A DNA stretch of 64,000 nucleotides from a virus (lineage: Duplodnaviria; Heunggongvirae; Uroviricota; Caudoviricetes). The stretch lies in IMG/VR virus record IMGVR_UViG_3300033070_001123. One strand, 5' to 3'. The translations under genes were made by a program, and so were the position numbers. The notes below the pieces were generated by a model. The model was not told the DNA's origin. It ran no database searches and was given only the letters and a program-made list of their open reading frames with translations. Shown piece after piece: positions 1-64,000 of the stretch (position 1 is the first letter of the stretch; every line of letters begins with the position of its first letter).

Positions 1-1
1 C

Positions 2-766
2 AACATGAGGCCTTGGAATGTCATTCAAAAACTTCACAGGAAGACCTCGGCATTGATTTGCGATCATCTCCCTCAATCTATTGCCGGGCTGGAAAGCAAG
101 CGTTGAAGATATAAAGACGAATGTAAAGTCCTTACGTTTTCTACTCAACCTGGCTATGATTGGCGTCAAAAACTCTTGACCCTTCCCAGGGAAGAAGTTA
201 GAAACACAGAGCAGCATCTTTTCTGTGTTTATGCCGTAATGCAATTTGAAATCAAAATCAGACTTAACAAACTCGCTCATATCAACCGAATTGTGAATTA
301 TTCTAACAGGGATACCCCAGTCTTTACAAGTCTTAACGTCAATATAAGACTCGGCATGAGCTAGAACCTTGAATTGTTGATGATTTCGCCTAAAAAGCTC
401 AGCAATGGCCTTATTTTGAGGTATTTCGGACCTCATTCTATTCATGCCAACAAGAGCAATGCTTTTATCAGAATTGATTTTCTCAAGATTCTTCAGCATG
501 GCTGGCCACATAAAGAACCAGTCGCTGTAAACCATAATATGATCAGCACCTTCAGAAACAAGAAGTTCTATGAACTGTTGCTCATTCAAAAAGCCAACAG
601 GAACAACTTTTACTCCGTTATGATATACAGAATGAGTGCCATGCTGACAGAAAACCGTACATAAGTTGCCTTTAGAAACGATATGTTCAGTTATTTGCTG
701 AACTATTCGCTCGGCTCCACCCGTATGAAAAGGTTGGGCAAAATTTGTGCAAACAATAAGCTTCAT
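2..766 (-). CDS. GT4 (GT-B) glycosyltransferase, 3' end outside window; absent from ORF track
   Basis: Manual translation from ATG at 766 (1 bp after the GT2 stop) is open to the edge: MKLIVCTNFAQPFHTGGAERIVQQI...IIHNSVD...LLCVSNFFPGKGQE, typical GT4 motifs. Confidence 0.85.
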   Translation of the reverse strand, partial: MKLIVCTNFAQPFHTGGAERIVQQITEHIVSKGNLCTVFCQHGTHSVYHNGVKVVPVGFLNEQQFIELLVSEGADHIMVYSDWFFMWPAMLKNLEKINSDKSIALVGMNRMRSEIPQNKAIAELFRRNHQQFKVLAHAESYIDVKTCKDWGIPVRIIHNSVDMSEFVKSDFDFKLHYGINTEKMLLCVSNFFPGKGQEFLTPIIARLSRKRKDFTFVFISSTLAFQPGNRLREMIANQCRGLPVKFLNDIPRPHV

Positions 767-767
767 A

Positions 768-1478
768 TTATCTCATTGGCAAAAACGCCTTACCAGACCA
801 TTTCTTCTTAAACTTATCGTAACTCTGCGTGAAAAACTTCATCCTATCCTTATCTTTACCTAGGGTCTGATGCGGTAAATGATCTATCTTCGCTAGACTA
901 TTCCAGCCTATTTTGAAACCAGCCTCTCTTGCTCTAAAGTTGAAATCAGGATCTTCAAAATAAGCGGGATTGAACTGCTCGTCAAAAAGCCCTAGCTTAT
1001 CAACGACCTCTTTCTTTACCATCATTCCGCCGCAACCGACATAGGTATATGGATCGCCTTTCTTCTTGCAGTTATGTCTTGGCATGAAACTCGAATCCAT
1101 AAGCCAAGCATCCGCTCCAACTAAATCATAACTACCGCTTTCCATAAACTCATGATACTGTTCAAGCCATCCCGCTCGAACAAACTGATCATTATCAAGA
1201 AAGCACAAAAGTTCTGTTGGGTCAGATTGATAAAGAGCATAACCCATGTTACGCCCGCCAATAACCCCAAGATTTCTGTCGTTGATAACGAGAGTATGGT
1301 TCTCGAACATTGAAAGAGCGTCTGTTAAATACTCTTTCGTTCCGTCCGTAGAACCATTGTCAATCATAATGAGATTGAAGGCCAAAGGTTCCGTGTATTT
1401 GAAAAGTAGCTCTATAAACTTCTCCGTTACAGCTTTACCGTTATAGGAGAGAACTACTATAGTTGTTTGCTTCGTCAT
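768..1478 (-). CDS. GT2 (GT-A) glycosyltransferase, 236 aa
   Basis: IVVLSYN, IDNGSTDGT, FLDND (DxD), GLFDEQF, YFEDPD motifs. Confidence 0.92.
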   Translation of the reverse strand: MTKQTTIVVLSYNGKAVTEKFIELLFKYTEPLAFNLIMIDNGSTDGTKEYLTDALSMFENHTLVINDRNLGVIGGRNMGYALYQSDPTELLCFLDNDQFVRAGWLEQYHEFMESGSYDLVGADAWLMDSSFMPRHNCKKKGDPYTYVGCGGMMVKKEVVDKLGLFDEQFNPAYFEDPDFNFRAREAGFKIGWNSLAKIDHLPHQTLGKDKDRMKFFTQSYDKFKKKWSGKAFLPMR

Positions 1479-1490
1479 TTTACATTCGGT

Positions 1491-4400
1491 TTACACTATT
1501 TCAACGGTATTCGACTGGGTTGCCGTACCTACACTAATGCCGTCAAACGGAATTACTTCGGCTTTCCATCTCTGTCCAGAAGCGGTATTCACAGCCGGAA
1601 CAATTCGGACATTCTGTAGAGATGGAACCTCTTCAAAGGTTGAAGAGCCGCTCAAGGCCCTAAACCATCTAATCGAACTCTGGTCGTTCTGAGTGCTTCC
1701 CTGCTGCTGAGATTCAGCGTCAACATAGGTATATGTCAACTGTAAAGCAGACGCAGAAGAAGCCGTTGGGCTAGGCGATACGGTTACGTTTCTAACAGTA
1801 GGAGGATCATTCTCTACGGAAACAGCAGCGCTTGTTACGGGATTTCCAATGATATTCTGAGAAGCAGGGAGTATTGTAACTTCTAAAACATTACCAATGG
1901 CAATGCCAACAATATTGTTCTTGACTTCGCCAGGTATAATTTCGTTATTGGATATTCCGCCAACCGTAACACCAAGGTCTCCCCTCTTGAATTCGATTCC
2001 ATTGACATACCAAATAATCTGAGAGCTAGTATTGCTGTCGCCATCTTGGAAGTAAGCGAAATCAGCAAACGCTCTTGTCGTTGTTATTACTGTATCTTGT
2101 ACTGTTCCGTCATTCTTCTTGCCCTTAATTGTTATGGCTGTTATGAATGGAGGAGCCTCTATTGCAGTAACAGAAGGAGAGCGAACAATGTCGCTAAACA
2201 AAATTCCATCACTAGCTTTAATTGTTGCATAAACAACATCGCCAACTCTCAATATGCTTTCTCCCTTTTCTCTTGCATATTGCTCATAGCTTGTTCCTGC
2301 GGGAACATTTTCAGGTCTAAACGACAAAGCGTAAACCCATATTGGGTCATTAATGTCATTGATGTTATTCCAGGTTCTTAGATTACGCAAGTATTCTATT
2401 TCAACTCCATTGATATACCAGCGTATAACGGTTTGATCTGTATCCTCGCTTCTCTGATTGATGTCAAAATACTTGTAAGACAAACTAATTGTCTGATAAA
2501 TCGTCAATGTACTTGGGACAACTCTAAAGTCAGTAATAGTCGGCGGTCTCTGCGACAATGGAGGCGGCAAGAAAACATTAGTGTTGTACATATACGCAAC
2601 ACCATCTATTTCAACAGGATTGTAAGAATCCATATTGAGGATTCTAACTCCAAGTCTTAGATTTCCTGCGTTCTCTATCGAAACAGAGAATGGTCCAAGC
2701 TGCTTAGAAGAGAATACGACAAGTCCCTCTTTAGGATAAAGCTCATATCCATCAGAGGCAACAGTCTCTCCGTCCTTATCAAGAATGGTTACTCTTGAAG
2801 TAACGTCCCACTTGCCATATCTAGCCTTCCACATAAAACCATTAACATTGTCAAGAGGCTCATTAAGGGTTGCGTCCTGCTCTTGATTGTAACGAATAGG
2901 TATGAATATCTTTCCGTACCTATCCGAGGCAGGTTGAGCGCCGCTATAGTAGTCAGACCAGTTATAAGACGAACTTGTTGTTGCGCCAACCTGTATGGTA
3001 CTAAGATCTGGTTTATTTGCAGACACCGCAACAGCTATTTGCTGAGGGCTAAAATCGGTTGTCTCTGGCTTCAAGTATATAAAGCTTTCAGTTGGTACAC
3101 TATACTTAATGTTGATAGCAGTTAGAGCAGGAACGCCAGGCGTTGGGATAAGATCATACTCGTTCTCTATATAAGAACTCAATCCGCTCAAAAGTGTAAC
3201 CTTGAACTTGATATATCTAGCATTGACATTTACAAGCGATATTTCCGTATTAGGATTGAACGAGTCGCTATAATCTGAATAGTTGAAGCCGTCTTCACTT
3301 GTTGCCATCCTCCAGCTACCATCTGTATTTGGGTATAGCTCGTAATCAAGAGATACAGTATTAATGATGCTGTTCTTACTCAAATCAATAACGCACTCAT
3401 ACAGTCCCCAACCAATTGAGCCTTCTACTCGACCCAACGAGTTATTCAATATCTCGTCGATATAGGCTGCGTCCAAAATAGTCTGGCTTTGACCGCCGGT
3501 TTGATTAGCAATGGTATCCAAAGAATCCGTATCTGTTCTACTTACCAAAGCTGACAAAGTAACAGGAAAGACAACAGAGAAGTTGTTGATTACAACAGGA
3601 ACTTTGCCAAAACCATCAATCGCTTGTACATCTTGTATTGCAGTATCAAGCGTGTTAATTGAAAGATTCTCTTCATTGTCCGTATTGACATAGATAACCT
3701 TGGCATATCGATCAAAGTCTTCATCAAGCATAATCGCCGCGTTCTTAACAAGAGCGTCGTAGAGAGGTGAAGCTCCAAAAGGAATCTCATTCCTAAGTCT
3801 TGTCAAACCTTTTGCCATATCCTCAAACTCTCCGTTCTCAACATGAACGATAATTTGAGGTATCCATTCGATATCGCTAAAGTAGCTTACCTCAGGGCTT
3901 TCTAGCTGAGGAGTTTGCGGAGGATTAAGATCGAAAACAGGATTATCGCTTTCCTTTAGAGATTGGTCAATGGTTTGATTATTTTCGGAATCTCTTCCTG
4001 GATCATAATCGTTTTGATTGGAGCTTTGTTCAACAGCTTGGCTTCCTTCAACGCTTCGGCATCCTTCAAACTCTGTAATGTCTCCGTTATTAGGAGATCC
4101 TGAGGAGCCTCCCGAACCGCCAGTGTCTGAGCCTGGCGTGTCTGAGCCTGACGAACCATCTGTTGTATTATTCGTTGTTGTGGAGTCTTCATTGTCTTTG
4201 ATATCTATTACTGTTTGACCATAATAAAATTCATCAAGAACTGTTATACGAACCTTGATCGTATAAGGATTTCTAACTTCACCTTCTTTGATAACAAGAG
4301 TGTTGTTACCTTCGTCGCCACCTTCACCGGCAACAGAATCTTGTATACCAAGCTTTTCTTTAATCTCAGATATCTTCTTCAAAATGTCATCGGCTCTTGG

Positions 4401-7400
4401 AAGCATAACAGTAGAAGCTACACCATCATAGATATAGAAATCATTTGAACTAAAGACAACAGGATAAACAAGAGCGTCTCTAAGCGCTTGATTATCAGAT
4501 TGTTGCTGAGATTGATCTCCGCCAGCAGTTTGATCGTTTCCTGCTTGAGAATTCGGGAACAAAAGTATACCCTGAACCAAAACTCTAACTTCTTTGGTAG
4601 GATGCTCTCCTACATCATTAAGCAATTCAATAGAAACAGTTGCAGACTGCTTACCGTCAAGACGGATAGAAGAAGGACTTACTCTTGCTTTGATTTGCAA
4701 AAATCCGGCTGGACGGCCACTTGTAAGTCCTCCGCAAGAATAGACATATCTCCAGTTATCGCTAGAGCAACCAAACGCGGTTTTAGCCGTAGGCATTCTT
4801 TCGCCTTCAGCATATGAGTAAACAGGAGAGCCTTCCGTAATAATATCAAGAAGATTGAGAATTTGAGACTTATCGCTTGTTCCACCCAAGAAATAATGCT
4901 GGTCCAAGATACTAACGCAAGCGCCTCTATACCTAGGAGAAGGAATCTGTCTATAAACATAGTCGTCAAGAGTAATTTCAAGCGTATCCAAATCTATTTC
5001 AAATGCGTCAGTAACAAACTGCAAAGGTTGCTCGCCTGTTTCCTCATTTCTTTCGCCTGGAATAGCTCCACCAACAACGTGAATCTTTGTTTGATTTGCT
5101 TCTGTGAATGCAAATGGAGAAACTCTATTGTAAAGAGCCAAATCTTCATCAACAAACTGATCACTCCAACTCCATGTTAGAGTTTCGAAATCAAACACAA
5201 GAATTCTATCATTAACAGCGTCAATGCTGCCTCTTGTTCCTATCTTTCTTATACCACCAATAATGTATGCTTTGCCATTTGAAACAACGCAAGCGCCCAA
5301 AGCAACTCCGTATGTATTCTGGTCAAACACAGGCATTGGAGCAAGCTCTTCCCAAGTATCATTAACAATATCATATCTTTCAACTGAACTAGAAATTACA
5401 AGCTCTGTTCCATTGGCTGTTATGCCGCCAAAGACATACACATAGCCATAGTCTTGAGCAGCCATATGATAAAATCTTGGCGTATTCATTGACTTTTTGA
5501 CATACCATTTGTCTTCGCCAATATCATACATCTCATTATAAGATAGAATAGACTTACCATTGAGACCGCCAATAGCAAACAGTCTTTCGCCATAGGCATC
5601 AAAATCCCAACTCGTTGTCAAGCAACCTCTTGGATAGTTCATGGACGCCTTTACTGTCCATTCATTAGAATAGGTATCATAAACGTCAAGAGCAGCGCTA
5701 AAGACGTTGCTAATCTCGCCTTCTGGTCTATCCTCAGGGCCTTCTTCTTTAGGTTGAGAAGGATCGTATTTGATAGTAACGCAACAAGTCATGCTGCGCT
5801 CAACATCGCCTCTCTTGTCATAGTTTGTTTCCGCTTGAACTTGAGCTTCAAACGCCGACTCAGGCCCAAAAGGAGCAACAAAGAATGAGGCAAAGCTTCT
5901 AACATTACCATCTGGATTCAATATTGAATCATTAAGCTTCTCTGTAAATACAGTATCATTCTGTAGTATAATCTTTTCTGGATTTTTGCCGCCAATAGTC
6001 AAAAAGACAGGAGTTCCATTAGGAACAGGACGGCCCTTAAATGTTACTTCAAGAACAAACTCATGAACAGCAACTCCGTCGCAAAGAAGTTTCTCGACAG
6101 ACTGACCGCTTCTTCTAATATCAACAATAGATATATCAAGAGGTTCTTTCAAATCAATAGTCGTTGGAGGAATACCTGTCTTGAGATCTCCTCCACCGCG
6201 AAGATACCTTGTCTCTCCATTGAAGTTTACGGTTGTTCTGCCGTCAATAACAGACAGTCCCTTCTTCTTGGCTAAGCCCGGAGGAGCTTCTATACAATCG
6301 CAAGAGTTCGAAGATTGTCCAGAATCAACATTGTCGTCTCCTGAACCAGAATCCGGCTGAGGTCTTCCTATGAACTTGTTTATTCTCAAATAGAAAGTTG
6401 TTGTTCCGCCAGTTTGCGCAAGAGGAATTTGAGCAAAACCTTCGGACTGATTCGCTTCATTAACAACATACTCTTCTATGTCCTCGTCATAAACAATTTC
6501 TAAGTTATCACCATATAATATTTCAAAGCTATCACCAGATTCTATTTCAACTATCTGTCCGTTATCGAGAACAAAAATTGGTCTATTTGCATTCTCTGCG
6601 CATTGTCTGAAGCAATCAGCAGTAGAGCCTCCAGTTACATTTGGGTCATGATAAACAGTGCAACGAACAAGGCTATAACCGTCAGCGTAAAGCGTGTTTA
6701 CATACTGAGGCATGTCCATAAGGAATCTTGAACCAAAACCTCTTCCTCCAAAATTGGCAGGATATATAATGGCTGGTCTTTCTTCAAAGGCACTAAGACC
6801 ATCATAAACAACCGAAGCTTTAATAGCATAAAGTTCAGGCAAATAAATGACGTTACCTGGACATGGTATATAAAGTTCCCATGTAACTCCGCAGGCGGGT
6901 CCGAAGAAGATTCTTCTTGCCATGCCACCTCTTGTGTAAGAGAAAACACCCGGTCCCGCTGGTACATTGTCTGTTGAATAGAATGGCCTATCCTTGGCGT
7001 TTCTTCCCTTTCTTAGATTCCAACGAACGACCTGCTGATCTGTAACAGGAATCTTTCTTGGCCTATCAACATTTGGACTATCTGGATCAATGAGATAGAT
7101 ATTCGCCATCTGCTCAGAAACATCAATACAATTTGATTCTGGCGGCTCAATTGTTGTTTCAACTCTTAAGATATTATCAAAAACTATGTATAACTTCTTA
7201 CGAGCATAATAACCATTGAAACCAACCTTTGTAAACAGCATCACTGCTTGAGGTGTTCTTGGAGCGCGAAGAGGAATGTCTGTATATGTAACTTGTCTTG
7301 TTGTTCCGTCGCTCAATCTTTGCAATCCAACTCTAAGAGGAATTGAAGTTGCAGGAGGTTGAACTGAACGACTTCTTCTAGTTGAGAATGTCGGAACAAA

Positions 7401-10400
7401 TGGCCTTCTTTTACCTGGTTCACCTGTTTGAGAACAAGGGTTTCCGCCAGATGGCTCTTCGTCACATTGAGGGTCAGAAGCTTCAAAAACAGCAACATTA
7501 CAGTTTCCGCCGTCAGGCAAAGCCTGTCCTCTATAAGTAACAACAACCCTAGCCATAAAAGGCCTTGAACGACGAACCCAACAACCGTCAAACTCTGCAA
7601 ACTTATCAGGATCAAAAAGAAGACCACCAGAAGATATGAATTCCTGATCGTCAAGAGGAACAGTCTGCTTGCATAGTATCTTTACTATGTCAGCGCTACC
7701 TGAAGACTGATTATCTGGTAATGGATCGTTTGTTGAACCCCCAGCAGACCTTCTCCTCTTTGACTTCTTTCTAGTTCCAGAGCTTGTTATAGTTCCAAAG
7801 TTTGCAGCGTTATCGCCTATATTGACAAGTTCCATTGCAAATGGATTTCTCATCTCTATGGTTACAGGTAATGATTCAAACTGGAAAACATTCTCAGAAG
7901 GATTGTCTCTATTAGGAATCTCATATGAAACAGTTATTTGAGCAGAAAGAGAGTTTATAGCAGAAAGAGTATCAAGATCAGGCGTCATTCTAAATACGCC
8001 TCTTATAAAGCCGCTTCCAACAACTGTAGAAGAAAGTATATAACAATCATCTGCTTCTGGAGTTAGAGTAGTTGTGTTGATAACTTCGCCAAATACATCT
8101 TCTGCAAGTTGAGCAGAACCAACGCTAGCTTTAGCAGAGAACTTAATCCTACTTGCGTCAGAAATAGGAGCGCCATATTCGTCTGTTATCTCAGCATACA
8201 AAGCAACTCGTTGGTCAAACCAAGCTTCAATCTCTTTCTGGAACTTAACAGGAGCGTCCCACCCAAGACTTATTGCATTTTCATTAACAACTTCATATCT
8301 AAACTGTTTAACCTCAAGCAACGGTATACCATCTTCGTCTGCATCATCAAGAGGAATTGCTGAAACATAAACAGGAGCAGACAGATTGCCGTATCTATCC
8401 GCTGCAACTACTGCATAGTAGTTTACAATCTCATTTTCAAGGTTCCTGTCAACAAACTCAACCTGACTTGGACTTCCGCTAAATACCAACAAAGCAGAAA
8501 AACTAACGCCTTCGTCATTGTTTATGATTGGTGGGCCTGTATCAGACCAATAAACAAAAATCTGCTCAACAGTATCATTATTGATTGCGTTCCATGTCAA
8601 ATACGTTTTATGATTACCCGCTCTAATCTGAACGTTTTCAACAGGCTCAATAAGAGGCGTTGTTATAGCCTTATTTCTATCGTCTCTACTTTTGAAAGCA
8701 GGAATCTTAATAGACAAAATCGGAGAATCAGAATCTAAGCTAAAGTTTCCTATAGCATTTTGCGAATAAATACGGAAGTTGTAAATTCTGTCATGAACAT
8801 AATCAAAAGGAAGCGTTACAACAAAGTCACCTGGTCCTGCGTTTGCTTCATAAACCAAATCACCATCTTCTTCATTTGAGGGATTTTCACCAAAGCCTTC
8901 AAAAACAAGAACAGGTTCGGCAGGAACGCCATTATTGTTTACAGGCGTTTGATAAGAAAACACGCCTGTACCAACTTCTGCTTTTCTTATGATACGAACC
9001 TTACCGCCTTCAAAGTTATAGTCGTCAGGAACAGAGTATCTAACAGCAACAATTCTATCTCCATTATCCAATACTTTTTCAGAAACTCTTTCATAACGAA
9101 CTGCGGCAGACGCAATATAGTTTGCAGATCGAATAGTATCATGAACGCTTATCTCAGTAAGCTTACCAAAGAAATGAGAAGCCTTTCCGCCAAGGTATAT
9201 ATGCATTGGCTCTTGACTGTAGTAACCCAAAGCTGTCAAAGAACCGCTACCAGCTTCAACGCCATTAACATAGAACGTAGCCGTAAGAGCCAAGAAATCA
9301 ACAGTAACAGCAACATGACTCCAAGCATTAGCTGTCAAAGCAATACTAGAAGAAGCAAACGTCAAATCGTCAAAGGTGAAAAACAACGTTCCGTCCGTAT
9401 TTGTTCCAAACCTAAATGACATCTTATCTAAAGAAATGGTCTCTCTAGATATAATACTTCTCTTGGCTGCAAAATTAAACGGGTAAGCCCAAGCCATGAA
9501 AGTGTATTTTGTCTTAATAAACTTACCGTCTTCGTCGTATCCTAAAAGCTTAGTATCAGTTCCGTCAAACCTAATGCCGCTAATGCCACTTGGAACATCG
9601 TTATTATTGAGCCAAACTACATCTTCGTTTGAAGACAAAAGCACAGGGCTATCGCTAAAATCATATGCGAATGTTCCTGTTGACTCATTAAGATGCCAAA
9701 GTCCAATAGTATTAGAATCTCTCTTAACACCTGAACCCGCAATCGTCCTATAAGTAAAACCGCCAACTCCATGAGGATAAATCTTGACTCTAGGAGAAGC
9801 CTTCAAAAATCTACCGCTACTAAAGATTCCGTTTGAATCAAAAGTATATGCGGCGTAGTAATATTGTTCATTCTCTTCAAGCTCGTCGTCAAATGCTCTT
9901 TCAACAAAACCTTCTGTAACTATATCTCCGTCAAGAGGGCCTGTAGGATAAGCTCCAAGCTTTCTAATAATTCGAACACCAGCATATCCGCTTTCTTGAT
10001 CGGCGAAGAAAGCAGAAGCAACGTCTGCTGTATTGTTTGTATTTACCTGATCTGTCTCTACAACCGCAAAGAAATTCAGCTTGATAGGAGTAGACCCAAG
10101 GCTTAGAAGATTATACTTCACTTCGCCGGGATAAGTCGCTTCGAGCCTATCAATCATTCGTCTTGTTATTTCGTGCCTTAGCCCGCTACTATCGTTCCAG
10201 CTAAGAGAACCGCTTTGGTCCATAACAACAGAAACCAATCTATCAGGAAGATTCAAGGCAACCTTATTCGTAGTTGAATCAATATCAACTATTTTGGTTT
10301 GCAAAAATACAGGCTCTAAGTCGTCTATATCAAACTTCTGAACAACCTTTGTCGCAATAGCCGACGCCGGAACAATCAGCTTACAAGCATTCTCATTTAT

Positions 10401-11285
10401 AGAATCTCTAAATGAGTAAAATCTAATAGCGTAGTTTCGAGTACAATCAAGATTCCAAACTCTTAGAGATGAATCATAAGATAGAGCGCAAGAAACGTTG
10501 TAAGGGTCAAAGACTGGCTCTTCATTTTCAGCATAATCCCAAATAAGGTACAAGTTATCGCTTGAACCAGAAACAAACAAAGCCGCTGCGTAATGCAATG
10601 TAAAGCTTATGGAAGAATTTCCAGGCAAAGGGTCCAAAGCAAAATTGTACCAATTATCGTCTTTGATTTCTTCTATTGTTGTCTTGTAACTATATATTGG
10701 TATCGCGTCGCCAGGAGATATGTTATCATTGACTTCGTACATTCTAAAATGCAAAGTCAAAAACTTACTCTGATACTCTATAGAATCAGGCATTGTTTCA
10801 GAAGAACTTATAATCACAGAGTCTATATAAGACTGCTGTGTTTTAGGCTTTATAGATAGCTCAAACTTCTTGTTATCTTTGATAACAATTGTTGTAGAGA
10901 CCCAAGACCATGAGCCTGGGGTTACTGTGGCGGTATTATCAGAACTCGAAAAGCCGTCAACAAGTAGTTCATAAGAAAACTGAGAAACATCTGTTTGAGT
11001 TCTCACTCTGATAAAGACATTATACTTTCCAGCTTTCGCTGCCGTAACAGGATAAGACAAGATAGGGTAGGAAGGCGTTCCAATAGCCTGAGAAATAGCC
11101 ATAGAACCTGAACCATAAGAGCCATCCACAACAACGTCAAATACAGCCGATGGATCGCCTTGTTCAAGCCTTGAAAAATTAGAAGCGTCAAACGCAGCAA
11201 AACCGTCTTCAGGCACTAAGAAAGAGGCCGAAGAATCGGTCTTGCCAACGGTTCGAATAAAAACAGAAGCTTTGGTGAGTATCAT
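1491..11285 (-). CDS. Giant multidomain virion/adhesin protein, 3264 aa (CBM-like, split VWA, FN3-like, LamG, Kelch propeller, C-terminal Ig-like repeats)
   Basis: VVMDQSGS (D356); GLWHLNE..WSHVAVT..FYVNG..FFGKLTE (LamG); six GG-type Kelch repeats with YD..W..MxxPR; GASPLYDAL/NTDNEEN/IANQTGG; three IxWxxxG repeats; ATGA overlap with upstream gene. Confidence 0.85.
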   Translation of the reverse strand: MILTKASVFIRTVGKTDSSASFLVPEDGFAAFDASNFSRLEQGDPSAVFDVVVDGSYGSGSMAISQAIGTPSYPILSYPVTAAKAGKYNVFIRVRTQTDVSQFSYELLVDGFSSSDNTATVTPGSWSWVSTTIVIKDNKKFELSIKPKTQQSYIDSVIISSSETMPDSIEYQSKFLTLHFRMYEVNDNISPGDAIPIYSYKTTIEEIKDDNWYNFALDPLPGNSSISFTLHYAAALFVSGSSDNLYLIWDYAENEEPVFDPYNVSCALSYDSSLRVWNLDCTRNYAIRFYSFRDSINENACKLIVPASAIATKVVQKFDIDDLEPVFLQTKIVDIDSTTNKVALNLPDRLVSVVMDQSGSLSWNDSSGLRHEITRRMIDRLEATYPGEVKYNLLSLGSTPIKLNFFAVVETDQVNTNNTADVASAFFADQESGYAGVRIIRKLGAYPTGPLDGDIVTEGFVERAFDDELEENEQYYYAAYTFDSNGIFSSGRFLKASPRVKIYPHGVGGFTYRTIAGSGVKRDSNTIGLWHLNESTGTFAYDFSDSPVLLSSNEDVVWLNNNDVPSGISGIRFDGTDTKLLGYDEDGKFIKTKYTFMAWAYPFNFAAKRSIISRETISLDKMSFRFGTNTDGTLFFTFDDLTFASSSIALTANAWSHVAVTVDFLALTATFYVNGVEAGSGSLTALGYYSQEPMHIYLGGKASHFFGKLTEISVHDTIRSANYIASAAVRYERVSEKVLDNGDRIVAVRYSVPDDYNFEGGKVRIIRKAEVGTGVFSYQTPVNNNGVPAEPVLVFEGFGENPSNEEDGDLVYEANAGPGDFVVTLPFDYVHDRIYNFRIYSQNAIGNFSLDSDSPILSIKIPAFKSRDDRNKAITTPLIEPVENVQIRAGNHKTYLTWNAINNDTVEQIFVYWSDTGPPIINNDEGVSFSALLVFSGSPSQVEFVDRNLENEIVNYYAVVAADRYGNLSAPVYVSAIPLDDADEDGIPLLEVKQFRYEVVNENAISLGWDAPVKFQKEIEAWFDQRVALYAEITDEYGAPISDASRIKFSAKASVGSAQLAEDVFGEVINTTTLTPEADDCYILSSTVVGSGFIRGVFRMTPDLDTLSAINSLSAQITVSYEIPNRDNPSENVFQFESLPVTIEMRNPFAMELVNIGDNAANFGTITSSGTRKKSKRRRSAGGSTNDPLPDNQSSGSADIVKILCKQTVPLDDQEFISSGGLLFDPDKFAEFDGCWVRRSRPFMARVVVTYRGQALPDGGNCNVAVFEASDPQCDEEPSGGNPCSQTGEPGKRRPFVPTFSTRRSRSVQPPATSIPLRVGLQRLSDGTTRQVTYTDIPLRAPRTPQAVMLFTKVGFNGYYARKKLYIVFDNILRVETTIEPPESNCIDVSEQMANIYLIDPDSPNVDRPRKIPVTDQQVVRWNLRKGRNAKDRPFYSTDNVPAGPGVFSYTRGGMARRIFFGPACGVTWELYIPCPGNVIYLPELYAIKASVVYDGLSAFEERPAIIYPANFGGRGFGSRFLMDMPQYVNTLYADGYSLVRCTVYHDPNVTGGSTADCFRQCAENANRPIFVLDNGQIVEIESGDSFEILYGDNLEIVYDEDIEEYVVNEANQSEGFAQIPLAQTGGTTTFYLRINKFIGRPQPDSGSGDDNVDSGQSSNSCDCIEAPPGLAKKKGLSVIDGRTTVNFNGETRYLRGGGDLKTGIPPTTIDLKEPLDISIVDIRRSGQSVEKLLCDGVAVHEFVLEVTFKGRPVPNGTPVFLTIGGKNPEKIILQNDTVFTEKLNDSILNPDGNVRSFASFFVAPFGPESAFEAQVQAETNYDKRGDVERSMTCCVTIKYDPSQPKEEGPEDRPEGEISNVFSAALDVYDTYSNEWTVKASMNYPRGCLTTSWDFDAYGERLFAIGGLNGKSILSYNEMYDIGEDKWYVKKSMNTPRFYHMAAQDYGYVYVFGGITANGTELVISSSVERYDIVNDTWEELAPMPVFDQNTYGVALGACVVSNGKAYIIGGIRKIGTRGSIDAVNDRILVFDFETLTWSWSDQFVDEDLALYNRVSPFAFTEANQTKIHVVGGAIPGERNEETGEQPLQFVTDAFEIDLDTLEITLDDYVYRQIPSPRYRGACVSILDQHYFLGGTSDKSQILNLLDIITEGSPVYSYAEGERMPTAKTAFGCSSDNWRYVYSCGGLTSGRPAGFLQIKARVSPSSIRLDGKQSATVSIELLNDVGEHPTKEVRVLVQGILLFPNSQAGNDQTAGGDQSQQQSDNQALRDALVYPVVFSSNDFYIYDGVASTVMLPRADDILKKISEIKEKLGIQDSVAGEGGDEGNNTLVIKEGEVRNPYTIKVRITVLDEFYYGQTVIDIKDNEDSTTTNNTTDGSSGSDTPGSDTGGSGGSSGSPNNGDITEFEGCRSVEGSQAVEQSSNQNDYDPGRDSENNQTIDQSLKESDNPVFDLNPPQTPQLESPEVSYFSDIEWIPQIIVHVENGEFEDMAKGLTRLRNEIPFGASPLYDALVKNAAIMLDEDFDRYAKVIYVNTDNEENLSINTLDTAIQDVQAIDGFGKVPVVINNFSVVFPVTLSALVSRTDTDSLDTIANQTGGQSQTILDAAYIDEILNNSLGRVEGSIGWGLYECVIDLSKNSIINTVSLDYELYPNTDGSWRMATSEDGFNYSDYSDSFNPNTEISLVNVNARYIKFKVTLLSGLSSYIENEYDLIPTPGVPALTAINIKYSVPTESFIYLKPETTDFSPQQIAVAVSANKPDLSTIQVGATTSSSYNWSDYYSGAQPASDRYGKIFIPIRYNQEQDATLNEPLDNVNGFMWKARYGKWDVTSRVTILDKDGETVASDGYELYPKEGLVVFSSKQLGPFSVSIENAGNLRLGVRILNMDSYNPVEIDGVAYMYNTNVFLPPPLSQRPPTITDFRVVPSTLTIYQTISLSYKYFDINQRSEDTDQTVIRWYINGVEIEYLRNLRTWNNINDINDPIWVYALSFRPENVPAGTSYEQYAREKGESILRVGDVVYATIKASDGILFSDIVRSPSVTAIEAPPFITAITIKGKKNDGTVQDTVITTTRAFADFAYFQDGDSNTSSQIIWYVNGIEFKRGDLGVTVGGISNNEIIPGEVKNNIVGIAIGNVLEVTILPASQNIIGNPVTSAAVSVENDPPTVRNVTVSPSPTASSASALQLTYTYVDAESQQQGSTQNDQSSIRWFRALSGSSTFEEVPSLQNVRIVPAVNTASGQRWKAEVIPFDGISVGTATQSNTVEIV
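4123..4150. repeat. In-frame direct repeat with 15-bp period in a Gly/Ser/Asp/Thr linker
   Basis: GTGTCTGAGCCTG at 4123 and 4138, encoding GSDTP-GSDTG. Confidence 0.7.
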
Positions 11286-12958
11286 GTATATATGCTTATT
11301 TGTTTCTTAAAGACATTATCGTACCAATCTTTAACTTCAATCAGTACGTCACTCCAGAACGAGGTTGTCGGAGCATCCCAAGCCCCTTCCCAAACGCCAA
11401 AATTCCTAATGCCTATTGATATTGCATACTTAATAGTTTCGATCCAAACCTTTCTAAACTGTACTGTATTTGTATCGTTTGAATTGTAGGGAGAGGAAAC
11501 AGAACTCTGTACGGAACCGTCATTTCGGACGCTCCAAGCCGAGAACCAAGGACACATCGGGTTATCCAAACCTCCTGCAACAACGCCATTATAGAGTCCC
11601 CTTCTCATATGCTGCATTCTAAACCAATTCCAGTCTGAAAAATCAGCAGGATAATAGTTGGAAAAATCATAAGTCATGTAGTTTCTAAAAGTTGACAATC
11701 TTGGATCTATTGCCGAAAAACCTTGATTAAAGAAATTGTTAAGGTCTTCTGAAACATACAAAGAGAAATCAGACTGATCAAAACAATACATACTAGCAGA
11801 TTGCATCCAGTTAGTAAACGTAGGCATTGTATCAAAAATGGCGTAACCATTCATCGCTCTTAGACTTGTATTCTGAACGCCAATTCTTGTTGTTTTATGA
11901 TATTTTGTATACAGACTCTGTTGCGCATTTGAAAATATCATGTTTGGAAAATGCTGCAAAGCAGGCTCGCAAGACGCCTTCCATATGCAATAATCTCTAG
12001 AAGTATGATACAAAACAGCAGCCCTCCAAAAGCCTTCAAAAGCCTTTGGAGTTCTTACATATCCATCGGTAGCGAAATCAAGACAAGGCCAAGAACCTCC
12101 GTCTCTATGATTCGCCTGACTCCAAAACTGCTGAAAAGTTCTTTGCCCATCAACTAAAAAATCTGTATCCGACGAACGTGAATCTTGTAAAGAACAGCTT
12201 ATATATCCAATATCATTAAGACCAAACTGATCTACACAAGCAAACTGAGCATGAGTTCCTGATATTGGATAAACAGCGACTCCTGGATAAAAATCCAATC
12301 CAGTTGATTCAACATTGAAATTGCAAAAATATGGATCTTTATAACCTATATTAGCAAGGCCAAGTTTAAGTTTTGTCCAAAACTCCGTATCCCAACTACT
12401 GTTATTATCTATACCGTTCTTTGACCACATACCATAGTTCAATCCGTTCAATATGGAAGGTCTCTCTTCCGGTCTATTCATAAATAAGAAAGTATTGGGT
12501 CCGTCTGGAGTTCCATTAATATCAGGAGGAAATCCAGGCGGATATCCCCATGTAAAGTTTCTGATTGAATACTCAAAATCAGTCCTTCCGACAGACTGCA
12601 TTTGAGAATTCATATAAGGAATAACCTCTTGACAAATTTGATTAACAAAATAGTCAACATTCCTTACGGCAAGCCCTGAATCTCTCGGATTGTACCTAAT
12701 ATGAGGCATAACCCAAGGATGGCTCCACAAAGATTGATTTTGAACATCTGGTCCTTGCAAAGTTCCATTGAATACGCTTTTCTGAAAAGCTTGTTCAAAA
12801 AGGAAATATGGTTCTCTATCAAACTGAGGACGGCCAATTGGTAAGCTTAGATCAGGAACAAAATCGGGAAGTTCAGGCCAATTCCTTTTTGACTGAAAAC
12901 CAGAACCAACCCTAACTATTTGTCCTTTTCCGCTAGGTTTTCTTCCTATATATTCCAT
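11282..12958 (-). CDS. Putative glycoside-hydrolase-like (TIM-barrel) virion protein, 558 aa; original start probably 13020
   Basis: Long aromatic-rich ORF; FNVES, PALQHFPNMIFSN, PMCPW, GIRNFGVW resemble GH barrel strands; only weak AAGAG before 12958. Confidence 0.6.
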   Translation of the reverse strand: MEYIGRKPSGKGQIVRVGSGFQSKRNWPELPDFVPDLSLPIGRPQFDREPYFLFEQAFQKSVFNGTLQGPDVQNQSLWSHPWVMPHIRYNPRDSGLAVRNVDYFVNQICQEVIPYMNSQMQSVGRTDFEYSIRNFTWGYPPGFPPDINGTPDGPNTFLFMNRPEERPSILNGLNYGMWSKNGIDNNSSWDTEFWTKLKLGLANIGYKDPYFCNFNVESTGLDFYPGVAVYPISGTHAQFACVDQFGLNDIGYISCSLQDSRSSDTDFLVDGQRTFQQFWSQANHRDGGSWPCLDFATDGYVRTPKAFEGFWRAAVLYHTSRDYCIWKASCEPALQHFPNMIFSNAQQSLYTKYHKTTRIGVQNTSLRAMNGYAIFDTMPTFTNWMQSASMYCFDQSDFSLYVSEDLNNFFNQGFSAIDPRLSTFRNYMTYDFSNYYPADFSDWNWFRMQHMRRGLYNGVVAGGLDNPMCPWFSAWSVRNDGSVQSSVSSPYNSNDTNTVQFRKVWIETIKYAISIGIRNFGVWEGAWDAPTTSFWSDVLIEVKDWYDNVFKKQISIYT

Positions 12959-12969
12959 GTTTGACTCTT

Positions 12970-12993
12970 TAGTTACTCTGTAGTTACTCTGTA
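12970..12993. repeat. Perfect 11-bp tandem duplication (TAGTTACTCTG x2 + TA)
   Basis: Read directly at 12970-12980 and 12981-12991. Confidence 0.95.
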
Positions 12994-13020
12994 ATACCAG
13001 GGATCTCCGCAGCCATTCAT
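12973..13020 (-). CDS. 15-aa mini-ORF MNGCGDPWYYRVTTE, apparently the frameshifted N-terminus of the 558-aa gene
   Basis: GGGGAG RBS (13025-13030) just before ATG 13020; stop lies inside the duplicated 11-mer. Confidence 0.6.
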   Translation of the reverse strand: MNGCGDPWYYRVTTE

Positions 13021-13032
13021 TTTACTCCCCTA

Positions 13033-16000
13033 TTAGTTTATTGTTGAGCCTGTAGCAAGTTTTCTAATGAAGCTCTCGGAAGCAAGTTTGAAGTAGGCAT
13101 TTCCGAAGAGCCATATGTCTGAATTCACTATCAAAACCTTATGTATAGTTGGAAGTTTTGAAGTTGTATGAACTACAAAATCATCGGCATAAACAACGTA
13201 ACGACCGTCAGATAGTCCTATTAGCGACTTGGTAAAATCATAATCTATGTCATTAACACCAATAGCAGCAGAGTCTTCAATATCTCCAAGAATATCAAGA
13301 AGTTGCAACGAAAGGTTTCCGCTATAGAAAGAACCTCCATCTTGGAAAAGCCCCTTCGTTGTTCCGAACAGCATTTGAGAACGGTGCTTTTGAAGCTTAT
13401 TGACAATTTGATTGTTTAGAACACCAACCCTATTCCAGTTAAATCCATCAGTTGAATAATAGCTCTCTCCGCTATCAGAAACAGCCATTGCAGCGTCAGG
13501 GGAAGACATAACATTAACAGGTAAAGAAGTTGAAACAACCTTTGTCCAGGTTGACGAAGAGTTTTTCCTTGCGTAAACACCGTCTTCTGCTCCAATAACA
13601 AGGTTACTTCCAAATATGCTTACAAAACTATGCAGCTTTTTTGGCAAACCAGAAGCAGTATCCTTAGTTATCTTCTGCGTATTTACGTCAAAGAAGTACA
13701 ACTTAGATTCATCAAGGATGTAGACTGTATTTTGATACTTTCTGATATCCTTAACTAAAAGGGTTCTATCAGATTTGAAAGAAAGTCTATTTACTTCCTT
13801 TGTTACTGTACTTATTGTTAAAACTCCTCCATAACCACCAACAAAAACAGAACCAAGCTCAGGAACGCTTAGTACAGCATTAGCGCATGGAAGGGACAGA
13901 TTTCTATTACTAAGGTCTGTAAATACTTCATAATCAACGGTTGAGTTTTCCTTATCATACCAATCAGAATTACATGGAATGCAATATTTAGCTTGATATG
14001 GGGGAGCAACGGAATCTTGCAAACCTGGACTGATTCTCTCACCTGCAAGTCCACCAGATAGTATGTTAGAATGATGAACTTGGCTCAAGTGAGACGGAGC
14101 GCCAGAGTTTACCCATTCAAAGGTATCTTCTATAGTCCAGTGCGGCATTCCAATGTTTACCAAAGAAGGATTGACTATATCAAGCTCAACTCTATTGTAC
14201 TTAGCCAGAGCCTTAGGAAGTTCAATGATTCCGTCAATAGAATTTGCTACTGCAACAATTTCAAAACCTGAATAGTCTTCTGGGAACTGATCGCCAACGC
14301 CACCAGAGGGGGTATTCTTATATCTTTGAACACCAAATCCTTCTATCTGGTCTCTCTTTTCAGTTCCTCCCAAAGAAACAATACCATACTTTCCGTACTT
14401 CGCAATGAAAGAAGAACTGCCTGAAAGGTCGCCTCCAACACCAAACGATATTGGCGGCGGCGGGTCAACGTCTATGTTGTATGTAAAGTTCCTTTGTTCT
14501 ATAAACCTTGAAACAGGATACCAATTTTGCTGCATATCTCCTGTTGTTGCTACAGCATCATTATGAGTATAAACAGTTGCCCACCAAATAACTCCCTGGC
14601 ATCCGCTCATATATAATGATCTGTATGTAAAGTCCGATATATTTGGGTTTATATATCCACTTGCGCGAAGATATCCATTCCATATGAAAGGGCAAAGAGG
14701 CTTATTGGCTATTCTTGCAATATCATGAAAATTCCTAAGAGACATTAAGTAAAAGATTCTTTGCTGTATAGGATCTGCTTGCTTTCTGCCTGTTTGAGAA
14801 TAATACAAATTAGCATCGTAATTGGCTGTCCTGTCCCAAAGATACATTGCTGGTGAAATGAAGTCAAACGCCTGCATCCATTCCTTCCAGTAATAGACTT
14901 CCAAATCTCTTAGAGAATTTGTTGCGTCAGGATTCTGAGAACCAAAATCCAAGCCGTCTATAGACCATATACCACGAGTCGGAACGGCTCCAAAAAAGCC
15001 TATCTTTTGAACATTTGGCCTTAACTGCCTAATAACATCATTCAGTTCATTTATCCAAACAATCCAACGTTCAGCCCATTTCTTCTGCAAATAATCATCT
15101 TGCTGTTCAAGAGTCTTACCTGAGGACCACCCTGGCTCTGATTGATCGACCGCCCAAATCCACCAATCTCTCAAGGTTCTCGCAGCCAAACCCGAAGAAG
15201 GCGAAGAACGAATAAGAGTCGAGCTTGCATACTGGCTCATCATAATAAGACCGTTTCCAACCTGAACGGCTACTTGATTATTTGAGGTATTATAAGCTCT
15301 TAGTTCAAAGTTATGAAAAATGCTTCCAGTAAACGTAGCTGGTATATACGGAACTCCACCAGACCTACCAAAACCAGTTATATTCTGATATAGGGTTGCT
15401 TTTGCTTTATCAAGCTTATCCTGTTGAAACAACCAAAGTAAAGAATCACCAGATCCTGAAATAAAATCATTTGTAATACCAGAAACAGGAACCCAAGAAT
15501 GCTGACTTCCGCCTGGCAAAGTCCAATCATAATAAGCATCAAACTGATACAGTCCTATCATTTCCTGTATATCTGGAACATTTGAACTGTAGGTTATATG
15601 AATATCTTTTGGCAAACAAACTTTTCTACCTCCAAGTAAAGCGTCTCCAACTTGACAGATCGAAGAGCCTCCGCCGAGAGCAAATATAGAAGAATATGTT
15701 ACAAACGACTCTTTCCAACTTAGCTTGTTAGGAAGAAGACATTCTCTTCTAACAATATAGTCAATCGTTACAGGAATCGCCTGATGCACGCTTTCTATAT
15801 ACAGAACATAATCCTCATATGCTGTGTTTGTTGTTGAAGACGGTCCATAATCGGCATACCAAGAAGCGATTGGCATGTATACCCAAGGGTCCAAACCAGA
15901 AAGCAACAAATCAAGGAACCAATCTCTTCCGCCTTTAGAATAGTCTTTGGTTAAAAACTCTGACCTATCAACATATCCAGGAGCAACATAGAGATATAAT

Positions 16001-17427
16001 GAGTTTTCATTTCTTGCACCAGAAGCCATAGAAACAGACGGATAAGAAGCTCTCCATCCTTGAACATACTGTGTAACATAAGAACTTGTAATATTCTCTG
16101 GCAAACCAAGAAGAGACAATCCGCTAGCAGACCTCAAGCCGCCCTCAAAGAAGTTATCAGTTTCAAACTGATCATGAAGAACTTCGTCTTCTTGGAAATC
16201 AACTGCTGGCTCGGTAAAATCACCAAGATTAACCTTGCTCAATGTATTATCTGCGGCAAAAATAACTCTAAACTGGTTTTCTTCTTCCCATTCCTTAATT
16301 TCAGCAAGAGAGTTTCTTAGAGACTGAGGAAGATTAGTAAAGAATGCAGGATTCTCTCCTCGGTCATTATTCCCCCAACCGGCAATATTCAAAAACATGA
16401 CAGCTTGATAGCCATATGTTTTAAGCAAAGAAACATCAACCGTCGAATCAAGAAGTTCTCTCCATCCGCTTACTGTTTGAGGATTGATATATTCTTGTCC
16501 AGGCAGAGGAAGACGACCCTGCAAACTTTGCTTATCTTGCGTACTAAAAAGGTAATATCTTCTCTGATTGTCTCTTGCGGTAAAATATGCCTTCGGAGCA
16601 TTAGGCCCTGCAAGATTAATACCATATATCCTGCCACTAATTCTTGGTCCAACATTAGAATCTGAATGGTTAGCCCAGAACCAAACAAAGTAAGGCTCAT
16701 AAGATCTCAGAGCGGCAGTCCTTCTATAAGAAGCGCTGCCATTATATGAAGTGAAAGAGTTGTACTCTTCATATCTTAGCCAAACTTTCCAGGTTCTAGT
16801 TTCACCCGCCTGAAACTTATCAACAATACCTTTATCCGTATTGACATTTCCCTCTATTCGGAAATAAGCCTTAAGAGTTGAAGCGTCAAAATCTCCATAA
16901 ATCTTGAATGGATACGAATAGTTAGTCGAAACGCTTGTCATCTGGCAAGCGGCGCTTGCTAAACCTGTTTTCCAGTTTTCAATAGCCAAGCAAGGAGCAA
17001 ACCAATTAACGCCATATATAGCGTTTGGATTTCCAAACTTGTCTGTTGATGGATTCTTGACTGCCGGATAAGCAACAGCCTCAGGTCTCATGCCGTATGA
17101 ATCATGATTCATATGATTGAGAACGTGCCTATAAAAAGAGTTCGCTCCAGCGCCAACCCAATTGGGATGATACATTCCTGAATTAATGCGAACAAATGGA
17201 GCAGACTGCTGCACCTGTGTCTTGTTCTTGACTGTAATGGTTAGATTTACACCTCTTGATTCAACAAGCTCTCTATTAACAGTGACTTCCCAGGTTGCTC
17301 CATTATTTACAAGCGGAGTACCATTGGAACTATCTCTTACAATAGAAGAGTCATAATCATTTGGGTCAAACCATACGAGTTTCTGGCTATTAGGGCTACC
17401 AGCTTCTCTTGGCGAAAATAGTGACAT
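13033..17427 (-). CDS. Tail-associated polysaccharide-degrading/receptor-binding protein, 1464 aa (GH-like barrels incl. GH56/hyaluronidase-like; C-terminal beta-propeller)
   Basis: IFHNFELR..IRQLRPN..IGFFG..DFISPAMYL..PLCPFIW..GCQGVIWW; C-terminal VIGAEDGVY, YSTDGFNW (Asp-box-like), FGTTKGLF. Confidence 0.6.
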   Translation of the reverse strand: MSLFSPREAGSPNSQKLVWFDPNDYDSSIVRDSSNGTPLVNNGATWEVTVNRELVESRGVNLTITVKNKTQVQQSAPFVRINSGMYHPNWVGAGANSFYRHVLNHMNHDSYGMRPEAVAYPAVKNPSTDKFGNPNAIYGVNWFAPCLAIENWKTGLASAACQMTSVSTNYSYPFKIYGDFDASTLKAYFRIEGNVNTDKGIVDKFQAGETRTWKVWLRYEEYNSFTSYNGSASYRRTAALRSYEPYFVWFWANHSDSNVGPRISGRIYGINLAGPNAPKAYFTARDNQRRYYLFSTQDKQSLQGRLPLPGQEYINPQTVSGWRELLDSTVDVSLLKTYGYQAVMFLNIAGWGNNDRGENPAFFTNLPQSLRNSLAEIKEWEEENQFRVIFAADNTLSKVNLGDFTEPAVDFQEDEVLHDQFETDNFFEGGLRSASGLSLLGLPENITSSYVTQYVQGWRASYPSVSMASGARNENSLYLYVAPGYVDRSEFLTKDYSKGGRDWFLDLLLSGLDPWVYMPIASWYADYGPSSTTNTAYEDYVLYIESVHQAIPVTIDYIVRRECLLPNKLSWKESFVTYSSIFALGGGSSICQVGDALLGGRKVCLPKDIHITYSSNVPDIQEMIGLYQFDAYYDWTLPGGSQHSWVPVSGITNDFISGSGDSLLWLFQQDKLDKAKATLYQNITGFGRSGGVPYIPATFTGSIFHNFELRAYNTSNNQVAVQVGNGLIMMSQYASSTLIRSSPSSGLAARTLRDWWIWAVDQSEPGWSSGKTLEQQDDYLQKKWAERWIVWINELNDVIRQLRPNVQKIGFFGAVPTRGIWSIDGLDFGSQNPDATNSLRDLEVYYWKEWMQAFDFISPAMYLWDRTANYDANLYYSQTGRKQADPIQQRIFYLMSLRNFHDIARIANKPLCPFIWNGYLRASGYINPNISDFTYRSLYMSGCQGVIWWATVYTHNDAVATTGDMQQNWYPVSRFIEQRNFTYNIDVDPPPPISFGVGGDLSGSSSFIAKYGKYGIVSLGGTEKRDQIEGFGVQRYKNTPSGGVGDQFPEDYSGFEIVAVANSIDGIIELPKALAKYNRVELDIVNPSLVNIGMPHWTIEDTFEWVNSGAPSHLSQVHHSNILSGGLAGERISPGLQDSVAPPYQAKYCIPCNSDWYDKENSTVDYEVFTDLSNRNLSLPCANAVLSVPELGSVFVGGYGGVLTISTVTKEVNRLSFKSDRTLLVKDIRKYQNTVYILDESKLYFFDVNTQKITKDTASGLPKKLHSFVSIFGSNLVIGAEDGVYARKNSSSTWTKVVSTSLPVNVMSSPDAAMAVSDSGESYYSTDGFNWNRVGVLNNQIVNKLQKHRSQMLFGTTKGLFQDGGSFYSGNLSLQLLDILGDIEDSAAIGVNDIDYDFTKSLIGLSDGRYVVYADDFVVHTTSKLPTIHKVLIVNSDIWLFGNAYFKLASESFIRKLATGSTIN

Positions 17428-17429
17428 AC

Positions 17430-20400
17430 TTAGCCTCCGCCTCCATCATTTGTTCCTGAAGTAGTATCGTCGTTAGACACAGAAGATCCACCACCAATCG
17501 AACCTCCGCCTCCATTAGAGCCAAGAGATCCTGAGCCTCCAATAAGAGACTCTGGCAAGATACCGTCTGTGTTTAGCTCGCTACCAAAAGAACCGATGTT
17601 TGAAGACGTAGAGTTATCTGCGTCTCTTGCCCAATCCTTGTAAGAACCAAAGCTACCAAAAACAGCCTTGTTAACCAACTCGGTTGGATTCAAAAGGATA
17701 ACCCTAAAGGCAGGAACAGTAAACGGCTGCTCGCTCGTTGTACCGTCAGCATTCGTTACCTGAACAACTCTTGCGCCCTCATAAATCTGGGACAAAAATC
17801 TCTCTATACCATACAAGGTTGAAACAACATTATCCTTTGAAAAGCCCGTAAGAGCGGTTATCTGACCGTCTGAATTTCTTTCAACCGCAAGCAATTTTGT
17901 TCTACTATCTTCAAACTTAGCCTTAGCCAAATCTGCTCCAACCTTATGAGCATTTCTGTCATTATATGATGGCAAAACAAGAGAGGCTATGGCAACTGCC
18001 GGCTTCTCCGAAACGCTCATCTTATTCATTCTCTTACCGTCAATAAAAAGAGAAACAGCAGATATGTAGTTTGTGTCAGCCCAGCCGCCATACTTTGCCT
18101 TATACTTCTTGTATTGATTTGCAACAGTAATAACTGAATTAAGCTTTTGCTTAACATCAAAGCACACAAACTTCCTGAGTCTATCTTGGCTCGTACTAAA
18201 TCTATATCCTATGAACTGTTTTTCGCCATTTACATAAACTGTTGGTATGACTTCGCTTTCGTTTTCCCAATGCAAAGACAACTTACCAGGCCTATCTGAT
18301 ATGAAAAGCTTATCCTCAGAACCAACAAAAAGCCTGTTGTCTATAACATCAAGAGATGTCGCTGGCAATATTTCGTCATTTACTCTAAGTTGAGAGAAAG
18401 CCTGCTCAAAAGTAACAGTAAGGTCTGTATAAATGTCGCTATCAGAAATAGTTGCCATTAAGCCAGAATCAGTTGTTATGTAAATTCTATTATTCCATAT
18501 AACCATCTTCCTTGATATCGAAGCGTTTTCCATAACGCCAATACGCTCAAAGAACTGAGAACTAGGGGACTTCCTCCATAGCATGTAATCCGTTATCGCA
18601 AAGAGATAGCCATTCGAAGCAACAAGAGCGAATATTGGTCTCTGCTCTGTAAACTCATCGCTAAAAGTCCAAGCAACGCCGCTATTGTAAGTTTCGAAAA
18701 TACCAAGTTCATTGCTAACAATGATTCTTGATCTATCTTCGTCTCTAAGCATGGCATACGCTTCAGTGCTTCTTGGGCCAAAAATAGGAGTCTGCTGGAA
18801 AAAGAATGAACCTTGTCCAATATCCCTTCTTAACTTATATACGCCTAAATCGCTACTACAAAAAACATTTCCGTCTTCGTCTTCGCAAATGTCTCGAATA
18901 ATCTTCGCATTTTCTGCGCCAGCAACTTCAGTCCAAATACTAAAATCACCAGCCTGACCGCCTCGACCAAACAGAATGCCTCTATTTGTTGCCGCAAAAT
19001 ACGTCTGGTACTTCTCCGAGTAGAAGAACCTAAGAACAGGAGTTATTGTTTCAAATCTTCTGTCCCAAGAAACACCAAAATTCTCGCTTGTATAAATACC
19101 ATCACTCGTTCCTGCAATCAAAACATCAGAATCGCCATGAGCCTGCATAATACAATAGAAAACAATTCCGTCTCCAAGGTCTTCTTCTCCATCAACAGGA
19201 GCATAGCGATAACCGTCGTCAATAGTTAGAGTGCTTATTTGAACAGGCTCAAGTCTTTCCTTAATTCTTCCACCATGATTTATAGAAGGAATCTGAACCT
19301 TCTCAAAAACTCCAACACCAACCTGCTGAGCGCTAACGCCGTTTATTCTACTCTTAGGAAGAATATTCTGAACTTCTTCAAGATTTGAAAACCTAACTTC
19401 AACAGTTGGAGGTTCAGAGAAAGGAAAGGTTTGTTCCGTTAACTCAAAACCTGTAGCAGCAAGACGAATCTCAAAAGTTAAAGACCCCTCAGCCTTGTTG
19501 AGAGAAAACAAAACGCCATAGCTTGACGCTTCTTCTCCATTTAGATAAACCGAATACACTGTTGTTTCTGAAATATCAGTTTCAGTAGTATGTGTTTGAT
19601 TGTCCGAAGTCTGCCAGTCAGAAACGGTAATAATGTCGCTAAGGTTTATTCTTCTGTCGTTTTCTTCGTCTATATATTCATGCTTATGAAGTGCAAGTCT
19701 ATTTATTGTTTCTGTTCTTACAGGATCTTCTAGCTTAGCAATATTTCTAACATTAGAAAGATCAAACTCCGAAACACCATTTTCGGTTATAACCTTGCCA
19801 AGCAGAATTGCATTACTAACTTGTATATTACTTTCTGTAACAAACAAATCAGCTTCGTTCCTAAACTTACGAACAATGTAATACGCTTTACCCGTTTTTG
19901 TTAGAGCATTGGCGTCAACATAATAAGTTACAGCAGGCAAAACTGTAGCTATAAGCTGGAAAGAAAACTTGTTACCTATAGATCTGTATATCTCATAACC
20001 GTCAAATTGCCCTGCTGTTGGCTGCCAAGTTAGTTGAACATTTTGTCCATTCAAAGAATAAGATAAAGCCGCTGGAGGGTTCAATGTTGTTGAAGACGTT
20101 GGCCTCAAAGTTATAAGAGCATAATTGATATAACTATCATCAATTGGGTTCAAAGATTCTTGACCAAACAAATCAACTGTTGTTACAAAGTAGATATAGG
20201 TTGTTTCGTTTTCGACCTCATAATCTGTATACGAAAATGTTGTTGCAGAAACGGTCTCAATCAGAGAAAAATCACCAGGCTCAATCGAGACGGTATCGAG
20301 CGCTCTATAAACTCGATAGCCCGCAACCGCTTCAGTTGGTGCGGCGCTCCATTGAATTGTATTTTGCCTATCCGCAGCGAAACCTATCTGTTGTCTTGGA

Positions 20401-22025
20401 GGAGGTGGCTTAGGAAGATCAACAAAATCGGCAAAATCAAACGAAATTATCCTTGTCTGGCTTTGATTACCAAACTCGTCAACGCAGTATATATCAAAAC
20501 GATACCTGCTATTTGCTACTGCATAAGACGAACTTAAACTGTAAATAGTAGAACGACCAACATTGAGTTGGTCAATCAAGACCGTATCGGTAAGAGTTCC
20601 TAAATCTGTTCTTGTTATAGAGAGAACGTTATAGCTAAATATTGACTGAGAATTCTCCCATCTCAAAATAAGCGTTCTATCAGGCTTATCCGTTACAGAA
20701 AGAGACTGAACGGCTTCTGGCGCTTGAAAAGTTCTAGTAAAGTGCCGAACTCTTTTGCCTAAGCTCTTAAGACCATCGGCGTCAACATTTCTAACTGTGA
20801 TATAATACAGAGTTCTGGGTTCTATAGACTTGTAAAATGTTTGACCATTATTCTTGTAAGGAAAAACCTCAACAGAGCGATATGGAACACCCGCAAGCGT
20901 TGGAATCCAATCCGAAGTTACAACTGTTCCGTCCGATCTATACTCTTCTATCAATATTTCAGCAGCGCCGGTAAAGTTTAGATATGGATCGGTATAAGAA
21001 ATCCAAGATATATTGATACCATTCATTGAAGCTCCTGAATCAGAAGCATAATCAACTATTTTAACCTGAACAACGTCAGGAGGGCCATCTATTTCAACAG
21101 GTAAACCAAGTCTTGTAACTCCTTCAGATTCGATATCCCAACGAGTAACCGTTTTCAAAACGATTAAATATCTTTGACCATTCTCAAGACCATCAATACT
21201 AATGTCTGCTTTAGAAGAATCAACCTCATATACAGACTGATCTCCTGTTGGCATTCTTTCCTCATTTACAGGAGTCATGTAAACTCTGTATGCAAAAACA
21301 TTTCCATAAGGAGCGGAATTCCATGAAATATGCAAAACATTACTTGAGTTACCAATTCTGACATTACTTGGATTAGCAGGAACGCTCAAGTCCTTTTCGG
21401 TTATCACAAGAACAGCGGATGAAAGCGAACTTGCATTCCCGCTAAAATCATACGCTTTCACCTTGTAATAGTATATTGAGTTTTCTTCTAAATCCGTATC
21501 GCTAAACTCATTTGAGGACGTTTCTGAAATAAGAGAATAAGAGATGTTATCTCTACTCCTATATATCTCATAAACATCAAAATCAACATCTGAACTAGCT
21601 GTCCAACTTATTGTTACGGAATCAATAGACTTTGTAACAATATAAAGTCCTGATGGTTGAGCAGGAGGAGTTGAATCAACATAATCAATTGAAAGGAAAT
21701 TAGAAAAGGCGCTAATCTGCCCAATTACGCCAGGCCTCATTCTCATCCATACATATACTGTACTATTATCAAGCAATGATTTCTTGTAGTCTCCAAACGT
21801 TCTAATAATGTATCTGTCAATCATTCCCCAACCGCTCGAAACATTCAGAGTCAAAGATGACGGAGTTGACAATTCCCAGCCTTCTATGACACCAGGGCCA
21901 ATAAGGTCTGAAATAAAAGCCATATGCGAATCTATACTCATAAACCTACGAGTATCTACAATTTCAGAGTAGATATCGCCAGTTATGAATGCTTCAAGTC
22001 CAAAATGTGGTGTTCTAACAGGCAT
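17430..22025 (-). CDS. Tail fibre-like protein, 1531 aa: attachment N-domain, about 6 FN3 repeats, HKH motif, Asp-box beta-propeller, Gly/Ser tail
   Basis: DSTPPAQP..ISWTAS..YEIYRS..YYYKVKAYD type repeats; GTSDGIYTSENFGVSW; N-terminus paralogous to 45440..48982. Confidence 0.8.
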   Translation of the reverse strand: MPVRTPHFGLEAFITGDIYSEIVDTRRFMSIDSHMAFISDLIGPGVIEGWELSTPSSLTLNVSSGWGMIDRYIIRTFGDYKKSLLDNSTVYVWMRMRPGVIGQISAFSNFLSIDYVDSTPPAQPSGLYIVTKSIDSVTISWTASSDVDFDVYEIYRSRDNISYSLISETSSNEFSDTDLEENSIYYYKVKAYDFSGNASSLSSAVLVITEKDLSVPANPSNVRIGNSSNVLHISWNSAPYGNVFAYRVYMTPVNEERMPTGDQSVYEVDSSKADISIDGLENGQRYLIVLKTVTRWDIESEGVTRLGLPVEIDGPPDVVQVKIVDYASDSGASMNGINISWISYTDPYLNFTGAAEILIEEYRSDGTVVTSDWIPTLAGVPYRSVEVFPYKNNGQTFYKSIEPRTLYYITVRNVDADGLKSLGKRVRHFTRTFQAPEAVQSLSVTDKPDRTLILRWENSQSIFSYNVLSITRTDLGTLTDTVLIDQLNVGRSTIYSLSSSYAVANSRYRFDIYCVDEFGNQSQTRIISFDFADFVDLPKPPPPRQQIGFAADRQNTIQWSAAPTEAVAGYRVYRALDTVSIEPGDFSLIETVSATTFSYTDYEVENETTYIYFVTTVDLFGQESLNPIDDSYINYALITLRPTSSTTLNPPAALSYSLNGQNVQLTWQPTAGQFDGYEIYRSIGNKFSFQLIATVLPAVTYYVDANALTKTGKAYYIVRKFRNEADLFVTESNIQVSNAILLGKVITENGVSEFDLSNVRNIAKLEDPVRTETINRLALHKHEYIDEENDRRINLSDIITVSDWQTSDNQTHTTETDISETTVYSVYLNGEEASSYGVLFSLNKAEGSLTFEIRLAATGFELTEQTFPFSEPPTVEVRFSNLEEVQNILPKSRINGVSAQQVGVGVFEKVQIPSINHGGRIKERLEPVQISTLTIDDGYRYAPVDGEEDLGDGIVFYCIMQAHGDSDVLIAGTSDGIYTSENFGVSWDRRFETITPVLRFFYSEKYQTYFAATNRGILFGRGGQAGDFSIWTEVAGAENAKIIRDICEDEDGNVFCSSDLGVYKLRRDIGQGSFFFQQTPIFGPRSTEAYAMLRDEDRSRIIVSNELGIFETYNSGVAWTFSDEFTEQRPIFALVASNGYLFAITDYMLWRKSPSSQFFERIGVMENASISRKMVIWNNRIYITTDSGLMATISDSDIYTDLTVTFEQAFSQLRVNDEILPATSLDVIDNRLFVGSEDKLFISDRPGKLSLHWENESEVIPTVYVNGEKQFIGYRFSTSQDRLRKFVCFDVKQKLNSVITVANQYKKYKAKYGGWADTNYISAVSLFIDGKRMNKMSVSEKPAVAIASLVLPSYNDRNAHKVGADLAKAKFEDSRTKLLAVERNSDGQITALTGFSKDNVVSTLYGIERFLSQIYEGARVVQVTNADGTTSEQPFTVPAFRVILLNPTELVNKAVFGSFGSYKDWARDADNSTSSNIGSFGSELNTDGILPESLIGGSGSLGSNGGGGSIGGGSSVSNDDTTSGTNDGGGG

Positions 22026-25000
22026 TTAGATCTTAACTCTCATGCTGACAAATTCATTGTTCTCAAGCTCAAACATAATCGAGAAATTCTTTACTACAGG
22101 AACATCGGAATACGAACCGCAATAGACCTGAGAAGTAGCGTCATTAGCTTTGAATGTAAACGAGTTACTGTTATTTTCAAATACTTCTCCATTGAAAACG
22201 TCTATAGACAAGTAATAAGTCTTAGCGGCATCAATATTTGAAAGTAAAGGCGTATAGTTTATCGTCGCTGTTTGTCCAGGATTTAACATCTTACCAGAAA
22301 CTGGCAAAGCGAATTCGTCTGCAAACCAATTAGCGATATCATTTCCGCTAAATGCTGTATGCTTAAGATCCGTTCTTTCAGGGTCATTGTAGAACCTTAC
22401 TCTGAAATGATAAGTCTCAATGTTGGCTGTTGTGTTGGTGAAATCAAAGCTTATTGTGTCAACATAAGTTGTTCCGCATGACTGAGTAAATGAGTAGTTG
22501 TCATAAACCGTCAAGTTTTCAACCTCATTCGTCATTTCTACTTTGACATAGTAGTATGTATTGCATCGAAGAGGAGTATTTCCTATTGGAGTAAAAGACA
22601 TTGCTGTAGTATTGTTTGGTGGAAGGACTACTCCGCCGGTTGGGAATATGTCTCCATCAGAACTAAATCCAACATAAGAATCGTTACTATCAGCATAGTA
22701 AACAAGATTCGTTAGCTCTGGGTCTTCGTAGAAGCTAACCTTGAAATTACAAGTTCTTTCAAGATTATCCTCGTTCTTGAATGACCACTCGACAGCATTT
22801 AACAAAAGAGGCAACCCATACGGGCTATACTCTTCAGGAACAAGACCAGAAGCCTCAGCCTTTGTTGGAGTAATAAGTCTTACACCAACCCTAAGGCCAC
22901 TACCAACTTGAGAATCATCAGTTGTAAAGATTCTATTCTCATCAACTATCTGATACTCTGCAAAATCAGTAGAGTTATTCGTATTGATACCAAAAACAAC
23001 GTCAGCGGAAACGGGAAGCAACTTGGTCGAAGTTACTATTCCGCTCTTAACTCTGCTTGGAAGCACAAAGTTCGTAGTAAAGAAGTGCGTCGAATCGCTA
23101 GAAATGCTCTTGATTATAACATTTCTCAAAGACGGACTCAAACCTCTAACTCTACTCTTCATGACTACCTTGAATTGTATAAACTGACCAGTCAAGAATG
23201 ATATATCAGAACTCTGATCTTTACCGTCAACAGAGAATTCAAAAGCTTTATCAAGCAACTCGTCCTTTGTTGCGGCTGTCTTAACATAAACAGTAACACT
23301 TGTATTATCTGGTATGGTTGCGTCCCAGGATATCTTATCCCAAGCAACAAGATTATTTGTTCCATTGAAGATTTCGCTGAAGTATTCTCCGCTCTCCTCT
23401 TCAACTATATCAGCCGAGTAGAACCTATCATTTCCTTCTCTTATTGCAACTGCATTTCCGAATTCGTCTATTTTGAGAACTCTGTTGCGATTAATAAACG
23501 ATGCAAGATCGGATATGGAAATTTCGTCAAAGAGATTCTCATTAAGCGTTGATTGTGCATCGTCAGTGTAAAGGTTGGTTTCATTACCAGCCCTATCAAT
23601 GAGCTTCAAATAAATCCTCTTGACATTTTCAGCCCTTCCAATCTTATAGATGTAAGAGTCAGAAACAAACCAAACCGCACTATCAAGACCGCCAATAACA
23701 TCTCTAACTTGCTCATTATGAGTGTATTTTGCATTCCATACATTATCTAATGCATAAACTGTATTACCTATAGCGGCATAAAGCTTATCAGAAATAGTTC
23801 TGATAGAATGAACTGCTGAAGGAACGGTCTTGAATGAATGAACAAATGGAGAATCAGGAACCTTAGACCTCTTAATCTGTCCATTTGCTGACATTCCCGC
23901 AAATATGTATCCTTGTCCGTTTACAGTTGCCTTGCCAATACTCAAGACATTTCTATCAGCATTAACGTCAACAATCTGTTGAGTACGATTCTTAGGATCA
24001 AGCTTGTATATACGACCCTCATATCCTGTTGCCGCATAAAGCTCTCTATCAGATTCAACAAGGGAATATATAGCTCCGCTTATGTTTCTGAAAACTTCAG
24101 TTGTTGTTGTACCGTCAAAGGAATACAAAGCACCATACCCACCGCCACCGCCGCCAAAGTAGAGAACCTCGTCAAAGACAACGGCGCAGTAAGCATGAGT
24201 ATTGGAAGGAAGAGTTCGAAGCAAATCAAACTTCATAGTTGACGAGTTCATAACCCATAGCTTTCCAGAACCGTTAGGGCTACCTGTTCCAGCGTATATT
24301 CTACCCTGATACTCAATAAGGAACTCAACAGAAGCGCTTGGATTTGCAACGCCGCCAACAACATCCAAAGTATCTATGAGATCCCATGTTTGGTCAACAC
24401 CGTTGTAACGATAGACATTGGCTGGCTCGGCTGTGCCTGCCATCATTGCTTGATTTCCGCCAATAGGTTGATAGCTTAGAAGCCTACGACCCTTGCCGCT
24501 TTCAAAAGTAAACTGCCTACTTACGCTATCAAATATCTCTCCAACGTTATGAAGCAAGAATCTTGTAAAGACAATAGGCTCTAACGGAGTTTCTCCGTCT
24601 GAAGTAAAGTTAGTGAAATTGGAAACAATCATCTTGTCAATACCCGAAACGTCGTCAAAAACTCCTTCTACGTCGTCCTCAAGAGGCGATACATTAACCT
24701 CAAAGATACTTCTTTCTCTTCTTGTTCCAAGAGTAATCTTTCCTCTTGGTGGAGTTCTGTCAAGAATGATCTTATCAAACGGAAGATCGCTAACAGAGTC
24801 ATTTATCTGAAGAGTGTTTATGTCTCCGCCGGTCGAGGCAAAGATGCTTCCATTCGCCGATACAAGCCTTTCGAGTCTTGTTGCCTTATTACCAAGAGCA
24901 ATTTGCTGAGCTTTATTCTGAGCAAAAGTTCCAATCTTCTCAATATCAAAACGAACATTAACTTTGATAATGTCTGTTTCAGAAAGAGGATAGCTAAATC

Positions 25001-28000
25001 TCAGTAACTTATCGCTAGGAGAGAACGAGTACCCTCTTGTTATCTTGTTACCATTCAAGATAACTTCATATACCGTATTCTTGGAAATTACTCTGTCGTC
25101 AAGACCAACAACTCGGAATGTCTGTAGGTCATCATTTCTCTTTGGCAAAACAGCGTTAAGCGTAAAGTCCGAACTTCTAAACTTGGTTATCTCTGTTCTT
25201 TCTGTTGTAAAAGACTCTTCTGTAAAAGTTATTTGGAACAAATTATAACCCGAAGCAATCCATAGAATATTGGGATTTCTCCACCTAATAGCTTTTGCAT
25301 TTACAAAGATTGGAAGGTTTACGTCGCCAACCCCAACCTGAGTTGCAGCAGCAGGAGGGGCATTGGTGTTATCAAAATTCAACGGAGAAATTCCAACACC
25401 AATCATCTTATTGACGCCTGCTGTTGTAGCTATATACCTAATAGCTGTATTACGAATTGCTATATCGTTAATCTTATTAGAGTTAAGACCGTTTGCTGTT
25501 GTAAAGACAGAAATCTCTCCGCCGCTATAACGAATAAGACCTTCTTCGGAACCAATCCAGGCAACATTTGAAGCATCGACCTTTACGGTCGTAACCTTAT
25601 TAGTTGGCAATCCAGAATTCTGGTCAATCTTGATTATATCGTCGCCAGCAACCGCAATAGTTCTTACTGTTGTTGCATTTTCTTTTGTCAAAACAAGGCT
25701 TGAGTATATGTTGTTTAGACTAACAATGTACAGTCCCTCGCTAGAAGCAATGTACAAGTTATTAAGTCCGTCAATGTCAACACAAACAGGTTTTGCTGGC
25801 AAGTTTCCAGAAAGCTTGAAGAAGTATGAATGGTCAGAGCTTACATAAATGCCACTAGAGGTTGACAAGAACATATTAGCTTTCTTGTCAAAAGAAATTG
25901 AGTTTACAGAAAGACCTTTGATGTTGTAATTATCAGAATCAAGCAAATAAGCCTTACTCGTATCTCTGTCATAGTACATCAAACCAATTGATGTTCCAAA
26001 CCAAGAATCTCCATTGTTATTGCTTGCAACAGCCAAAACTTCAGTCTTTGGCATATTTGTCGTTGCCGAAGAAACAAGACTTATATTGAATGGATTCACA
26101 GCATCCGATAGGTAGTATCTAAGATTTCCAATAACAAATCTAGAAGCTAAGTTATCTGAGAAATCTCCAAACCTAAGCTCTTTTCTATTCAAATCGCCGT
26201 CAAGTCTTCGTTCGCCAAATAAAGCTGTTTCATGATCGGAAACATTATAATCAGGAACAAAGCTAAAATCATAAATCAAGTCTCTTACTTGACCAAAAAT
26301 GTCGTTATTATGCAATATCTCTCTTGGGCTTGAAACTTGTAAGTTTTCAAAAAGTATATGCAAGTTACCACTAAACTTAGAAGGTATATTAGGCCTAAAA
26401 GCTTCCTTAGGTAGTCCAAAATCAAAATCAACATCAAATGAAGCTGTATAAGAAGAAGGCTTGTCCTGATTGCTACTATACCAAACCTGAGAAGAAGCAT
26501 CCCACTTCAACATTGCAATAGACGGGCTTTTCAAGCTAACGTCGCTTGCTCTTGCTACATATGGGTCATAAGGCGAAACAATTTTCTCTTGTTGCTTTTC
26601 GAATACTACAAAAATATCGCCTGTTGCCGAGTTGAGTCCAGCCTTAGGATGAGTAGAGTCATAGTCGCCTGTTGTAAGTTGCAACACAGACTTTGCAAAA
26701 ACCAATCTAGGATTGATTTGCCTTCCAAAAAGCTGTATGTTGTTATCAACAGTATCTTGCCAAACAACAAAGACTTGACCTTTCAAATCAATACAAATGG
26801 TAGAGTTATCTGCTCGTACAGACCCTGTACCAGAAACAGAAAAGTCAAAGCCTCCTTGAGCCGCAGAATTCCACTTCTTTTGTCCGTCGTCATAAACAGC
26901 CATCTTGATTGACGAAGAACCGTTCCTCTCAAAAGCTGTCCAAGACATATACAAAGAAGTGTTGTTAGAAATAATAGCAGGTCTCTTTGCTCCAACAGCT
27001 TCGTTTGTAACCTGAATATCCTGCTTACCAAAGGTATTACTCTCCCATTGTCCATTTGACGCATTTCTGCGACAATAGAAAATCTGAGGCTGAGACACTC
27101 TATGATCTTCCCAAACAACGTGAGCATTATTCTTGCTATCAATAGCGATCTTTGGAGCAAACGAATCATAAAGATTTGACGTAAGCAAATATGGCTCAGA
27201 CCATCCATTCGCATTCTTTGTTATAACCGCAATATCTGTATAATCAGATCTTGTTGTTTCATAAACAACGTAGATATTTCCATAACTATCAATGGCTATA
27301 CTAGGATTGGATGAACTAAAGTCGTCAGATACAATAAGCTCCGGCTCTGACCATTCAGTGTTAGCATCATAGTAGCTATAATAGAGTTGTCTTCTATTGA
27401 TGCCCTTACCGTCGTCATGCCATACCGCATGAGTCTTTCCTGTAGAATCACAGAACACAGACGGTCTAGCCGCATTTCCTTGATTAGTTGCAGCAAGCTT
27501 TATCGTTGTTTCAGCAATCAACTTGTAAGACTGATCGCTTGCTTTCTTTCCATAAAGCTTGATTCTTGTCTTCTTTCCAACAAGTCTATAATCAGTCAAC
27601 TCAGTTGTATCATACAAGAATGATCTTTCTGTGCCTTCAAAGATAATCTCTTGAGGCAAGAACCATATATTTTCGCTACACAAACCGTCATTAACGTATA
27701 TACCCGTTCCTTTTGGCTTACCTGTATTAGACGGAGTATCACTATCCTCAAAATCATCTATTCTAAGGCTAAAGTCGATTGTCCATCCGCGAGAATTATC
27801 AACCCTTTCAAACCAAGGCGTACCCTTCTTCCTATGACAGTAGAACCACTTACCTGTAGAGTATGTTCCGTATGGACTTGGATTGTATGTATCAGTAACT
27901 TGATAATCGCCTCTAAGGGTCAAGCTAGGAAACATCGCAGTTCTTGAGACAGCATCCAATCTAGTCGCTGATTGAGAAGCAACAGAAATGTCATTTGCAA

Positions 28001-30305
28001 AAACATCAAAGAAGAGAGAGAAGAAATAGTTTGTTGACAAAGATGCTTCTTTAATTTCATCAACAACCTGAGAAACGCTCTTATTAACAAGATCTGTTGT
28101 AAACGCAACAGTATTTGTTCCTGCTAGATATATTGTCAAAACACTGTTTACAATTTCAATCTCAAACTCATAGCTAAAAATTGAATCATAAAGAGATATG
28201 AAAGAGATAGCTTCGGTATTAATTGTTAAAAATATCTCAACAGTGCTTGAAGACAAGTCCGCCTGCTTAGCAGAAATAGTTGTATCAATAACAAGACCTT
28301 CTTCAATATAGCTTGCTGCGTCAAAAGTTGTTGTTTTGACAAGCTCCCACAAATTGATTGTTGGATCAAATCCTGCTATAAAAACAGAATCGCTATCATA
28401 CTTTGGTATGAAATATCCATCGAAAAAGCTTGCTCCATAACCATGTCCTATATAAAGGATGCCTTCGTCAGGAGAAGTTGCAATAGAGTTAATCTTTGTA
28501 TCAAAAACATCAACATTTTCTGTTGCAGCAAGAGAAGGTTGTTCTGTTTCTATGATCTTATAAACAACTCCACTTTCTGTTGGATTGATTGGATTTGCAG
28601 CAACAAGAACATTACCATCATGCTCCGTAATATCCGCAAGAGACATTCCAGTAAAGTCAACAAATTTCTCAAGCCTTATATCTGAATAAACAGAAGAACC
28701 AGGGTCAAATGCTCCGTCAACATTATAAACAACTCTCTTGAACAAACCTATAGCTTCAGAACCTCCATTAGAACCAATTTCAATAAACCTATCCGAAGCA
28801 GATTCCTTGAACTCGCCCGTTCCGTCTATAATAAGGCTATTCTGTATGTAAACCTTAATGTCATCAGCCTTAGCCGTAACAATGAGATTTCTAGGAACAG
28901 TCATATCAATATCAAAAATCTTGACATTAGACTTACCAAGCATGAGTTGGCACTTGGTTTCATAGAACCTTATTTCCGCAAATCTAGAACCGTCCGCAAA
29001 AGAAATTCTCTGATAGCCTTCGCCTGAAACGCTCAAAGACGCCTCAAATGTCCAGCCCTTTGAATTGCTAACTTCTCTTTCCCACAAGTTTCCGGCAACT
29101 CTAAAACTAGACGTTTCATAGTTTGTAAACAAGTCATTCTGATCGCTTGCAGAAACGGATACATAGTAATCAATACCTCTTCTAACAATATTATCAGGTA
29201 TGGTAAACTTATTGTCATAAGTCTCTATTACATTTGTATAGACATTATCAGAACCAGGCGCTGTGCCCATCTTTATCTTGGCATATCTACTTGACCTATT
29301 GTACGGAGAAATAACGTCCCACTCAAGAGTTGGGTTTACGCTATTGACGTTCAAATTACTTACAAGGCCATCAACTCTTAGGTTGACCGTCCTAAATCCT
29401 GCGTCTTGAATAACAACAGTTCTTGAAGATACTGTTGTTCCTGTAAAAATACCGTCGCTAGGCGCTACAGTAAAGAACACTTCGTCATTGGGCTTCAAAC
29501 CAAGTCTTACAAACTTTTCATCATTAGCTTCGCTAATGAGTTCATTGTTGATATACCATCTTATCTGGCTCTTATCTTGAACAAGCAAAGTCTGCGTATT
29601 TGGATCGTTTACGACATAGTTTGCTTCAAGTATGTCATTAACATTTGGGTTGATTGGTAAAATCTTGAGCGACTCTGTAACGGGAGGAAGCTTTATAATC
29701 CTAACGGCCTTTGCCGTTATTGTTGGCCCTTTCTCTAGATTGTCTACAGGCGTAATTTCACAATACCAGGAATCGCCATACCTAAGATACTCTTTAGATA
29801 TCTTTTGATAGTTGTCGAACTGATCATAGTGAACGCCATTCCTAATCCACTTAGTTTTGACCGTTACAGACTCAGACGACAAACCCAAGTCAAGTTCCAA
29901 ATCAGTTTGTTCAGACGGCTCTTCGGGAGTTATGCTGGCATGAGTCAAGAACGGCAAACGATTAACAATAAAAACAAAACGAACCCATTCGCTTTCTTCG
30001 TTTGTCGTGTCTTTTACTCTTATTTGTCCATAGTATTTCTGGCCGCGCTGCAAAAACTTTGGCTTAAATCTCCAATATTGAGATCTATCTCTTGCGTAAG
30101 GTTGACTCAAAATGTCAGGAATATAGTTTCCTGTTCCCCAATTAACATTATGCGTTCCTATGCGTATTTCATAGGAAAGCTGCTTGATAGACGGAGTTGT
30201 GGTCTGTATATCCCAATTAATCGTAATAACATCAAGAGGCACTTCGATTGAGGTGTCTTGTATGTTTGTATTGTTTATCTTTACCTGTGTAATTGAAATG
30301 GACAT
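22026..30305 (-). CDS. Giant multidomain virion protein, 2759 aa (Ig-like repeats, two jelly-roll-like repeats, several beta-propellers incl. Reg_prop-like, C-terminal FYxDP repeats)
   Basis: PxIAID..HVVWEDxR blades; GLPTNKVTTVKVDASNVAWIGSEEGL; two NSxGWT repeats; GQFIQFK..PSLRNV module. Confidence 0.82.
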   Translation of the reverse strand: MSISITQVKINNTNIQDTSIEVPLDVITINWDIQTTTPSIKQLSYEIRIGTHNVNWGTGNYIPDILSQPYARDRSQYWRFKPKFLQRGQKYYGQIRVKDTTNEESEWVRFVFIVNRLPFLTHASITPEEPSEQTDLELDLGLSSESVTVKTKWIRNGVHYDQFDNYQKISKEYLRYGDSWYCEITPVDNLEKGPTITAKAVRIIKLPPVTESLKILPINPNVNDILEANYVVNDPNTQTLLVQDKSQIRWYINNELISEANDEKFVRLGLKPNDEVFFTVAPSDGIFTGTTVSSRTVVIQDAGFRTVNLRVDGLVSNLNVNSVNPTLEWDVISPYNRSSRYAKIKMGTAPGSDNVYTNVIETYDNKFTIPDNIVRRGIDYYVSVSASDQNDLFTNYETSSFRVAGNLWEREVSNSKGWTFEASLSVSGEGYQRISFADGSRFAEIRFYETKCQLMLGKSNVKIFDIDMTVPRNLIVTAKADDIKVYIQNSLIIDGTGEFKESASDRFIEIGSNGGSEAIGLFKRVVYNVDGAFDPGSSVYSDIRLEKFVDFTGMSLADITEHDGNVLVAANPINPTESGVVYKIIETEQPSLAATENVDVFDTKINSIATSPDEGILYIGHGYGASFFDGYFIPKYDSDSVFIAGFDPTINLWELVKTTTFDAASYIEEGLVIDTTISAKQADLSSSTVEIFLTINTEAISFISLYDSIFSYEFEIEIVNSVLTIYLAGTNTVAFTTDLVNKSVSQVVDEIKEASLSTNYFFSLFFDVFANDISVASQSATRLDAVSRTAMFPSLTLRGDYQVTDTYNPSPYGTYSTGKWFYCHRKKGTPWFERVDNSRGWTIDFSLRIDDFEDSDTPSNTGKPKGTGIYVNDGLCSENIWFLPQEIIFEGTERSFLYDTTELTDYRLVGKKTRIKLYGKKASDQSYKLIAETTIKLAATNQGNAARPSVFCDSTGKTHAVWHDDGKGINRRQLYYSYYDANTEWSEPELIVSDDFSSSNPSIAIDSYGNIYVVYETTRSDYTDIAVITKNANGWSEPYLLTSNLYDSFAPKIAIDSKNNAHVVWEDHRVSQPQIFYCRRNASNGQWESNTFGKQDIQVTNEAVGAKRPAIISNNTSLYMSWTAFERNGSSSIKMAVYDDGQKKWNSAAQGGFDFSVSGTGSVRADNSTICIDLKGQVFVVWQDTVDNNIQLFGRQINPRLVFAKSVLQLTTGDYDSTHPKAGLNSATGDIFVVFEKQQEKIVSPYDPYVARASDVSLKSPSIAMLKWDASSQVWYSSNQDKPSSYTASFDVDFDFGLPKEAFRPNIPSKFSGNLHILFENLQVSSPREILHNNDIFGQVRDLIYDFSFVPDYNVSDHETALFGERRLDGDLNRKELRFGDFSDNLASRFVIGNLRYYLSDAVNPFNISLVSSATTNMPKTEVLAVASNNNGDSWFGTSIGLMYYDRDTSKAYLLDSDNYNIKGLSVNSISFDKKANMFLSTSSGIYVSSDHSYFFKLSGNLPAKPVCVDIDGLNNLYIASSEGLYIVSLNNIYSSLVLTKENATTVRTIAVAGDDIIKIDQNSGLPTNKVTTVKVDASNVAWIGSEEGLIRYSGGEISVFTTANGLNSNKINDIAIRNTAIRYIATTAGVNKMIGVGISPLNFDNTNAPPAAATQVGVGDVNLPIFVNAKAIRWRNPNILWIASGYNLFQITFTEESFTTERTEITKFRSSDFTLNAVLPKRNDDLQTFRVVGLDDRVISKNTVYEVILNGNKITRGYSFSPSDKLLRFSYPLSETDIIKVNVRFDIEKIGTFAQNKAQQIALGNKATRLERLVSANGSIFASTGGDINTLQINDSVSDLPFDKIILDRTPPRGKITLGTRRERSIFEVNVSPLEDDVEGVFDDVSGIDKMIVSNFTNFTSDGETPLEPIVFTRFLLHNVGEIFDSVSRQFTFESGKGRRLLSYQPIGGNQAMMAGTAEPANVYRYNGVDQTWDLIDTLDVVGGVANPSASVEFLIEYQGRIYAGTGSPNGSGKLWVMNSSTMKFDLLRTLPSNTHAYCAVVFDEVLYFGGGGGGYGALYSFDGTTTTEVFRNISGAIYSLVESDRELYAATGYEGRIYKLDPKNRTQQIVDVNADRNVLSIGKATVNGQGYIFAGMSANGQIKRSKVPDSPFVHSFKTVPSAVHSIRTISDKLYAAIGNTVYALDNVWNAKYTHNEQVRDVIGGLDSAVWFVSDSYIYKIGRAENVKRIYLKLIDRAGNETNLYTDDAQSTLNENLFDEISISDLASFINRNRVLKIDEFGNAVAIREGNDRFYSADIVEEESGEYFSEIFNGTNNLVAWDKISWDATIPDNTSVTVYVKTAATKDELLDKAFEFSVDGKDQSSDISFLTGQFIQFKVVMKSRVRGLSPSLRNVIIKSISSDSTHFFTTNFVLPSRVKSGIVTSTKLLPVSADVVFGINTNNSTDFAEYQIVDENRIFTTDDSQVGSGLRVGVRLITPTKAEASGLVPEEYSPYGLPLLLNAVEWSFKNEDNLERTCNFKVSFYEDPELTNLVYYADSNDSYVGFSSDGDIFPTGGVVLPPNNTTAMSFTPIGNTPLRCNTYYYVKVEMTNEVENLTVYDNYSFTQSCGTTYVDTISFDFTNTTANIETYHFRVRFYNDPERTDLKHTAFSGNDIANWFADEFALPVSGKMLNPGQTATINYTPLLSNIDAAKTYYLSIDVFNGEVFENNSNSFTFKANDATSQVYCGSYSDVPVVKNFSIMFELENNEFVSMRVKI

Positions 30306-30310
30306 CTAGT

Positions 30311-31378
30311 TCATATCCTAACTGATGACTTGTAAAGCTTTAGCACCCCATCCTGAACCCCAATGATAGAGTCAGAGCCGAAAGAATTCTTCTTCACAAA
30401 CTTAACTTCGTCTTTATTGGCAAAATCTCTTCTGACTTGCCACATAGTTCTATCGCCACGAAATAAAGTTCCGTCATTCCTTCCGGCATAGAAGTTCTTT
30501 CCATTACTCAAAACAGAGGTTACTCCAAGAGCGGTTGGGTCATCGCAAGCGAAGCAATTATTGACAATCTCCTTATACAGAAGAGACTTATCTATAACAT
30601 ACTCAACACCAAGATTTATAGCATTTGATATCGTCTTTGCATCAACAATATACTTGCCTATGAAAACAAGTTCGTCGAGGAAGCCGGCATTATCCCTCAA
30701 AAGAGAACTATAACCAATAGCTGACTTATTGATGCTAAAATAGGTTGAGTTTGTATTTATATTCGACGGAATTGACAGTCCATCCTCGGAGAAAAGATTC
30801 GCCTTAACTCCATTTATGTAAACATCCAGTCTTCTTCCAGGCCCATAATACGAAATCCAGAAATGATGAAGCTTACCGGCTTCGTATCTTTCCGTTTCAA
30901 CAGCAACCTGTCTCTTGTCTCCTCCTGTTAGAAGAATCTTCATAACATTGAAGCCGTCTTCTCTACTTTCTTCATATATGACAAAAGTGCCGTTACTTGA
31001 TGTTACATACCCGGTTGAACTTGTATACAAAAACTCAGACTTATCAAACAGTGCCATTCTATAGTAAACAGTAAGATTAGTAAGAGGGCTTACGGTTGGC
31101 GAAATCCAAAAAGACCTTAGCCAAAAACCGATTGAAAACTCTGTATTGTTACTAAGCAGCAAAGGAAGCGACATTGACGATTTTGGTCGCATTCTAAGAC
31201 CATTACCGTTTTCTGCTCTCTCTATGAAAGGAAATCTATCACCAAACAACTGTAAAGTTTGTTCGCTAATCTCATCAATAATAGGAGCAGATTCAAACTT
31301 CATGAAAAACTTAACATAGTCTCCAATAAGAAGCCTGTTATAATCTGTTGCTAGTATGTTTAGATTGACTGTTTCCAT
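30311..31378 (-). CDS. LamG/concanavalin-A-like domain protein, 355 aa
   Basis: EFSIGFWLR, LHHFWISY, LDVYING, LDELVF. Confidence 0.7.
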   Translation of the reverse strand: METVNLNILATDYNRLLIGDYVKFFMKFESAPIIDEISEQTLQLFGDRFPFIERAENGNGLRMRPKSSMSLPLLLSNNTEFSIGFWLRSFWISPTVSPLTNLTVYYRMALFDKSEFLYTSSTGYVTSSNGTFVIYEESREDGFNVMKILLTGGDKRQVAVETERYEAGKLHHFWISYYGPGRRLDVYINGVKANLFSEDGLSIPSNINTNSTYFSINKSAIGYSSLLRDNAGFLDELVFIGKYIVDAKTISNAINLGVEYVIDKSLLYKEIVNNCFACDDPTALGVTSVLSNGKNFYAGRNDGTLFRGDRTMWQVRRDFANKDEVKFVKKNSFGSDSIIGVQDGVLKLYKSSVRI

Positions 31379-31379
31379 A

Positions 31380-32795
31380 TTACACCTTGCTATAAATAAC
31401 GCTTAGAGAAAATCTGTTGTTCAAGAACTCGTCATTTGACTCAGAAATAGATCGTTCAATCCAAACATAAATAACCTCATTAGGTTTTAGATCTTTACCG
31501 CTCGTTCGATTACCTAAGACATTAATTGAAACTGCTGTTGTTTCATTGTTGGCGTCAAAAAACTCAGAAACATTAGAACCGTTTGGAGCTTTCGTTCCTG
31601 ATTTTGTTCTATGCGAAGGAGCCGTATCTATATAGAACTGATCACCAATTGAAATAGAATTTGGCAATCTCTCGTCAATTTCTATTGTTCCACTACTTGC
31701 TGTAAAGGACTTAACAAGTCTCTTTTGTCCATTGTTATTACCTGATATGAAAACAATAGGAGCGGCTACAAAATGATTGTCTTCGTAAACTCCAGCTAAA
31801 TCAGCAACAGCAAATGCAGTTATACCAGTAGACGTAGAAGTTCCTGAATAATAATCGCTATTTGGAGCCTCAATAGCAAGTCTAACAGTGGATAAGTTAT
31901 TTCTACTGTTTATCTTAAAGAAAACCTTCATGTCTTTAGCAATATCCTCAGCATGTTCATTTTTGATAGCAATGCATCTATACTGCTTTCTTTCAGGACT
32001 AAAGTTCAAATCAAAGAAATCATTCTTCAATATTTCCCGAACAATAGACCCCTTTGAGTGACTTCTCAGAGGAGTATTATATGCATTTCTTTCCGCTATA
32101 TAACCAACATTACTAGACCACTTACTAATTCTTATGATTTCTTCGCCTATTTGAACATATTCGCTCTTCTGTAAATCAACTATTGAAAAGCCGTCACTTA
32201 CGGACTGTCCAAGATACAGTATCTTGTCATATATGGAAACCGAAGACAATAAAGCAACTCCTCTATAAAGTTCATTTGTACTAACATAACCTCCCAGAGA
32301 CTGAGTGTAATTATTTTGCAAAGACACTGGCTCTGCACTTGTTAGATGATATGTAATATCAGTTGATAGAGTTGAAAACGTTGAGTTAATGTTTGTTGTT
32401 TCTGCGGAAAAATATGCCCAAGTTCCAGAAACTGATGTAAAAGCTGTATCCTTAAGAAGCATTGAAGACAAATAATCGAAAGAATTAACAGATTCTGCAA
32501 AAACCTCAACATAGGTATTCAATGACCTTACTAGCTCTGATATAGGTTGCCCAACCAACGGTATCTGGACAAGAGTAGACTCCGTTCCTGACGAATCAAT
32601 AAAAACGCCCGCCAAAACCTTAATGCCCTCGACAGTCAGAACGCAAAACTTTGCAGAAACAAATGGAGTTACCGAGTTTTCGCTCTTTGCGAACTGAATT
32701 CTAAGCGCAGAATCATCAATTGGCTCATAGAGAGCCTTATCCGTCGAAGTCAAATTATAAGTACCTGAAATCGTTTTTTGAGAGAACAAGCTCAT
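31380..32795 (-). CDS. Putative tail-tip structural protein, 471 aa
   Basis: SLGGYVS..NDFFD..YRCIAIKN..VWIER core with inserted beta modules; ATGA overlap with upstream gene. Confidence 0.65.
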   Translation of the reverse strand: MSLFSQKTISGTYNLTSTDKALYEPIDDSALRIQFAKSENSVTPFVSAKFCVLTVEGIKVLAGVFIDSSGTESTLVQIPLVGQPISELVRSLNTYVEVFAESVNSFDYLSSMLLKDTAFTSVSGTWAYFSAETTNINSTFSTLSTDITYHLTSAEPVSLQNNYTQSLGGYVSTNELYRGVALLSSVSIYDKILYLGQSVSDGFSIVDLQKSEYVQIGEEIIRISKWSSNVGYIAERNAYNTPLRSHSKGSIVREILKNDFFDLNFSPERKQYRCIAIKNEHAEDIAKDMKVFFKINSRNNLSTVRLAIEAPNSDYYSGTSTSTGITAFAVADLAGVYEDNHFVAAPIVFISGNNNGQKRLVKSFTASSGTIEIDERLPNSISIGDQFYIDTAPSHRTKSGTKAPNGSNVSEFFDANNETTAVSINVLGNRTSGKDLKPNEVIYVWIERSISESNDEFLNNRFSLSVIYSKV

Positions 32796-34354
32796 ACAGT
32801 GACCTCTAGGAATGATTGTCCGTCGTAAATATGTATCCTCTTGGAATTTCTGGGAACAATGTAAAGCAATGAATTATCTGAGTACAACCTATACAATTGA
32901 GACCCAAAGTTCTTGATATACGTTACATTTGTTCCGTCATAATGATAGAGACTTCCATTTTTGCATCCAAAAAACAGCTTATCCCTAAACTGGTGCATCG
33001 CCAAAATCTCAGAATCAATTTCGCTTAGACTGAAAACTTCCTCTAATACAAAGCCTGTCCATCTATAGACCAAAGCGGTACTATCGCTTGTTTGAGCCGA
33101 AGCATACAATATATCACCGTAAACCGCTAAGCAATTAATTTGTTCATTGACATATGTTATGAAAGAGCCATTGGGGTTAAATCTATGAATAGAAGGTTGG
33201 CTACCGTTCTGAGCAAGCCAGACAGTATCAGCATTTTGCGAAACAATATCAGCAATATCGTTATTGTCAATTTCAAACAAAACTCTAAAGCTTCTTGTTT
33301 CAGAGCTAGTTCTATTAGCGCCAAAATCCTGGAACTTAACTTTCAAAGTCTTAACGCCGTCATCCTCTGTTAGCGCCCAATACTTTACGTTCGCAAATGA
33401 TTCTGGAGGTCCAACAATATCTTCTTCTGCCTCTTCTATAAACTGCATAGAATGAACACCTGTAACCTCATCATATGCATACATCTTAACAGAAACGTTC
33501 TCATTCCTTGTAAACTGTTCAGAGTCGTTGATTTGTATATAGCCGCTTGGTGGCTTCGTATCTATCAAGAAAAAGCCTTCTTGAATAATAGACACATCTC
33601 TAACGTTAATTTCTTGCGATTTGTTTCCATCGTCATCAGCTAGATAGATAGTTAAAACATAGTCGTCTGAAGGAGGTAATAGCGAAGTGTCCCAAACAAT
33701 AGGGCCTGCACCAACTGGCATTCTTTGCGCAACAGGAGTGTAAGGAATTTGAGCTTTTAATGAACTGAAATAAATGTAATACTTAGCTCTTTGAGTAAAG
33801 CCATTCATAATACCAGAGTCATCAAAAATAAACTTGACTGTTGAACCGTATCTAGCACCAGGAATAGGAGAAAGAACTGTTGGAGTAACAGGCTGCGCTT
33901 TCCTTATTGAGAAAGAAGCCGCAGAAATAGACATGGTACTTCTCTCTCCTCTACTATTAACAGCCCTAACACCAACTCTAACATTCTGACTCTTAATGCT
34001 GTTTCCAACTTTCCACAAAAACTTACCTATTCCAGACGGAACAGAAGCAATCATCTTCCAATCCGGTTCTGTCATATAATCATAATTCTCTGTGAAGTAA
34101 ATCTCGTACCAAACTTCCAAATTATCTGTAGAAGGAGGAGACGGTTCTTGCCATGAAACCTCTATTTCTCTTGTAAGAATATCTTCTCCGCCATTTGGAT
34201 AAATAAGTGTTGGCCTATTGATAGCATTCTGTGAACCAGAAGTTAGAATTGTCGGAATCGAAGAAGGGGTTGACTGAACAATAATTCTCCATTCGAAACT
34301 CAAATCAAATGTATCAGGAACCGACCATGTATATGTTACAGATAAAGTTGACAA
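32792..34354 (-). CDS. Ig-like plus beta-propeller structural protein, 520 aa (TTG start directly after upstream TAA)
   Basis: YPNGGE, IDTKPPSG..KTLKVKFQD Ig-like modules; C-terminal GxLY/LFFG..GSLYHYDG blades. Confidence 0.7.
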   Translation of the reverse strand: MSTLSVTYTWSVPDTFDLSFEWRIIVQSTPSSIPTILTSGSQNAINRPTLIYPNGGEDILTREIEVSWQEPSPPSTDNLEVWYEIYFTENYDYMTEPDWKMIASVPSGIGKFLWKVGNSIKSQNVRVGVRAVNSRGERSTMSISAASFSIRKAQPVTPTVLSPIPGARYGSTVKFIFDDSGIMNGFTQRAKYYIYFSSLKAQIPYTPVAQRMPVGAGPIVWDTSLLPPSDDYVLTIYLADDDGNKSQEINVRDVSIIQEGFFLIDTKPPSGYIQINDSEQFTRNENVSVKMYAYDEVTGVHSMQFIEEAEEDIVGPPESFANVKYWALTEDDGVKTLKVKFQDFGANRTSSETRSFRVLFEIDNNDIADIVSQNADTVWLAQNGSQPSIHRFNPNGSFITYVNEQINCLAVYGDILYASAQTSDSTALVYRWTGFVLEEVFSLSEIDSEILAMHQFRDKLFFGCKNGSLYHYDGTNVTYIKNFGSQLYRLYSDNSLLYIVPRNSKRIHIYDGQSFLEVTV

Positions 34355-36019
34355 TTATACTCCTCCTGGCCCAATTGGAATAATATCACCAGGATCGGTT
34401 ATAACCGATGGAGGACTTGATGTTGGCGGAGTATACACAGAGCCTTCTACATAATCAATAGAAAGAATACCTTCCTTCAAACCAACTTCCGAAGTTTCAA
34501 ATGATACAGAAAAAGTCATAGCATTACCATTATTAGGAATAAGAGTATACGGAAACGACGGAAGGCCTGATAGTGGCATGCTAGGAGAAGAAGAAGAAAC
34601 AGAATTTATAATCAAACTCTTGTAAATACCTGAATTCTTCAACACAAAATATCTTGACAATGGACGGTCTCTTTCAACAGTTCCAAAATCCGTTTCCTGA
34701 CCGTCAACAAGAACCGAATTAGAAGACCCAGAAGAAAAGCCTTCGCTAAACTCAATCTTGGATTGTTGCAGAACAGCATAAGTAAGAGTAAAATTGTAAA
34801 CAGAGTTAGTTCTGCTATTAGAAACTATTTGAACACTAACAGATTTGCTGCCTTCAACATTGGTTGATAAGTTGATATTGATATTACCATAAAACGATGG
34901 CGGTATAACAGTCCCAGACCCAATAGAACCCGAAGAAAGATTACCGTCTTTGCCAATAGTAACTGACGATATTATTAGCGAACTTGTTCCTGTATTATAA
35001 ACTCTAACAGTAACAACTTTTGTAATGCCAATCGGGAATGAAGACAAAGAAAAAGACGATCCTTCGCCTATCACGTTGTTTTGATAGGAAGGAGTAATAG
35101 TTGAAAACAAATCTTGGACAATTGATGTTACTGAAAATTGATAACCAAAAGTAAACTGGCTTATCAGTGCATCGCTTTCAACAGATACTGTATCCTCATT
35201 AGAGCCTTGAGTTTGTGAAAAATACTCAAATGATACTGGGAGAAATTCGCCTTTCGAAATTTCAGTAACAACTGTAGGCCACGATTCGGACTCAAATGTA
35301 ATATATCCCTTTTCTGAGGAGATTCCGCCTTGCGGTATAATTACTTTCGTATCGCCAACGTTATAAAGGTAAAACTTATCTCCACCTGGTTGATTGATAA
35401 TATCAGGCAAAAAGGTCGAATCTTTATCTTCCATAACAAAACCAGATTCAGTTACGGCAAGTAGATAGCCAACTTCTGTAGAATTCACTATCTCAATCTC
35501 AATTGAATATACTCGTATTTCAACAGTTTCCTGCAAAGGATTGGTTCCGTCAAAAGACAGGACAAAATCAAATTTGTCTGAAGATAACTTTTCATCAACA
35601 GGTATGTTATTCAAATAAAAAGAAACTACTGCCGTCTTAATTGAGCCTTCACTATCGTCGTTTATAATTCCGTTAACGATTTGAGAATTTAGCTCAAGGT
35701 CTCCTCCGTCAATTGCAACATAAGGCTGCAAAGAAATAGAAGCTCCTCCGCCTTTAGTGCAATCGAAAGAATACTTCACCTTAAACTTCAAAGCAGCGAT
35801 TGCTGGATACGTCGCTAGAAACTCAGCAATTTCTATATTTTTGAAATTATATGCAATATGTTCTGTTGTAAAAGACTCTTTCTCGGACTGTGTAGAAGCC
35901 CAAACATCATTGAGAGGATTCTCGCCGAGACTATCAGTAACATTGCTCCAGGTCTCTCCCTCTTTTGTTGTCAAGAGATCTAGGGCTTCAGCAAATGAGT
36001 TATAATTAGGGCCTGCCAT
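34355..36019 (-). CDS. Structural protein with ASH/choice-of-anchor-D-like Ig domains, 554 aa
   Basis: VRVYNTGTSSLIISSV, GSKSVSVQIVSN, TDFGTV..FVLKNSG; Pro/Ser/Thr-rich C-terminus. Confidence 0.7.
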   Translation of the reverse strand: MAGPNYNSFAEALDLLTTKEGETWSNVTDSLGENPLNDVWASTQSEKESFTTEHIAYNFKNIEIAEFLATYPAIAALKFKVKYSFDCTKGGGASISLQPYVAIDGGDLELNSQIVNGIINDDSEGSIKTAVVSFYLNNIPVDEKLSSDKFDFVLSFDGTNPLQETVEIRVYSIEIEIVNSTEVGYLLAVTESGFVMEDKDSTFLPDIINQPGGDKFYLYNVGDTKVIIPQGGISSEKGYITFESESWPTVVTEISKGEFLPVSFEYFSQTQGSNEDTVSVESDALISQFTFGYQFSVTSIVQDLFSTITPSYQNNVIGEGSSFSLSSFPIGITKVVTVRVYNTGTSSLIISSVTIGKDGNLSSGSIGSGTVIPPSFYGNININLSTNVEGSKSVSVQIVSNSRTNSVYNFTLTYAVLQQSKIEFSEGFSSGSSNSVLVDGQETDFGTVERDRPLSRYFVLKNSGIYKSLIINSVSSSSPSMPLSGLPSFPYTLIPNNGNAMTFSVSFETSEVGLKEGILSIDYVEGSVYTPPTSSPPSVITDPGDIIPIGPGGV

Positions 36020-36030
36020 AAACTAAATCC

Positions 36031-37128
36031 TTATGCAGAAACTTCCCATTGTATTCTTAGAGATGCATTCCTTTTACCTAAAACTGAAGAATCAAATCTA
36101 GTAGTAAACTGAACTGAATTTCCATTATTAGGTTCTAAAACAAAAGGAAGAGAAGGCAAACCTACGAGGATAGCGCTTCCTTCAACAAGTATATTTGTTA
36201 CCCGAATACCATAAGAAATACCACCATTTTCAAGAGTAATTGTCTTATTGATTACGCTCTTATGATTGAAAGATCCAAGATTAACTGCATCCCCATCAAA
36301 TACTTCATTTGAAGACTGCTGGACTTCTAAGCTAAATGGCTTAGCAATCTCATATATAACAGTAAATACAAATGGATTCTCGTCAGGATCGTTTGATGTA
36401 ATAACAACAACAAATGATTTTTGACCCAAAGAAGCTGTATCCAAAGAAACAGTAAGCGTTGTATTAGAGTTGAAAGACAGATTAACCGCTGAAGATTCTG
36501 AAGGATCTGTAATAACGGTTTCATCTCCTTGTATAGAAGTTACACTAATGCCTCCTTGAGGAATAGTCAATGTAGGAATTGCATAATTATATATTTGAAA
36601 ATTCACAAGACCAACACTCTCTTGAGCAAACTTACCAACATCAATAGATGATTGCTGCTGAATGCTACCTGCGCTATAAAGAATAGCTATATCAGGATAA
36701 GAAACAGAAGGAGCAGTAACTGAAAAGAAAAACGAATATTTGAATTCGGGATTAGTTGCATCATTTGAAATGACCGTTATGCTTACGCTCTTGTTACCAA
36801 CAACAGACGTATCTATGTCTATTTTTACAAATATACCTTCTTGCGGTAATATATCGTAAGGCAATTCAATAACTTCATCTTCATTTACGCTATAAACTGC
36901 TCCATATTTTTTGAAACCAAATATCTTCTCAGAAGTTCCAGATCCATCAATCTTCATACCATCTGACGGTATAAATACAGGAGCAGACGAATCTTTATTA
37001 ACAATGAAAACATAAAAAGAGAACGTTGTATTTTGAACAAACGAGCCTAAGGAAAGACTTCCTTTGTCAAAAAGTTCTTCGCCCTCACTTGAGGAACCGA
37101 AAACATATTTTAGTTCGCCACTTGCCAT
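36031..37128 (-). CDS. Protein of three ASH/choice-of-anchor-D-like Ig domains, 365 aa
   Basis: GNKSVSITVISNDATNP, GQKSFVVVITSNDPDENPF, GKRNASLRI repeats; AAGGAG RBS. Confidence 0.75.
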   Translation of the reverse strand: MASGELKYVFGSSSEGEELFDKGSLSLGSFVQNTTFSFYVFIVNKDSSAPVFIPSDGMKIDGSGTSEKIFGFKKYGAVYSVNEDEVIELPYDILPQEGIFVKIDIDTSVVGNKSVSITVISNDATNPEFKYSFFFSVTAPSVSYPDIAILYSAGSIQQQSSIDVGKFAQESVGLVNFQIYNYAIPTLTIPQGGISVTSIQGDETVITDPSESSAVNLSFNSNTTLTVSLDTASLGQKSFVVVITSNDPDENPFVFTVIYEIAKPFSLEVQQSSNEVFDGDAVNLGSFNHKSVINKTITLENGGISYGIRVTNILVEGSAILVGLPSLPFVLEPNNGNSVQFTTRFDSSVLGKRNASLRIQWEVSA

Positions 37129-37183
37129 TCAAGACTCCTTAGTTCAATATCGTCTTAAGCTCTACATTATCAACCATCTAAAA

Positions 37184-40100
37184 TCAACCAGAGCCTCCTG
37201 AGCTTCCGCCTCCTGAGCTTCCGCCTCCTGAGCTTCCACCACCATTACCTCCTGAACCGCCTCCGTCTGGGCTTCCGCTTCCTTCATAACCAATATTGTT
37301 ATTTATAGGGCCAGGTCCACCTCCAAACCAATCTGAAGATTCGCCTATACCAAACTTTCTTGTCTTATAGTAATCAGGATTACCAAAAGAACCCTTTACG
37401 TCGCTAGCTGTATACTTTTCTCTGAAAACAGTAAAGTTGTTGAAAATTGATACGCTTTGATCAAGAGTTCCGCTTGTTGTCAGAGATATAGATCTTGTTA
37501 TCGAATCAGAAGAACCACACTGACCAGGTATGTCAAGCGTTATAATGCCAATACCGTCAATGTTTATGATACCATCATCCGCAAATACACTAAACGACGC
37601 TCTATATACTCCATCTCTTATTTTCTCAACAACAATGCCAGTTTGATCATTAATACCTTGCTGATAAACGTTCATAAGAATACTTGACGAAAGCCCAAGT
37701 CTTTCAACAGACTTCAATCTTTCTAGTAAAGCAATCTTCTGCTTATCTCTAAACTCGATTCTAGCATATATTGTAGAAACCTCAGTTATATCATCAGATA
37801 TAGAAGAAAGGTTGCTATCATCTATAACGCTTTCTGTTTTTGATTTACTTACAACAGGATAACTCTTAAACTTAGGAACTGGCTGAGAAAAATCTTCATC
37901 AAAGAACAAGTCTATCTTGTATTCAAAAGAATCATACAAAGCCATGAAGTCAACACAGAATGATTCAGTCTTACCAAAGAAGGTCAAAACCTCACAACAA
38001 ATTCTCTTAACACCATTACCTGAAGAAGCAACCCAAGGAGCTACAAATCTATTTCTTTCGACGAAGTACGCTCTAAAGAAATCTCTTTCAGCAGGAGTTG
38101 CAGCCGTATCTTTCTGAGTTTGCTCTGGAAGATCAGGCCCAATAGGAATCCATTCAGACCAATCTTCGTCAGTTTCATTTCTAAGTCTATAAGCATAAGT
38201 TCCAGGAACTCCTATTATATCAAGTTCAACAAAGCAATCTGTTACAACTGGTATTGGAGTATTAACATCAAGGTATGTTGAATACGCAACACTTCCTGGA
38301 GATATTCTAACCTTCTGATATTGATCAACCGTTCTATCTGGCGCTCCGCCAACAACAAAGAAGGATGGATCGGTTTCGTCCGTAAACATACAAGGCAAAA
38401 TCAAGTCCTTATTCTTTGCGGTAAACTTACAACCCAAACTGCATGACTGATTATAAACCTTCTTTCCGTCATGAAGAGTTAGATTGATATTCTGAAATGG
38501 ATCAATGAAAACAGAAGCATCATACAAATACTTTTCAGTTTCAGAGAAATATGTCAATCTTCTATCATATCCACCTTGACCAGAACACTGGAAATTATCA
38601 TTCTCAGCATCATAAAGAGCCATGAAATAGTCAGGAGAAGATGGAGACTGGCTATCCAGCAATCTTGCATATCTAAAGTCTTGCCATATAACATAGAAAA
38701 TATCATTCTCTGTTACAGATATCTTCGGGAAAAGACAATTACCATCTGCGAGAGAAATCCTAAAATCTTCAAAACCTTGACCGCTTGAAAGCCAGTTCTG
38801 AGAATCATAATCAGTCTTCCAAAAATCAGAAGCAGTCTTTTCGCAAGGACATAGAAGCTCGTATTCTGACTCAACAAAGAAGCTTCCATTCCTATAGCTT
38901 TCAATAACAACTCTATAAGGAATGCCACAAAGCAACGGTTGTCTAACAATACTCGAAGGAGTTAGAGTTGTTTTTGTCTGCGATTCGTAAAACTCAAATG
39001 GCAATATTTCTGGCGAATAAATAACGCTTATAGATTGGCCAGGTTCTACACTAACACCATTTGAAGGGAATGACGAAGACGAAGAGAACCAATTAAGAGT
39101 GTCAGTCTTTGTAAATGACGACATAACAAGATTTGTCTTTTCAGGATCAGCGTAAAAACTTACTCTAAAATGAATATCTTCAGCAACCTCCGAATTATTT
39201 GAGAATGAACAACTTACATCGCATCGAGAAGACTGCTTCGATGGACAGTAATAAACAAACTGATTCTCTCCAACAACTGAAGTATTATCAAGCAAAATAA
39301 CCCTTATCTGGTCTATAACAGGATTCGTATACAAGAACAAATCAAGAGTCTTTCTATCTGCGGATACAGTGATGGTATCATTATTTTCAACACCCGCACC
39401 AGGATAGGTAACACCAGGATGACCAAATATGGAATTTGTAGATCCAAGCTTAGAGCCTGAAACAAACAATGCTAATATTGGAGAATTGAACTTGACTTTT
39501 GCAGTTACGCTTCCTTCTGAACCTTCGGGATCAAAATGCAACAAAACGCTTCTTACTTTTTGTCCGATTTCTACACCTGGTAACTCAGTTAAAGAGCCAG
39601 CAAAAGAAACACCACTATATCCGCTTGTGTTGAGAGACGCCAAATCCTGAGCAGCCACCTCAACTGGAGATTCATCCTCAAACTCAAGAATCGCTCTAAC
39701 CTCGTTTGATTTTTCGAGTCTACCAGTTCTCAAATTAAGGCCAGAATATGGTAGCAAAATAGCAACATTCTGTGACGCAACAACGTCAATAATGTTTGAG
39801 TTGATTTCATACTCAACAACAGCATATAAAACTCTTCCAGTTATATTGTCTTCGCTAGATGGAGTATAAGAAACAAGATATTGTGTTTCATCAATAGCTG
39901 ATAAACCATTGTAAGATATTTGCTTATTATCAACTCTCCATCCGTTTATAGATTCTTTAGAAGATATTCTCTTGTACAAAACGGAGTAATCTTTATCTTC
40001 GTAAAAGCTAATATTGAAATGGAATAGACTTGTTTCTGGAGCAAGGAAAGTAAACTCAACAGCACAATTGAGTTGACTAATCGGCAAGACATCGGTATCA

Positions 40101-43100
40101 TAATAAGGATCTATAGACGAATTCCATTTATACAAGAACTCGTCTACCTCGTCTTGTTTGCAACGGTCAACAAGCATTTGATCTGCAACCTTAGACATCG
40201 CCGCATAGATTTGATACTTACCGTTTCTAGCGTCTTGCCATGCAATAAGTCTTCTGCCAACTCCGTCTACGCAAACTGACGGATTGACGCTATTGCTTTT
40301 TGAATCAGATATCTTTGTATCAAATCTAAACGGATTATTTCTAAGTCTTGAACCGCCATAATAGACGTTCCAATAACCATCTCTATTCGACTGCCAAGCA
40401 ACATGAATCTTATCAATCTTGTCTACAAAGAGATCGGCGCTCTTATTTTGGTAATCATTAGAAAGCGTTATTGGTATTTGGGTAAAATTGTTTGTTACAT
40501 TGAGGCTGTAATTTAGATCAAACTCAGGTTGATCAACAAGAAGACTTTCTGCTGTTGTAAACGAATCAAGTTCGTCATTTAGATCTTCTTCCGCTATAAC
40601 CATTACAGCGTCTATTTGAGGACCATACTGAACATCTCTTCCATCGTTAAACTGATTAGACGCATTTTCAAGCTTTATAGTTGTAGTTATTGAAGTTGCA
40701 ACAAAACTCATGGAAACTGTTTTCCAATTCATCGCAGAAGGGCCTGTTGCGTTTATTGTAGTAGAAAAAGTCTTTGACGTTGCTCCAAGAGTTGCTTTGA
40801 CTTTTTTGGTAACAGAACTTCCTTGAACATAACTTTCTGGCTGATTTGCTAGGTCAAAGAAAACCCAATACCTCTTTCCAACGGTTGTTGCAAAAGAGTT
40901 TGTTATAAATCCTCTTTGAACTGTCGGAGAAGACAAGCCAGTAAGTTCCATCCAACTTGTTCTATCAGAAGCGCTAAAGCCAATTTCTGTATTTGGAATA
41001 ACCGTTGGCGTTCTTCTATACAAAGCGCCATAACCAACCGTCCATCCAGTTACAGATTCGTAACCATCATATAGAGGCAACGAATCCTGATAAGGCATAA
41101 CCGTTTCTTCAAACGAACCATTTGAAAGTATGTTTTTAACAACATCTGGAACAACCATCTGCGCTACATCTCTTTCAAACTCGCTAAAATCAATGTATGA
41201 AGGATCAAGGACTAGAGTATGCGGACTTATAGATAGGTTTGCAAAAATCTGCTTTACATTTCCGCTCTCATACATATTGCCCTTATAAGGTGTTGACTCA
41301 TTAATTGAAAAACCTGATCCAGGAGGAATACCCAAGGCAATATCAAACTTTCTAATCTGATCAGAAAAATCAGCCAAGAAACTAGAAGCGCAAATAATCT
41401 TGTTGTTTAGAGAAACAACGATATCTCCGTAATATCTATATTCATTAGCAAAAGCTTCTCTATCTCTCTTCATAACGCCATTGATATGATCGCTTCCAGC
41501 TTTCGCATAATGGACAGAAATCTTAACCTTTTCAGCAGTTGAGAAATCAACATATCCATCAAGCAATCTCTTGATAAGATATGTCTTCTTAGCAACTTGA
41601 CCTGTTGATTCGTTTTCGCATGTAGCTAACAATAAAGCAAGCTTATATCTACCTGTATTTAGCTCGTATTCTATTTCGTTTGTAAAGCCTTCACAATCAG
41701 ATAGCTCAAGTTCGTTTCTTTCGCAAAACTGAGCAAATGTTTCTGTATTCTTAGCCTTGAATCTAATTTTCTCTGGAATAATAGCAAGCATCCAGTGCTT
41801 TACATTTGCAGGATTAGCAAGAGACATTCTCTCGTCATACGATGTATAAACAAGGGACTGTCTATGAGGAACATCATCAACAACTGCTCCTCCGCTATTT
41901 ATTTCTATGCTTGAACCGTCAAGCTTAAAAGCCCCGCATACTGGTATGAAATTCTCATAAAAAGCCTCATAAAAATCTATAGTGTAAAGATTCTTATTCT
42001 TAGAATACTTGTAATTGCCTGCTGGGGCAAATCCGCTCTTCCATTCTGCAAACTTTGCTGCTATTTCTTTATCTGTAAGAACACCAGTTGATAAGTATGG
42101 CATCCAAAGGTCAAAAGAAACCTGATAGCTAAGCTGCGCAAAATTCGCAGGAAAATCATTTCCAAACTCGTCTTTGGAAAGAGAGTAATAAGCCATAGCA
42201 GTATCTTTAGAACAATCTCCTTCTATAGCAACATAGCTTCTGTCGTAAACAGAAACTTTACCATCATTTGCTATCATTCTAGAAAATGGACTCTGAAGTT
42301 TAACTGTTGGCTCTGTAATAGAATACAAATCAACGTCTGCTCCAGAAAGAACATTCTTATCAAGTATAGACATCAAAATCTGATTATTGACTGGTTTAGC
42401 GGACGGCCCAAGAACTGAGTAATACAACTGAGTTGGACCAATCCTGTCTGATTCCCAAACAATATGCAGATTTCCAACGCTATCGCATTTTATCTTAGCA
42501 TTCTTGTTCTCGCCAAGTTGAGTTAGTTGCTTCCATTGATTATTCTCAACAGACTGACCAACTCTAAATGAGTAATAGAATAGCTGATAGATTCCGTCAA
42601 CAGGAGCTTGACAAACAACGTAAGCTATTTCCTCTCCTGTATCTTCAATCTTTCTAGAAGCTATAACAGGGTAAGCGCAACTAACCTCTCTATTGAATAT
42701 GTCATAAACATAAGGCAAAGGATTGACTTCAATTAAGTCATTTTCTGGAAGTTCTTTTGTTGAATCAACAATAACAAACTTCTGACAATATATACTTTCA
42801 TAAATGTTTGGACCAATATCATTATTGAATCCATCAGGAACTTCTATTCTTATAAGATTGTTTACCATGTCCCTGCTAGATATTTCATGGAACTGATAAC
42901 CGACCTTAGGCGTCAAGAAAACAACAGTATTGCCTAAATCCTTTATAGCAGAAGAATCAACTAATAATTCAAGAGTCTTATTGCTCTTTAACTGAACCTC
43001 AAGAGTTCCGCTACCAGTGTAAACATCCGATCTGATAGTAAATCTTGTATCAGACTTGATTTCTATAAAATCACCCTGGTCAACAGCCTTGATCGAATAA

Positions 43101-44356
43101 AGCCTACATCTTAGGTCATTATTGATTAGCTCAACAAACGAAGTTATAAGCTCAGAAAGAGTTCCCAAAATAGTGGTATACTGTATTTCAAAAACAGTAC
43201 CATCATCAACTCTAAACGTAATACCATACTTCTGATCAACAGCGACTCCGCTCGGAATTGCTGTGTGGTAGAACTTTGGTGGCTTAAGAATAGAACCGTC
43301 CCTAACAGGATTGCCATTGTACTTCAAAGAACTTGGCAAATTAGCAATAAAGACTCTACTAGAAAGAGTTGGAAAAGCATTCTCGTCACTCTCAAAAGTT
43401 TCTTGAGAACTAAAGACAACAAGACCAGATCCATTAGACAATGATGTTGAAGAAGTTGAATTGTAAATCCTACATACAGAATCGTTATCTACAGGATAAA
43501 CCTCTTTCAACTCGGAACAAAATCCTATCTTTGAATTGTAAAACGCTGATTCGTCGTCAAATATAGACATTGAACCAACAACGGCTCCGTCAACGCAAAA
43601 GTCATCAAGTTTTTCAAGCTTCAAACCCTGACCAGGTATGGGATCAAGAATCGCGCATTCAGGAGCCTCTGAGTCATTAGTTGCTTGAAGAGCTTTCATC
43701 TCTTCAGGAACAAAGTGAATAAAAGAACCAGAGTCATACGTTTCAGCATGCTTATCAGCAGACTTTGAATACCTAATTGGGAACTTTTGCAACGTTCCCG
43801 AAGAAGCAGAAGATCCGGTTAAAACATCTATCGCTCTAAACGAAATCGAACCCTCTCCGCTATAGTTCGATTTAACGATAAACTTCTTATCATTTACGAT
43901 AACATGAAGACTTGAGTTTGGCTGAGTATGAACCTTGATTGTTGCTTTCTCTTGCAAACCAATAAAAGGCGGATACACAGAAATTCTGTCTCCAGTGCTT
44001 TTTACTTTTGAACTTTGAACCTGAAAAGCAAACGCTGCGATATCTGACAATCGCCAAATACCGGATTCTGATTTTTCTTCTACATTTGCATAAACAGAGA
44101 TAACGCTTGCGGCATCGGCTTCAGAAAGAGCAAGGTCCACTCTTCCTGTGACTTCAGACACAGAACCAACAATAATCTTGTCGCCAACAACACTTCCGCT
44201 AGACAATGTATTAGGCTTCAATACTCTACCGAACGTAGCATTCTCAAATCCTATTCGGTAAGTCTTTGAAGGAACAAGGCCAGAAACAACAAAAGCAATA
44301 GCCTTTGTTTCTGCTATTGGAGCGCTGAAAGGTTGTAATTTAAGTTTAGCGGACAC
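37184..44356 (-). CDS. Giant multidomain virion protein, 2390 aa (dispersed propeller blades, DUF642-like jelly-roll, FYxDP repeats, Gly/Ser tail)
   Basis: NLHIVWESDR, IHVAWQSNR, LIAWQDAR, YVIWQDFR blades; NILSNGSFEE..FVATS..GPQIDAV; GTG start overlaps the GT4 stop by 11 bp. Confidence 0.8.
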   Translation of the reverse strand: MSAKLKLQPFSAPIAETKAIAFVVSGLVPSKTYRIGFENATFGRVLKPNTLSSGSVVGDKIIVGSVSEVTGRVDLALSEADAASVISVYANVEEKSESGIWRLSDIAAFAFQVQSSKVKSTGDRISVYPPFIGLQEKATIKVHTQPNSSLHVIVNDKKFIVKSNYSGEGSISFRAIDVLTGSSASSGTLQKFPIRYSKSADKHAETYDSGSFIHFVPEEMKALQATNDSEAPECAILDPIPGQGLKLEKLDDFCVDGAVVGSMSIFDDESAFYNSKIGFCSELKEVYPVDNDSVCRIYNSTSSTSLSNGSGLVVFSSQETFESDENAFPTLSSRVFIANLPSSLKYNGNPVRDGSILKPPKFYHTAIPSGVAVDQKYGITFRVDDGTVFEIQYTTILGTLSELITSFVELINNDLRCRLYSIKAVDQGDFIEIKSDTRFTIRSDVYTGSGTLEVQLKSNKTLELLVDSSAIKDLGNTVVFLTPKVGYQFHEISSRDMVNNLIRIEVPDGFNNDIGPNIYESIYCQKFVIVDSTKELPENDLIEVNPLPYVYDIFNREVSCAYPVIASRKIEDTGEEIAYVVCQAPVDGIYQLFYYSFRVGQSVENNQWKQLTQLGENKNAKIKCDSVGNLHIVWESDRIGPTQLYYSVLGPSAKPVNNQILMSILDKNVLSGADVDLYSITEPTVKLQSPFSRMIANDGKVSVYDRSYVAIEGDCSKDTAMAYYSLSKDEFGNDFPANFAQLSYQVSFDLWMPYLSTGVLTDKEIAAKFAEWKSGFAPAGNYKYSKNKNLYTIDFYEAFYENFIPVCGAFKLDGSSIEINSGGAVVDDVPHRQSLVYTSYDERMSLANPANVKHWMLAIIPEKIRFKAKNTETFAQFCERNELELSDCEGFTNEIEYELNTGRYKLALLLATCENESTGQVAKKTYLIKRLLDGYVDFSTAEKVKISVHYAKAGSDHINGVMKRDREAFANEYRYYGDIVVSLNNKIICASSFLADFSDQIRKFDIALGIPPGSGFSINESTPYKGNMYESGNVKQIFANLSISPHTLVLDPSYIDFSEFERDVAQMVVPDVVKNILSNGSFEETVMPYQDSLPLYDGYESVTGWTVGYGALYRRTPTVIPNTEIGFSASDRTSWMELTGLSSPTVQRGFITNSFATTVGKRYWVFFDLANQPESYVQGSSVTKKVKATLGATSKTFSTTINATGPSAMNWKTVSMSFVATSITTTIKLENASNQFNDGRDVQYGPQIDAVMVIAEEDLNDELDSFTTAESLLVDQPEFDLNYSLNVTNNFTQIPITLSNDYQNKSADLFVDKIDKIHVAWQSNRDGYWNVYYGGSRLRNNPFRFDTKISDSKSNSVNPSVCVDGVGRRLIAWQDARNGKYQIYAAMSKVADQMLVDRCKQDEVDEFLYKWNSSIDPYYDTDVLPISQLNCAVEFTFLAPETSLFHFNISFYEDKDYSVLYKRISSKESINGWRVDNKQISYNGLSAIDETQYLVSYTPSSEDNITGRVLYAVVEYEINSNIIDVVASQNVAILLPYSGLNLRTGRLEKSNEVRAILEFEDESPVEVAAQDLASLNTSGYSGVSFAGSLTELPGVEIGQKVRSVLLHFDPEGSEGSVTAKVKFNSPILALFVSGSKLGSTNSIFGHPGVTYPGAGVENNDTITVSADRKTLDLFLYTNPVIDQIRVILLDNTSVVGENQFVYYCPSKQSSRCDVSCSFSNNSEVAEDIHFRVSFYADPEKTNLVMSSFTKTDTLNWFSSSSSFPSNGVSVEPGQSISVIYSPEILPFEFYESQTKTTLTPSSIVRQPLLCGIPYRVVIESYRNGSFFVESEYELLCPCEKTASDFWKTDYDSQNWLSSGQGFEDFRISLADGNCLFPKISVTENDIFYVIWQDFRYARLLDSQSPSSPDYFMALYDAENDNFQCSGQGGYDRRLTYFSETEKYLYDASVFIDPFQNINLTLHDGKKVYNQSCSLGCKFTAKNKDLILPCMFTDETDPSFFVVGGAPDRTVDQYQKVRISPGSVAYSTYLDVNTPIPVVTDCFVELDIIGVPGTYAYRLRNETDEDWSEWIPIGPDLPEQTQKDTAATPAERDFFRAYFVERNRFVAPWVASSGNGVKRICCEVLTFFGKTESFCVDFMALYDSFEYKIDLFFDEDFSQPVPKFKSYPVVSKSKTESVIDDSNLSSISDDITEVSTIYARIEFRDKQKIALLERLKSVERLGLSSSILMNVYQQGINDQTGIVVEKIRDGVYRASFSVFADDGIINIDGIGIITLDIPGQCGSSDSITRSISLTTSGTLDQSVSIFNNFTVFREKYTASDVKGSFGNPDYYKTRKFGIGESSDWFGGGPGPINNNIGYEGSGSPDGGGSGGNGGGSSGGGSSGGGSSGGSG
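37194..37238. repeat. 15-bp tandem repeat x3 encoding (GSSGG)3
   Basis: CCTCCTGAGCTTCC(G/A) at 37194, 37209, 37224. Confidence 0.9.
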
Positions 44357-45443
44357 GGTAAATATTCTCCATTATCTTTCCAAAAGCATCGGCAGCAACC
44401 CTATATGTAAAGTTATTATGAACATAGTCATATGCCCTATCTGCTTTTCCCATAGTCTCGTCTTGATTTGAATAAACCCTTCTCATAGCGTCCTGAACTG
44501 ATTGAATCGTTATTCGGGGCCACTTCTTATTGGAAAACTGAACGATGTTATCCATATTAGAATGAAGCATAAAACCCGAAGGCTCGATAAGGGTGCATCT
44601 GTCCTCTGAAGCATAGTCCTGACATCCTGAAAAATTTGTTATAATGATTGGCACTTTGATAGCCATACATTGCAATCCAGGAAGGCCAAATCCTTCGCCT
44701 AAAGTTGGCATAACTAAACAGTTGGCTGACTTATAGAAGGACGGTAAATAAGAGTCGTCGAATATTCTTCTTTCAAACAAAATGGGAGCGAATTCCTTCT
44801 TTAAGCCAAGAGTTGTCTTAATTTTTGCAACTTCTTGCGTTGCAAGCTGAGTCTTGTCTGTTTTTATGAGAAGCTGAACATTGTCAGAAGACGAAAACTC
44901 TCTACAAAAAGCCTCGATAAGCTCCTGCCATCCTTTTCTCTTTTTCCATGTCCCAACAAACAAGAAAGTATACTTATCATGTTTGTCAAGAGGTATTACA
45001 TCTTTATGCCAGTTTTCACTATTGAAAGTATGAGGTAGGTAAAACATAGGTTTGTAAATACCGGCATGAGCAAATATCTTGTAATTAAACTGCGACGGAC
45101 AAGCAATAGCGTCAAGCCTATTAAGAAGTTCAACCCATTTTTCTGGAGGCTCAAACGTCTCAAAAGTTGCAAAACCAATAGACTTATAAGTTCTTGGTAT
45201 CCTCATTTGCATAGGAGGAATACAGTGGTAAACCTGCGTTGCTCTAGGATTTGGCAACTTTCTAAACAAAGGATCAAGTATAGACAATGACTTTTTACTG
45301 AACGATTGCTTTGAAAGGCTACCATTCAGAGGAACAACCCTAATATCATACTGCTTAGTTTCAAGGAGAGCAGAAACAACGTCAAACGCTGCTTGCCCAT
45401 ATCCTGTTTCGTTGAAAAACGCTATGTACTCAATTGGGGTCAT
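44346..45443 (-). CDS. GT4 glycosyltransferase, 365 aa, embedded in the tail operon
   Basis: TGYG, FATFET, YTFLFVGTWKKRKG, PTLGEGFGLPGLQCMA; overlaps both neighbours. Confidence 0.92.
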   Translation of the reverse strand: MTPIEYIAFFNETGYGQAAFDVVSALLETKQYDIRVVPLNGSLSKQSFSKKSLSILDPLFRKLPNPRATQVYHCIPPMQMRIPRTYKSIGFATFETFEPPEKWVELLNRLDAIACPSQFNYKIFAHAGIYKPMFYLPHTFNSENWHKDVIPLDKHDKYTFLFVGTWKKRKGWQELIEAFCREFSSSDNVQLLIKTDKTQLATQEVAKIKTTLGLKKEFAPILFERRIFDDSYLPSFYKSANCLVMPTLGEGFGLPGLQCMAIKVPIIITNFSGCQDYASEDRCTLIEPSGFMLHSNMDNIVQFSNKKWPRITIQSVQDAMRRVYSNQDETMGKADRAYDYVHNNFTYRVAADAFGKIMENIYRVR

Positions 45444-48400
45444 GTGCTAACAATAACATCGCCTGTAAACTTGGCCCTTACATCGTTTACTTTGCTGAAA
45501 AGGCCTCCGCTTACCTGCCAAACAATGTTACCGTCAGAATCAACCTTGATTACCCTACCTGCGTTTCCAATAAACGATGTTTCTGCGATAACAACATTAG
45601 TATTGTCGTCCAAAACAGCGTCCGAAGGGTAAGCATTATCAGAAGCAAAATACTCAAAACTGATAGACTTATCTCTTCTGCTCAGAATGATTGTCTTACC
45701 CCTATAGTTTGCCAACTTTCTTATGGCTTGCTGTTCATAAGTTTCAACACCATCGCCGCCGTCTGGAGCAGGTAAAGGGTCTGACTCTTGAACCAGACCA
45801 CTCACAAGAATTTTTTCAGAGTCTATCTCATAGACCGACCCCAAAGTAAAATCAGAGAATGTCAACGCATTATAGCTGAATATGACCTCTTCATTATTGA
45901 AGTTGATTTCAACCAAAGACGGAGCCTCTTCTGGAGTGTCTGTTCCGCTACCGTCGTCGGCTGCAATAATGTTCAATATAAGCGTATTGGTAGTTGTTGC
46001 TATTGTCTCACCTGTATCTGTCTGTATATAAACAGCAGTAAAGACCAACTGCCATGTTCTTATTTGAGTATCATTGGGAGAGTTTAGACTAACTGTTGCA
46101 ACATTTCCTGGTAAAGGAGCCTCAAAGCTAACAATATCTTGTATTGCAGCAGGAACATTTCTTTCCCAACGAAGTTCAAAACCGTCGCCAGGAGGGTCAA
46201 CCTCGACCGTAAACGTCGTACTATCTCCAACTTTCAATGTAAGATTTGTAGTCGTACCAGTATCAATCTCTTCCTCTTCTACCTTGGAATTACAAATCAT
46301 CCAAGTTCCGCTACTTGTTACATTTGCAAAGACAGGTCTCTTAATATCGTTCATGTAAACGAAATCGCCTATGAAAACCAAAAGGCCTCTATTCGTGATT
46401 AGTCGTCTTGCGCTATCAGGATAGACAAATGGAGTTGGTAAGAAACCCGAGAGAAGGTCTACATACACATCAAAGTTAGGGTCTTGAAGTTGTTCTACCT
46501 TATCGTTTGTAATGCTTATTTCAAGCAACTTAGGACTCTTACCAGAGTCAAGAATCTCGTCTTGCTCGCCAAAAAGAATACTTGCAGAACCTATCCAGAG
46601 CCTTATTTTGGTTATATCAACCTTAGTAGGATCAATGTCTTGACTAAACGCAATGGTCAAAACACCCTTTCTTTGATTGTAAACAGCAGTAAGAGGATAG
46701 AACGAAGAGGAGTCGCTAACATTATGTCCTCCAACGCCTCTAACAAACTCTCCAGCAGGAGTTACCTCTATGACTCTATCATTCTTCGTATCTGCAATAA
46801 TGAAGTTTCTAGTCTCAAGTCTGTAAACAGAAAATGGATTATTGAATCCTGGCGAAAAATCTGGCGAAGCTATATCAATCGACTGTTGCGGAGATAGTAA
46901 CGTTCTAAACAAAAGACCTCTGAAACCATAAACAGCCGTTCCTTCAGGATCGTTTTCGTTAACGCCATTTTGATAAATGTAGTAAATATCACCTACTGAA
47001 ATAGGTTCTTGCAAAACAATCTTTGAGTAGAATGGGTTGAACTCGTCAACGGTTTGCTTTTGATTGATATAAGAGCCTCTGTCCCAATCCTGAGCAGTAG
47101 ATATAGTAAAGCCAGTTATGTTGGAACTGACAACAAGCTGCAACTCAAGACTCTGTAACGTCGGCGTAAAAGTTCTATCTGGATTAGAAACTAAAACAAC
47201 TTCTATTTCTGCGTCAGTTCCATAAAGAGAAAATACGTCTCCCGATCTTAGAACAGGAGTATATATCGCTCTATTGAGCAAAGACGGAGAGTTCGCAACC
47301 CTAACTCTAACCCTTACGTCGCAATCCTCTGGAATAAGAGCGTCATAGTTAATAGCGCTAAATACAACAGGAACTCCGCTAGAGTACCTAAACCTAATCA
47401 ATCCGCTAGGAGGGAACAAGCTCTGGTTGCGAAGGAATATATTGTCAACCCAGAAGACATGCTTTGTAACAGTATCGTCGGTATAAAAGACAACTTCTCT
47501 AATGTCATTCTTGTCTTCTTCCGAAATGTCAAAAACTCGCCTCTCAAAACCATTGAATACGGGGTCAACGTTATCTGTTATCTCGTCAGGACCAAGAACG
47601 AGGTAAGACTGCGACTGCTTCTTTGTATCTCCTTCGCCATTGACAAAGTACATATAGACAGCGCCATGAGATATAGACAAGCTCTTTACATCAAGGATGA
47701 GTTCGTCATACAAACTCCAATCTCTATTCTGCGTTAGAACTCTCTTGTAAATGATCCTAGAGTCTCTTTCTGTTTCAAACTTGCCGCTATAAAAGCCTTG
47801 AGTTCGCAAAGCAGAAGAGTCTTCTGAAGTTACGCCTATCTTATCTGTCGTTATCTCAACTTGCGTTGTAAAACCAGGAATAGGTACGCCAGCCCTAGGA
47901 ACTTGCTCAAAGTCTTCAACTTGGGTTGAACTGCTACCGCCTCTTGTTAGAGTAACAGTATCTCTTGCAATTGTTACATTCTGTCTGTCAGTTGCCGTGA
48001 AGAAAGCAGGATTAGAAGCCCAGTAAATAGAAATAATCGAACCGTCTTGAACTGGCTTTCCAGATATACAATGAGTATCAAGACTTACATTCGCTGTAGT
48101 GGCGTCAAAGTCAATGCCTGCGTCTGGCGTAATACCAGGATAACAAACATGAAGATTTGGGAAATCAACAAGATCGCTAAGGTTCAGATTCATGCTATTC
48201 GCAAGATAGTGCTGAGCCGTAATAAGCTTCATTGTATTAACAGAACCAATCTCGCCAAGAAGCTGTCTATTTCCAGAACTTATCAATCTTGTAAAAGAAT
48301 CGAGAGCGGCATGCGTTAGAAGACCATTGTTCTCTAAGTCATTATGGTCAAGCTGCGGCACTCTTTCTGGAGAGAGTCTTCCGCTGTTGACTTTTGAAGC

Positions 48401-48982
48401 GTCAAAGTCTTCAAGCCTAGCGCCTGGAAGCTGATTACGAGTTTCGGTCTGCAAATCAATCTTGCTTGGAGTTCCTCTATGCTTATGCTTTGCAACCTCG
48501 TCTTTAATGAACTCAAGAAAGCTTATTTCTTCTCTAAAGTTCAGATCAATACTTGTTATGCCTGTCTCGCCCGTTGTAACCCTTGCAAGTCTAATGGCGT
48601 TTCTAGAAGGAAGGCTTCTACTCCATACAAAGTCAACTCTTCTTGAACGAACTGTTCCGCTTGTAAGTATGGCATAGATATCAAATGTTTCGCCAGGAGG
48701 CAAATCCAAAACTTCTCCTGTGGATTCGGTTTGAACAGCAAGCGAAGAAATAATACCTAAGCCAGGTGTTATATCAACAGCGATGGTATTGCTACCTATG
48801 TTGTCTCTTTCCGTAATGGTCCAACCGCTTATGACTCCGTTACCAAAGACAGAGTACAAACCATAAAGCTGCTTATCAATGACAAGAAAACGGTCAATCT
48901 CTTTTTGGACATTGATACCGTCGCCAAGGTCGTCGCCATAGGTAAAATAAGCTAAACCGTAAAATGGAGTTGAACCTGCCAT
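45440..48982 (-). CDS. Tail fibre-like protein, 1180 aa (attachment N-domain, HKH motif, CBM-like domain, NHL-like blades)
   Basis: GNGVISGW, KHKHRG, DASKVNSGRLSPERVP; DWSLYDEL..FWVDNI; FNNPFSV..IIADTKNDRVIEV. Confidence 0.75.
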   Translation of the reverse strand: MAGSTPFYGLAYFTYGDDLGDGINVQKEIDRFLVIDKQLYGLYSVFGNGVISGWTITERDNIGSNTIAVDITPGLGIISSLAVQTESTGEVLDLPPGETFDIYAILTSGTVRSRRVDFVWSRSLPSRNAIRLARVTTGETGITSIDLNFREEISFLEFIKDEVAKHKHRGTPSKIDLQTETRNQLPGARLEDFDASKVNSGRLSPERVPQLDHNDLENNGLLTHAALDSFTRLISSGNRQLLGEIGSVNTMKLITAQHYLANSMNLNLSDLVDFPNLHVCYPGITPDAGIDFDATTANVSLDTHCISGKPVQDGSIISIYWASNPAFFTATDRQNVTIARDTVTLTRGGSSSTQVEDFEQVPRAGVPIPGFTTQVEITTDKIGVTSEDSSALRTQGFYSGKFETERDSRIIYKRVLTQNRDWSLYDELILDVKSLSISHGAVYMYFVNGEGDTKKQSQSYLVLGPDEITDNVDPVFNGFERRVFDISEEDKNDIREVVFYTDDTVTKHVFWVDNIFLRNQSLFPPSGLIRFRYSSGVPVVFSAINYDALIPEDCDVRVRVRVANSPSLLNRAIYTPVLRSGDVFSLYGTDAEIEVVLVSNPDRTFTPTLQSLELQLVVSSNITGFTISTAQDWDRGSYINQKQTVDEFNPFYSKIVLQEPISVGDIYYIYQNGVNENDPEGTAVYGFRGLLFRTLLSPQQSIDIASPDFSPGFNNPFSVYRLETRNFIIADTKNDRVIEVTPAGEFVRGVGGHNVSDSSSFYPLTAVYNQRKGVLTIAFSQDIDPTKVDITKIRLWIGSASILFGEQDEILDSGKSPKLLEISITNDKVEQLQDPNFDVYVDLLSGFLPTPFVYPDSARRLITNRGLLVFIGDFVYMNDIKRPVFANVTSSGTWMICNSKVEEEEIDTGTTTNLTLKVGDSTTFTVEVDPPGDGFELRWERNVPAAIQDIVSFEAPLPGNVATVSLNSPNDTQIRTWQLVFTAVYIQTDTGETIATTTNTLILNIIAADDGSGTDTPEEAPSLVEINFNNEEVIFSYNALTFSDFTLGSVYEIDSEKILVSGLVQESDPLPAPDGGDGVETYEQQAIRKLANYRGKTIILSRRDKSISFEYFASDNAYPSDAVLDDNTNVVIAETSFIGNAGRVIKVDSDGNIVWQVSGGLFSKVNDVRAKFTGDVIVST

Positions 48983-48986
48983 CTAT

Positions 48987-49190
48987 TTATGCTCCGACTC
49001 TTCCGCCCCTCGTAACGCCAACAATCATAACGCCTTCTGCTGCCGTACTACGAGAAAGCTGATACAAACCCATTCCTCTATAACCTTGTCGGCTATTCCT
49101 AATTGCAAGAAAGTTCTCAGAAGAATTTCTATCCTTCTTAATCTCATTGCGAACTTTATTGAATACGCCTGTTGCTTGATTCTTTGACAT
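48987..49190 (-). CDS. Small basic hypothetical protein, 67 aa
   Basis: Fills the gap exactly (1 and 4 bp spacers); GGAGGA upstream. Confidence 0.65.
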   Translation of the reverse strand: MSKNQATGVFNKVRNEIKKDRNSSENFLAIRNSRQGYRGMGLYQLSRSTAAEGVMIVGVTRGGRVGA

Positions 49191-49191
49191 C

Positions 49192-52100
49192 TTATCCTCC
49201 CTGTATATTATTGTTTATAGAGCCATCAATACCCAATCCAATTTCGTTAGTATTACCCCATTGAATATCTTGTCTTGGGAAGAGCCATAAGCATTCAAAA
49301 TCTTGATACCATGTATTCTTTGAAGCGTCAACCTCGCTCTTTATCGAACTTATAACAAGAGGTTGTTTCTCTCTTGAACCAAGAGGCTGAAATGTAATAA
49401 CATCAAGAGCCTTTAGCTTATTTCTTCCAATTGCTTTGAAAGAAACCTTTATTGGAGGGATAAACATTCTGGTGTAATTCTTGACAATCCACTTCACTGT
49501 ATCTGCGCTACCAAATATACCGTCCATCTGCAAGAAAGGCTTACGATATCCTATAAAGCCTGGCGAATCAGGATCATTAAGAGAAGCATAATTTGTATGA
49601 CCAGCAACAAAGACTTCTCCATTTGGCGAAGTAGAAAGAACTTTGATTTCGTTCATAACATCTTGAACAACTCTTTCAACCTTATAATCGCCAACGATCT
49701 GCCTATTCATTTCAGCACCGCCAACCGCCAACTGCTTTGGCGTTGCAAAGAAATCAACCTTACTAAGTCTTGCCCAATCCTGTATGGTCCAGTTTGTTTG
49801 CGAGCCAGACTGCCCGCCCCATATTTCTTGGTCATAAGGAAGCGGCTCAAAATGAAACACACCAAGCCTATCAAAATACGCAACCTTATTAGCAAGCAGA
49901 GACATCTTCTTTACAGCGTCCCAGTAGTTGCTTCCGTCAGGGAACTTCAAAAATGGAGATTGCAAAATATCATAAGAGCCAGGAAGGGCATATTCTCTAT
50001 TATAGATTTTGTCGCCGTTATAATAGAAAGTATGCCATCCGCCCTGGTACTGAGACAAAGCAAGGCTTCTAATCAAAGACCCAGGCTCAAACGTAGAATC
50101 ATTACCCTCTCCGTCCCTAAGCCCTGCCATCTGCATAATATCGTAAACCGCATTTACGTCCCTCATTCTGTCAAAGAATGGAGAGTTCAAGAACATCTGA
50201 TCTTTCAGTATCTTAGAATAATCATTCAGTTTGCAATCTAGAATCTTTTTGTTAGTTTCAGTTGTAACAGTTCCGCCATGACAAAAACCAGTAAAGACAA
50301 TCCTATCTTTAGGATTAGCTGGAGTTGGCATAATACCGTCTTCCCACCAAATGCTAATCTGCAAATAGAATGTTTTATCAGCCAAAGAATACAAATAGTT
50401 TGACTGATTATTCCTAAATTTCATACCGTCGCTTACAAGGAACGATATTGAACCGCTATGTTCAAGCTCTTGCCATTCCGTTTCTGACCATTCATCGCTA
50501 AAAGTAAGAACGTGCTGGCTTACATCAACAGGACTTCTTTCAAAGATACATCCCTTCGGCGGAACAAACATTCTAAAGTAGTACAAAATTGGAGTAACGC
50601 AATCGTTGAGCAACCATCCTGTTCCGGCGTTGTCTATAACAGGGAAAAGATAACCACCAGGTAGTGCTGTTATAGCAACTTGGAAAAGCTTACTTCTATT
50701 AGAGGTCGAACCTTGATCAAGAACGCATTCGGAAGCGTCAACCTCAAGAACGGATTCAAGATTCAACCTTGTTCCCGTTCCACCATTAGCCTTCATCATA
50801 TCTGGGGCTTTGCCATAGTTCCAAACAGCCCTAGGCTGAACGTCTATGGCATACGTTGTTGTTTTCTCAGCAGGACCGCTTGGTTCTGTTGCATTACCAG
50901 ACTCCTCTTCTGGAACGCCAGACGAGCTTCTTCTTGCGGCTATTTCCTTGTAAACACCAGCCTCGTTTGTATATTGTTGATTTTCAAGATAGACAGTAAC
51001 ATCAGGGTCCAAGCTCTTGCCTTTATCTCTGAAAAGAAACTGAACATCCTTAACGTCTATTGGTCCTTGTACAGAAAACGGTTGAGGCAAAACAAACTTA
51101 TTCAGCTTTGTATACAACATTGGCGAGAAAGTAAACTGACAGTTACGATTTCCTCCCATTATGGCTATTCTACCAAAAGGAATGAGCATTTGTACTGTCT
51201 TATAGTTGACTTGACTTTCGCTAATAGGAACGCCAACCGGAGTTGAAGTAAGGTCTATATCCTTTCTAGATATAACCCAAGGATTGTTCTCGTATCCAGA
51301 AAAAGTAACAACGATATTACCGGCATGCTGTCTAATAGAAACCTTCAGCTTTTCCTGCCTCAAAAGAGTAGCAGAAGAAGCTGCGTCATACGTTGAAAGT
51401 TTTCTTAGCTTCTTATTTCTACCTAGAACATCAAAATCAATACTTATAATTTCCTTCAACGGAGTTCCGCCAACGTTTGTTCTTCCCGTATCTTCGTCGG
51501 TATCTGTTCTGCATTTTTCAGGTTCATTAGAAGTTGATGTTCTTGGCGGAGGTTGTGTTCTTTGACTGGAATTATCAGCTTGAACCCTACAAGTAAGAGT
51601 TGGAGATTTTCCGCATTGGCAGAAAAATGGGAAGTTATTTTCTGATATAATGAGCCAATAGTTATGCAAAGGATCTTCAACGCCTATCTCAATTATGTAG
51701 TACATCTGCCTACTAAGATCAAGGGATTTCTTTCTCTCTTCCGCTATTTCACTGCTTCTATCTCTGGCAGGATTGAAAAAATCTCCTGGATCAAAAGCTC
51801 CGCAAATAGAAGTCTCTGTAATAGAATTGACATCTAAAAACGAAAACTTATCAAGCATTCTGTAGACATTGGACTTGTTAGCTATAGCGCTACTTTCTCT
51901 TGCTCCTGTAATAAACTCAACAACAAAGTCTTCTCCTTGAAAAACAGGAGTCCTCTTGAGAACTCTCCAATGAGCGCCAGGATTGATACCATAATAGATA
52001 TTGCCTCCCGGAGAAAAGAAGGGCTTTAGGTTTGCTTGAGCAATAACAGCAGCAGGATCTCCTGTCTGAGCTATACCAACCATTGCTGGCATAGCAACAG

Positions 52101-52776
52101 TATTCTTTGTTTTTGGAATAGTGTCCGCAAGACCTTCGTTTGTTGCCTGTATACCAAACGACTGACCTGCTTGATAAGAAATATACTTCCATTGAGGACA
52201 AAATGACTTTATCATCCTAACAACAGGACTTGTTATTTTAGATATAGAATTGTATTCTGACGGCATCAAGTTCATATCGCAATACAAACTTCCGTCAGCT
52301 ATCCATGTTTGATGGGAAGCAATCGAATTCGAAAAGACCGCAGAGTTACCTTCAAGAATAAGAAGATTAGAAGTCAAGTCCTTATCAAGAGCTAAAAACT
52401 CAAAAGAACTAAGAGAATAGGTTCCTTTCTTCCAATCAAAATCTTTGCCTTCCTGAACTGTTGAACGAGACATCTCTGCTTTTAGAGAATTCTTTTCCGC
52501 TTTCTCTTCAGCGTCAGGTTTCAGAAAAGCCAAAAAGTTATCTATATAGAAGTTGGGTATAGGCCTTAAGAAAGCACCGTCCAAGCCAGGTATTGATAGT
52601 AAAGTATTCCTCAAGGTCTGAGGAGCAAACTGCAAAGTTTCAGGCGAAAAGATAAACGATTGATCTTGTCTAAGCCTATCATAGATAGGACAATTAGCCC
52701 AAATCAAGCATTTGAACTTAAGCTGACCAGGACGGCCCGGTGAAGCTGTTTGCCAATCTTTACAGCCATTTGCCAT
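49192..52776 (-). CDS. Baseplate hub/Tal-like tail-tip protein with large N-terminal extension (~1194 aa; ATG 52776 preferred to TTG 52779)
   Basis: C-terminal part DVSQHV..VFTGF..DYSKILKD..YWDAVKKMS..YFDRLGVFHF..MNEIKV..LKALDVI..VISSI resembles gp27-like hubs; second gene after tape measure. Confidence 0.65.
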   Translation of the reverse strand: MANGCKDWQTASPGRPGQLKFKCLIWANCPIYDRLRQDQSFIFSPETLQFAPQTLRNTLLSIPGLDGAFLRPIPNFYIDNFLAFLKPDAEEKAEKNSLKAEMSRSTVQEGKDFDWKKGTYSLSSFEFLALDKDLTSNLLILEGNSAVFSNSIASHQTWIADGSLYCDMNLMPSEYNSISKITSPVVRMIKSFCPQWKYISYQAGQSFGIQATNEGLADTIPKTKNTVAMPAMVGIAQTGDPAAVIAQANLKPFFSPGGNIYYGINPGAHWRVLKRTPVFQGEDFVVEFITGARESSAIANKSNVYRMLDKFSFLDVNSITETSICGAFDPGDFFNPARDRSSEIAEERKKSLDLSRQMYYIIEIGVEDPLHNYWLIISENNFPFFCQCGKSPTLTCRVQADNSSQRTQPPPRTSTSNEPEKCRTDTDEDTGRTNVGGTPLKEIISIDFDVLGRNKKLRKLSTYDAASSATLLRQEKLKVSIRQHAGNIVVTFSGYENNPWVISRKDIDLTSTPVGVPISESQVNYKTVQMLIPFGRIAIMGGNRNCQFTFSPMLYTKLNKFVLPQPFSVQGPIDVKDVQFLFRDKGKSLDPDVTVYLENQQYTNEAGVYKEIAARRSSSGVPEEESGNATEPSGPAEKTTTYAIDVQPRAVWNYGKAPDMMKANGGTGTRLNLESVLEVDASECVLDQGSTSNRSKLFQVAITALPGGYLFPVIDNAGTGWLLNDCVTPILYYFRMFVPPKGCIFERSPVDVSQHVLTFSDEWSETEWQELEHSGSISFLVSDGMKFRNNQSNYLYSLADKTFYLQISIWWEDGIMPTPANPKDRIVFTGFCHGGTVTTETNKKILDCKLNDYSKILKDQMFLNSPFFDRMRDVNAVYDIMQMAGLRDGEGNDSTFEPGSLIRSLALSQYQGGWHTFYYNGDKIYNREYALPGSYDILQSPFLKFPDGSNYWDAVKKMSLLANKVAYFDRLGVFHFEPLPYDQEIWGGQSGSQTNWTIQDWARLSKVDFFATPKQLAVGGAEMNRQIVGDYKVERVVQDVMNEIKVLSTSPNGEVFVAGHTNYASLNDPDSPGFIGYRKPFLQMDGIFGSADTVKWIVKNYTRMFIPPIKVSFKAIGRNKLKALDVITFQPLGSREKQPLVISSIKSEVDASKNTWYQDFECLWLFPRQDIQWGNTNEIGLGIDGSINNNIQGG

Positions 52777-52779
52777 CAA

Positions 52780-55700
52780 TCATTCCCTTTTTGCGTATTC
52801 TATATCTAGTATCGGTGTTTCGGGATAAGAAAACGCTCTGAAACTACCAGATGCGTCCTTATAGAAAAATCTAAGGAAACCGTTACCCGTTGAATAACCA
52901 ATTGAGGGTGTCTCTGATATAGAGAATCCGTCGCCAAATACATCTACATCTCCATACGGGAAAACAACGTTAGTTTCCTTGTTCTTAATAGCAGTCTTTA
53001 GTTCTGGAGAAATTGCACCAACGACAAAAACAGGCTTAGCCGTTTCTGAGTCAGGACCAAGAATATCTTGTATCTTAACATCGCTAGCAATACTTGCCTT
53101 AGAAATGAAGTTTCTTATGAACAACATACCCTCAGTCTGATAAGTTAGATACGCAACATCAGACTTGTAATCTATTGCAAATCCAAGCAATTTGATTGAT
53201 TTCAATTCTTGCAAATCGCTATTCTTATGGACAAGCAAACCTTCTTCAAAGAAATCATACCAAGCGGCCCCGCCATTGGAACTACCCCTACAGTACAAAC
53301 GACCATTTGCAACAAATAGAACTTTGAACTGACCCGAAGAATCTCTAAAAGCAATGAAATCAACGTCAGGGAACCCCTCTTCGTAATTCTTTTCGTCCCC
53401 AGCAAGAGCTATGCGATAATCTGTTCTTCTTGCATTTCTCATCGCTTCCGTAGTCGCAAGTTGCGTTTGAAGATAGTCTCCCGCTACGTTGCCAACAACT
53501 ATATTACTTGGAGTAGCCCTTAGCTTTTGTCCAGCTTCAGAAAAATGATACAAGCCATACATTGCCAACGTATTTTCATCTAATCTATTCGGCCTCTTAT
53601 ATGCCAAAAATGCGTCTTCATAAACGAATAAACTCGCATCTATCTCTTTATGCATCAAAGCATCATTCAAAACATAAAATAGGTGTATTTTATTGCTAAA
53701 ATCGTCCATTACAGCATATGGAGCCGAAACGCTCTCTCCTACCACGGTTCTAACAAGACCCTTAAAATCATACCATGTATAACCATAATCAGGGGACAAT
53801 AGACAAGATATCTCTCTCACCGTCTGCTCTTGAAGGCCTGGCATTGCCCCGTCAGGATGAGGCCCAACTAAATGAGAACCGTCAGCATTGAGTCCATTAT
53901 TAGAAGTATCGCCTTCGCCGCCCTTTTCGTCTTCATAGAAAACAAGCCATCGACCAGAAGGATCAAAGCATGTTGTAACATTGCTTGTTGATATCTTATA
54001 CTTCTGATATTCTTCTTCTTCCAAAGACTCCGCTTCGATATATTCAATATCCATGTATTTAAGTATATCGCCGTCTATGAACCAACTTTCAGCGTTTATG
54101 TAACGAGTGTCAACACAAACAATTCTTGCGTCCTTTTTGAAACTTCCTTGATAAGGAATAGCAACGTTATCAACAACGTTCTTTGAAGACGGGAAAACAA
54201 AAGAAACCATTCGTTTTGAATCATCCAAAAACGCTCTGTTATTTGGTATGTACTTGATTGTTATTTTTCTAAGCCTTCTTCCAGACAAACCTGCAACATT
54301 AATCCTACCAGTAGCTTGATCTCTTGTGAAAACCAACTTGTCAATTTTGATAATTGTAGGAGAAACCTTACTCATAAGAATCAAAGCGTTTTCTGTTGAT
54401 ATCTCTATGCCTCTATAATATCCCGGTTGATCTCCTATGAGATTATCATATCCACCATACTTAATGCTCTCGCCCGTAAGCGACGTATCAAGCTGAGGAA
54501 GAGTATGACCCTCTGAAGTAAGATTTTCTCTTTCCATTTCAGAAAAATCTTTATTGATTACGCCTTCTTCAAAAACTCTGAAGTTCGTTGTTCCGTTAGA
54601 ACTATCAGGATAAACAAGGCAAGCTTGATACTTCTTAGGATCAGTGGTAACTGCGTAGTTTTCAGTAAAAGCTGGTCTTGTACCAACCCATATAGCTCCG
54701 TCGCCTCGAATAGGATTAACTGCCTGAAACTTTTCGACATAGATACGAGACTTAGAAGAAAGTCCTTGCAAAAAGGTAGGAGTCCTCAAAAGCATATCAG
54801 CCTGTATAGTACCTTTTGTGCAGAATCCAAAATCGTAGGTAAATGTTACATTACAAGTATACAAGGTTCCAGAACCCTGCATTGGAACTGAATCAAACTT
54901 AGCACTTGTTAGATCATAATCGTCTCTACCTGGAGACAAGCTTTTGATAAGATCCAAGTTCGCAAAACCAACTCCAGTATTAGGCTCATCTTTGTTATAT
55001 ACAGTACAATTTGAAAGAGCCTTTGCTAATCTTCTTTCATAACCAAACTTCTCATTATCATAGCAAACGGAATTAACATGATCGCTTATATCAAAAAGAA
55101 AATCATCAAAAAAAGCTCTAGCCTCGTCGCCGCCTAGAATCAACTGTCCGCTTGAATCAAAAGCATTACTCGTTGACTGAACTTCTTGTAAGAAAGAGTC
55201 AAACCAAGCCTGATCTCTTATAGATGCTCTAGGAATCAGCAATCGAACTTCATTATTGTTTCTAAAACTACAAGATAGTATACCTCTTGAGTCTGCGAAA
55301 TAGCAACCCATTATGAACTGGTTTCTATTTGCCTTTTCAAGCTTTGATTCAATTAGTCTCTGGCATTCCATGTCCGTCAAAAGGATTCTTTGAGTAAGCC
55401 TTTGAATTCTTCTTGTCTTTTCTGTTTCAGTAAGAGAAGCGTTGTTCTGTATCTCAAGGATTTGACTTTGTATCTCGGCGTCATTGACGAAATCTGCCAA
55501 AGCCGCTCGTTCAGCGGAATTCTTTCTAACCTTGAACTTGAACTTCTTAAAGTTCCAACCCTTTACCAAATCAAGAGGAGGTAACTGATAAACGCTTTGA
55601 TCTGGAAACAGGAAAAAGTTAGTTATATTCTCTATGGCATGCCTAAAAAGAGGCGTTCCGCCAACATAGGATATATAGACCTTATCGCCAGCCTTTAACG

Positions 55701-56655
55701 CAACAGTAGGCGGAGCGTCTGCGGGAGGCGGATTGTTCGGGTCTGTTTGCTCAGAAAGATTGAAAGAAACAACCTTATCAGTTAGGTCGTCGGTACTGCC
55801 ATTCCAAAAACAATGACCATTTGTTCTATCAAACTCGTTATCAGCCCTATAACGATTTTTCCTCTCGTCTCGAACAATTCCCGTAAACAAATTGGTTGCG
55901 TCAGAATATTTGTAGTTCTCAAACTCCGCCTGTATCTGCCCGTCAGGAGACTGAGGCCAACCTCTGATTCTGCCACCCGAATTACCAAGATTCTCTAGCT
56001 CATTAAGATCTGACAAGCCCAAAAGAATCCTCATATCGCTATCTGTTAGTTCAATAGGCGCAACTCTTCTGCCAAGTCTTTGTTCTACTTCATCAGCAGG
56101 AGTTGCTCTTGCTCTAGCTATTTGCTCTTCTGTTAGCGGCGTGTCTGGCGTAACAAATACTATTGGCGCTCTTGTTATACCAAGAACTCCCAAAACATAA
56201 TCTGGCAAAATAATTTGTTTACTTGTTATATTCTCTTGGGTAAGAACAACTTCTCTATTAAGTCTTGTTTCTGAATCACAAACATGAAACGTCCACCTAG
56301 ACAAGGTTCTTTCAGCATCGCCTTGCAAAGAGCAACCAAGAGCAGAACCTATACCAAAGCCCGCTCCGCCTCCAAGAGTTCCAAATATGAAACCAGTGTT
56401 ACCACCTGGCGACAAGTCATTAAGACTTGTTCCCGTAACTCTTGTTCTTACTCCAAACCAAAACTCAGCATACAATCTATCTGCGGGAAGCAAACGTATA
56501 ACCTCTCGTTCAGAGATTATTTGTCCTCCCTGATTACGAGTTCTAGGTCTAGCTGTTGTTCCTGTTTCTGGAATATAGCCATTTGGAATAAGGTCTATAT
56601 TGTCATAAGCAAGAACGCTGCTAGGTAAAAGATTGCCTAAGCATATATTTGGCAT
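52780..56655 (-). CDS. Putative tail-tip protein, 1291 aa, Asp-box motifs in the C-terminal part
   Basis: Directly follows tape measure (1 bp); SPDYGYTW and SSNGGAAW. Confidence 0.6.
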   Translation of the reverse strand: MPNICLGNLLPSSVLAYDNIDLIPNGYIPETGTTARPRTRNQGGQIISEREVIRLLPADRLYAEFWFGVRTRVTGTSLNDLSPGGNTGFIFGTLGGGAGFGIGSALGCSLQGDAERTLSRWTFHVCDSETRLNREVVLTQENITSKQIILPDYVLGVLGITRAPIVFVTPDTPLTEEQIARARATPADEVEQRLGRRVAPIELTDSDMRILLGLSDLNELENLGNSGGRIRGWPQSPDGQIQAEFENYKYSDATNLFTGIVRDERKNRYRADNEFDRTNGHCFWNGSTDDLTDKVVSFNLSEQTDPNNPPPADAPPTVALKAGDKVYISYVGGTPLFRHAIENITNFFLFPDQSVYQLPPLDLVKGWNFKKFKFKVRKNSAERAALADFVNDAEIQSQILEIQNNASLTETEKTRRIQRLTQRILLTDMECQRLIESKLEKANRNQFIMGCYFADSRGILSCSFRNNNEVRLLIPRASIRDQAWFDSFLQEVQSTSNAFDSSGQLILGGDEARAFFDDFLFDISDHVNSVCYDNEKFGYERRLAKALSNCTVYNKDEPNTGVGFANLDLIKSLSPGRDDYDLTSAKFDSVPMQGSGTLYTCNVTFTYDFGFCTKGTIQADMLLRTPTFLQGLSSKSRIYVEKFQAVNPIRGDGAIWVGTRPAFTENYAVTTDPKKYQACLVYPDSSNGTTNFRVFEEGVINKDFSEMERENLTSEGHTLPQLDTSLTGESIKYGGYDNLIGDQPGYYRGIEISTENALILMSKVSPTIIKIDKLVFTRDQATGRINVAGLSGRRLRKITIKYIPNNRAFLDDSKRMVSFVFPSSKNVVDNVAIPYQGSFKKDARIVCVDTRYINAESWFIDGDILKYMDIEYIEAESLEEEEYQKYKISTSNVTTCFDPSGRWLVFYEDEKGGEGDTSNNGLNADGSHLVGPHPDGAMPGLQEQTVREISCLLSPDYGYTWYDFKGLVRTVVGESVSAPYAVMDDFSNKIHLFYVLNDALMHKEIDASLFVYEDAFLAYKRPNRLDENTLAMYGLYHFSEAGQKLRATPSNIVVGNVAGDYLQTQLATTEAMRNARRTDYRIALAGDEKNYEEGFPDVDFIAFRDSSGQFKVLFVANGRLYCRGSSNGGAAWYDFFEEGLLVHKNSDLQELKSIKLLGFAIDYKSDVAYLTYQTEGMLFIRNFISKASIASDVKIQDILGPDSETAKPVFVVGAISPELKTAIKNKETNVVFPYGDVDVFGDGFSISETPSIGYSTGNGFLRFFYKDASGSFRAFSYPETPILDIEYAKRE

Positions 56656-56656
56656 A

Positions 56657-59600
56657 TTACTGAGCCTGTCTCATTTCTCTTAGAACCTGAGGAATAGCTT
56701 CCTTTGCCGCTGTAACCGCAACTTCAGCCATAGCCTGTCTAAAAGCACTTATAACTTCAGGGCTATTAACAGACCTTAGCGTGTCTATAAATGCTTTCTT
56801 GATTTCATCAGTATCTTTAACTACATCATTTATTGGATTTATAGAAGTCTTTGAATTTTTTATCTTACCATTTTCATCAACAAATGGACTCATTACAGAA
56901 CTGATAAAATTAGAGAACTTGGTCAAAGACGACGTTGCGCCATCAGTAGCTTTTTTATGTTCATCAAGAGCTTGTGTACTTCCGTATAGATTATCCGCCA
57001 TCGCAGCAGCAACCGAACCCTTCGACCTATCAACAATCCCAGTTACGGCTTCTGCTCCTTTTCTTATATCTCCAGCTTCCAAGTATTCGCCATAAGTAGA
57101 AAGAACTGCTTTCTCAGCCGCACCAGCAGCGCCCTCAGTTAGGCTTCCTACTCCAAATCTTCCAAACTCTCTACGTCCTTCAAGTTCAGATCCTGCTCTC
57201 AAAGCTCTAACTTTAGTTGGCGCACCCGCAACCAAGCTTCCCAATCTCTTTTCTTGGCTAATAACAATACGAGTAAACACGCCTTGCCCTGTATTCATTG
57301 CCGCAATAGCAGAAATATAACCTTCTCTAAGAGCCTTAGTAATTTCTGCCTGACGAGCCGTTGCCTGAACTATTTCGTTTTGTTTCTTAAGAACTTCATT
57401 TCTGTTAGCAAATTCTTGAACTTGATAACGTTGTTTTATTTCATTTGCTGCTTTTTCTTTATCTGCAATTGAAAGTGAATTATTAGACATTACCGCATTA
57501 AGTTCTTTTTGCTTATCTTGATTTAACTTATTAGCACTAGCTTGTAAGTCGCTAATCTGCCCCTCCATAATAGCCTTTTGCTGTTGCAATGACTGAACAA
57601 CCTGCTGTTGCATTTGAACAGACGCCTTTAGGCCAAAACCATAGCTGTTAGCAAGGTTCATTTGAGATTCTGCAAGACTTGTTTCAAGCTGTTGCTGGTT
57701 CAAGCTACCTTGTCTTATTTGTGTTATTGATTCTTGAAGAGAAACTTGCTTCTCTAAAGTCGCATTAATCTCAGCACTTCTTTGCAACTGGAAAACATCA
57801 TAGTCAAGATTGATTCCATAATTTGCTGAAAGCTCAGCCAAAGACTTCCTATATTCAGAACTTCCAGAACCTTGTGTTTTTCTAATATTATCTAGTTGAC
57901 CCATCTTTTCTTTTGCTGCCTTTTGCTTTTCTGGATCTAGTTGCGAAATTTGCAATCTAGCAGCAGCATCAAATGTTTCTCTAGAAACCTCTTTAGATTC
58001 CTTGAGGAACTTCATTTGCATATCCAATTCTTGAGACGCAGTATTTATAGCCGCAAGAGAGGTGGCAGAATCCCCCTGTCCAACCATGCCAGCCCTCATG
58101 CTACCCAAATTAACTATAGATTTTGTTAGTTCAAGTTGTTTTTCAGTCTTTTGAGATTGCTGATCTAACAATGTATTTACTCTCGCTAAAGTTTGAGCGT
58201 ATGGAGTTAAAGTAGAAGCAAGTTCTTGTTGTTCTTTATTCGTTTGCTTTATTTTTTCAAGCTCTGCTTTACGCTTTTCAATAACTTCGTTTAGCTTATC
58301 AGCGGTCTCTGTAAGACCTTGAAACTTTGCGTCTGACATTTCCTTTTCCAAAGGCAATATCATATTTCTTTCATAATCAATTTCTTTCTGCCTATTTCCC
58401 GTTGCGGTCATGTGTTCAATAGATAAGTCTTTATCTCTTTGCGTAAAATCACTAACCCTAACTTGGTCATTAAGTTGAGCTAGTTCTTTCTTCTCGTCTT
58501 CATTATAATCTCTACCAACACCAAAATATCCAAGACCCCACCAAGAACCCCTCATCCTATCAGCGTCTATCTCCGTCTGTCTTTTGGCTCGTTGAAGCTT
58601 AATACTTTCTGATTCATTGCGAAGCTTAATTTTGTCATAAGCATTTGCAGTATTTTGAATATTATCAGCTTGCTTGTAAACATTGTCCCTGATATCAAAA
58701 CCTAAAAGGCCAGCACCCATTGCCAAAGGATTTGTATAGTAAAGAGCATTCATTGCTGTTTGGCTTCTAGATATAAGATTTCCACCTGCCAAACCAACGA
58801 CAGCAGCGCCTATTATGGCTGCGCCAGTACCAACCGCTCCTCCAAGAAGGCTTCCTCCAGCAGCGCCCGCACCCACCCCTGCGCCAGCAGCGGCCCCGCC
58901 ACCAGCACCACCTGCGGCTGCGCCGCCAAAACCCGACACTCCTCTTATTGCTCCAAAAAGACCGCCAGCATTAGATCCTGTACGAATGAAATTACCAAGT
59001 TCAGTAAACTTAGCAATAAGATTTGGCAAGGCTCTAAATCCAGCAAAAGAACCCGCTAAACCAGCAAAAGCTGTCGCAGTTCCAGCTATAATGGAAACCC
59101 ATTTTGCGATTGGAATAATAATGCTTTTGATTGACAAAAGATAATCACCAACAAGCTTAGCCATAGGCATAATTTCTTGACCTATAGCCAAAGAAATATC
59201 TTCAAACAACTTATTCATGCTTCTAAAGAACTTGGCTTGATCGTCAATGCGCTGCTTTTCAAGCCTATCTTCAGCAGACATAGCTTTTCCGCCTTTAGCA
59301 AGCTCATCAAGTTTCTTTGCTTCAGAAATACCTATTTTACCAGCAGCTATAAGCTTAAGAGCAGAACTTTGAATGTCCCCCATTTGCTCTTTTGAACTTT
59401 TAGAACTATCAGAAAAAGTCTGCATTACAATGTCTTGAAATGCAAGAGACTTAGAGCCAATAGATTGCAAAGCCTGCATCATTTGTCCAACTTTTTCTGC
59501 CGCCCCACCCACGGCCTCAGAAATTGCGTCAAACATTGATGGCATAGCCTTAATATCTGCTAAATCAAAGCCAGACTCAAAAGTAGACATAAGCTGCAAT

Positions 59601-60097
59601 GTCTGCTCTCTTGTCCACTGGAATTGATTAGCCAATCCCTCTACTTTATTCTTTGTTTCAGATATGCCTTGACCATATTTTGTAAACTGAGAAGCAGTAG
59701 CCCTAAGTTCTACATTGTATTTGTTCAAGTTCTGTATGGCAGCGCCCATGCCAAGAGAGGTGCCGCCAAAAACGGCTCCAAAAGAAACAAACATAGAAGA
59801 AAGCTTTGCAACAGGAGCAACAACGGTCTCAGCAGCCTTCTTCAAATAACCAAAAGCCTCTTCTTGCTGTCTCAGCCTATTAGAAGCCTCCTCAACAGCA
59901 TCGCTAAAACGATGGTAGGCAGACCTAATAGAGTTCATTCTCTGTTCAATAATTGGAGCAAGATGCGCGAATTGATGCAGGTTCGTCTGAAAGACATTGA
60001 AGTTCTCTGTGAAATTAGGGTCGATAGAACCCTCAAACTTCAACTGAACAATTGCTTGACGAAATATCTCGCCTTCTGTTTGAACATTTTTTGCCAT
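56657..60097 (-). CDS. Tail tape measure protein, ~1146 aa (start revised from 60160 to ATG 60097)
   Basis: Helical A/Q/K/E-rich, central hydrophobic Gly/Ala segments, position after chaperones; AGGAA before 60097, whereas 60160 lies in the terminator. Confidence 0.85.
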   Translation of the reverse strand: MAKNVQTEGEIFRQAIVQLKFEGSIDPNFTENFNVFQTNLHQFAHLAPIIEQRMNSIRSAYHRFSDAVEEASNRLRQQEEAFGYLKKAAETVVAPVAKLSSMFVSFGAVFGGTSLGMGAAIQNLNKYNVELRATASQFTKYGQGISETKNKVEGLANQFQWTREQTLQLMSTFESGFDLADIKAMPSMFDAISEAVGGAAEKVGQMMQALQSIGSKSLAFQDIVMQTFSDSSKSSKEQMGDIQSSALKLIAAGKIGISEAKKLDELAKGGKAMSAEDRLEKQRIDDQAKFFRSMNKLFEDISLAIGQEIMPMAKLVGDYLLSIKSIIIPIAKWVSIIAGTATAFAGLAGSFAGFRALPNLIAKFTELGNFIRTGSNAGGLFGAIRGVSGFGGAAAGGAGGGAAAGAGVGAGAAGGSLLGGAVGTGAAIIGAAVVGLAGGNLISRSQTAMNALYYTNPLAMGAGLLGFDIRDNVYKQADNIQNTANAYDKIKLRNESESIKLQRAKRQTEIDADRMRGSWWGLGYFGVGRDYNEDEKKELAQLNDQVRVSDFTQRDKDLSIEHMTATGNRQKEIDYERNMILPLEKEMSDAKFQGLTETADKLNEVIEKRKAELEKIKQTNKEQQELASTLTPYAQTLARVNTLLDQQSQKTEKQLELTKSIVNLGSMRAGMVGQGDSATSLAAINTASQELDMQMKFLKESKEVSRETFDAAARLQISQLDPEKQKAAKEKMGQLDNIRKTQGSGSSEYRKSLAELSANYGINLDYDVFQLQRSAEINATLEKQVSLQESITQIRQGSLNQQQLETSLAESQMNLANSYGFGLKASVQMQQQVVQSLQQQKAIMEGQISDLQASANKLNQDKQKELNAVMSNNSLSIADKEKAANEIKQRYQVQEFANRNEVLKKQNEIVQATARQAEITKALREGYISAIAAMNTGQGVFTRIVISQEKRLGSLVAGAPTKVRALRAGSELEGRREFGRFGVGSLTEGAAGAAEKAVLSTYGEYLEAGDIRKGAEAVTGIVDRSKGSVAAAMADNLYGSTQALDEHKKATDGATSSLTKFSNFISSVMSPFVDENGKIKNSKTSINPINDVVKDTDEIKKAFIDTLRSVNSPEVISAFRQAMAEVAVTAAKEAIPQVLREMRQAQ

Positions 60098-60154
60098 AGA
60101 GATTCCTGCCCGAAAAACTGCAATAATGCGGGTACTTATGAATTCGACCAAATT

Positions 60155-60184
60155 AAACAAAAACCTCTACCTAAGCAGAGGTTT
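60155..60184 (-). terminator. Rho-independent terminator after the membrane-protein gene
   Basis: AAACCTCTGC-TTAG-GTAGAGGTTT then TTGTTT on the minus strand. Confidence 0.8.
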
Positions 60185-60210
60185 GTAAAACTTCGATTAT
60201 GAGCCTCTAG

Positions 60211-60660
60211 CTACCTGGCGGCCTTCTCCCAAGGAAAGGGAAACTCTTTCGCCTCCTGCTCTCGACGTTCCGCTCTCATCTTCTCAAAAGCCTTCGTCTC
60301 TTCTTCAACTCTCTGCTGCATCTTTTCCTGAAGACTATCGTAGTAGTGTTGCTCTTTAGTGTTGTAGACGGGACGAGCAAACATGAAAGCAACGTTGACG
60401 GTAACGAAAACGAGAAGCAACGAAGACATCACAAAGTTGCTAAACCGAGGAAGCAAAACAAGCAAAAAGTTGAAAACAAAAACGACAAACAGAAAAATTG
60501 CAGCAGAAATCCATGTTGCAGCGAACAAGAAATTGAACGGCTTCAGAAACGACTGTTCAACGACCGCTCGAACCAGGTAAAGAATTACCAGGCTAGAAAG
60601 CCACATGGTCATGAAAAGTCTAAACCAGGAGTAAGGGAGCTTGTTCGTATGGGTATTCAT
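60211..60660 (-). CDS. Moron-like membrane protein (~149 aa, about 3 TM helices, charged C-terminal helix)
   Basis: Three hydrophobic stretches; AAGGAGA 6 nt before ATG 60660. Confidence 0.75.
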   Translation of the reverse strand: MNTHTNKLPYSWFRLFMTMWLSSLVILYLVRAVVEQSFLKPFNFLFAATWISAAIFLFVVFVFNFLLVLLPRFSNFVMSSLLLVFVTVNVAFMFARPVYNTKEQHYYDSLQEKMQQRVEEETKAFEKMRAERREQEAKEFPFPWEKAAR

Positions 60661-60693
60661 TGGCAATCTCCTTGGCAGTTCGTGCCTACTGAC

Positions 60694-60755
60694 ATTGTAT
60701 CAGAAATTGCCCAAAAGTTTAGTCCTACCATACCCAAAAACAGAAAATGCCCAAA
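60694..60755 (-). promoter_or_regulatory. Extended -10 promoter (TGATACAAT) overlapped by a 15-bp direct repeat
   Basis: TGnTACAAT at 60694-60702; CAGAAA(T/A)TGCCCAAA at 60701-60715 and 60741-60755. Confidence 0.55.
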
Positions 60756-61142
60756 TTACCCCTGCAAGGCCCTTTCTAGCTCAGCAATCAGGAAAGAAGC
60801 AATAGGTCCAACCAATTTTTCAGCATTTTCTACTGTTGCAGGTATTTCCGAACCATCCTCAGCCTTGAAATCCCAACTTTTCAACAGGGTAGAAAACCTG
60901 GTAAACCTTGACTGATTCGTGACAAACGATATCTCACCATTGTCTGAAAACTTCACACCAGAGTCCAAAAATACCAGATTGTCTTTGTATGTCGGCATCC
61001 TGAAGCAAACCTTGTGTTTAGAGTATTTTTCAGGTATTTTTTCAGGTTTCGAACTCTCTGACCATACAGACAGGTTGCCTCCGTCCTCAGACACGAATAT
61101 CTCTATAACTATTTCTGCGTTTTTGTCAATAAAAAGCTTCAT
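60756..61142 (-). CDS. Second tail-assembly-chaperone-like protein, 128 aa (paralog of 61362..61805)
   Basis: LKSWDFKAEDGSEIPATVENAEKL vs LKEWDIQDDSGNVVPINEENIGQL; GGAGAG RBS. Confidence 0.75.
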   Translation of the reverse strand: MKLFIDKNAEIVIEIFVSEDGGNLSVWSESSKPEKIPEKYSKHKVCFRMPTYKDNLVFLDSGVKFSDNGEISFVTNQSRFTRFSTLLKSWDFKAEDGSEIPATVENAEKLVGPIASFLIAELERALQG

Positions 61143-61152
61143 TTCCGCTCTC

Positions 61153-61365
61153 CTATAACTTGGTTGATGCCCTTGCTACTTCAACTGATTTCTTCAATAA
61201 GAGTATTATCGAATGTTCTCTAAATTTCCTAACCGGAAGCGCCTCGATATATTCTAATGACCAACCGTATTCTGAGGCAAATAAATGCTCATAAACCGAA
61301 TCTGGGATATCTTCTTGGTTCAATATCTTAGAATCAGAATAGAGCTTTACGGTAGTCTCAACTAT
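61153..61365 (-). CDS. -1 frame extension (gpT-like, 70 aa) of the tail assembly chaperone; absent from ORF track
   Basis: Open frame without its own ATG: IVETTVKLYSDSKILNQEDIPDSVYEHLFASEYGWSLEYIEALPVRKFREHSIILLLKKSVEVARASTKL*. Confidence 0.88.
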   Translation of the reverse strand: MVETTVKLYSDSKILNQEDIPDSVYEHLFASEYGWSLEYIEALPVRKFREHSIILLLKKSVEVARASTKL

Positions 61366-61805
61366 TTTTTTTCTTCAGCCTCGCTCGAAGACGTACTATT
61401 ATCATACTTTCGTAGCAACTCTTCAGCTACGGATGTTGGTAGTTGACCAATGTTCTCTTCATTAATTGGAACAACATTTCCTGAATCGTCCTGAATATCC
61501 CACTCTTTGAGGCATGTCTTAAATATGTTGTCCCTATATTTTGTTGGATCAAGTCTTTGGCTTCCGTCAGCAGGATTGTAATAAGTTGAAGCCCTCATGA
61601 CTTTATTAGTTATCTTCCAAGTAGGAATAGACCACTTTGTATTCAAAACATCAACAGTTTCATCTTTTTTCTCAAGGAGTTTTTTTCCTTCTTCTTCTGA
61701 AAGAATTTTGAACTGGAGATATCCTGATTTACTTTTCTTAAGTTGGTAATACAATGTAATATGTATAAGATTTTCCTCATCTTTTATGAGCAATGACTTC
61801 GCCAT
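61362..61805 (-). CDS. Tail assembly chaperone (gpG-like), 147 aa
   Basis: Between tube and tape measure; ends EEKK* on a slippery site; AAGGAGA RBS. Confidence 0.85.
   Translation of the reverse strand: MAKSLLIKDEENLIHITLYYQLKKSKSGYLQFKILSEEEGKKLLEKKDETVDVLNTKWSIPTWKITNKVMRASTYYNPADGSQRLDPTKYRDNIFKTCLKEWDIQDDSGNVVPINEENIGQLPTSVAEELLRKYDNSTSSSEAEEKK
61365..61372 (-). promoter_or_regulatory. Programmed -1 ribosomal frameshift site A AAA AAA
   Basis: GAA AAA AAA TAG at the chaperone end, with the -1 frame open to 61153. Confidence 0.88.
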
Positions 61806-61832
61806 TTGTTTCTCCTTGTAATACAGCGTAAC

Positions 61833-61865
61833 AAGACAAACCCTCCTAAAACAGAGGGTTGTCTT
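61833..61865 (-). terminator. Stem-loop after the tail tube gene (leaky terminator or mRNA stabiliser)
   Basis: AAGACAACCCTC-TGTTTTAG-GAGGGTTTGTCTT with an interrupted U tract. Confidence 0.55.
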
Positions 61866-61898
61866 CTACGAACATATCGTCATTTATGACGTTGATAA

Positions 61899-62957
61899 TC
61901 AGGTGAGAGGCTGGAAATAGCCAGGAGCGGATGGACCGCCAAATGAGTTGGAAGCATTGTCAACAGATACGTTGCAAGCACCAAGCTCCAATGCCTCATA
62001 ATCATTTTCACAGTCGCCAAGGGCGCTGAAAGGCATTCTTGTTTCAACAAGATCGTTACTAATAGCAACTTCTTCAATCTGGAAGATTACACCCCAAAGA
62101 GCGGTTGCCCAATAAGGAACAGTTGCGCTACCAAGAGTATAACCAAACTGAATCTTAGTTCTAGAAGTAAAGCGATTCTGGTTGTTATATACGAAATCAT
62201 GGAACTGCTTGTTCGCAAAACCCATAAGAGTCAAACTACCTTCAATTGACCTCTTACGAGCAGTAATATCCTGAGGAACAAGCTTACCATTCAAAGTGTA
62301 GAAACGATCTGCATTGTTGTTAAGAGTTACTTCAAAAGCTCTAATAAACGAACCTGGAACAACAATATTCTCTTCTCTTGCAAAGACGTTGATTCGGAAA
62401 TCGTTCCAAGTAACAACGCGAGCAGGAGCCAACATTGTTGGTTCTCTTTCAGTTGTAAGAGCTTCTCTTACGTTATCAGTAACGTTTGCTCCACCAATAA
62501 CTCCAAAGTTGATCTTTACAACGTCAGCTTGAGTGACGTTAATTCTCATGGTATTAATGATGCAGTTTGGATAACGGAAAGCGGTGTTGTCTGTATAGCG
62601 AACGTCTACATTGAACTGGTTAACAAGACGACCAACTTGGTCTCTCTTAGCAGCAATGTTCCAGAGGCGATTTGCTAGATTTGTTTGGCAAGTAGCGTCT
62701 GGCTCGCCGCAATCCTTGCCTGTACCATTTTGAATACCTTCATGAACAAGAGGGAACTCAGCGGAACCGTCTACCATACGGGGACCAACTTGGTAGAGAG
62801 TTCTGTCGATACGACCGTCAACAACGTCAGGATATGTTATGTCTTGCTTGGCTCGTATATCACAAGACAAGGCTCTTACAAAGATTTCTTGGCCGATAGA
62901 CCCTCCTGAGAATCTAACGGAACCAACAAATCCCATTTGTGCTGTTGGAATAGGCAT
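61899..62957 (-). CDS. Major tail tube protein, 352 aa, two tandem tube-fold halves
   Basis: VGPRMVDGSAEF / ARKRSIEGSLTL internal repeat; YPNCIINTMRINV; FEVTLNNN; strong AAGGAG RBS; position upstream of chaperones. Confidence 0.8.
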   Translation of the reverse strand: MPIPTAQMGFVGSVRFSGGSIGQEIFVRALSCDIRAKQDITYPDVVDGRIDRTLYQVGPRMVDGSAEFPLVHEGIQNGTGKDCGEPDATCQTNLANRLWNIAAKRDQVGRLVNQFNVDVRYTDNTAFRYPNCIINTMRINVTQADVVKINFGVIGGANVTDNVREALTTEREPTMLAPARVVTWNDFRINVFAREENIVVPGSFIRAFEVTLNNNADRFYTLNGKLVPQDITARKRSIEGSLTLMGFANKQFHDFVYNNQNRFTSRTKIQFGYTLGSATVPYWATALWGVIFQIEEVAISNDLVETRMPFSALGDCENDYEALELGACNVSVDNASNSFGGPSAPGYFQPLT

Positions 62958-62988
62958 ACTAAATCACTCCTTACCTAGTTATTGTAAA

Positions 62989-63453
62989 TCAGCAAGCAGG
63001 TATTGCTGTCCCGTCTGCAAATCTTGGAACAGTAAGTCCGTCAACAGCAGAGTAGGTTGCAGAAGGAAGGTTTGAGATATTTCCTTGGCATACGAGAACT
63101 CCCGTAATCTTGCAGAGTTCTGCCCATGCCATAGGAATCTCAACATTCGCTTCTATCAAATAATCATTGAGGTCAGTAACCGCAGAGCCGGATCTATTGA
63201 TAACATGGTTATTGATAGCTCTTACAGCGCTGAGATAGGTAGTTGGCGAACGGTAAATGTCCGTGTTGATCTGATAACTTGTCCAAAATTCATTGATGAG
63301 GTCGATTGTTGGGTACACATTATCAGACAATACGATCTTGTAAACTGCGTCATACAAGTAATCAACCGAACCTACGTTCGCTATTCTTGCATTGGCGTAG
63401 TACGTCGCAATTGCCAGATAATCTGCTCCACTTATTACATTGCTAGACAACAT
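62989..63453 (-). CDS. Hypothetical protein, 154 aa (possibly virion-associated)
   Basis: AGAGGAG RBS; co-oriented directly upstream of the tube gene. Confidence 0.7.
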   Translation of the reverse strand: MLSSNVISGADYLAIATYYANARIANVGSVDYLYDAVYKIVLSDNVYPTIDLINEFWTSYQINTDIYRSPTTYLSAVRAINNHVINRSGSAVTDLNDYLIEANVEIPMAWAELCKITGVLVCQGNISNLPSATYSAVDGLTVPRFADGTAIPAC

Positions 63454-63500
63454 TTGTATTAACTCCTCTTTCTAAGCTGGTCCCTTGAGCAAACGCTTCT

Positions 63501-63528
63501 ACTCCATATTCTGCTTCTAATACGGAGT
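63501..63528 (-). promoter_or_regulatory. 10-bp stem-loop in the leader of the tube operon
   Basis: ACUCCGUAUU-AGAAGCAG-AAUAUGGAGU (one G-U pair on the minus strand). Confidence 0.5.
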
Positions 63529-63582
63529 CTCCTCTTTTTTTCAAGAAGTCAATACAAAATCCTTCTATAACGAAAAAGAAAT

Positions 63583-63999
63583 TCAAACAGAATCGAGCGC
63601 TAAAACCGGCTTAGACAAAAGAGCCTCCTGAACAACGTTTGAAAAGCCTTCCAAAAAGGACTGTTTGGAAAACTGATTGGAAAGGTTTCTGGCAGCAACA
63701 GAAGCCTCTTTAAGCTTGTCTTTATTATGAAGAAGATTTATCAGAGTTTGATTCAGTGCTTCCGAAGAGATTATAGCAAATTCCTCTTCATTCTGACCTA
63801 CAAATATACAATACGGAACAAAGAATCTCAGTCCTTCTGGCATTTTCGAAATTATCTCTCCAACTCTACCATAATTAGGGCCTACAGGCACACAACCGCA
63901 TCTCATACCCTCCAACAAAGACAGTCCAGTGGCCGATTTTATCGAACAATCGACTATAACGGATGAATTGTTGTAAATTTCATTCATCTTAGAAAGAGA
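63583..63999 (-). CDS. C-terminal part of a GT4-like glycosyltransferase (starts outside window)
   Basis: Frame open to the edge; MNEIYNNSSVIVDCS..SATGLSLLEGMRCGCVPV resembles the GT-B nucleotide-binding domain. Confidence 0.75.
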   Translation of the reverse strand, partial: SLSKMNEIYNNSSVIVDCSIKSATGLSLLEGMRCGCVPVGPNYGRVGEIISKMPEGLRFFVPYCIFVGQNEEEFAIISSEALNQTLINLLHNKDKLKEASVAARNLSNQFSKQSFLEGFSNVVQEALLSKPVLALDSV

Positions 64000-64000
64000 T

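Follow-up and report, generated by a model that had tools for sequence, protein, structure and literature searches.

A giant-phage protein with a VWA domain that is probably split by a nested insertion of about 2,075 residues

The window, a stretch of 64,000 nucleotides of viral DNA (IMGVR_UViG_3300033070_001123), encodes a giant multi-domain protein of 3,264 amino acids (P0001, from the ORF list and its translation; Table 1). The tail genes of the window share one strand, and PHROG matches to a tape-measure protein and a minor tail protein lie upstream of the giant gene; these neighbours place it within the tail morphogenesis block. None of the PHROG tail-fibre families matched the giant protein (three PHROGs of unknown function did, through the Kelch part only), and deposited phage genomes contained no megablast match to the gene. 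We infer that the product is a large tail-associated protein of the virion, and it is the domain content (LamG, Kelch, FN3, and VWA) that suggests an adhesin-like role.

The protein has 28 near-full-length homologs, which are found on contigs of 30-505 kb. The IMG/VR viral contigs that carry homologs are 160-498 kb long, and one of them is complete with terminal repeats (498,568 bp). As the window comes from an uncultured metagenomic phage, we considered the possibility of a chimeric assembly or of a mis-called giant ORF that fuses unrelated genes. Such an artefact is extremely improbable: the same architecture recurs in the 28 homologs, in 194 representative clusters (E ≤ 0.001), and on 50 or more independent contigs, the complete genome among them.

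Table 1. Position of the giant gene, its predicted domains and motifs, and the neighbouring tail genes in the window.
Feature	Coordinates	Strand	Basis or description
Whole gene P0001	1491..11285	(-)	Giant multi-domain protein, distal end of phage tail gene block
Putative VWA N piece, residues ~347-399	10089..10247	(-)	Pfam VWA_2, AF2 secondary structure, hhalign
MIDAS motif D356-Q-S358-G-S360	10206..10220	(-)	Conserved in 110 non-redundant sequences
Nested insertion, residues ~400-2474 (~2,075 aa)	3864..10088	(-)	Gap between N and C HMM matches
FN3-like domain, residues ~431-520, first module of the insert	9726..9995	(-)	pLDDT 80-90; Foldseek FN3 probability ~1.0
Laminin_G_3 / concanavalin-like domain, residues 591-725	9111..9515	(-)	Pfam PF13385, E 2.6e-16
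Kelch beta-propeller, residues ~1860-2043	5157..5708	(-)	Pfam Kelch E 1.8e-22; PDB Kelch chains E to 1e-27
Ser/Gly/Asp/Asn/Thr-rich low-complexity tether, residues ~2375-2470	3876..4163	(-)	Translation; adjoins C piece
Putative VWA C piece, residues ~2475-2625	3411..3863	(-)	AF2, VIA-align, Foldseek, ESM Atlas, hhalign
Ser2506, fourth MIDAS ligand position (canonical Thr)	3768..3770	(-)	Aligns to T of GGGT
Asp2536, fifth MIDAS ligand, TD motif after beta4	3678..3680	(-)	Aligns to D of LTDG
Tape-measure-like protein (phrog_167)	56657-60160	same strand as giant gene	PHROG match
Minor tail protein (phrog_290)	61899-62957	same strand as giant gene	PHROG match

A first-pass annotation, made from the sequence alone, had proposed that positions 3490-10235 (about residues 351-2598 of the 3,264) hold a VWA domain that is interrupted by a giant insertion. 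The motifs that it named are where the translation puts them: VVMDQSGS starts at residue 353 (with D356), GASPLYDAL is at 2504, VIYVNTDNEEN contains D2536, and TGG ends at G2598. It also held that the helix and strand of the first half finish near residue 400, and the split does fall there, between beta2 and beta3 of the VWA fold. In the AF2 model, the N piece consists of beta1 (349-357), the MIDAS loop, alpha1 (369-384), and beta2 (389-397). After this beta1-alpha1-beta2 unit, the model of the N region runs through a low-confidence stretch into FN3, and the N piece appears to be incomplete on its own. By sequence, the N piece covers positions 3-52 of the 107 in the Pfam VWA_2 profile (E 0.013-0.033 in the window's protein), and on its own it scores 15-17 bits, below the Pfam gathering cut-off of 27. 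Of 14 family members, 13 have a VWA_2 match to this piece, the best at E 1.2e-5. When the N piece was compared to PDB sequences with HMMER, all VWA-like matches were weak (PTMP1, E 0.66, and hemolysin, E 0.24) and ranked below a chance match to dUTPase. Foldseek with the N-region model was dominated by FN3, and the N piece (~50 residues) is too small for a search of its own.

The insert begins with a conserved outgoing segment (TPIKLNFFAVVE), followed by FN3, LamG, more beta-rich modules, a Kelch propeller (which may extend to ~2170), and a disordered tether. Of the FN3, LamG, Ig, and Kelch modules that had been read between the halves, FN3 is supported by Foldseek, Laminin_G_3 by Pfam, and Kelch by Pfam and PDB sequence matches. 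Residues 400-411 form an additional conserved strand-like segment, which is a point against the single split domain proposed below. The segment 400-418 is dispensable for the VWA alignment (the hhalign score is equal with or without it) and has low AF2 confidence. The tether is about 90-115 residues long and is of low complexity and variable in all homologs. With FN3 after the N half and the tether before the C half, neither half has a partner nearby, as the first-pass annotation had noted. In P0027, a motif IFSDGSGS that precedes the C piece by 56 residues was considered as a local beta1 and rejected: it is a chance match in a non-conserved linker.

The C piece is predicted to contain, in order, beta3 (QIIVHV), alpha2, the GxS loop, alpha3, beta4 with the TD motif, alpha4, beta5, alpha5, beta6, and a last helix. 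Its AF2 model (pLDDT 79) has six helices and three strands only (beta4-beta6), and the first ~20 residues are unstructured (pLDDT < 50). When aligned to VWA chains with VIA-align, the model gives Z scores of 10-12 and an rmsd of 2.1-3.1 Å over ~130 residues. These alignments involve solely the C-terminal two-thirds of the solved chains (45-189 of 190 in the CD11b I domain, 178-318 in alphaM, 189-334 in alpha2, 54-207 in BatB, 56-191 in Rpn10, and 334-476 in ITIH1). The best Foldseek matches of the model are ITIH1, TFIIH p44, TEM8, BatB, and vWF A3, and the ESM Atlas clusters that are closest to the C piece are all VWA. The VWA identity of the C piece comes from structure prediction, hhalign, and language-model features, as plain HMMER and Pfam are blind to it. 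In particular, neither single-sequence nor profile HMMER matched the C piece to PDB sequences, and Pfam found no VWA in the C pieces of 14 members (DUF1194 alone appeared, in 1 of the 14, at E 0.063). Similarly, a Pfam scan of the whole 3,264-residue protein gave no VWA match (vWA-like clan, PF00092/PF13519) above the gathering score, because the domain is apparently split. The expectation that VWA HMMs would hit complementary halves was borne out at the profile-profile and structural level and failed with plain Pfam, which sees the N half only.

The profile-profile evidence comes from joining the two pieces. When the family profile of the N piece (to beta2) is joined to that of the C piece and compared to contiguous bacterial VWA domains that Pfam PF00092 certifies (E 5e-16 and 1.5e-18), hhalign gives 98.9% and E 2e-17 over 159 columns, in a single, collinear alignment that is gapless at the junction. 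Alone, the N piece scores 74 and aligns to template positions 12-49 (reaching ~60 in the joined alignment), and the C piece scores 44 (probability 91.7%, E 7.6e-7) and aligns to 72-171. If the order is reversed (C then N), only the N part aligns. The full MIDAS motif DxSxS...T...D is present across the pieces as D356, S358, S360, S2506 (Ser for Thr), and D2536, and these residues align to DQSGS, GGGT, and LTDG of the certified domains. The pieces sum to about 204 residues (~53 + ~151), which is a normal VWA size, yet they are 2,075 residues apart; the giant-phage protein has no contiguous VWA domain of ~170-200 residues. Together with the structural ranges and the VWA_2 range, the alignments support the view that the two segments complement each other collinearly within a single VWA fold whose MIDAS is complete. 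Also, the AF2 models, which are both incomplete, support the view that neither piece is a complete domain alone. The outcome that the first-pass annotation had named as a refutation, with a complete domain formed by each half, was thus not seen. The first-pass proposal of one discontinuous VWA domain thus fits these comparisons. The related 498-kb phage (L067) has a degenerate VWA-like ORF, and hhalign of each piece against it gave nothing informative.

No other windows of the protein are as conserved as the two pieces (identity of 0.66-0.71, versus a mean of 0.51). Across 110 non-redundant sequences, D356, G359, S360, and D2536 are 100% conserved and S358 and S2506 are 99% conserved (the lone exception at S2506 is Thr). 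Apart from S358T and S2506T, which are the sole MIDAS exceptions in the 110 pairs, the ligands stay invariant down to ~25% identity. Other near-invariant columns, besides G359, are W363, D365, R370, G2504, G2598, and G2627. Both pieces are on one chain in 71 of the 150 best-scoring representative clusters, always with N before C, and all 71 of these long proteins were found by the C-piece query alone and carry the N piece upstream. This co-occurrence in a fixed order is far beyond chance. Furthermore, both pieces are present at every locus with sufficient upstream DNA. The gap between them ranges from 1,456 to 2,876 residues across the family, and none of the 150 clusters contains an intermediate in which the VWA is complete at one position or the other.

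The first-pass annotation had also suggested looking for homologs with shorter inserts, and these did not turn up. A search with the C-piece profile against 1.8 billion representatives returned only giant proteins, C-ORFs, and fragments, with a gap of at least 1,456 residues. The same profile found no short-insert relatives among proteins of 107-368 amino acids, a search with the N region at "shorter" lengths gave one fragment only, and we found no natural relative with both pieces inside 1,200 amino acids.

A skeptical explanation is that the pieces never associate, and are either relics, such as remnants of two former VWA domains each missing a part, or independent small modules that pack on neighbouring domains. 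It would be in line with the results of mean-field direct coupling analysis (DCA; Meff ~100), which gave no clear beta1-beta4 signal between the pieces and placed inter-piece pairs in the top 40 at about chance frequency. It would also fit with the failure of HMMER alone to see the C piece as VWA. However, the pieces match a contiguous VWA in exact, collinear complementarity, with no overlap and no gap, and in the AF2 models neither piece has a viable sheet by itself. Also, the five ligands are maintained across both pieces in the 110 sequences, including those from split genes, and complete-VWA intermediates are missing from the 150 clusters. We consider it quite improbable that the pieces stay apart, and we have good confidence that the halves pack together physically.

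Overall, then, we think it likely, from the sequence comparisons and models, that the protein contains one split VWA domain whose pieces reassemble around the giant insert. Specifically, we propose that a single VWA/MIDAS domain is encoded discontinuously, with beta1-alpha1-beta2 from residues ~347-399 and beta3 onward from ~2475-2625, so that the ~2,075 residues between them would form a multi-domain array nested within the beta2-beta3 hairpin. The two strands of the N piece would insert between the beta3 and beta4 strands that the C piece supplies (a presumed sheet order of 3-2-1-4-5-6, as in the three-layer alpha/beta fold of VWA domains, where helices flank a six-stranded sheet), and the two segments would have a hydrophobic core and a metal site in common. 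The base of the insert would then be tied shut, giving a closed giant loop that leaves on the MIDAS face, with the domain arrays at 1-340 and 2627-3264 departing from the opposite face. The first-pass annotation pictured the insert as a paired "hairpin arm," but the chain could equally return through the disordered tether of ~90 residues that precedes the C half. A metal-dependent clasp, which it placed at the base of the arm, is likewise a possibility. The free coordination site of the MIDAS may also bind an acidic ligand, either on the host surface or in another virion protein.

In several lineages, the gene is cut inside the insert, at three or more different points, so that the halves are on two polypeptides. 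This repeated gene fission is a new observation that was not in the first-pass annotation. The fission junctions have a stop and an ATG, as is typical for adjacent genes, and all five MIDAS residues are kept in 10 of 10 split loci. One natural two-ORF pair is L007, with ORFs of 1,994 and 1,013 amino acids. With the halves encoded apart in this way, assembly of the domain would have to be possible in trans as well, which implies that a VWA fold can be reconstituted from two chains in nature. In these lineages, the two gene products would be joined by the complementation proposed above for the single chain.

Assembly in trans raises another possibility: the N piece of one chain could pair with the C piece of another copy, to form a domain-swapped oligomer or lattice without any intramolecular loop. 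The split-gene lineages show that the pieces can work from separate polypeptides, and oligomers are common among phage fibre and adhesin proteins. Also, with an insert of ~2,075 amino acids, an intramolecular meeting would probably be entropically no easier than an intermolecular one. On the other hand, the conserved flexible tether of ~90 amino acids before the C piece suits a chain that returns to its own start, and where the gene is split each piece has the product of another gene as its partner, so swapping within a homo-oligomer is not required. Such swapping seems unlikely to us, though less so than a failure of the pieces to associate. Under the preferred explanation, in which the pieces complement each other within a chain or between the two products of a split gene, the split VWA would probably act as a snap-together joint that is non-covalent and probably stabilised by metal. 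As with the location in the virion, it is from the sequences and models that we infer the packing, the assembly in cis or in trans, and the role of the metal.

A more speculative version, which we would hold only tentatively, is that the family uses a two-piece "snap fastener," in which a ~55-residue beta1-alpha1-beta2 tag fits a ~150-residue acceptor, possibly only when Mg2+ or Mn2+ is bound across the interface. Giant phages could then keep very large adhesin arms as separate genes, to be built, swapped, and re-cut, and the fastener could be metal-switchable during assembly or infection. If this is correct, then adhesin arms evolve modularly by fission and fusion inside a domain.

The contiguous VWA domains of RHS-type wall-associated proteins from Lachnospiraceae/Bacillota (L069-L071; PF00092), which give the hhalign match of 98.9% over 159 columns, share with the phage protein an unusual extended MIDAS signature (IDQSGSMSWNDPxxYR), a GxT/S-LY-A helix, and the LTD and TxGG motifs. 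In these proteins, the VWA domain is uninterrupted (~170 aa) and the fourth MIDAS ligand is Thr, whereas the phage protein has the ~2,075-residue array between beta2 and beta3 and has Ser as the fourth ligand. Integrin I (alphaA) domains have the same fold and MIDAS geometry (the C model has Z of ~10 to alphaM, alpha2, and alphaX). Integrins also contain nested insertions, with the I domain in the propeller and the betaI domain in the hybrid domain, and in the integrin beta I-like domain, the specificity-determining loop is inserted in the same betaB-betaC hairpin beside the MIDAS. However, the insertions in integrin VWA domains are of tens of residues, whereas those of the phage family span 1,456-2,876 residues and around a dozen domains, and VWA is usually the guest domain in integrins but is the host domain in the phage protein. 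Domain insertions usually involve a single domain in a loop; the phage protein would be an extreme case of nesting, within a VWA domain that is split in nature.

Adhesins with inserted arms in their VWA domains (pilus tip adhesins, for example RrgA/GBS104, and MIDAS adhesins, for example Bd0875, PMC11003981) are similar to the phage protein in their surface adhesin context and in combining a MIDAS VWA with Ig-like or other binding modules. Unlike in the phage protein, their arms are short additions to a VWA domain that is contiguous. We know of no gene fission through the VWA domain in adhesins of either type, and we found no account in the literature of a split or giantly interrupted VWA.

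If we are correct, a fold of ~200 residues can host 1,450-2,900 residues, or about a dozen domains, within a hairpin that adjoins its metal site. This arrangement is stable throughout a large and diverse family of giant-phage proteins, and repeated cuts in the insert have cost neither half nor any metal ligand. It is relevant to the folding and growth of giant multi-domain proteins and to the way in which phages make very large adhesins modular. For annotation it serves as a caution, as standard HMM scans miss the domain entirely.

The proposed mechanism resembles donor-strand complementation in chaperone-usher pili, split inteins, and split GFP, in that an incomplete fold is completed by strands from another segment or polypeptide, to give a very stable joint. 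The fold is different, however, and the phage donor would bring not only two strands but also a helix and three of the five metal ligands. Unlike these natural and engineered split-protein systems, the phage family comprises proteins in the fused form (cis) as well as proteins encoded by two genes (trans). The pair might serve as a new genetically encoded, and possibly metal-dependent, tool for protein ligation or complementation.

The motifs that the first-pass annotation had assigned to two distant halves of one VWA domain are present in the giant protein as described (D356 in VVMDQSGS, G2504 in GASPLYDAL, D2536 in VIYVNTDNEEN, and G2598 in QTGG). We will term residues ~347-399 the N piece, residues ~2475-2625 the C piece, and the ~2,075 residues between them the insert. 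A Pfam scan of the whole protein found only Laminin_G_3 (residues 591-725) and Kelch (residues ~1860-2043). The N piece alone matched VWA_2, only at positions 3-52 of 107 (E = 0.013-0.033). Of 14 family members, 13 showed the same half-match (best E = 1.2e-5), and PF00092 matched the N piece in three. An AlphaFold2 model of this region (residues 296-560, 36 sequences, pLDDT 71) has beta1 at 349-357, alpha1 at 369-384, and beta2 at 389-397, followed by a stretch of low confidence (~398-435, pLDDT 50-60) and a confidently modelled FN3 domain.

The C piece, which is preceded by ~90-115 low-complexity residues, had no match in Pfam or among PDB sequences. Three independent lines of evidence (a structure model, language-model features, and profile-profile comparison) agree that it is the remainder of a VWA fold. 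First, the top Foldseek matches of the AlphaFold2 model of residues 2455-2650 (45-sequence alignment, mean pLDDT 79) are VWA domains (ITIH1, TFIIH p44/Ssl1, TEM8, BatB, and vWF A3). VIA-align matched the model to VWA chains with Z of 10-12 and rmsd of 2.1-3.1 Å over ~130 residues, and model residues 21-171 (2475-2625 of the protein) always fell on the C-terminal two-thirds of the target (45-189 of 190 in the CD11b I domain, 178-318 in alphaM, 189-334 in alpha2, 54-207 in BatB, 56-191 in Rpn10, 334-476 in ITIH1, and 111-240 in p44). The unmatched first 45-55 residues of the targets hold beta1 (DxSxS), alpha1, and beta2, which is exactly the content of the N piece. Second, all of the closest named ESM Atlas clusters are VWA families (scores of 0.92-0.94), a lead that is consistent with the structure and profile evidence.

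Third, when the N-piece alignment was used for a pattern scan, three RHS-type proteins from Lachnospiraceae/Bacillota MAGs (L069-L071) were found to have the same unusual motif, IDQSGSMSWNDPxxYR, so that the extended MIDAS signature DQSGSMSWNDPxxYR is common to them and the phage family. These are RHS-repeat wall-associated proteins (CBM_2, TSP3, VWA, DUF6531, SH3_3, and RHS) whose VWA domain is contiguous and is certified by Pfam as PF00092 (E = 5e-16 and 1.5e-18, positions 1-166 of 174). When the phage-family N piece (up to beta2) was joined in silico to the C piece, hhalign gave a single collinear alignment to this VWA domain, without a gap at the junction (98.9% probability, E = 2e-17, 159 columns). 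QIIVHV is paired with beta3, GASP with GGGT (placing S2506 at the MIDAS Thr), and TDNEEN with LTDG (placing D2536 at the MIDAS Asp). Alone, the N piece scored 74 (template 12-49) and the C piece scored 44 (91.7%, E = 7.6e-7, template 72-171), and in the reversed C+N order the N part alone was aligned. Therefore, the scores are additive in the natural order only. The two segments complement each other and are collinear as parts of one VWA domain. The phage domain may derive from the bacterial subfamily represented by L069-L071.

HMMs of the two pieces, run over 65 loci, found both in every locus with sufficient upstream DNA, with N upstream of C and 1,835-2,955 residues between them. With the C piece as the only query, an exhaustive profile search gave 194 representative clusters (E ≤ 0.001). 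Among the best 150 of these, 71 have both pieces on one chain (gap of 1,456-2,876 residues, median 1,883; the smallest of these proteins has 2,236 aa) and 75 have the C piece only. Profile and sequence searches, including these best 150 of 194 clusters, found no contiguous or short-insert relatives.

Many of the C-only proteins fall into size classes (~1,000-1,050, 1,050-1,096, and 1,420-1,560 aa), and most begin with Met. At the loci behind them, the gene is cut inside the insert into two adjacent ORFs, at a point that varies by lineage: directly past the Kelch propeller at L007, L026, L041, L043, and L045 (N-ORF ~2,000 and C-ORF ~1,020-1,050 aa), or elsewhere at L042 (at least 1,524 and 1,568 aa) and at L056, L061, and L063-L065 (~1,280 and ~1,500 aa). 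(L049, possibly 736 and 3,214 aa, is less clear.) The junctions (TAATTATG, TAATG, TAAAATG, and an ATGTTTGA overlap) are those of neighbouring genes and hence not random frameshifts. In these phages, the two pieces are necessarily on separate polypeptides, and all five MIDAS residues are kept in 10 of 10 split loci.

D356, S358, G359, S360, W363, D365, and R370 in the N piece and G2504, S2506, D2536, G2598, and G2627 in the C piece are near-invariant across 110 non-redundant N+C pairs. The five metal ligands vary only by S358T and S2506T, each of which occurs once. In the full-length alignment, identity over 60-residue windows is highest at 2521-2620 (0.68-0.71) and 341-460 (~0.66), as compared to a mean of 0.51. 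The two pieces are inseparable in evolution, and constraint in the protein is strongest at the metal ligands.

Judging from the models, neither piece is a complete domain by itself. The C-piece model has six helices and only three strands (2531-2535, 2564-2569, and 2599-2603), which form a sheet without the central strand, and the combined size of the pieces (~53 + 151 residues) is normal for VWA. The split falls in the beta2-beta3 hairpin, which in the established VWA topology is on the MIDAS face; the specificity-determining loop of the integrin beta I-like domain is in the same hairpin. The VWA fold is recognisable in its separate parts, and the MIDAS motif is present; the Pfam gathering score is not reached and the domain is not contiguous, because it is split.

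The first-pass annotation had proposed one VWA domain, split by a ~2,100-residue insertion, that closes a giant loop as a hairpin arm with a metal-dependent clasp. The observation itself is confirmed and the homology and architecture are largely supported; the physical closure we infer as follows. Quite probably, the N and C pieces assemble as one domain in which the C-piece strands beta3 and beta4 take beta2-beta1 of the N piece between them. The MIDAS would take three ligands from the N piece (D356, S358, and S360) and two from the C piece (S2506 and D2536), so that the predicted metal ion would bridge both segments. In the fused protein, assembly would close a ~2,075-residue loop that leaves from the MIDAS face, and the N-terminal and C-terminal arrays would exit from the opposite face, on which VWA termini are normally near each other (PMC3919171). 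In the split-gene phages, the same complementation would join two gene products. The insert could be a paired hairpin arm, as first proposed, or else a body, extended or compact, whose chain returns via a ~90-residue flexible tether; pairing in the fused form could be within one chain or between copies; and the free MIDAS site could be occupied by a host ligand or by a virion partner.

The phage protein resembles VWA/MIDAS adhesin domains and, as proposed here, split-protein or donor-strand complementation. A full-text literature search found no VWA domain described as interrupted to this extent or as divided between genes; the insertions known in VWA folds (the integrin beta SDL, pilus adhesin arms) measure tens of residues.

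The large ORFs of the window all share the strand of the giant gene; among them are glycosyltransferases and several proteins of 1,100-2,800 aa. Homologs, both close and distant, lie on 30-505 kb contigs, metagenomic or IMG/VR viral. The genome of one relative (G002; 498,568 bp) is complete and has direct terminal repeats. Because of these contigs, this complete relative, and the tail genes on the same strand, we conclude that the giant protein belongs to the tail region of an uncultured giant ("mega") phage. One clear family member (L068, CAWBYW010000004.1; N-piece HMM E = 3.5e-18), which resembles the L065 type, is located at the end of a 289-kb contig that was assigned to a deltaproteobacterial MAG; this is either a mis-binned giant-phage contig or else a prophage or host clue.

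Features of the window and of one related locus (the codon of residue r has its high window coordinate at 11285 − 3(r − 1))
Feature	Position	Strand	Remarks
Split-VWA giant gene	1491-11285	(-)	single ORF, 3,264 aa
Basic low-complexity patch	~7730-7830	(-)	residues ~1155-1185
Discoidin-like domain	3336-3410 and downstream	(-)	residues ~2627-2790
Ig-like repeats	1491-2400	(-)	residues ~2960-3264; internal repeat matches by BLAST
Glycosyltransferase genes downstream of giant gene	768-1478 and 2-766	(-)	GT2, then GT1/GT4
Tape-measure-like protein	56657-60160	as giant gene	phrog_167
Minor tail protein	61899-62957	as giant gene	phrog_290
Degenerate VWA-like ORF	L067:202-2040	(+)	612 aa; VWA_2 E 1.4e-4, profile 2-106 of 107

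The downstream glycosyltransferase pair is present in every relative examined (L007-L014 among them), and this synteny is kept down to relatives of 24% identity. It is tempting to speculate that the Ser/Thr-rich linkers of the giant protein are a substrate. The G002 lineage also has a second VWA-like domain, contiguous but degenerate, which lies C-terminally in a separate ORF (L067, in G002) and has DGSTS as its MIDAS loop. Within the giant protein, a strongly basic patch in mid-insert (KKSKRRRS, then a Gly/Ser/Asn/Asp-rich stretch) may be either a linker or a processing site. The domain right behind the C piece is discoidin/F5_F8_type_C-like in appearance, with a weak PF00754 match in the homolog P0012; G2627, at its start, is 98% conserved. 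Finally, the C-terminal end holds at least three Ig-like units in which the motif W[YF]-x-N/R-G recurs (IRWYINGVEI, IIWYVNGIEF, and IRWFRAL).

Follow-up and report, generated by a model that had tools for sequence, protein, structure and literature searches.

A strain-private 11-bp tandem duplication at the start of a glycosidase-like gene in the tail region of an uncultured jumbo phage, probably a one-off slippage event

Introduction

Tandem duplications that arise sporadically through replication slippage at microhomology form a general class of mutation, and a perfect tandem pair can in turn shrink via slippage. In phages, the contingency loci described in the literature consulted are homopolymer tracts, for which reversible rates have been measured (bioRxiv 10.1101/2025.10.21.683753). 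They include the poly-A tracts of agt in T2/T4 (Gomez, Barrick, Waters, bioRxiv 10.1101/2025.10.21.683753) and, as cited in the same preprint, the poly-G tracts in receptor-binding genes of Fletchervirus (Sorensen et al. 2021). High-frequency reversible switching has been placed above about 1e-5 (PMC7911514). It has also been reported that efficient termination-reinitiation coupling requires overlaps or very short gaps, and that re-initiation falls steeply with distance, being partial and pair-specific at 14 nt and almost nil by about 20 nt (PMC10666635).

Here, we analysed a 64,000-nucleotide stretch of viral DNA, hereafter the window, in which a sequence-only reading had described an 11-bp tandem doubling ahead of an open reading frame of 558 aa. 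Like the T2/T4 agt and Fletchervirus loci, this locus combines a slippage-type frameshifting indel with a phage tail-region gene. However, those loci hold homopolymer runs in both states, whereas here the unit is 11 bp long and the state encoding the long form lacks a perfect repeat. Furthermore, extra copies here never restore the frame, and no variation within a strain was seen among the consensus contigs compared. The locus also resembles a sporadic slippage duplication at microhomology, with a perfect head-to-tail copy beside an imperfect neighbour that is private to a lineage and revertible by contraction. In contrast to a plain slippage duplication, it lies a short way ahead of a second in-frame start, the ancestral one, which would buffer its effect. 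As in termination-reinitiation coupling, a short ORF, which arises from the frameshift, ends shortly before a start with a weak ribosome site, but the gap is 14 nt rather than the overlap or very short gap of efficiently coupled pairs.

Results and Discussion

Genomic setting of the locus

The window comes from a jumbo phage that has not been cultured and represents its tail region. Matches on the same strand include a tape measure (E 2e-6) and a minor tail protein (E 5e-13), and the neighbours include giant FN3/LamG/Kelch/Ig proteins, which locates the gene in the tail cluster. Its relatives were found on contigs of 248-506 kb, and most window genes have Shine-Dalgarno sites. From gene position alone, the 558-aa protein may be part of the virion. 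The features of the locus are collected in Table 1. The 1464-aa upstream neighbour is common to close relatives, and BLASTP of the 558-aa protein against the 1464-aa neighbours gave no similarity. The downstream 3264-aa gene is probably translationally coupled to the core ORF, because the two overlap by 4 nt. Two glycosyltransferase genes (PHROG) also lie in the tail cluster, at 768-1478 and 44346-45443, a hint of glycosylated virion proteins.

Table 1. Features of the locus around 13,035-12,958 of the window
Feature	Coordinates	Strand	Remarks
Upstream 1464-aa gene	13033..17427	-	stop codon 13035-13033; weak beta-propeller matches at C-terminal end
GGGGAG, strong Shine-Dalgarno-like site	13025..13030	-	4 nt ahead of ATG 13020; -7.8 kcal/mol
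Start of 17-aa extension, turned into a 15-codon mini-ORF by the frameshift in the window strain	12973..13020	-	TAA 12975-12973
11-bp unit, copy 1	12983..12993	-	from repeat search and sequence inspection
11-bp unit, copy 2, the strain-specific duplication	12972..12982	-	carries in-frame TAA
Imperfect third copy, 8/11	12961..12971	-	pre-existing; likely slippage template; includes weak site AAAGAG 12970-12965
Core ORF, 558 aa, intact	11282..12958	-	begins at ancestral Met; TIM barrel predicted, glycoside-hydrolase type
Downstream 3264-aa gene, LamG and Kelch	1491..11285	-	4-nt overlap with core ORF stop

Several relatives differ from the window around this gene. In the strain L027, 109 differences per 4395 nt upstream stand beside 174 per 1677 nt inside the core gene, a mosaic that suggests inter-strain recombination near the gene junction. 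A homologue at 34% identity in a distant phage (L034, 3854-6777) has its own slightly longer N-terminus, and two genes of ~485 aa lie between it and the upstream giant, an arrangement which suggests that genes come and go at the junction upstream of the core gene. In the JGI contigs L029 and L009, giant neighbours are called split (L029 7725-8526, 254 + 2997 aa versus 3264) or short (L009 7725-8510, 261 aa; L009 1-1591, ~900 aa versus 1531), which could reflect either real breaks or assembly errors. The sister strain L008/L009 carries an insertion of ~60 nt (~1493-1551, window ~17454-17466) near the end of the 1531-aa gene, which is called at 1556 aa in L008 and has a Gly/Asp-rich low-complexity tail that is variable in the strain L007 as well.

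The duplication and its origin

Both perfect copies of the unit were found where the sequence-only reading had placed them, and together they form a perfect repeat of 24 bp in total (13-bp overlap register), which TRF detects at 2.7 copies with a score of 53. Perfect tandem units of at least 11 bp occurred in none of 30 shuffles (0/30), and the window holds only one other perfect long tandem, of three 15-bp units (37193-37237). The latter lies in frame at the C-terminal end of a 2390-aa gene. The degenerate third copy was found as well; since 8/11 similarity at an 11-bp period is reached by 120 window positions, this copy alone is unremarkable. The ATG of the 558-aa ORF (12958) lies 62 nt past ATG 13020, and removal of one copy in silico indeed yielded the stop-free 575-aa frame that had been proposed.

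An assembly or sequencing artefact has a negligible probability. Besides the window, the JGI assembly 3300020576 (100% match over 13.5 kb) and the Logan assembly SRR32380197 (100% match over 7.8 kb) both carry two copies, and a perfect repeat of 24 bp does not reach the length of a 31-mer, let alone that of a read. The assembly error that the sequence-only reading had allowed for is thus effectively excluded. Two copies were present in all three inspected records of the window haplotype (3/3), which may stem from few samples, and the exact 558-aa protein is recorded from several contigs. Over 21.7 kb aligned with L021, a relative at 91% identity, the duplication is the sole indel.

All other strains differ from the window by at least 82 of 1677 nt, and two copies were seen in none of them. 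A sister strain with one copy is represented in SRR32380194. The nearest one-copy strain lies at this distance of 82/1677 nt (~5%), from which the window is separated by 66 synonymous and 13 non-synonymous codons. Within the 90% cluster, 8 of the 12 members are called as 575 aa with a 17-aa extension, and L007 is a ninth with an open extension, although its gene call picks the downstream Met. A 575-aa version of the window haplotype was absent among these 12 members, the nearest being 13 aa away. The tree of about nine close haplotypes contains one copy-number gain. Because one copy is usual in the relatives and because of this placement on the tree, the duplication is a derived change on the branch of the window strain.

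No three-copy or further two-copy allele occurred among the strains compared, and a scan of viral records for the doubled unit found no record. A degenerate pattern of the extension matched solely in unrelated viruses in the viral scans, a search for short fragments bearing the extension found none, and metagenome scans gave nothing beyond one contig already known. The records compared are consensus contigs, from which assemblers discard rare variants, and the nearest virus record stops at window position 13424, just before the repeat site. A slippage origin, as proposed earlier, is judged likely. A recent one-off mutation, which the sequence-only reading had named as its own alternative, gives the best fit, as two copies are confined to one haplotype.

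A switch or a single event

The sequence-only reading had proposed a candidate phase-variable switch. As a contingency locus of this kind, gain and loss of the unit would toggle a tail enzyme at high frequency and diversify host range. In line with this, the one- and two-copy states are both natural, and a perfect tandem pair is able to contract by slippage. Furthermore, the gene sits in the tail-region cluster, and phage contingency loci are known (bioRxiv 10.1101/2025.10.21.683753). However, copy number follows the haplotype and never varies inside it in the inspected records, and with one gain on the tree, no recurrent independent change was found across strains. In addition, a perfect repeat does not exist in both states, as one-copy relatives have only an imperfect pair matching at 6-9 of 11 positions. 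In three relatives the imperfect pair of the one-copy state (8/11) has drifted further, to 6-7/11, so its slipperiness is not being preserved.

The duplicated unit carries an in-frame stop, so three or four copies would stay out of frame and no frame cycling is expected. Only reversion is favoured, because the one-copy state lacks a perfect repeat and any number above one meets the same stop. Contraction from two copies to one should therefore be favoured, and expansion from one to two should be rare. That the phage contingency loci in the literature consulted are homopolymer tracts also speaks against toggling, which we consider very improbable; if true, it would represent a phage contingency locus with a long, non-homopolymer unit on a tail-region enzyme. 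The same low probability applies to a two-start dial, in which 11-bp gain and loss would swap long and short isoforms in populations, with the leader attaching or dosing the tail glycosidase. This would amount to a non-homopolymer contingency locus that alters the isoform and not the presence of the protein.

The 17-aa extension

In every one-copy haplotype the extension comprises 51 nt and can be read through in frame without a stop, which neither of the other two frames allows. Variable sites make up 9 of 32 first and second positions in the extension versus 264 of the body's 466 third positions (p=0.003; p=0.003-0.006). Because it is conserved in the strains retaining it, the extension is probably functional. 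The conserved upstream peptide expected from the sequence-only reading is present in part of the family: it is carried, as a 17-aa extension and together with a single copy of the unit, by most close relatives (87-98% protein identity), whereas the homologues at 58-60% identity begin at the downstream Met. The extension is thus specific to one clade of these phages.

It may also be argued that the upstream ATG is minor even in one-copy strains, in which case the 51 nt would be a regulatory spacer and the duplication fully neutral. The pN/pS of 0.42 in the extension versus 0.13 in the body agrees with this, as do its non-significant third-position bias (8/17 variable sites, p=0.17), the ancestral start downstream and the gene call of L007, which picks the downstream Met despite an open extension. 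Nevertheless, the length of exactly 51 nt with an open frame in all one-copy haplotypes and stops in the others, together with the joint retention of the strong site and ATG, speaks against this, and neither a conserved RNA structure nor a promoter was seen in the spacer. A neutral spacer is accordingly an improbable reading.

The start of the extension had also been likened to that of a hub protein, the gene at 52776. The two starts (52776-52756 for this 1194-aa gene) have 13 of 15 nt in common, but the motif is missing in the homologue from G002, a related phage, and the pattern was picked post hoc, so that the likeness is probably due to chance. The gene had no PHROG match, and its identity as a hub was not confirmed.

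A predicted TIM barrel of glycosidase type

The AlphaFold model of the 558-aa protein built with distant homologues had a pTM of 0.73 and a mean pLDDT of 64, while the model built on close relatives only had a pLDDT of 39. In the former, residues ~42-554 form a predicted (beta/alpha)8 barrel. Since the barrel begins after residue ~42, the 558-aa form would retain it whole. Confidence in the model is low for residues 1-25, so that the extension would add length to a leader that lies outside the barrel and is probably flexible. The best structural alignment (VIA-align) was to the GH164 beta-mannosidase 6T5O (Z 10.5, 316 residues aligned, rmsd 6.0). Alignments cover 240-330 residues, and the top rows are mostly glycosidases with many near-tied Z values, in keeping with the earlier description of the protein as glycosidase-like. 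Foldseek agrees weakly (E about 0.01 at best), and a search of the viral fold library gave nothing significant.

At the sequence level, no family was found in Pfam, PHROG or the PDB, and the annotated phages gave no match. A PDB profile search returned a weak match to a putative beta-glucosidase (E=0.021), and Atlas feature matches to GHL10/GHL13 (0.82-0.83) serve as leads only. Glu217, just after the barrel strand 211-215, does not vary among 14 sequences that reach down to 21% identity; no second catalytic residue was identified. The predicted barrel with an invariant Glu after a strand is shared with TIM-barrel glycoside hydrolases (GH164, GH5, GH18, GH56-like). Unlike the named GH families, however, the protein shows only 5-9% identity and near-tied Z values across many families and matches nothing in Pfam or PHROG. 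The barrel alignments and Glu217 make 'glycosidase-like' a fair label for the predicted fold, with family and substrate not assignable. Distant members of this unnamed TIM-barrel family (P0016-P0021) were found at 21-34% identity, and P0018 bears a TAT-like signal, which suggests secreted bacterial relatives. Possibly, the 558-aa protein belongs to an undescribed glycosidase family.

The downstream start and expression of the core gene

The homologues at 58-60% identity begin at the counterpart of Met 12958, placed 11-12 nt past the upstream stop, and Met 12958 is therefore the ancestral start. A close relative with a 90% identical protein (L006) lacks an upstream ATG, has a stop in frame and is left with the weak AAAGAG site alone. 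Its spacer of 57 nt (5944-6000) is homologous but decayed, with 52-61% identity versus 83-87% across the body of the gene. The ORF of L006 has nevertheless stayed intact, and purifying selection acts on it (24 non-synonymous as against 33 synonymous changes private to it; neutral share of 0.74; p=3e-7), with a non-synonymous proportion slightly above that of other strains (p=0.09). With L006, the extension is missing from a close relative for a second time and independently; this strain either lost the extension or branched off before its gain (tree support 60/61). Whichever its history, the downstream start works alone in L006. Contrary to the earlier view, the duplication does not disconnect the gene from its only start, as the downstream Met is the ancestral start and L006 uses it alone.

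The strong upstream site noted before was confirmed by the calculated strengths of -7.8 kcal/mol for the upstream and -2.4 kcal/mol for the downstream start. The former falls within the range of other window genes, and other window genes also have sites as weak as the latter. The weak AAAGAG site is present in nearly all close relatives including L006; one has AAAGAA.

Combined, we consider it probable, with moderate confidence, that a one-off slippage duplication, now the dominant allele of one strain, drops a dispensable leader and likely lowers the level of the 558-aa enzyme. Slippage between the 11-bp unit and its 8/11 neighbour would have created the second copy. The length change throws the 51-nt extension out of frame, with the resulting mini-ORF ending 14 nt before the ancestral ATG, while this start and the whole predicted barrel remain, which suffice in L006. 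Ribosomes from the strong site would translate a 15-aa peptide. Production of the 558-aa protein, now lacking the leader, would continue from the weak site or by way of partial re-initiation, although probably at a reduced level. Because re-initiation becomes much less efficient as the distance grows, lowered rather than full expression of this form is expected. The gene is probably not switched off in the window strain, although the 14-nt gap and the weak site could yield little protein. On the window's branch, the signal of purifying selection may be older than the duplication. Losing one copy could restore the long form as an ordinary one-way reversion, with no evolved switch.

A stronger effect, which we regard as unlikely, would follow if the strong upstream site were the sole effective start. 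The duplication would then largely silence a dispensable accessory enzyme, coupling into the 3264-aa gene would perhaps be reduced, and the strain may persist by drift or host-favoured loss. The difference in site strength, the conservation of the extension over seven or more one-copy haplotypes and the steep distance dependence of re-initiation (PMC10666635) are consistent with such a near-null allele. On the other hand, the gene of L006 is intact and selected with the weak site alone and a 57-nt gap, and equally weak sites occur at other window genes. Moreover, coupling of the overlapped 3264-aa gene would suffer, and the ORF shows no decay.

Conclusions

As a slippage duplication private to one strain, the locus is clear-cut but ordinary, and it concerns a 17-aa leader that close relatives appear to have gained and lost twice, with the ancestral start persisting throughout. 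Frameshifts of this kind should be treated with caution and not be taken for knockouts or switches. The unnamed glycosidase-like family may merit more attention than the repeat.
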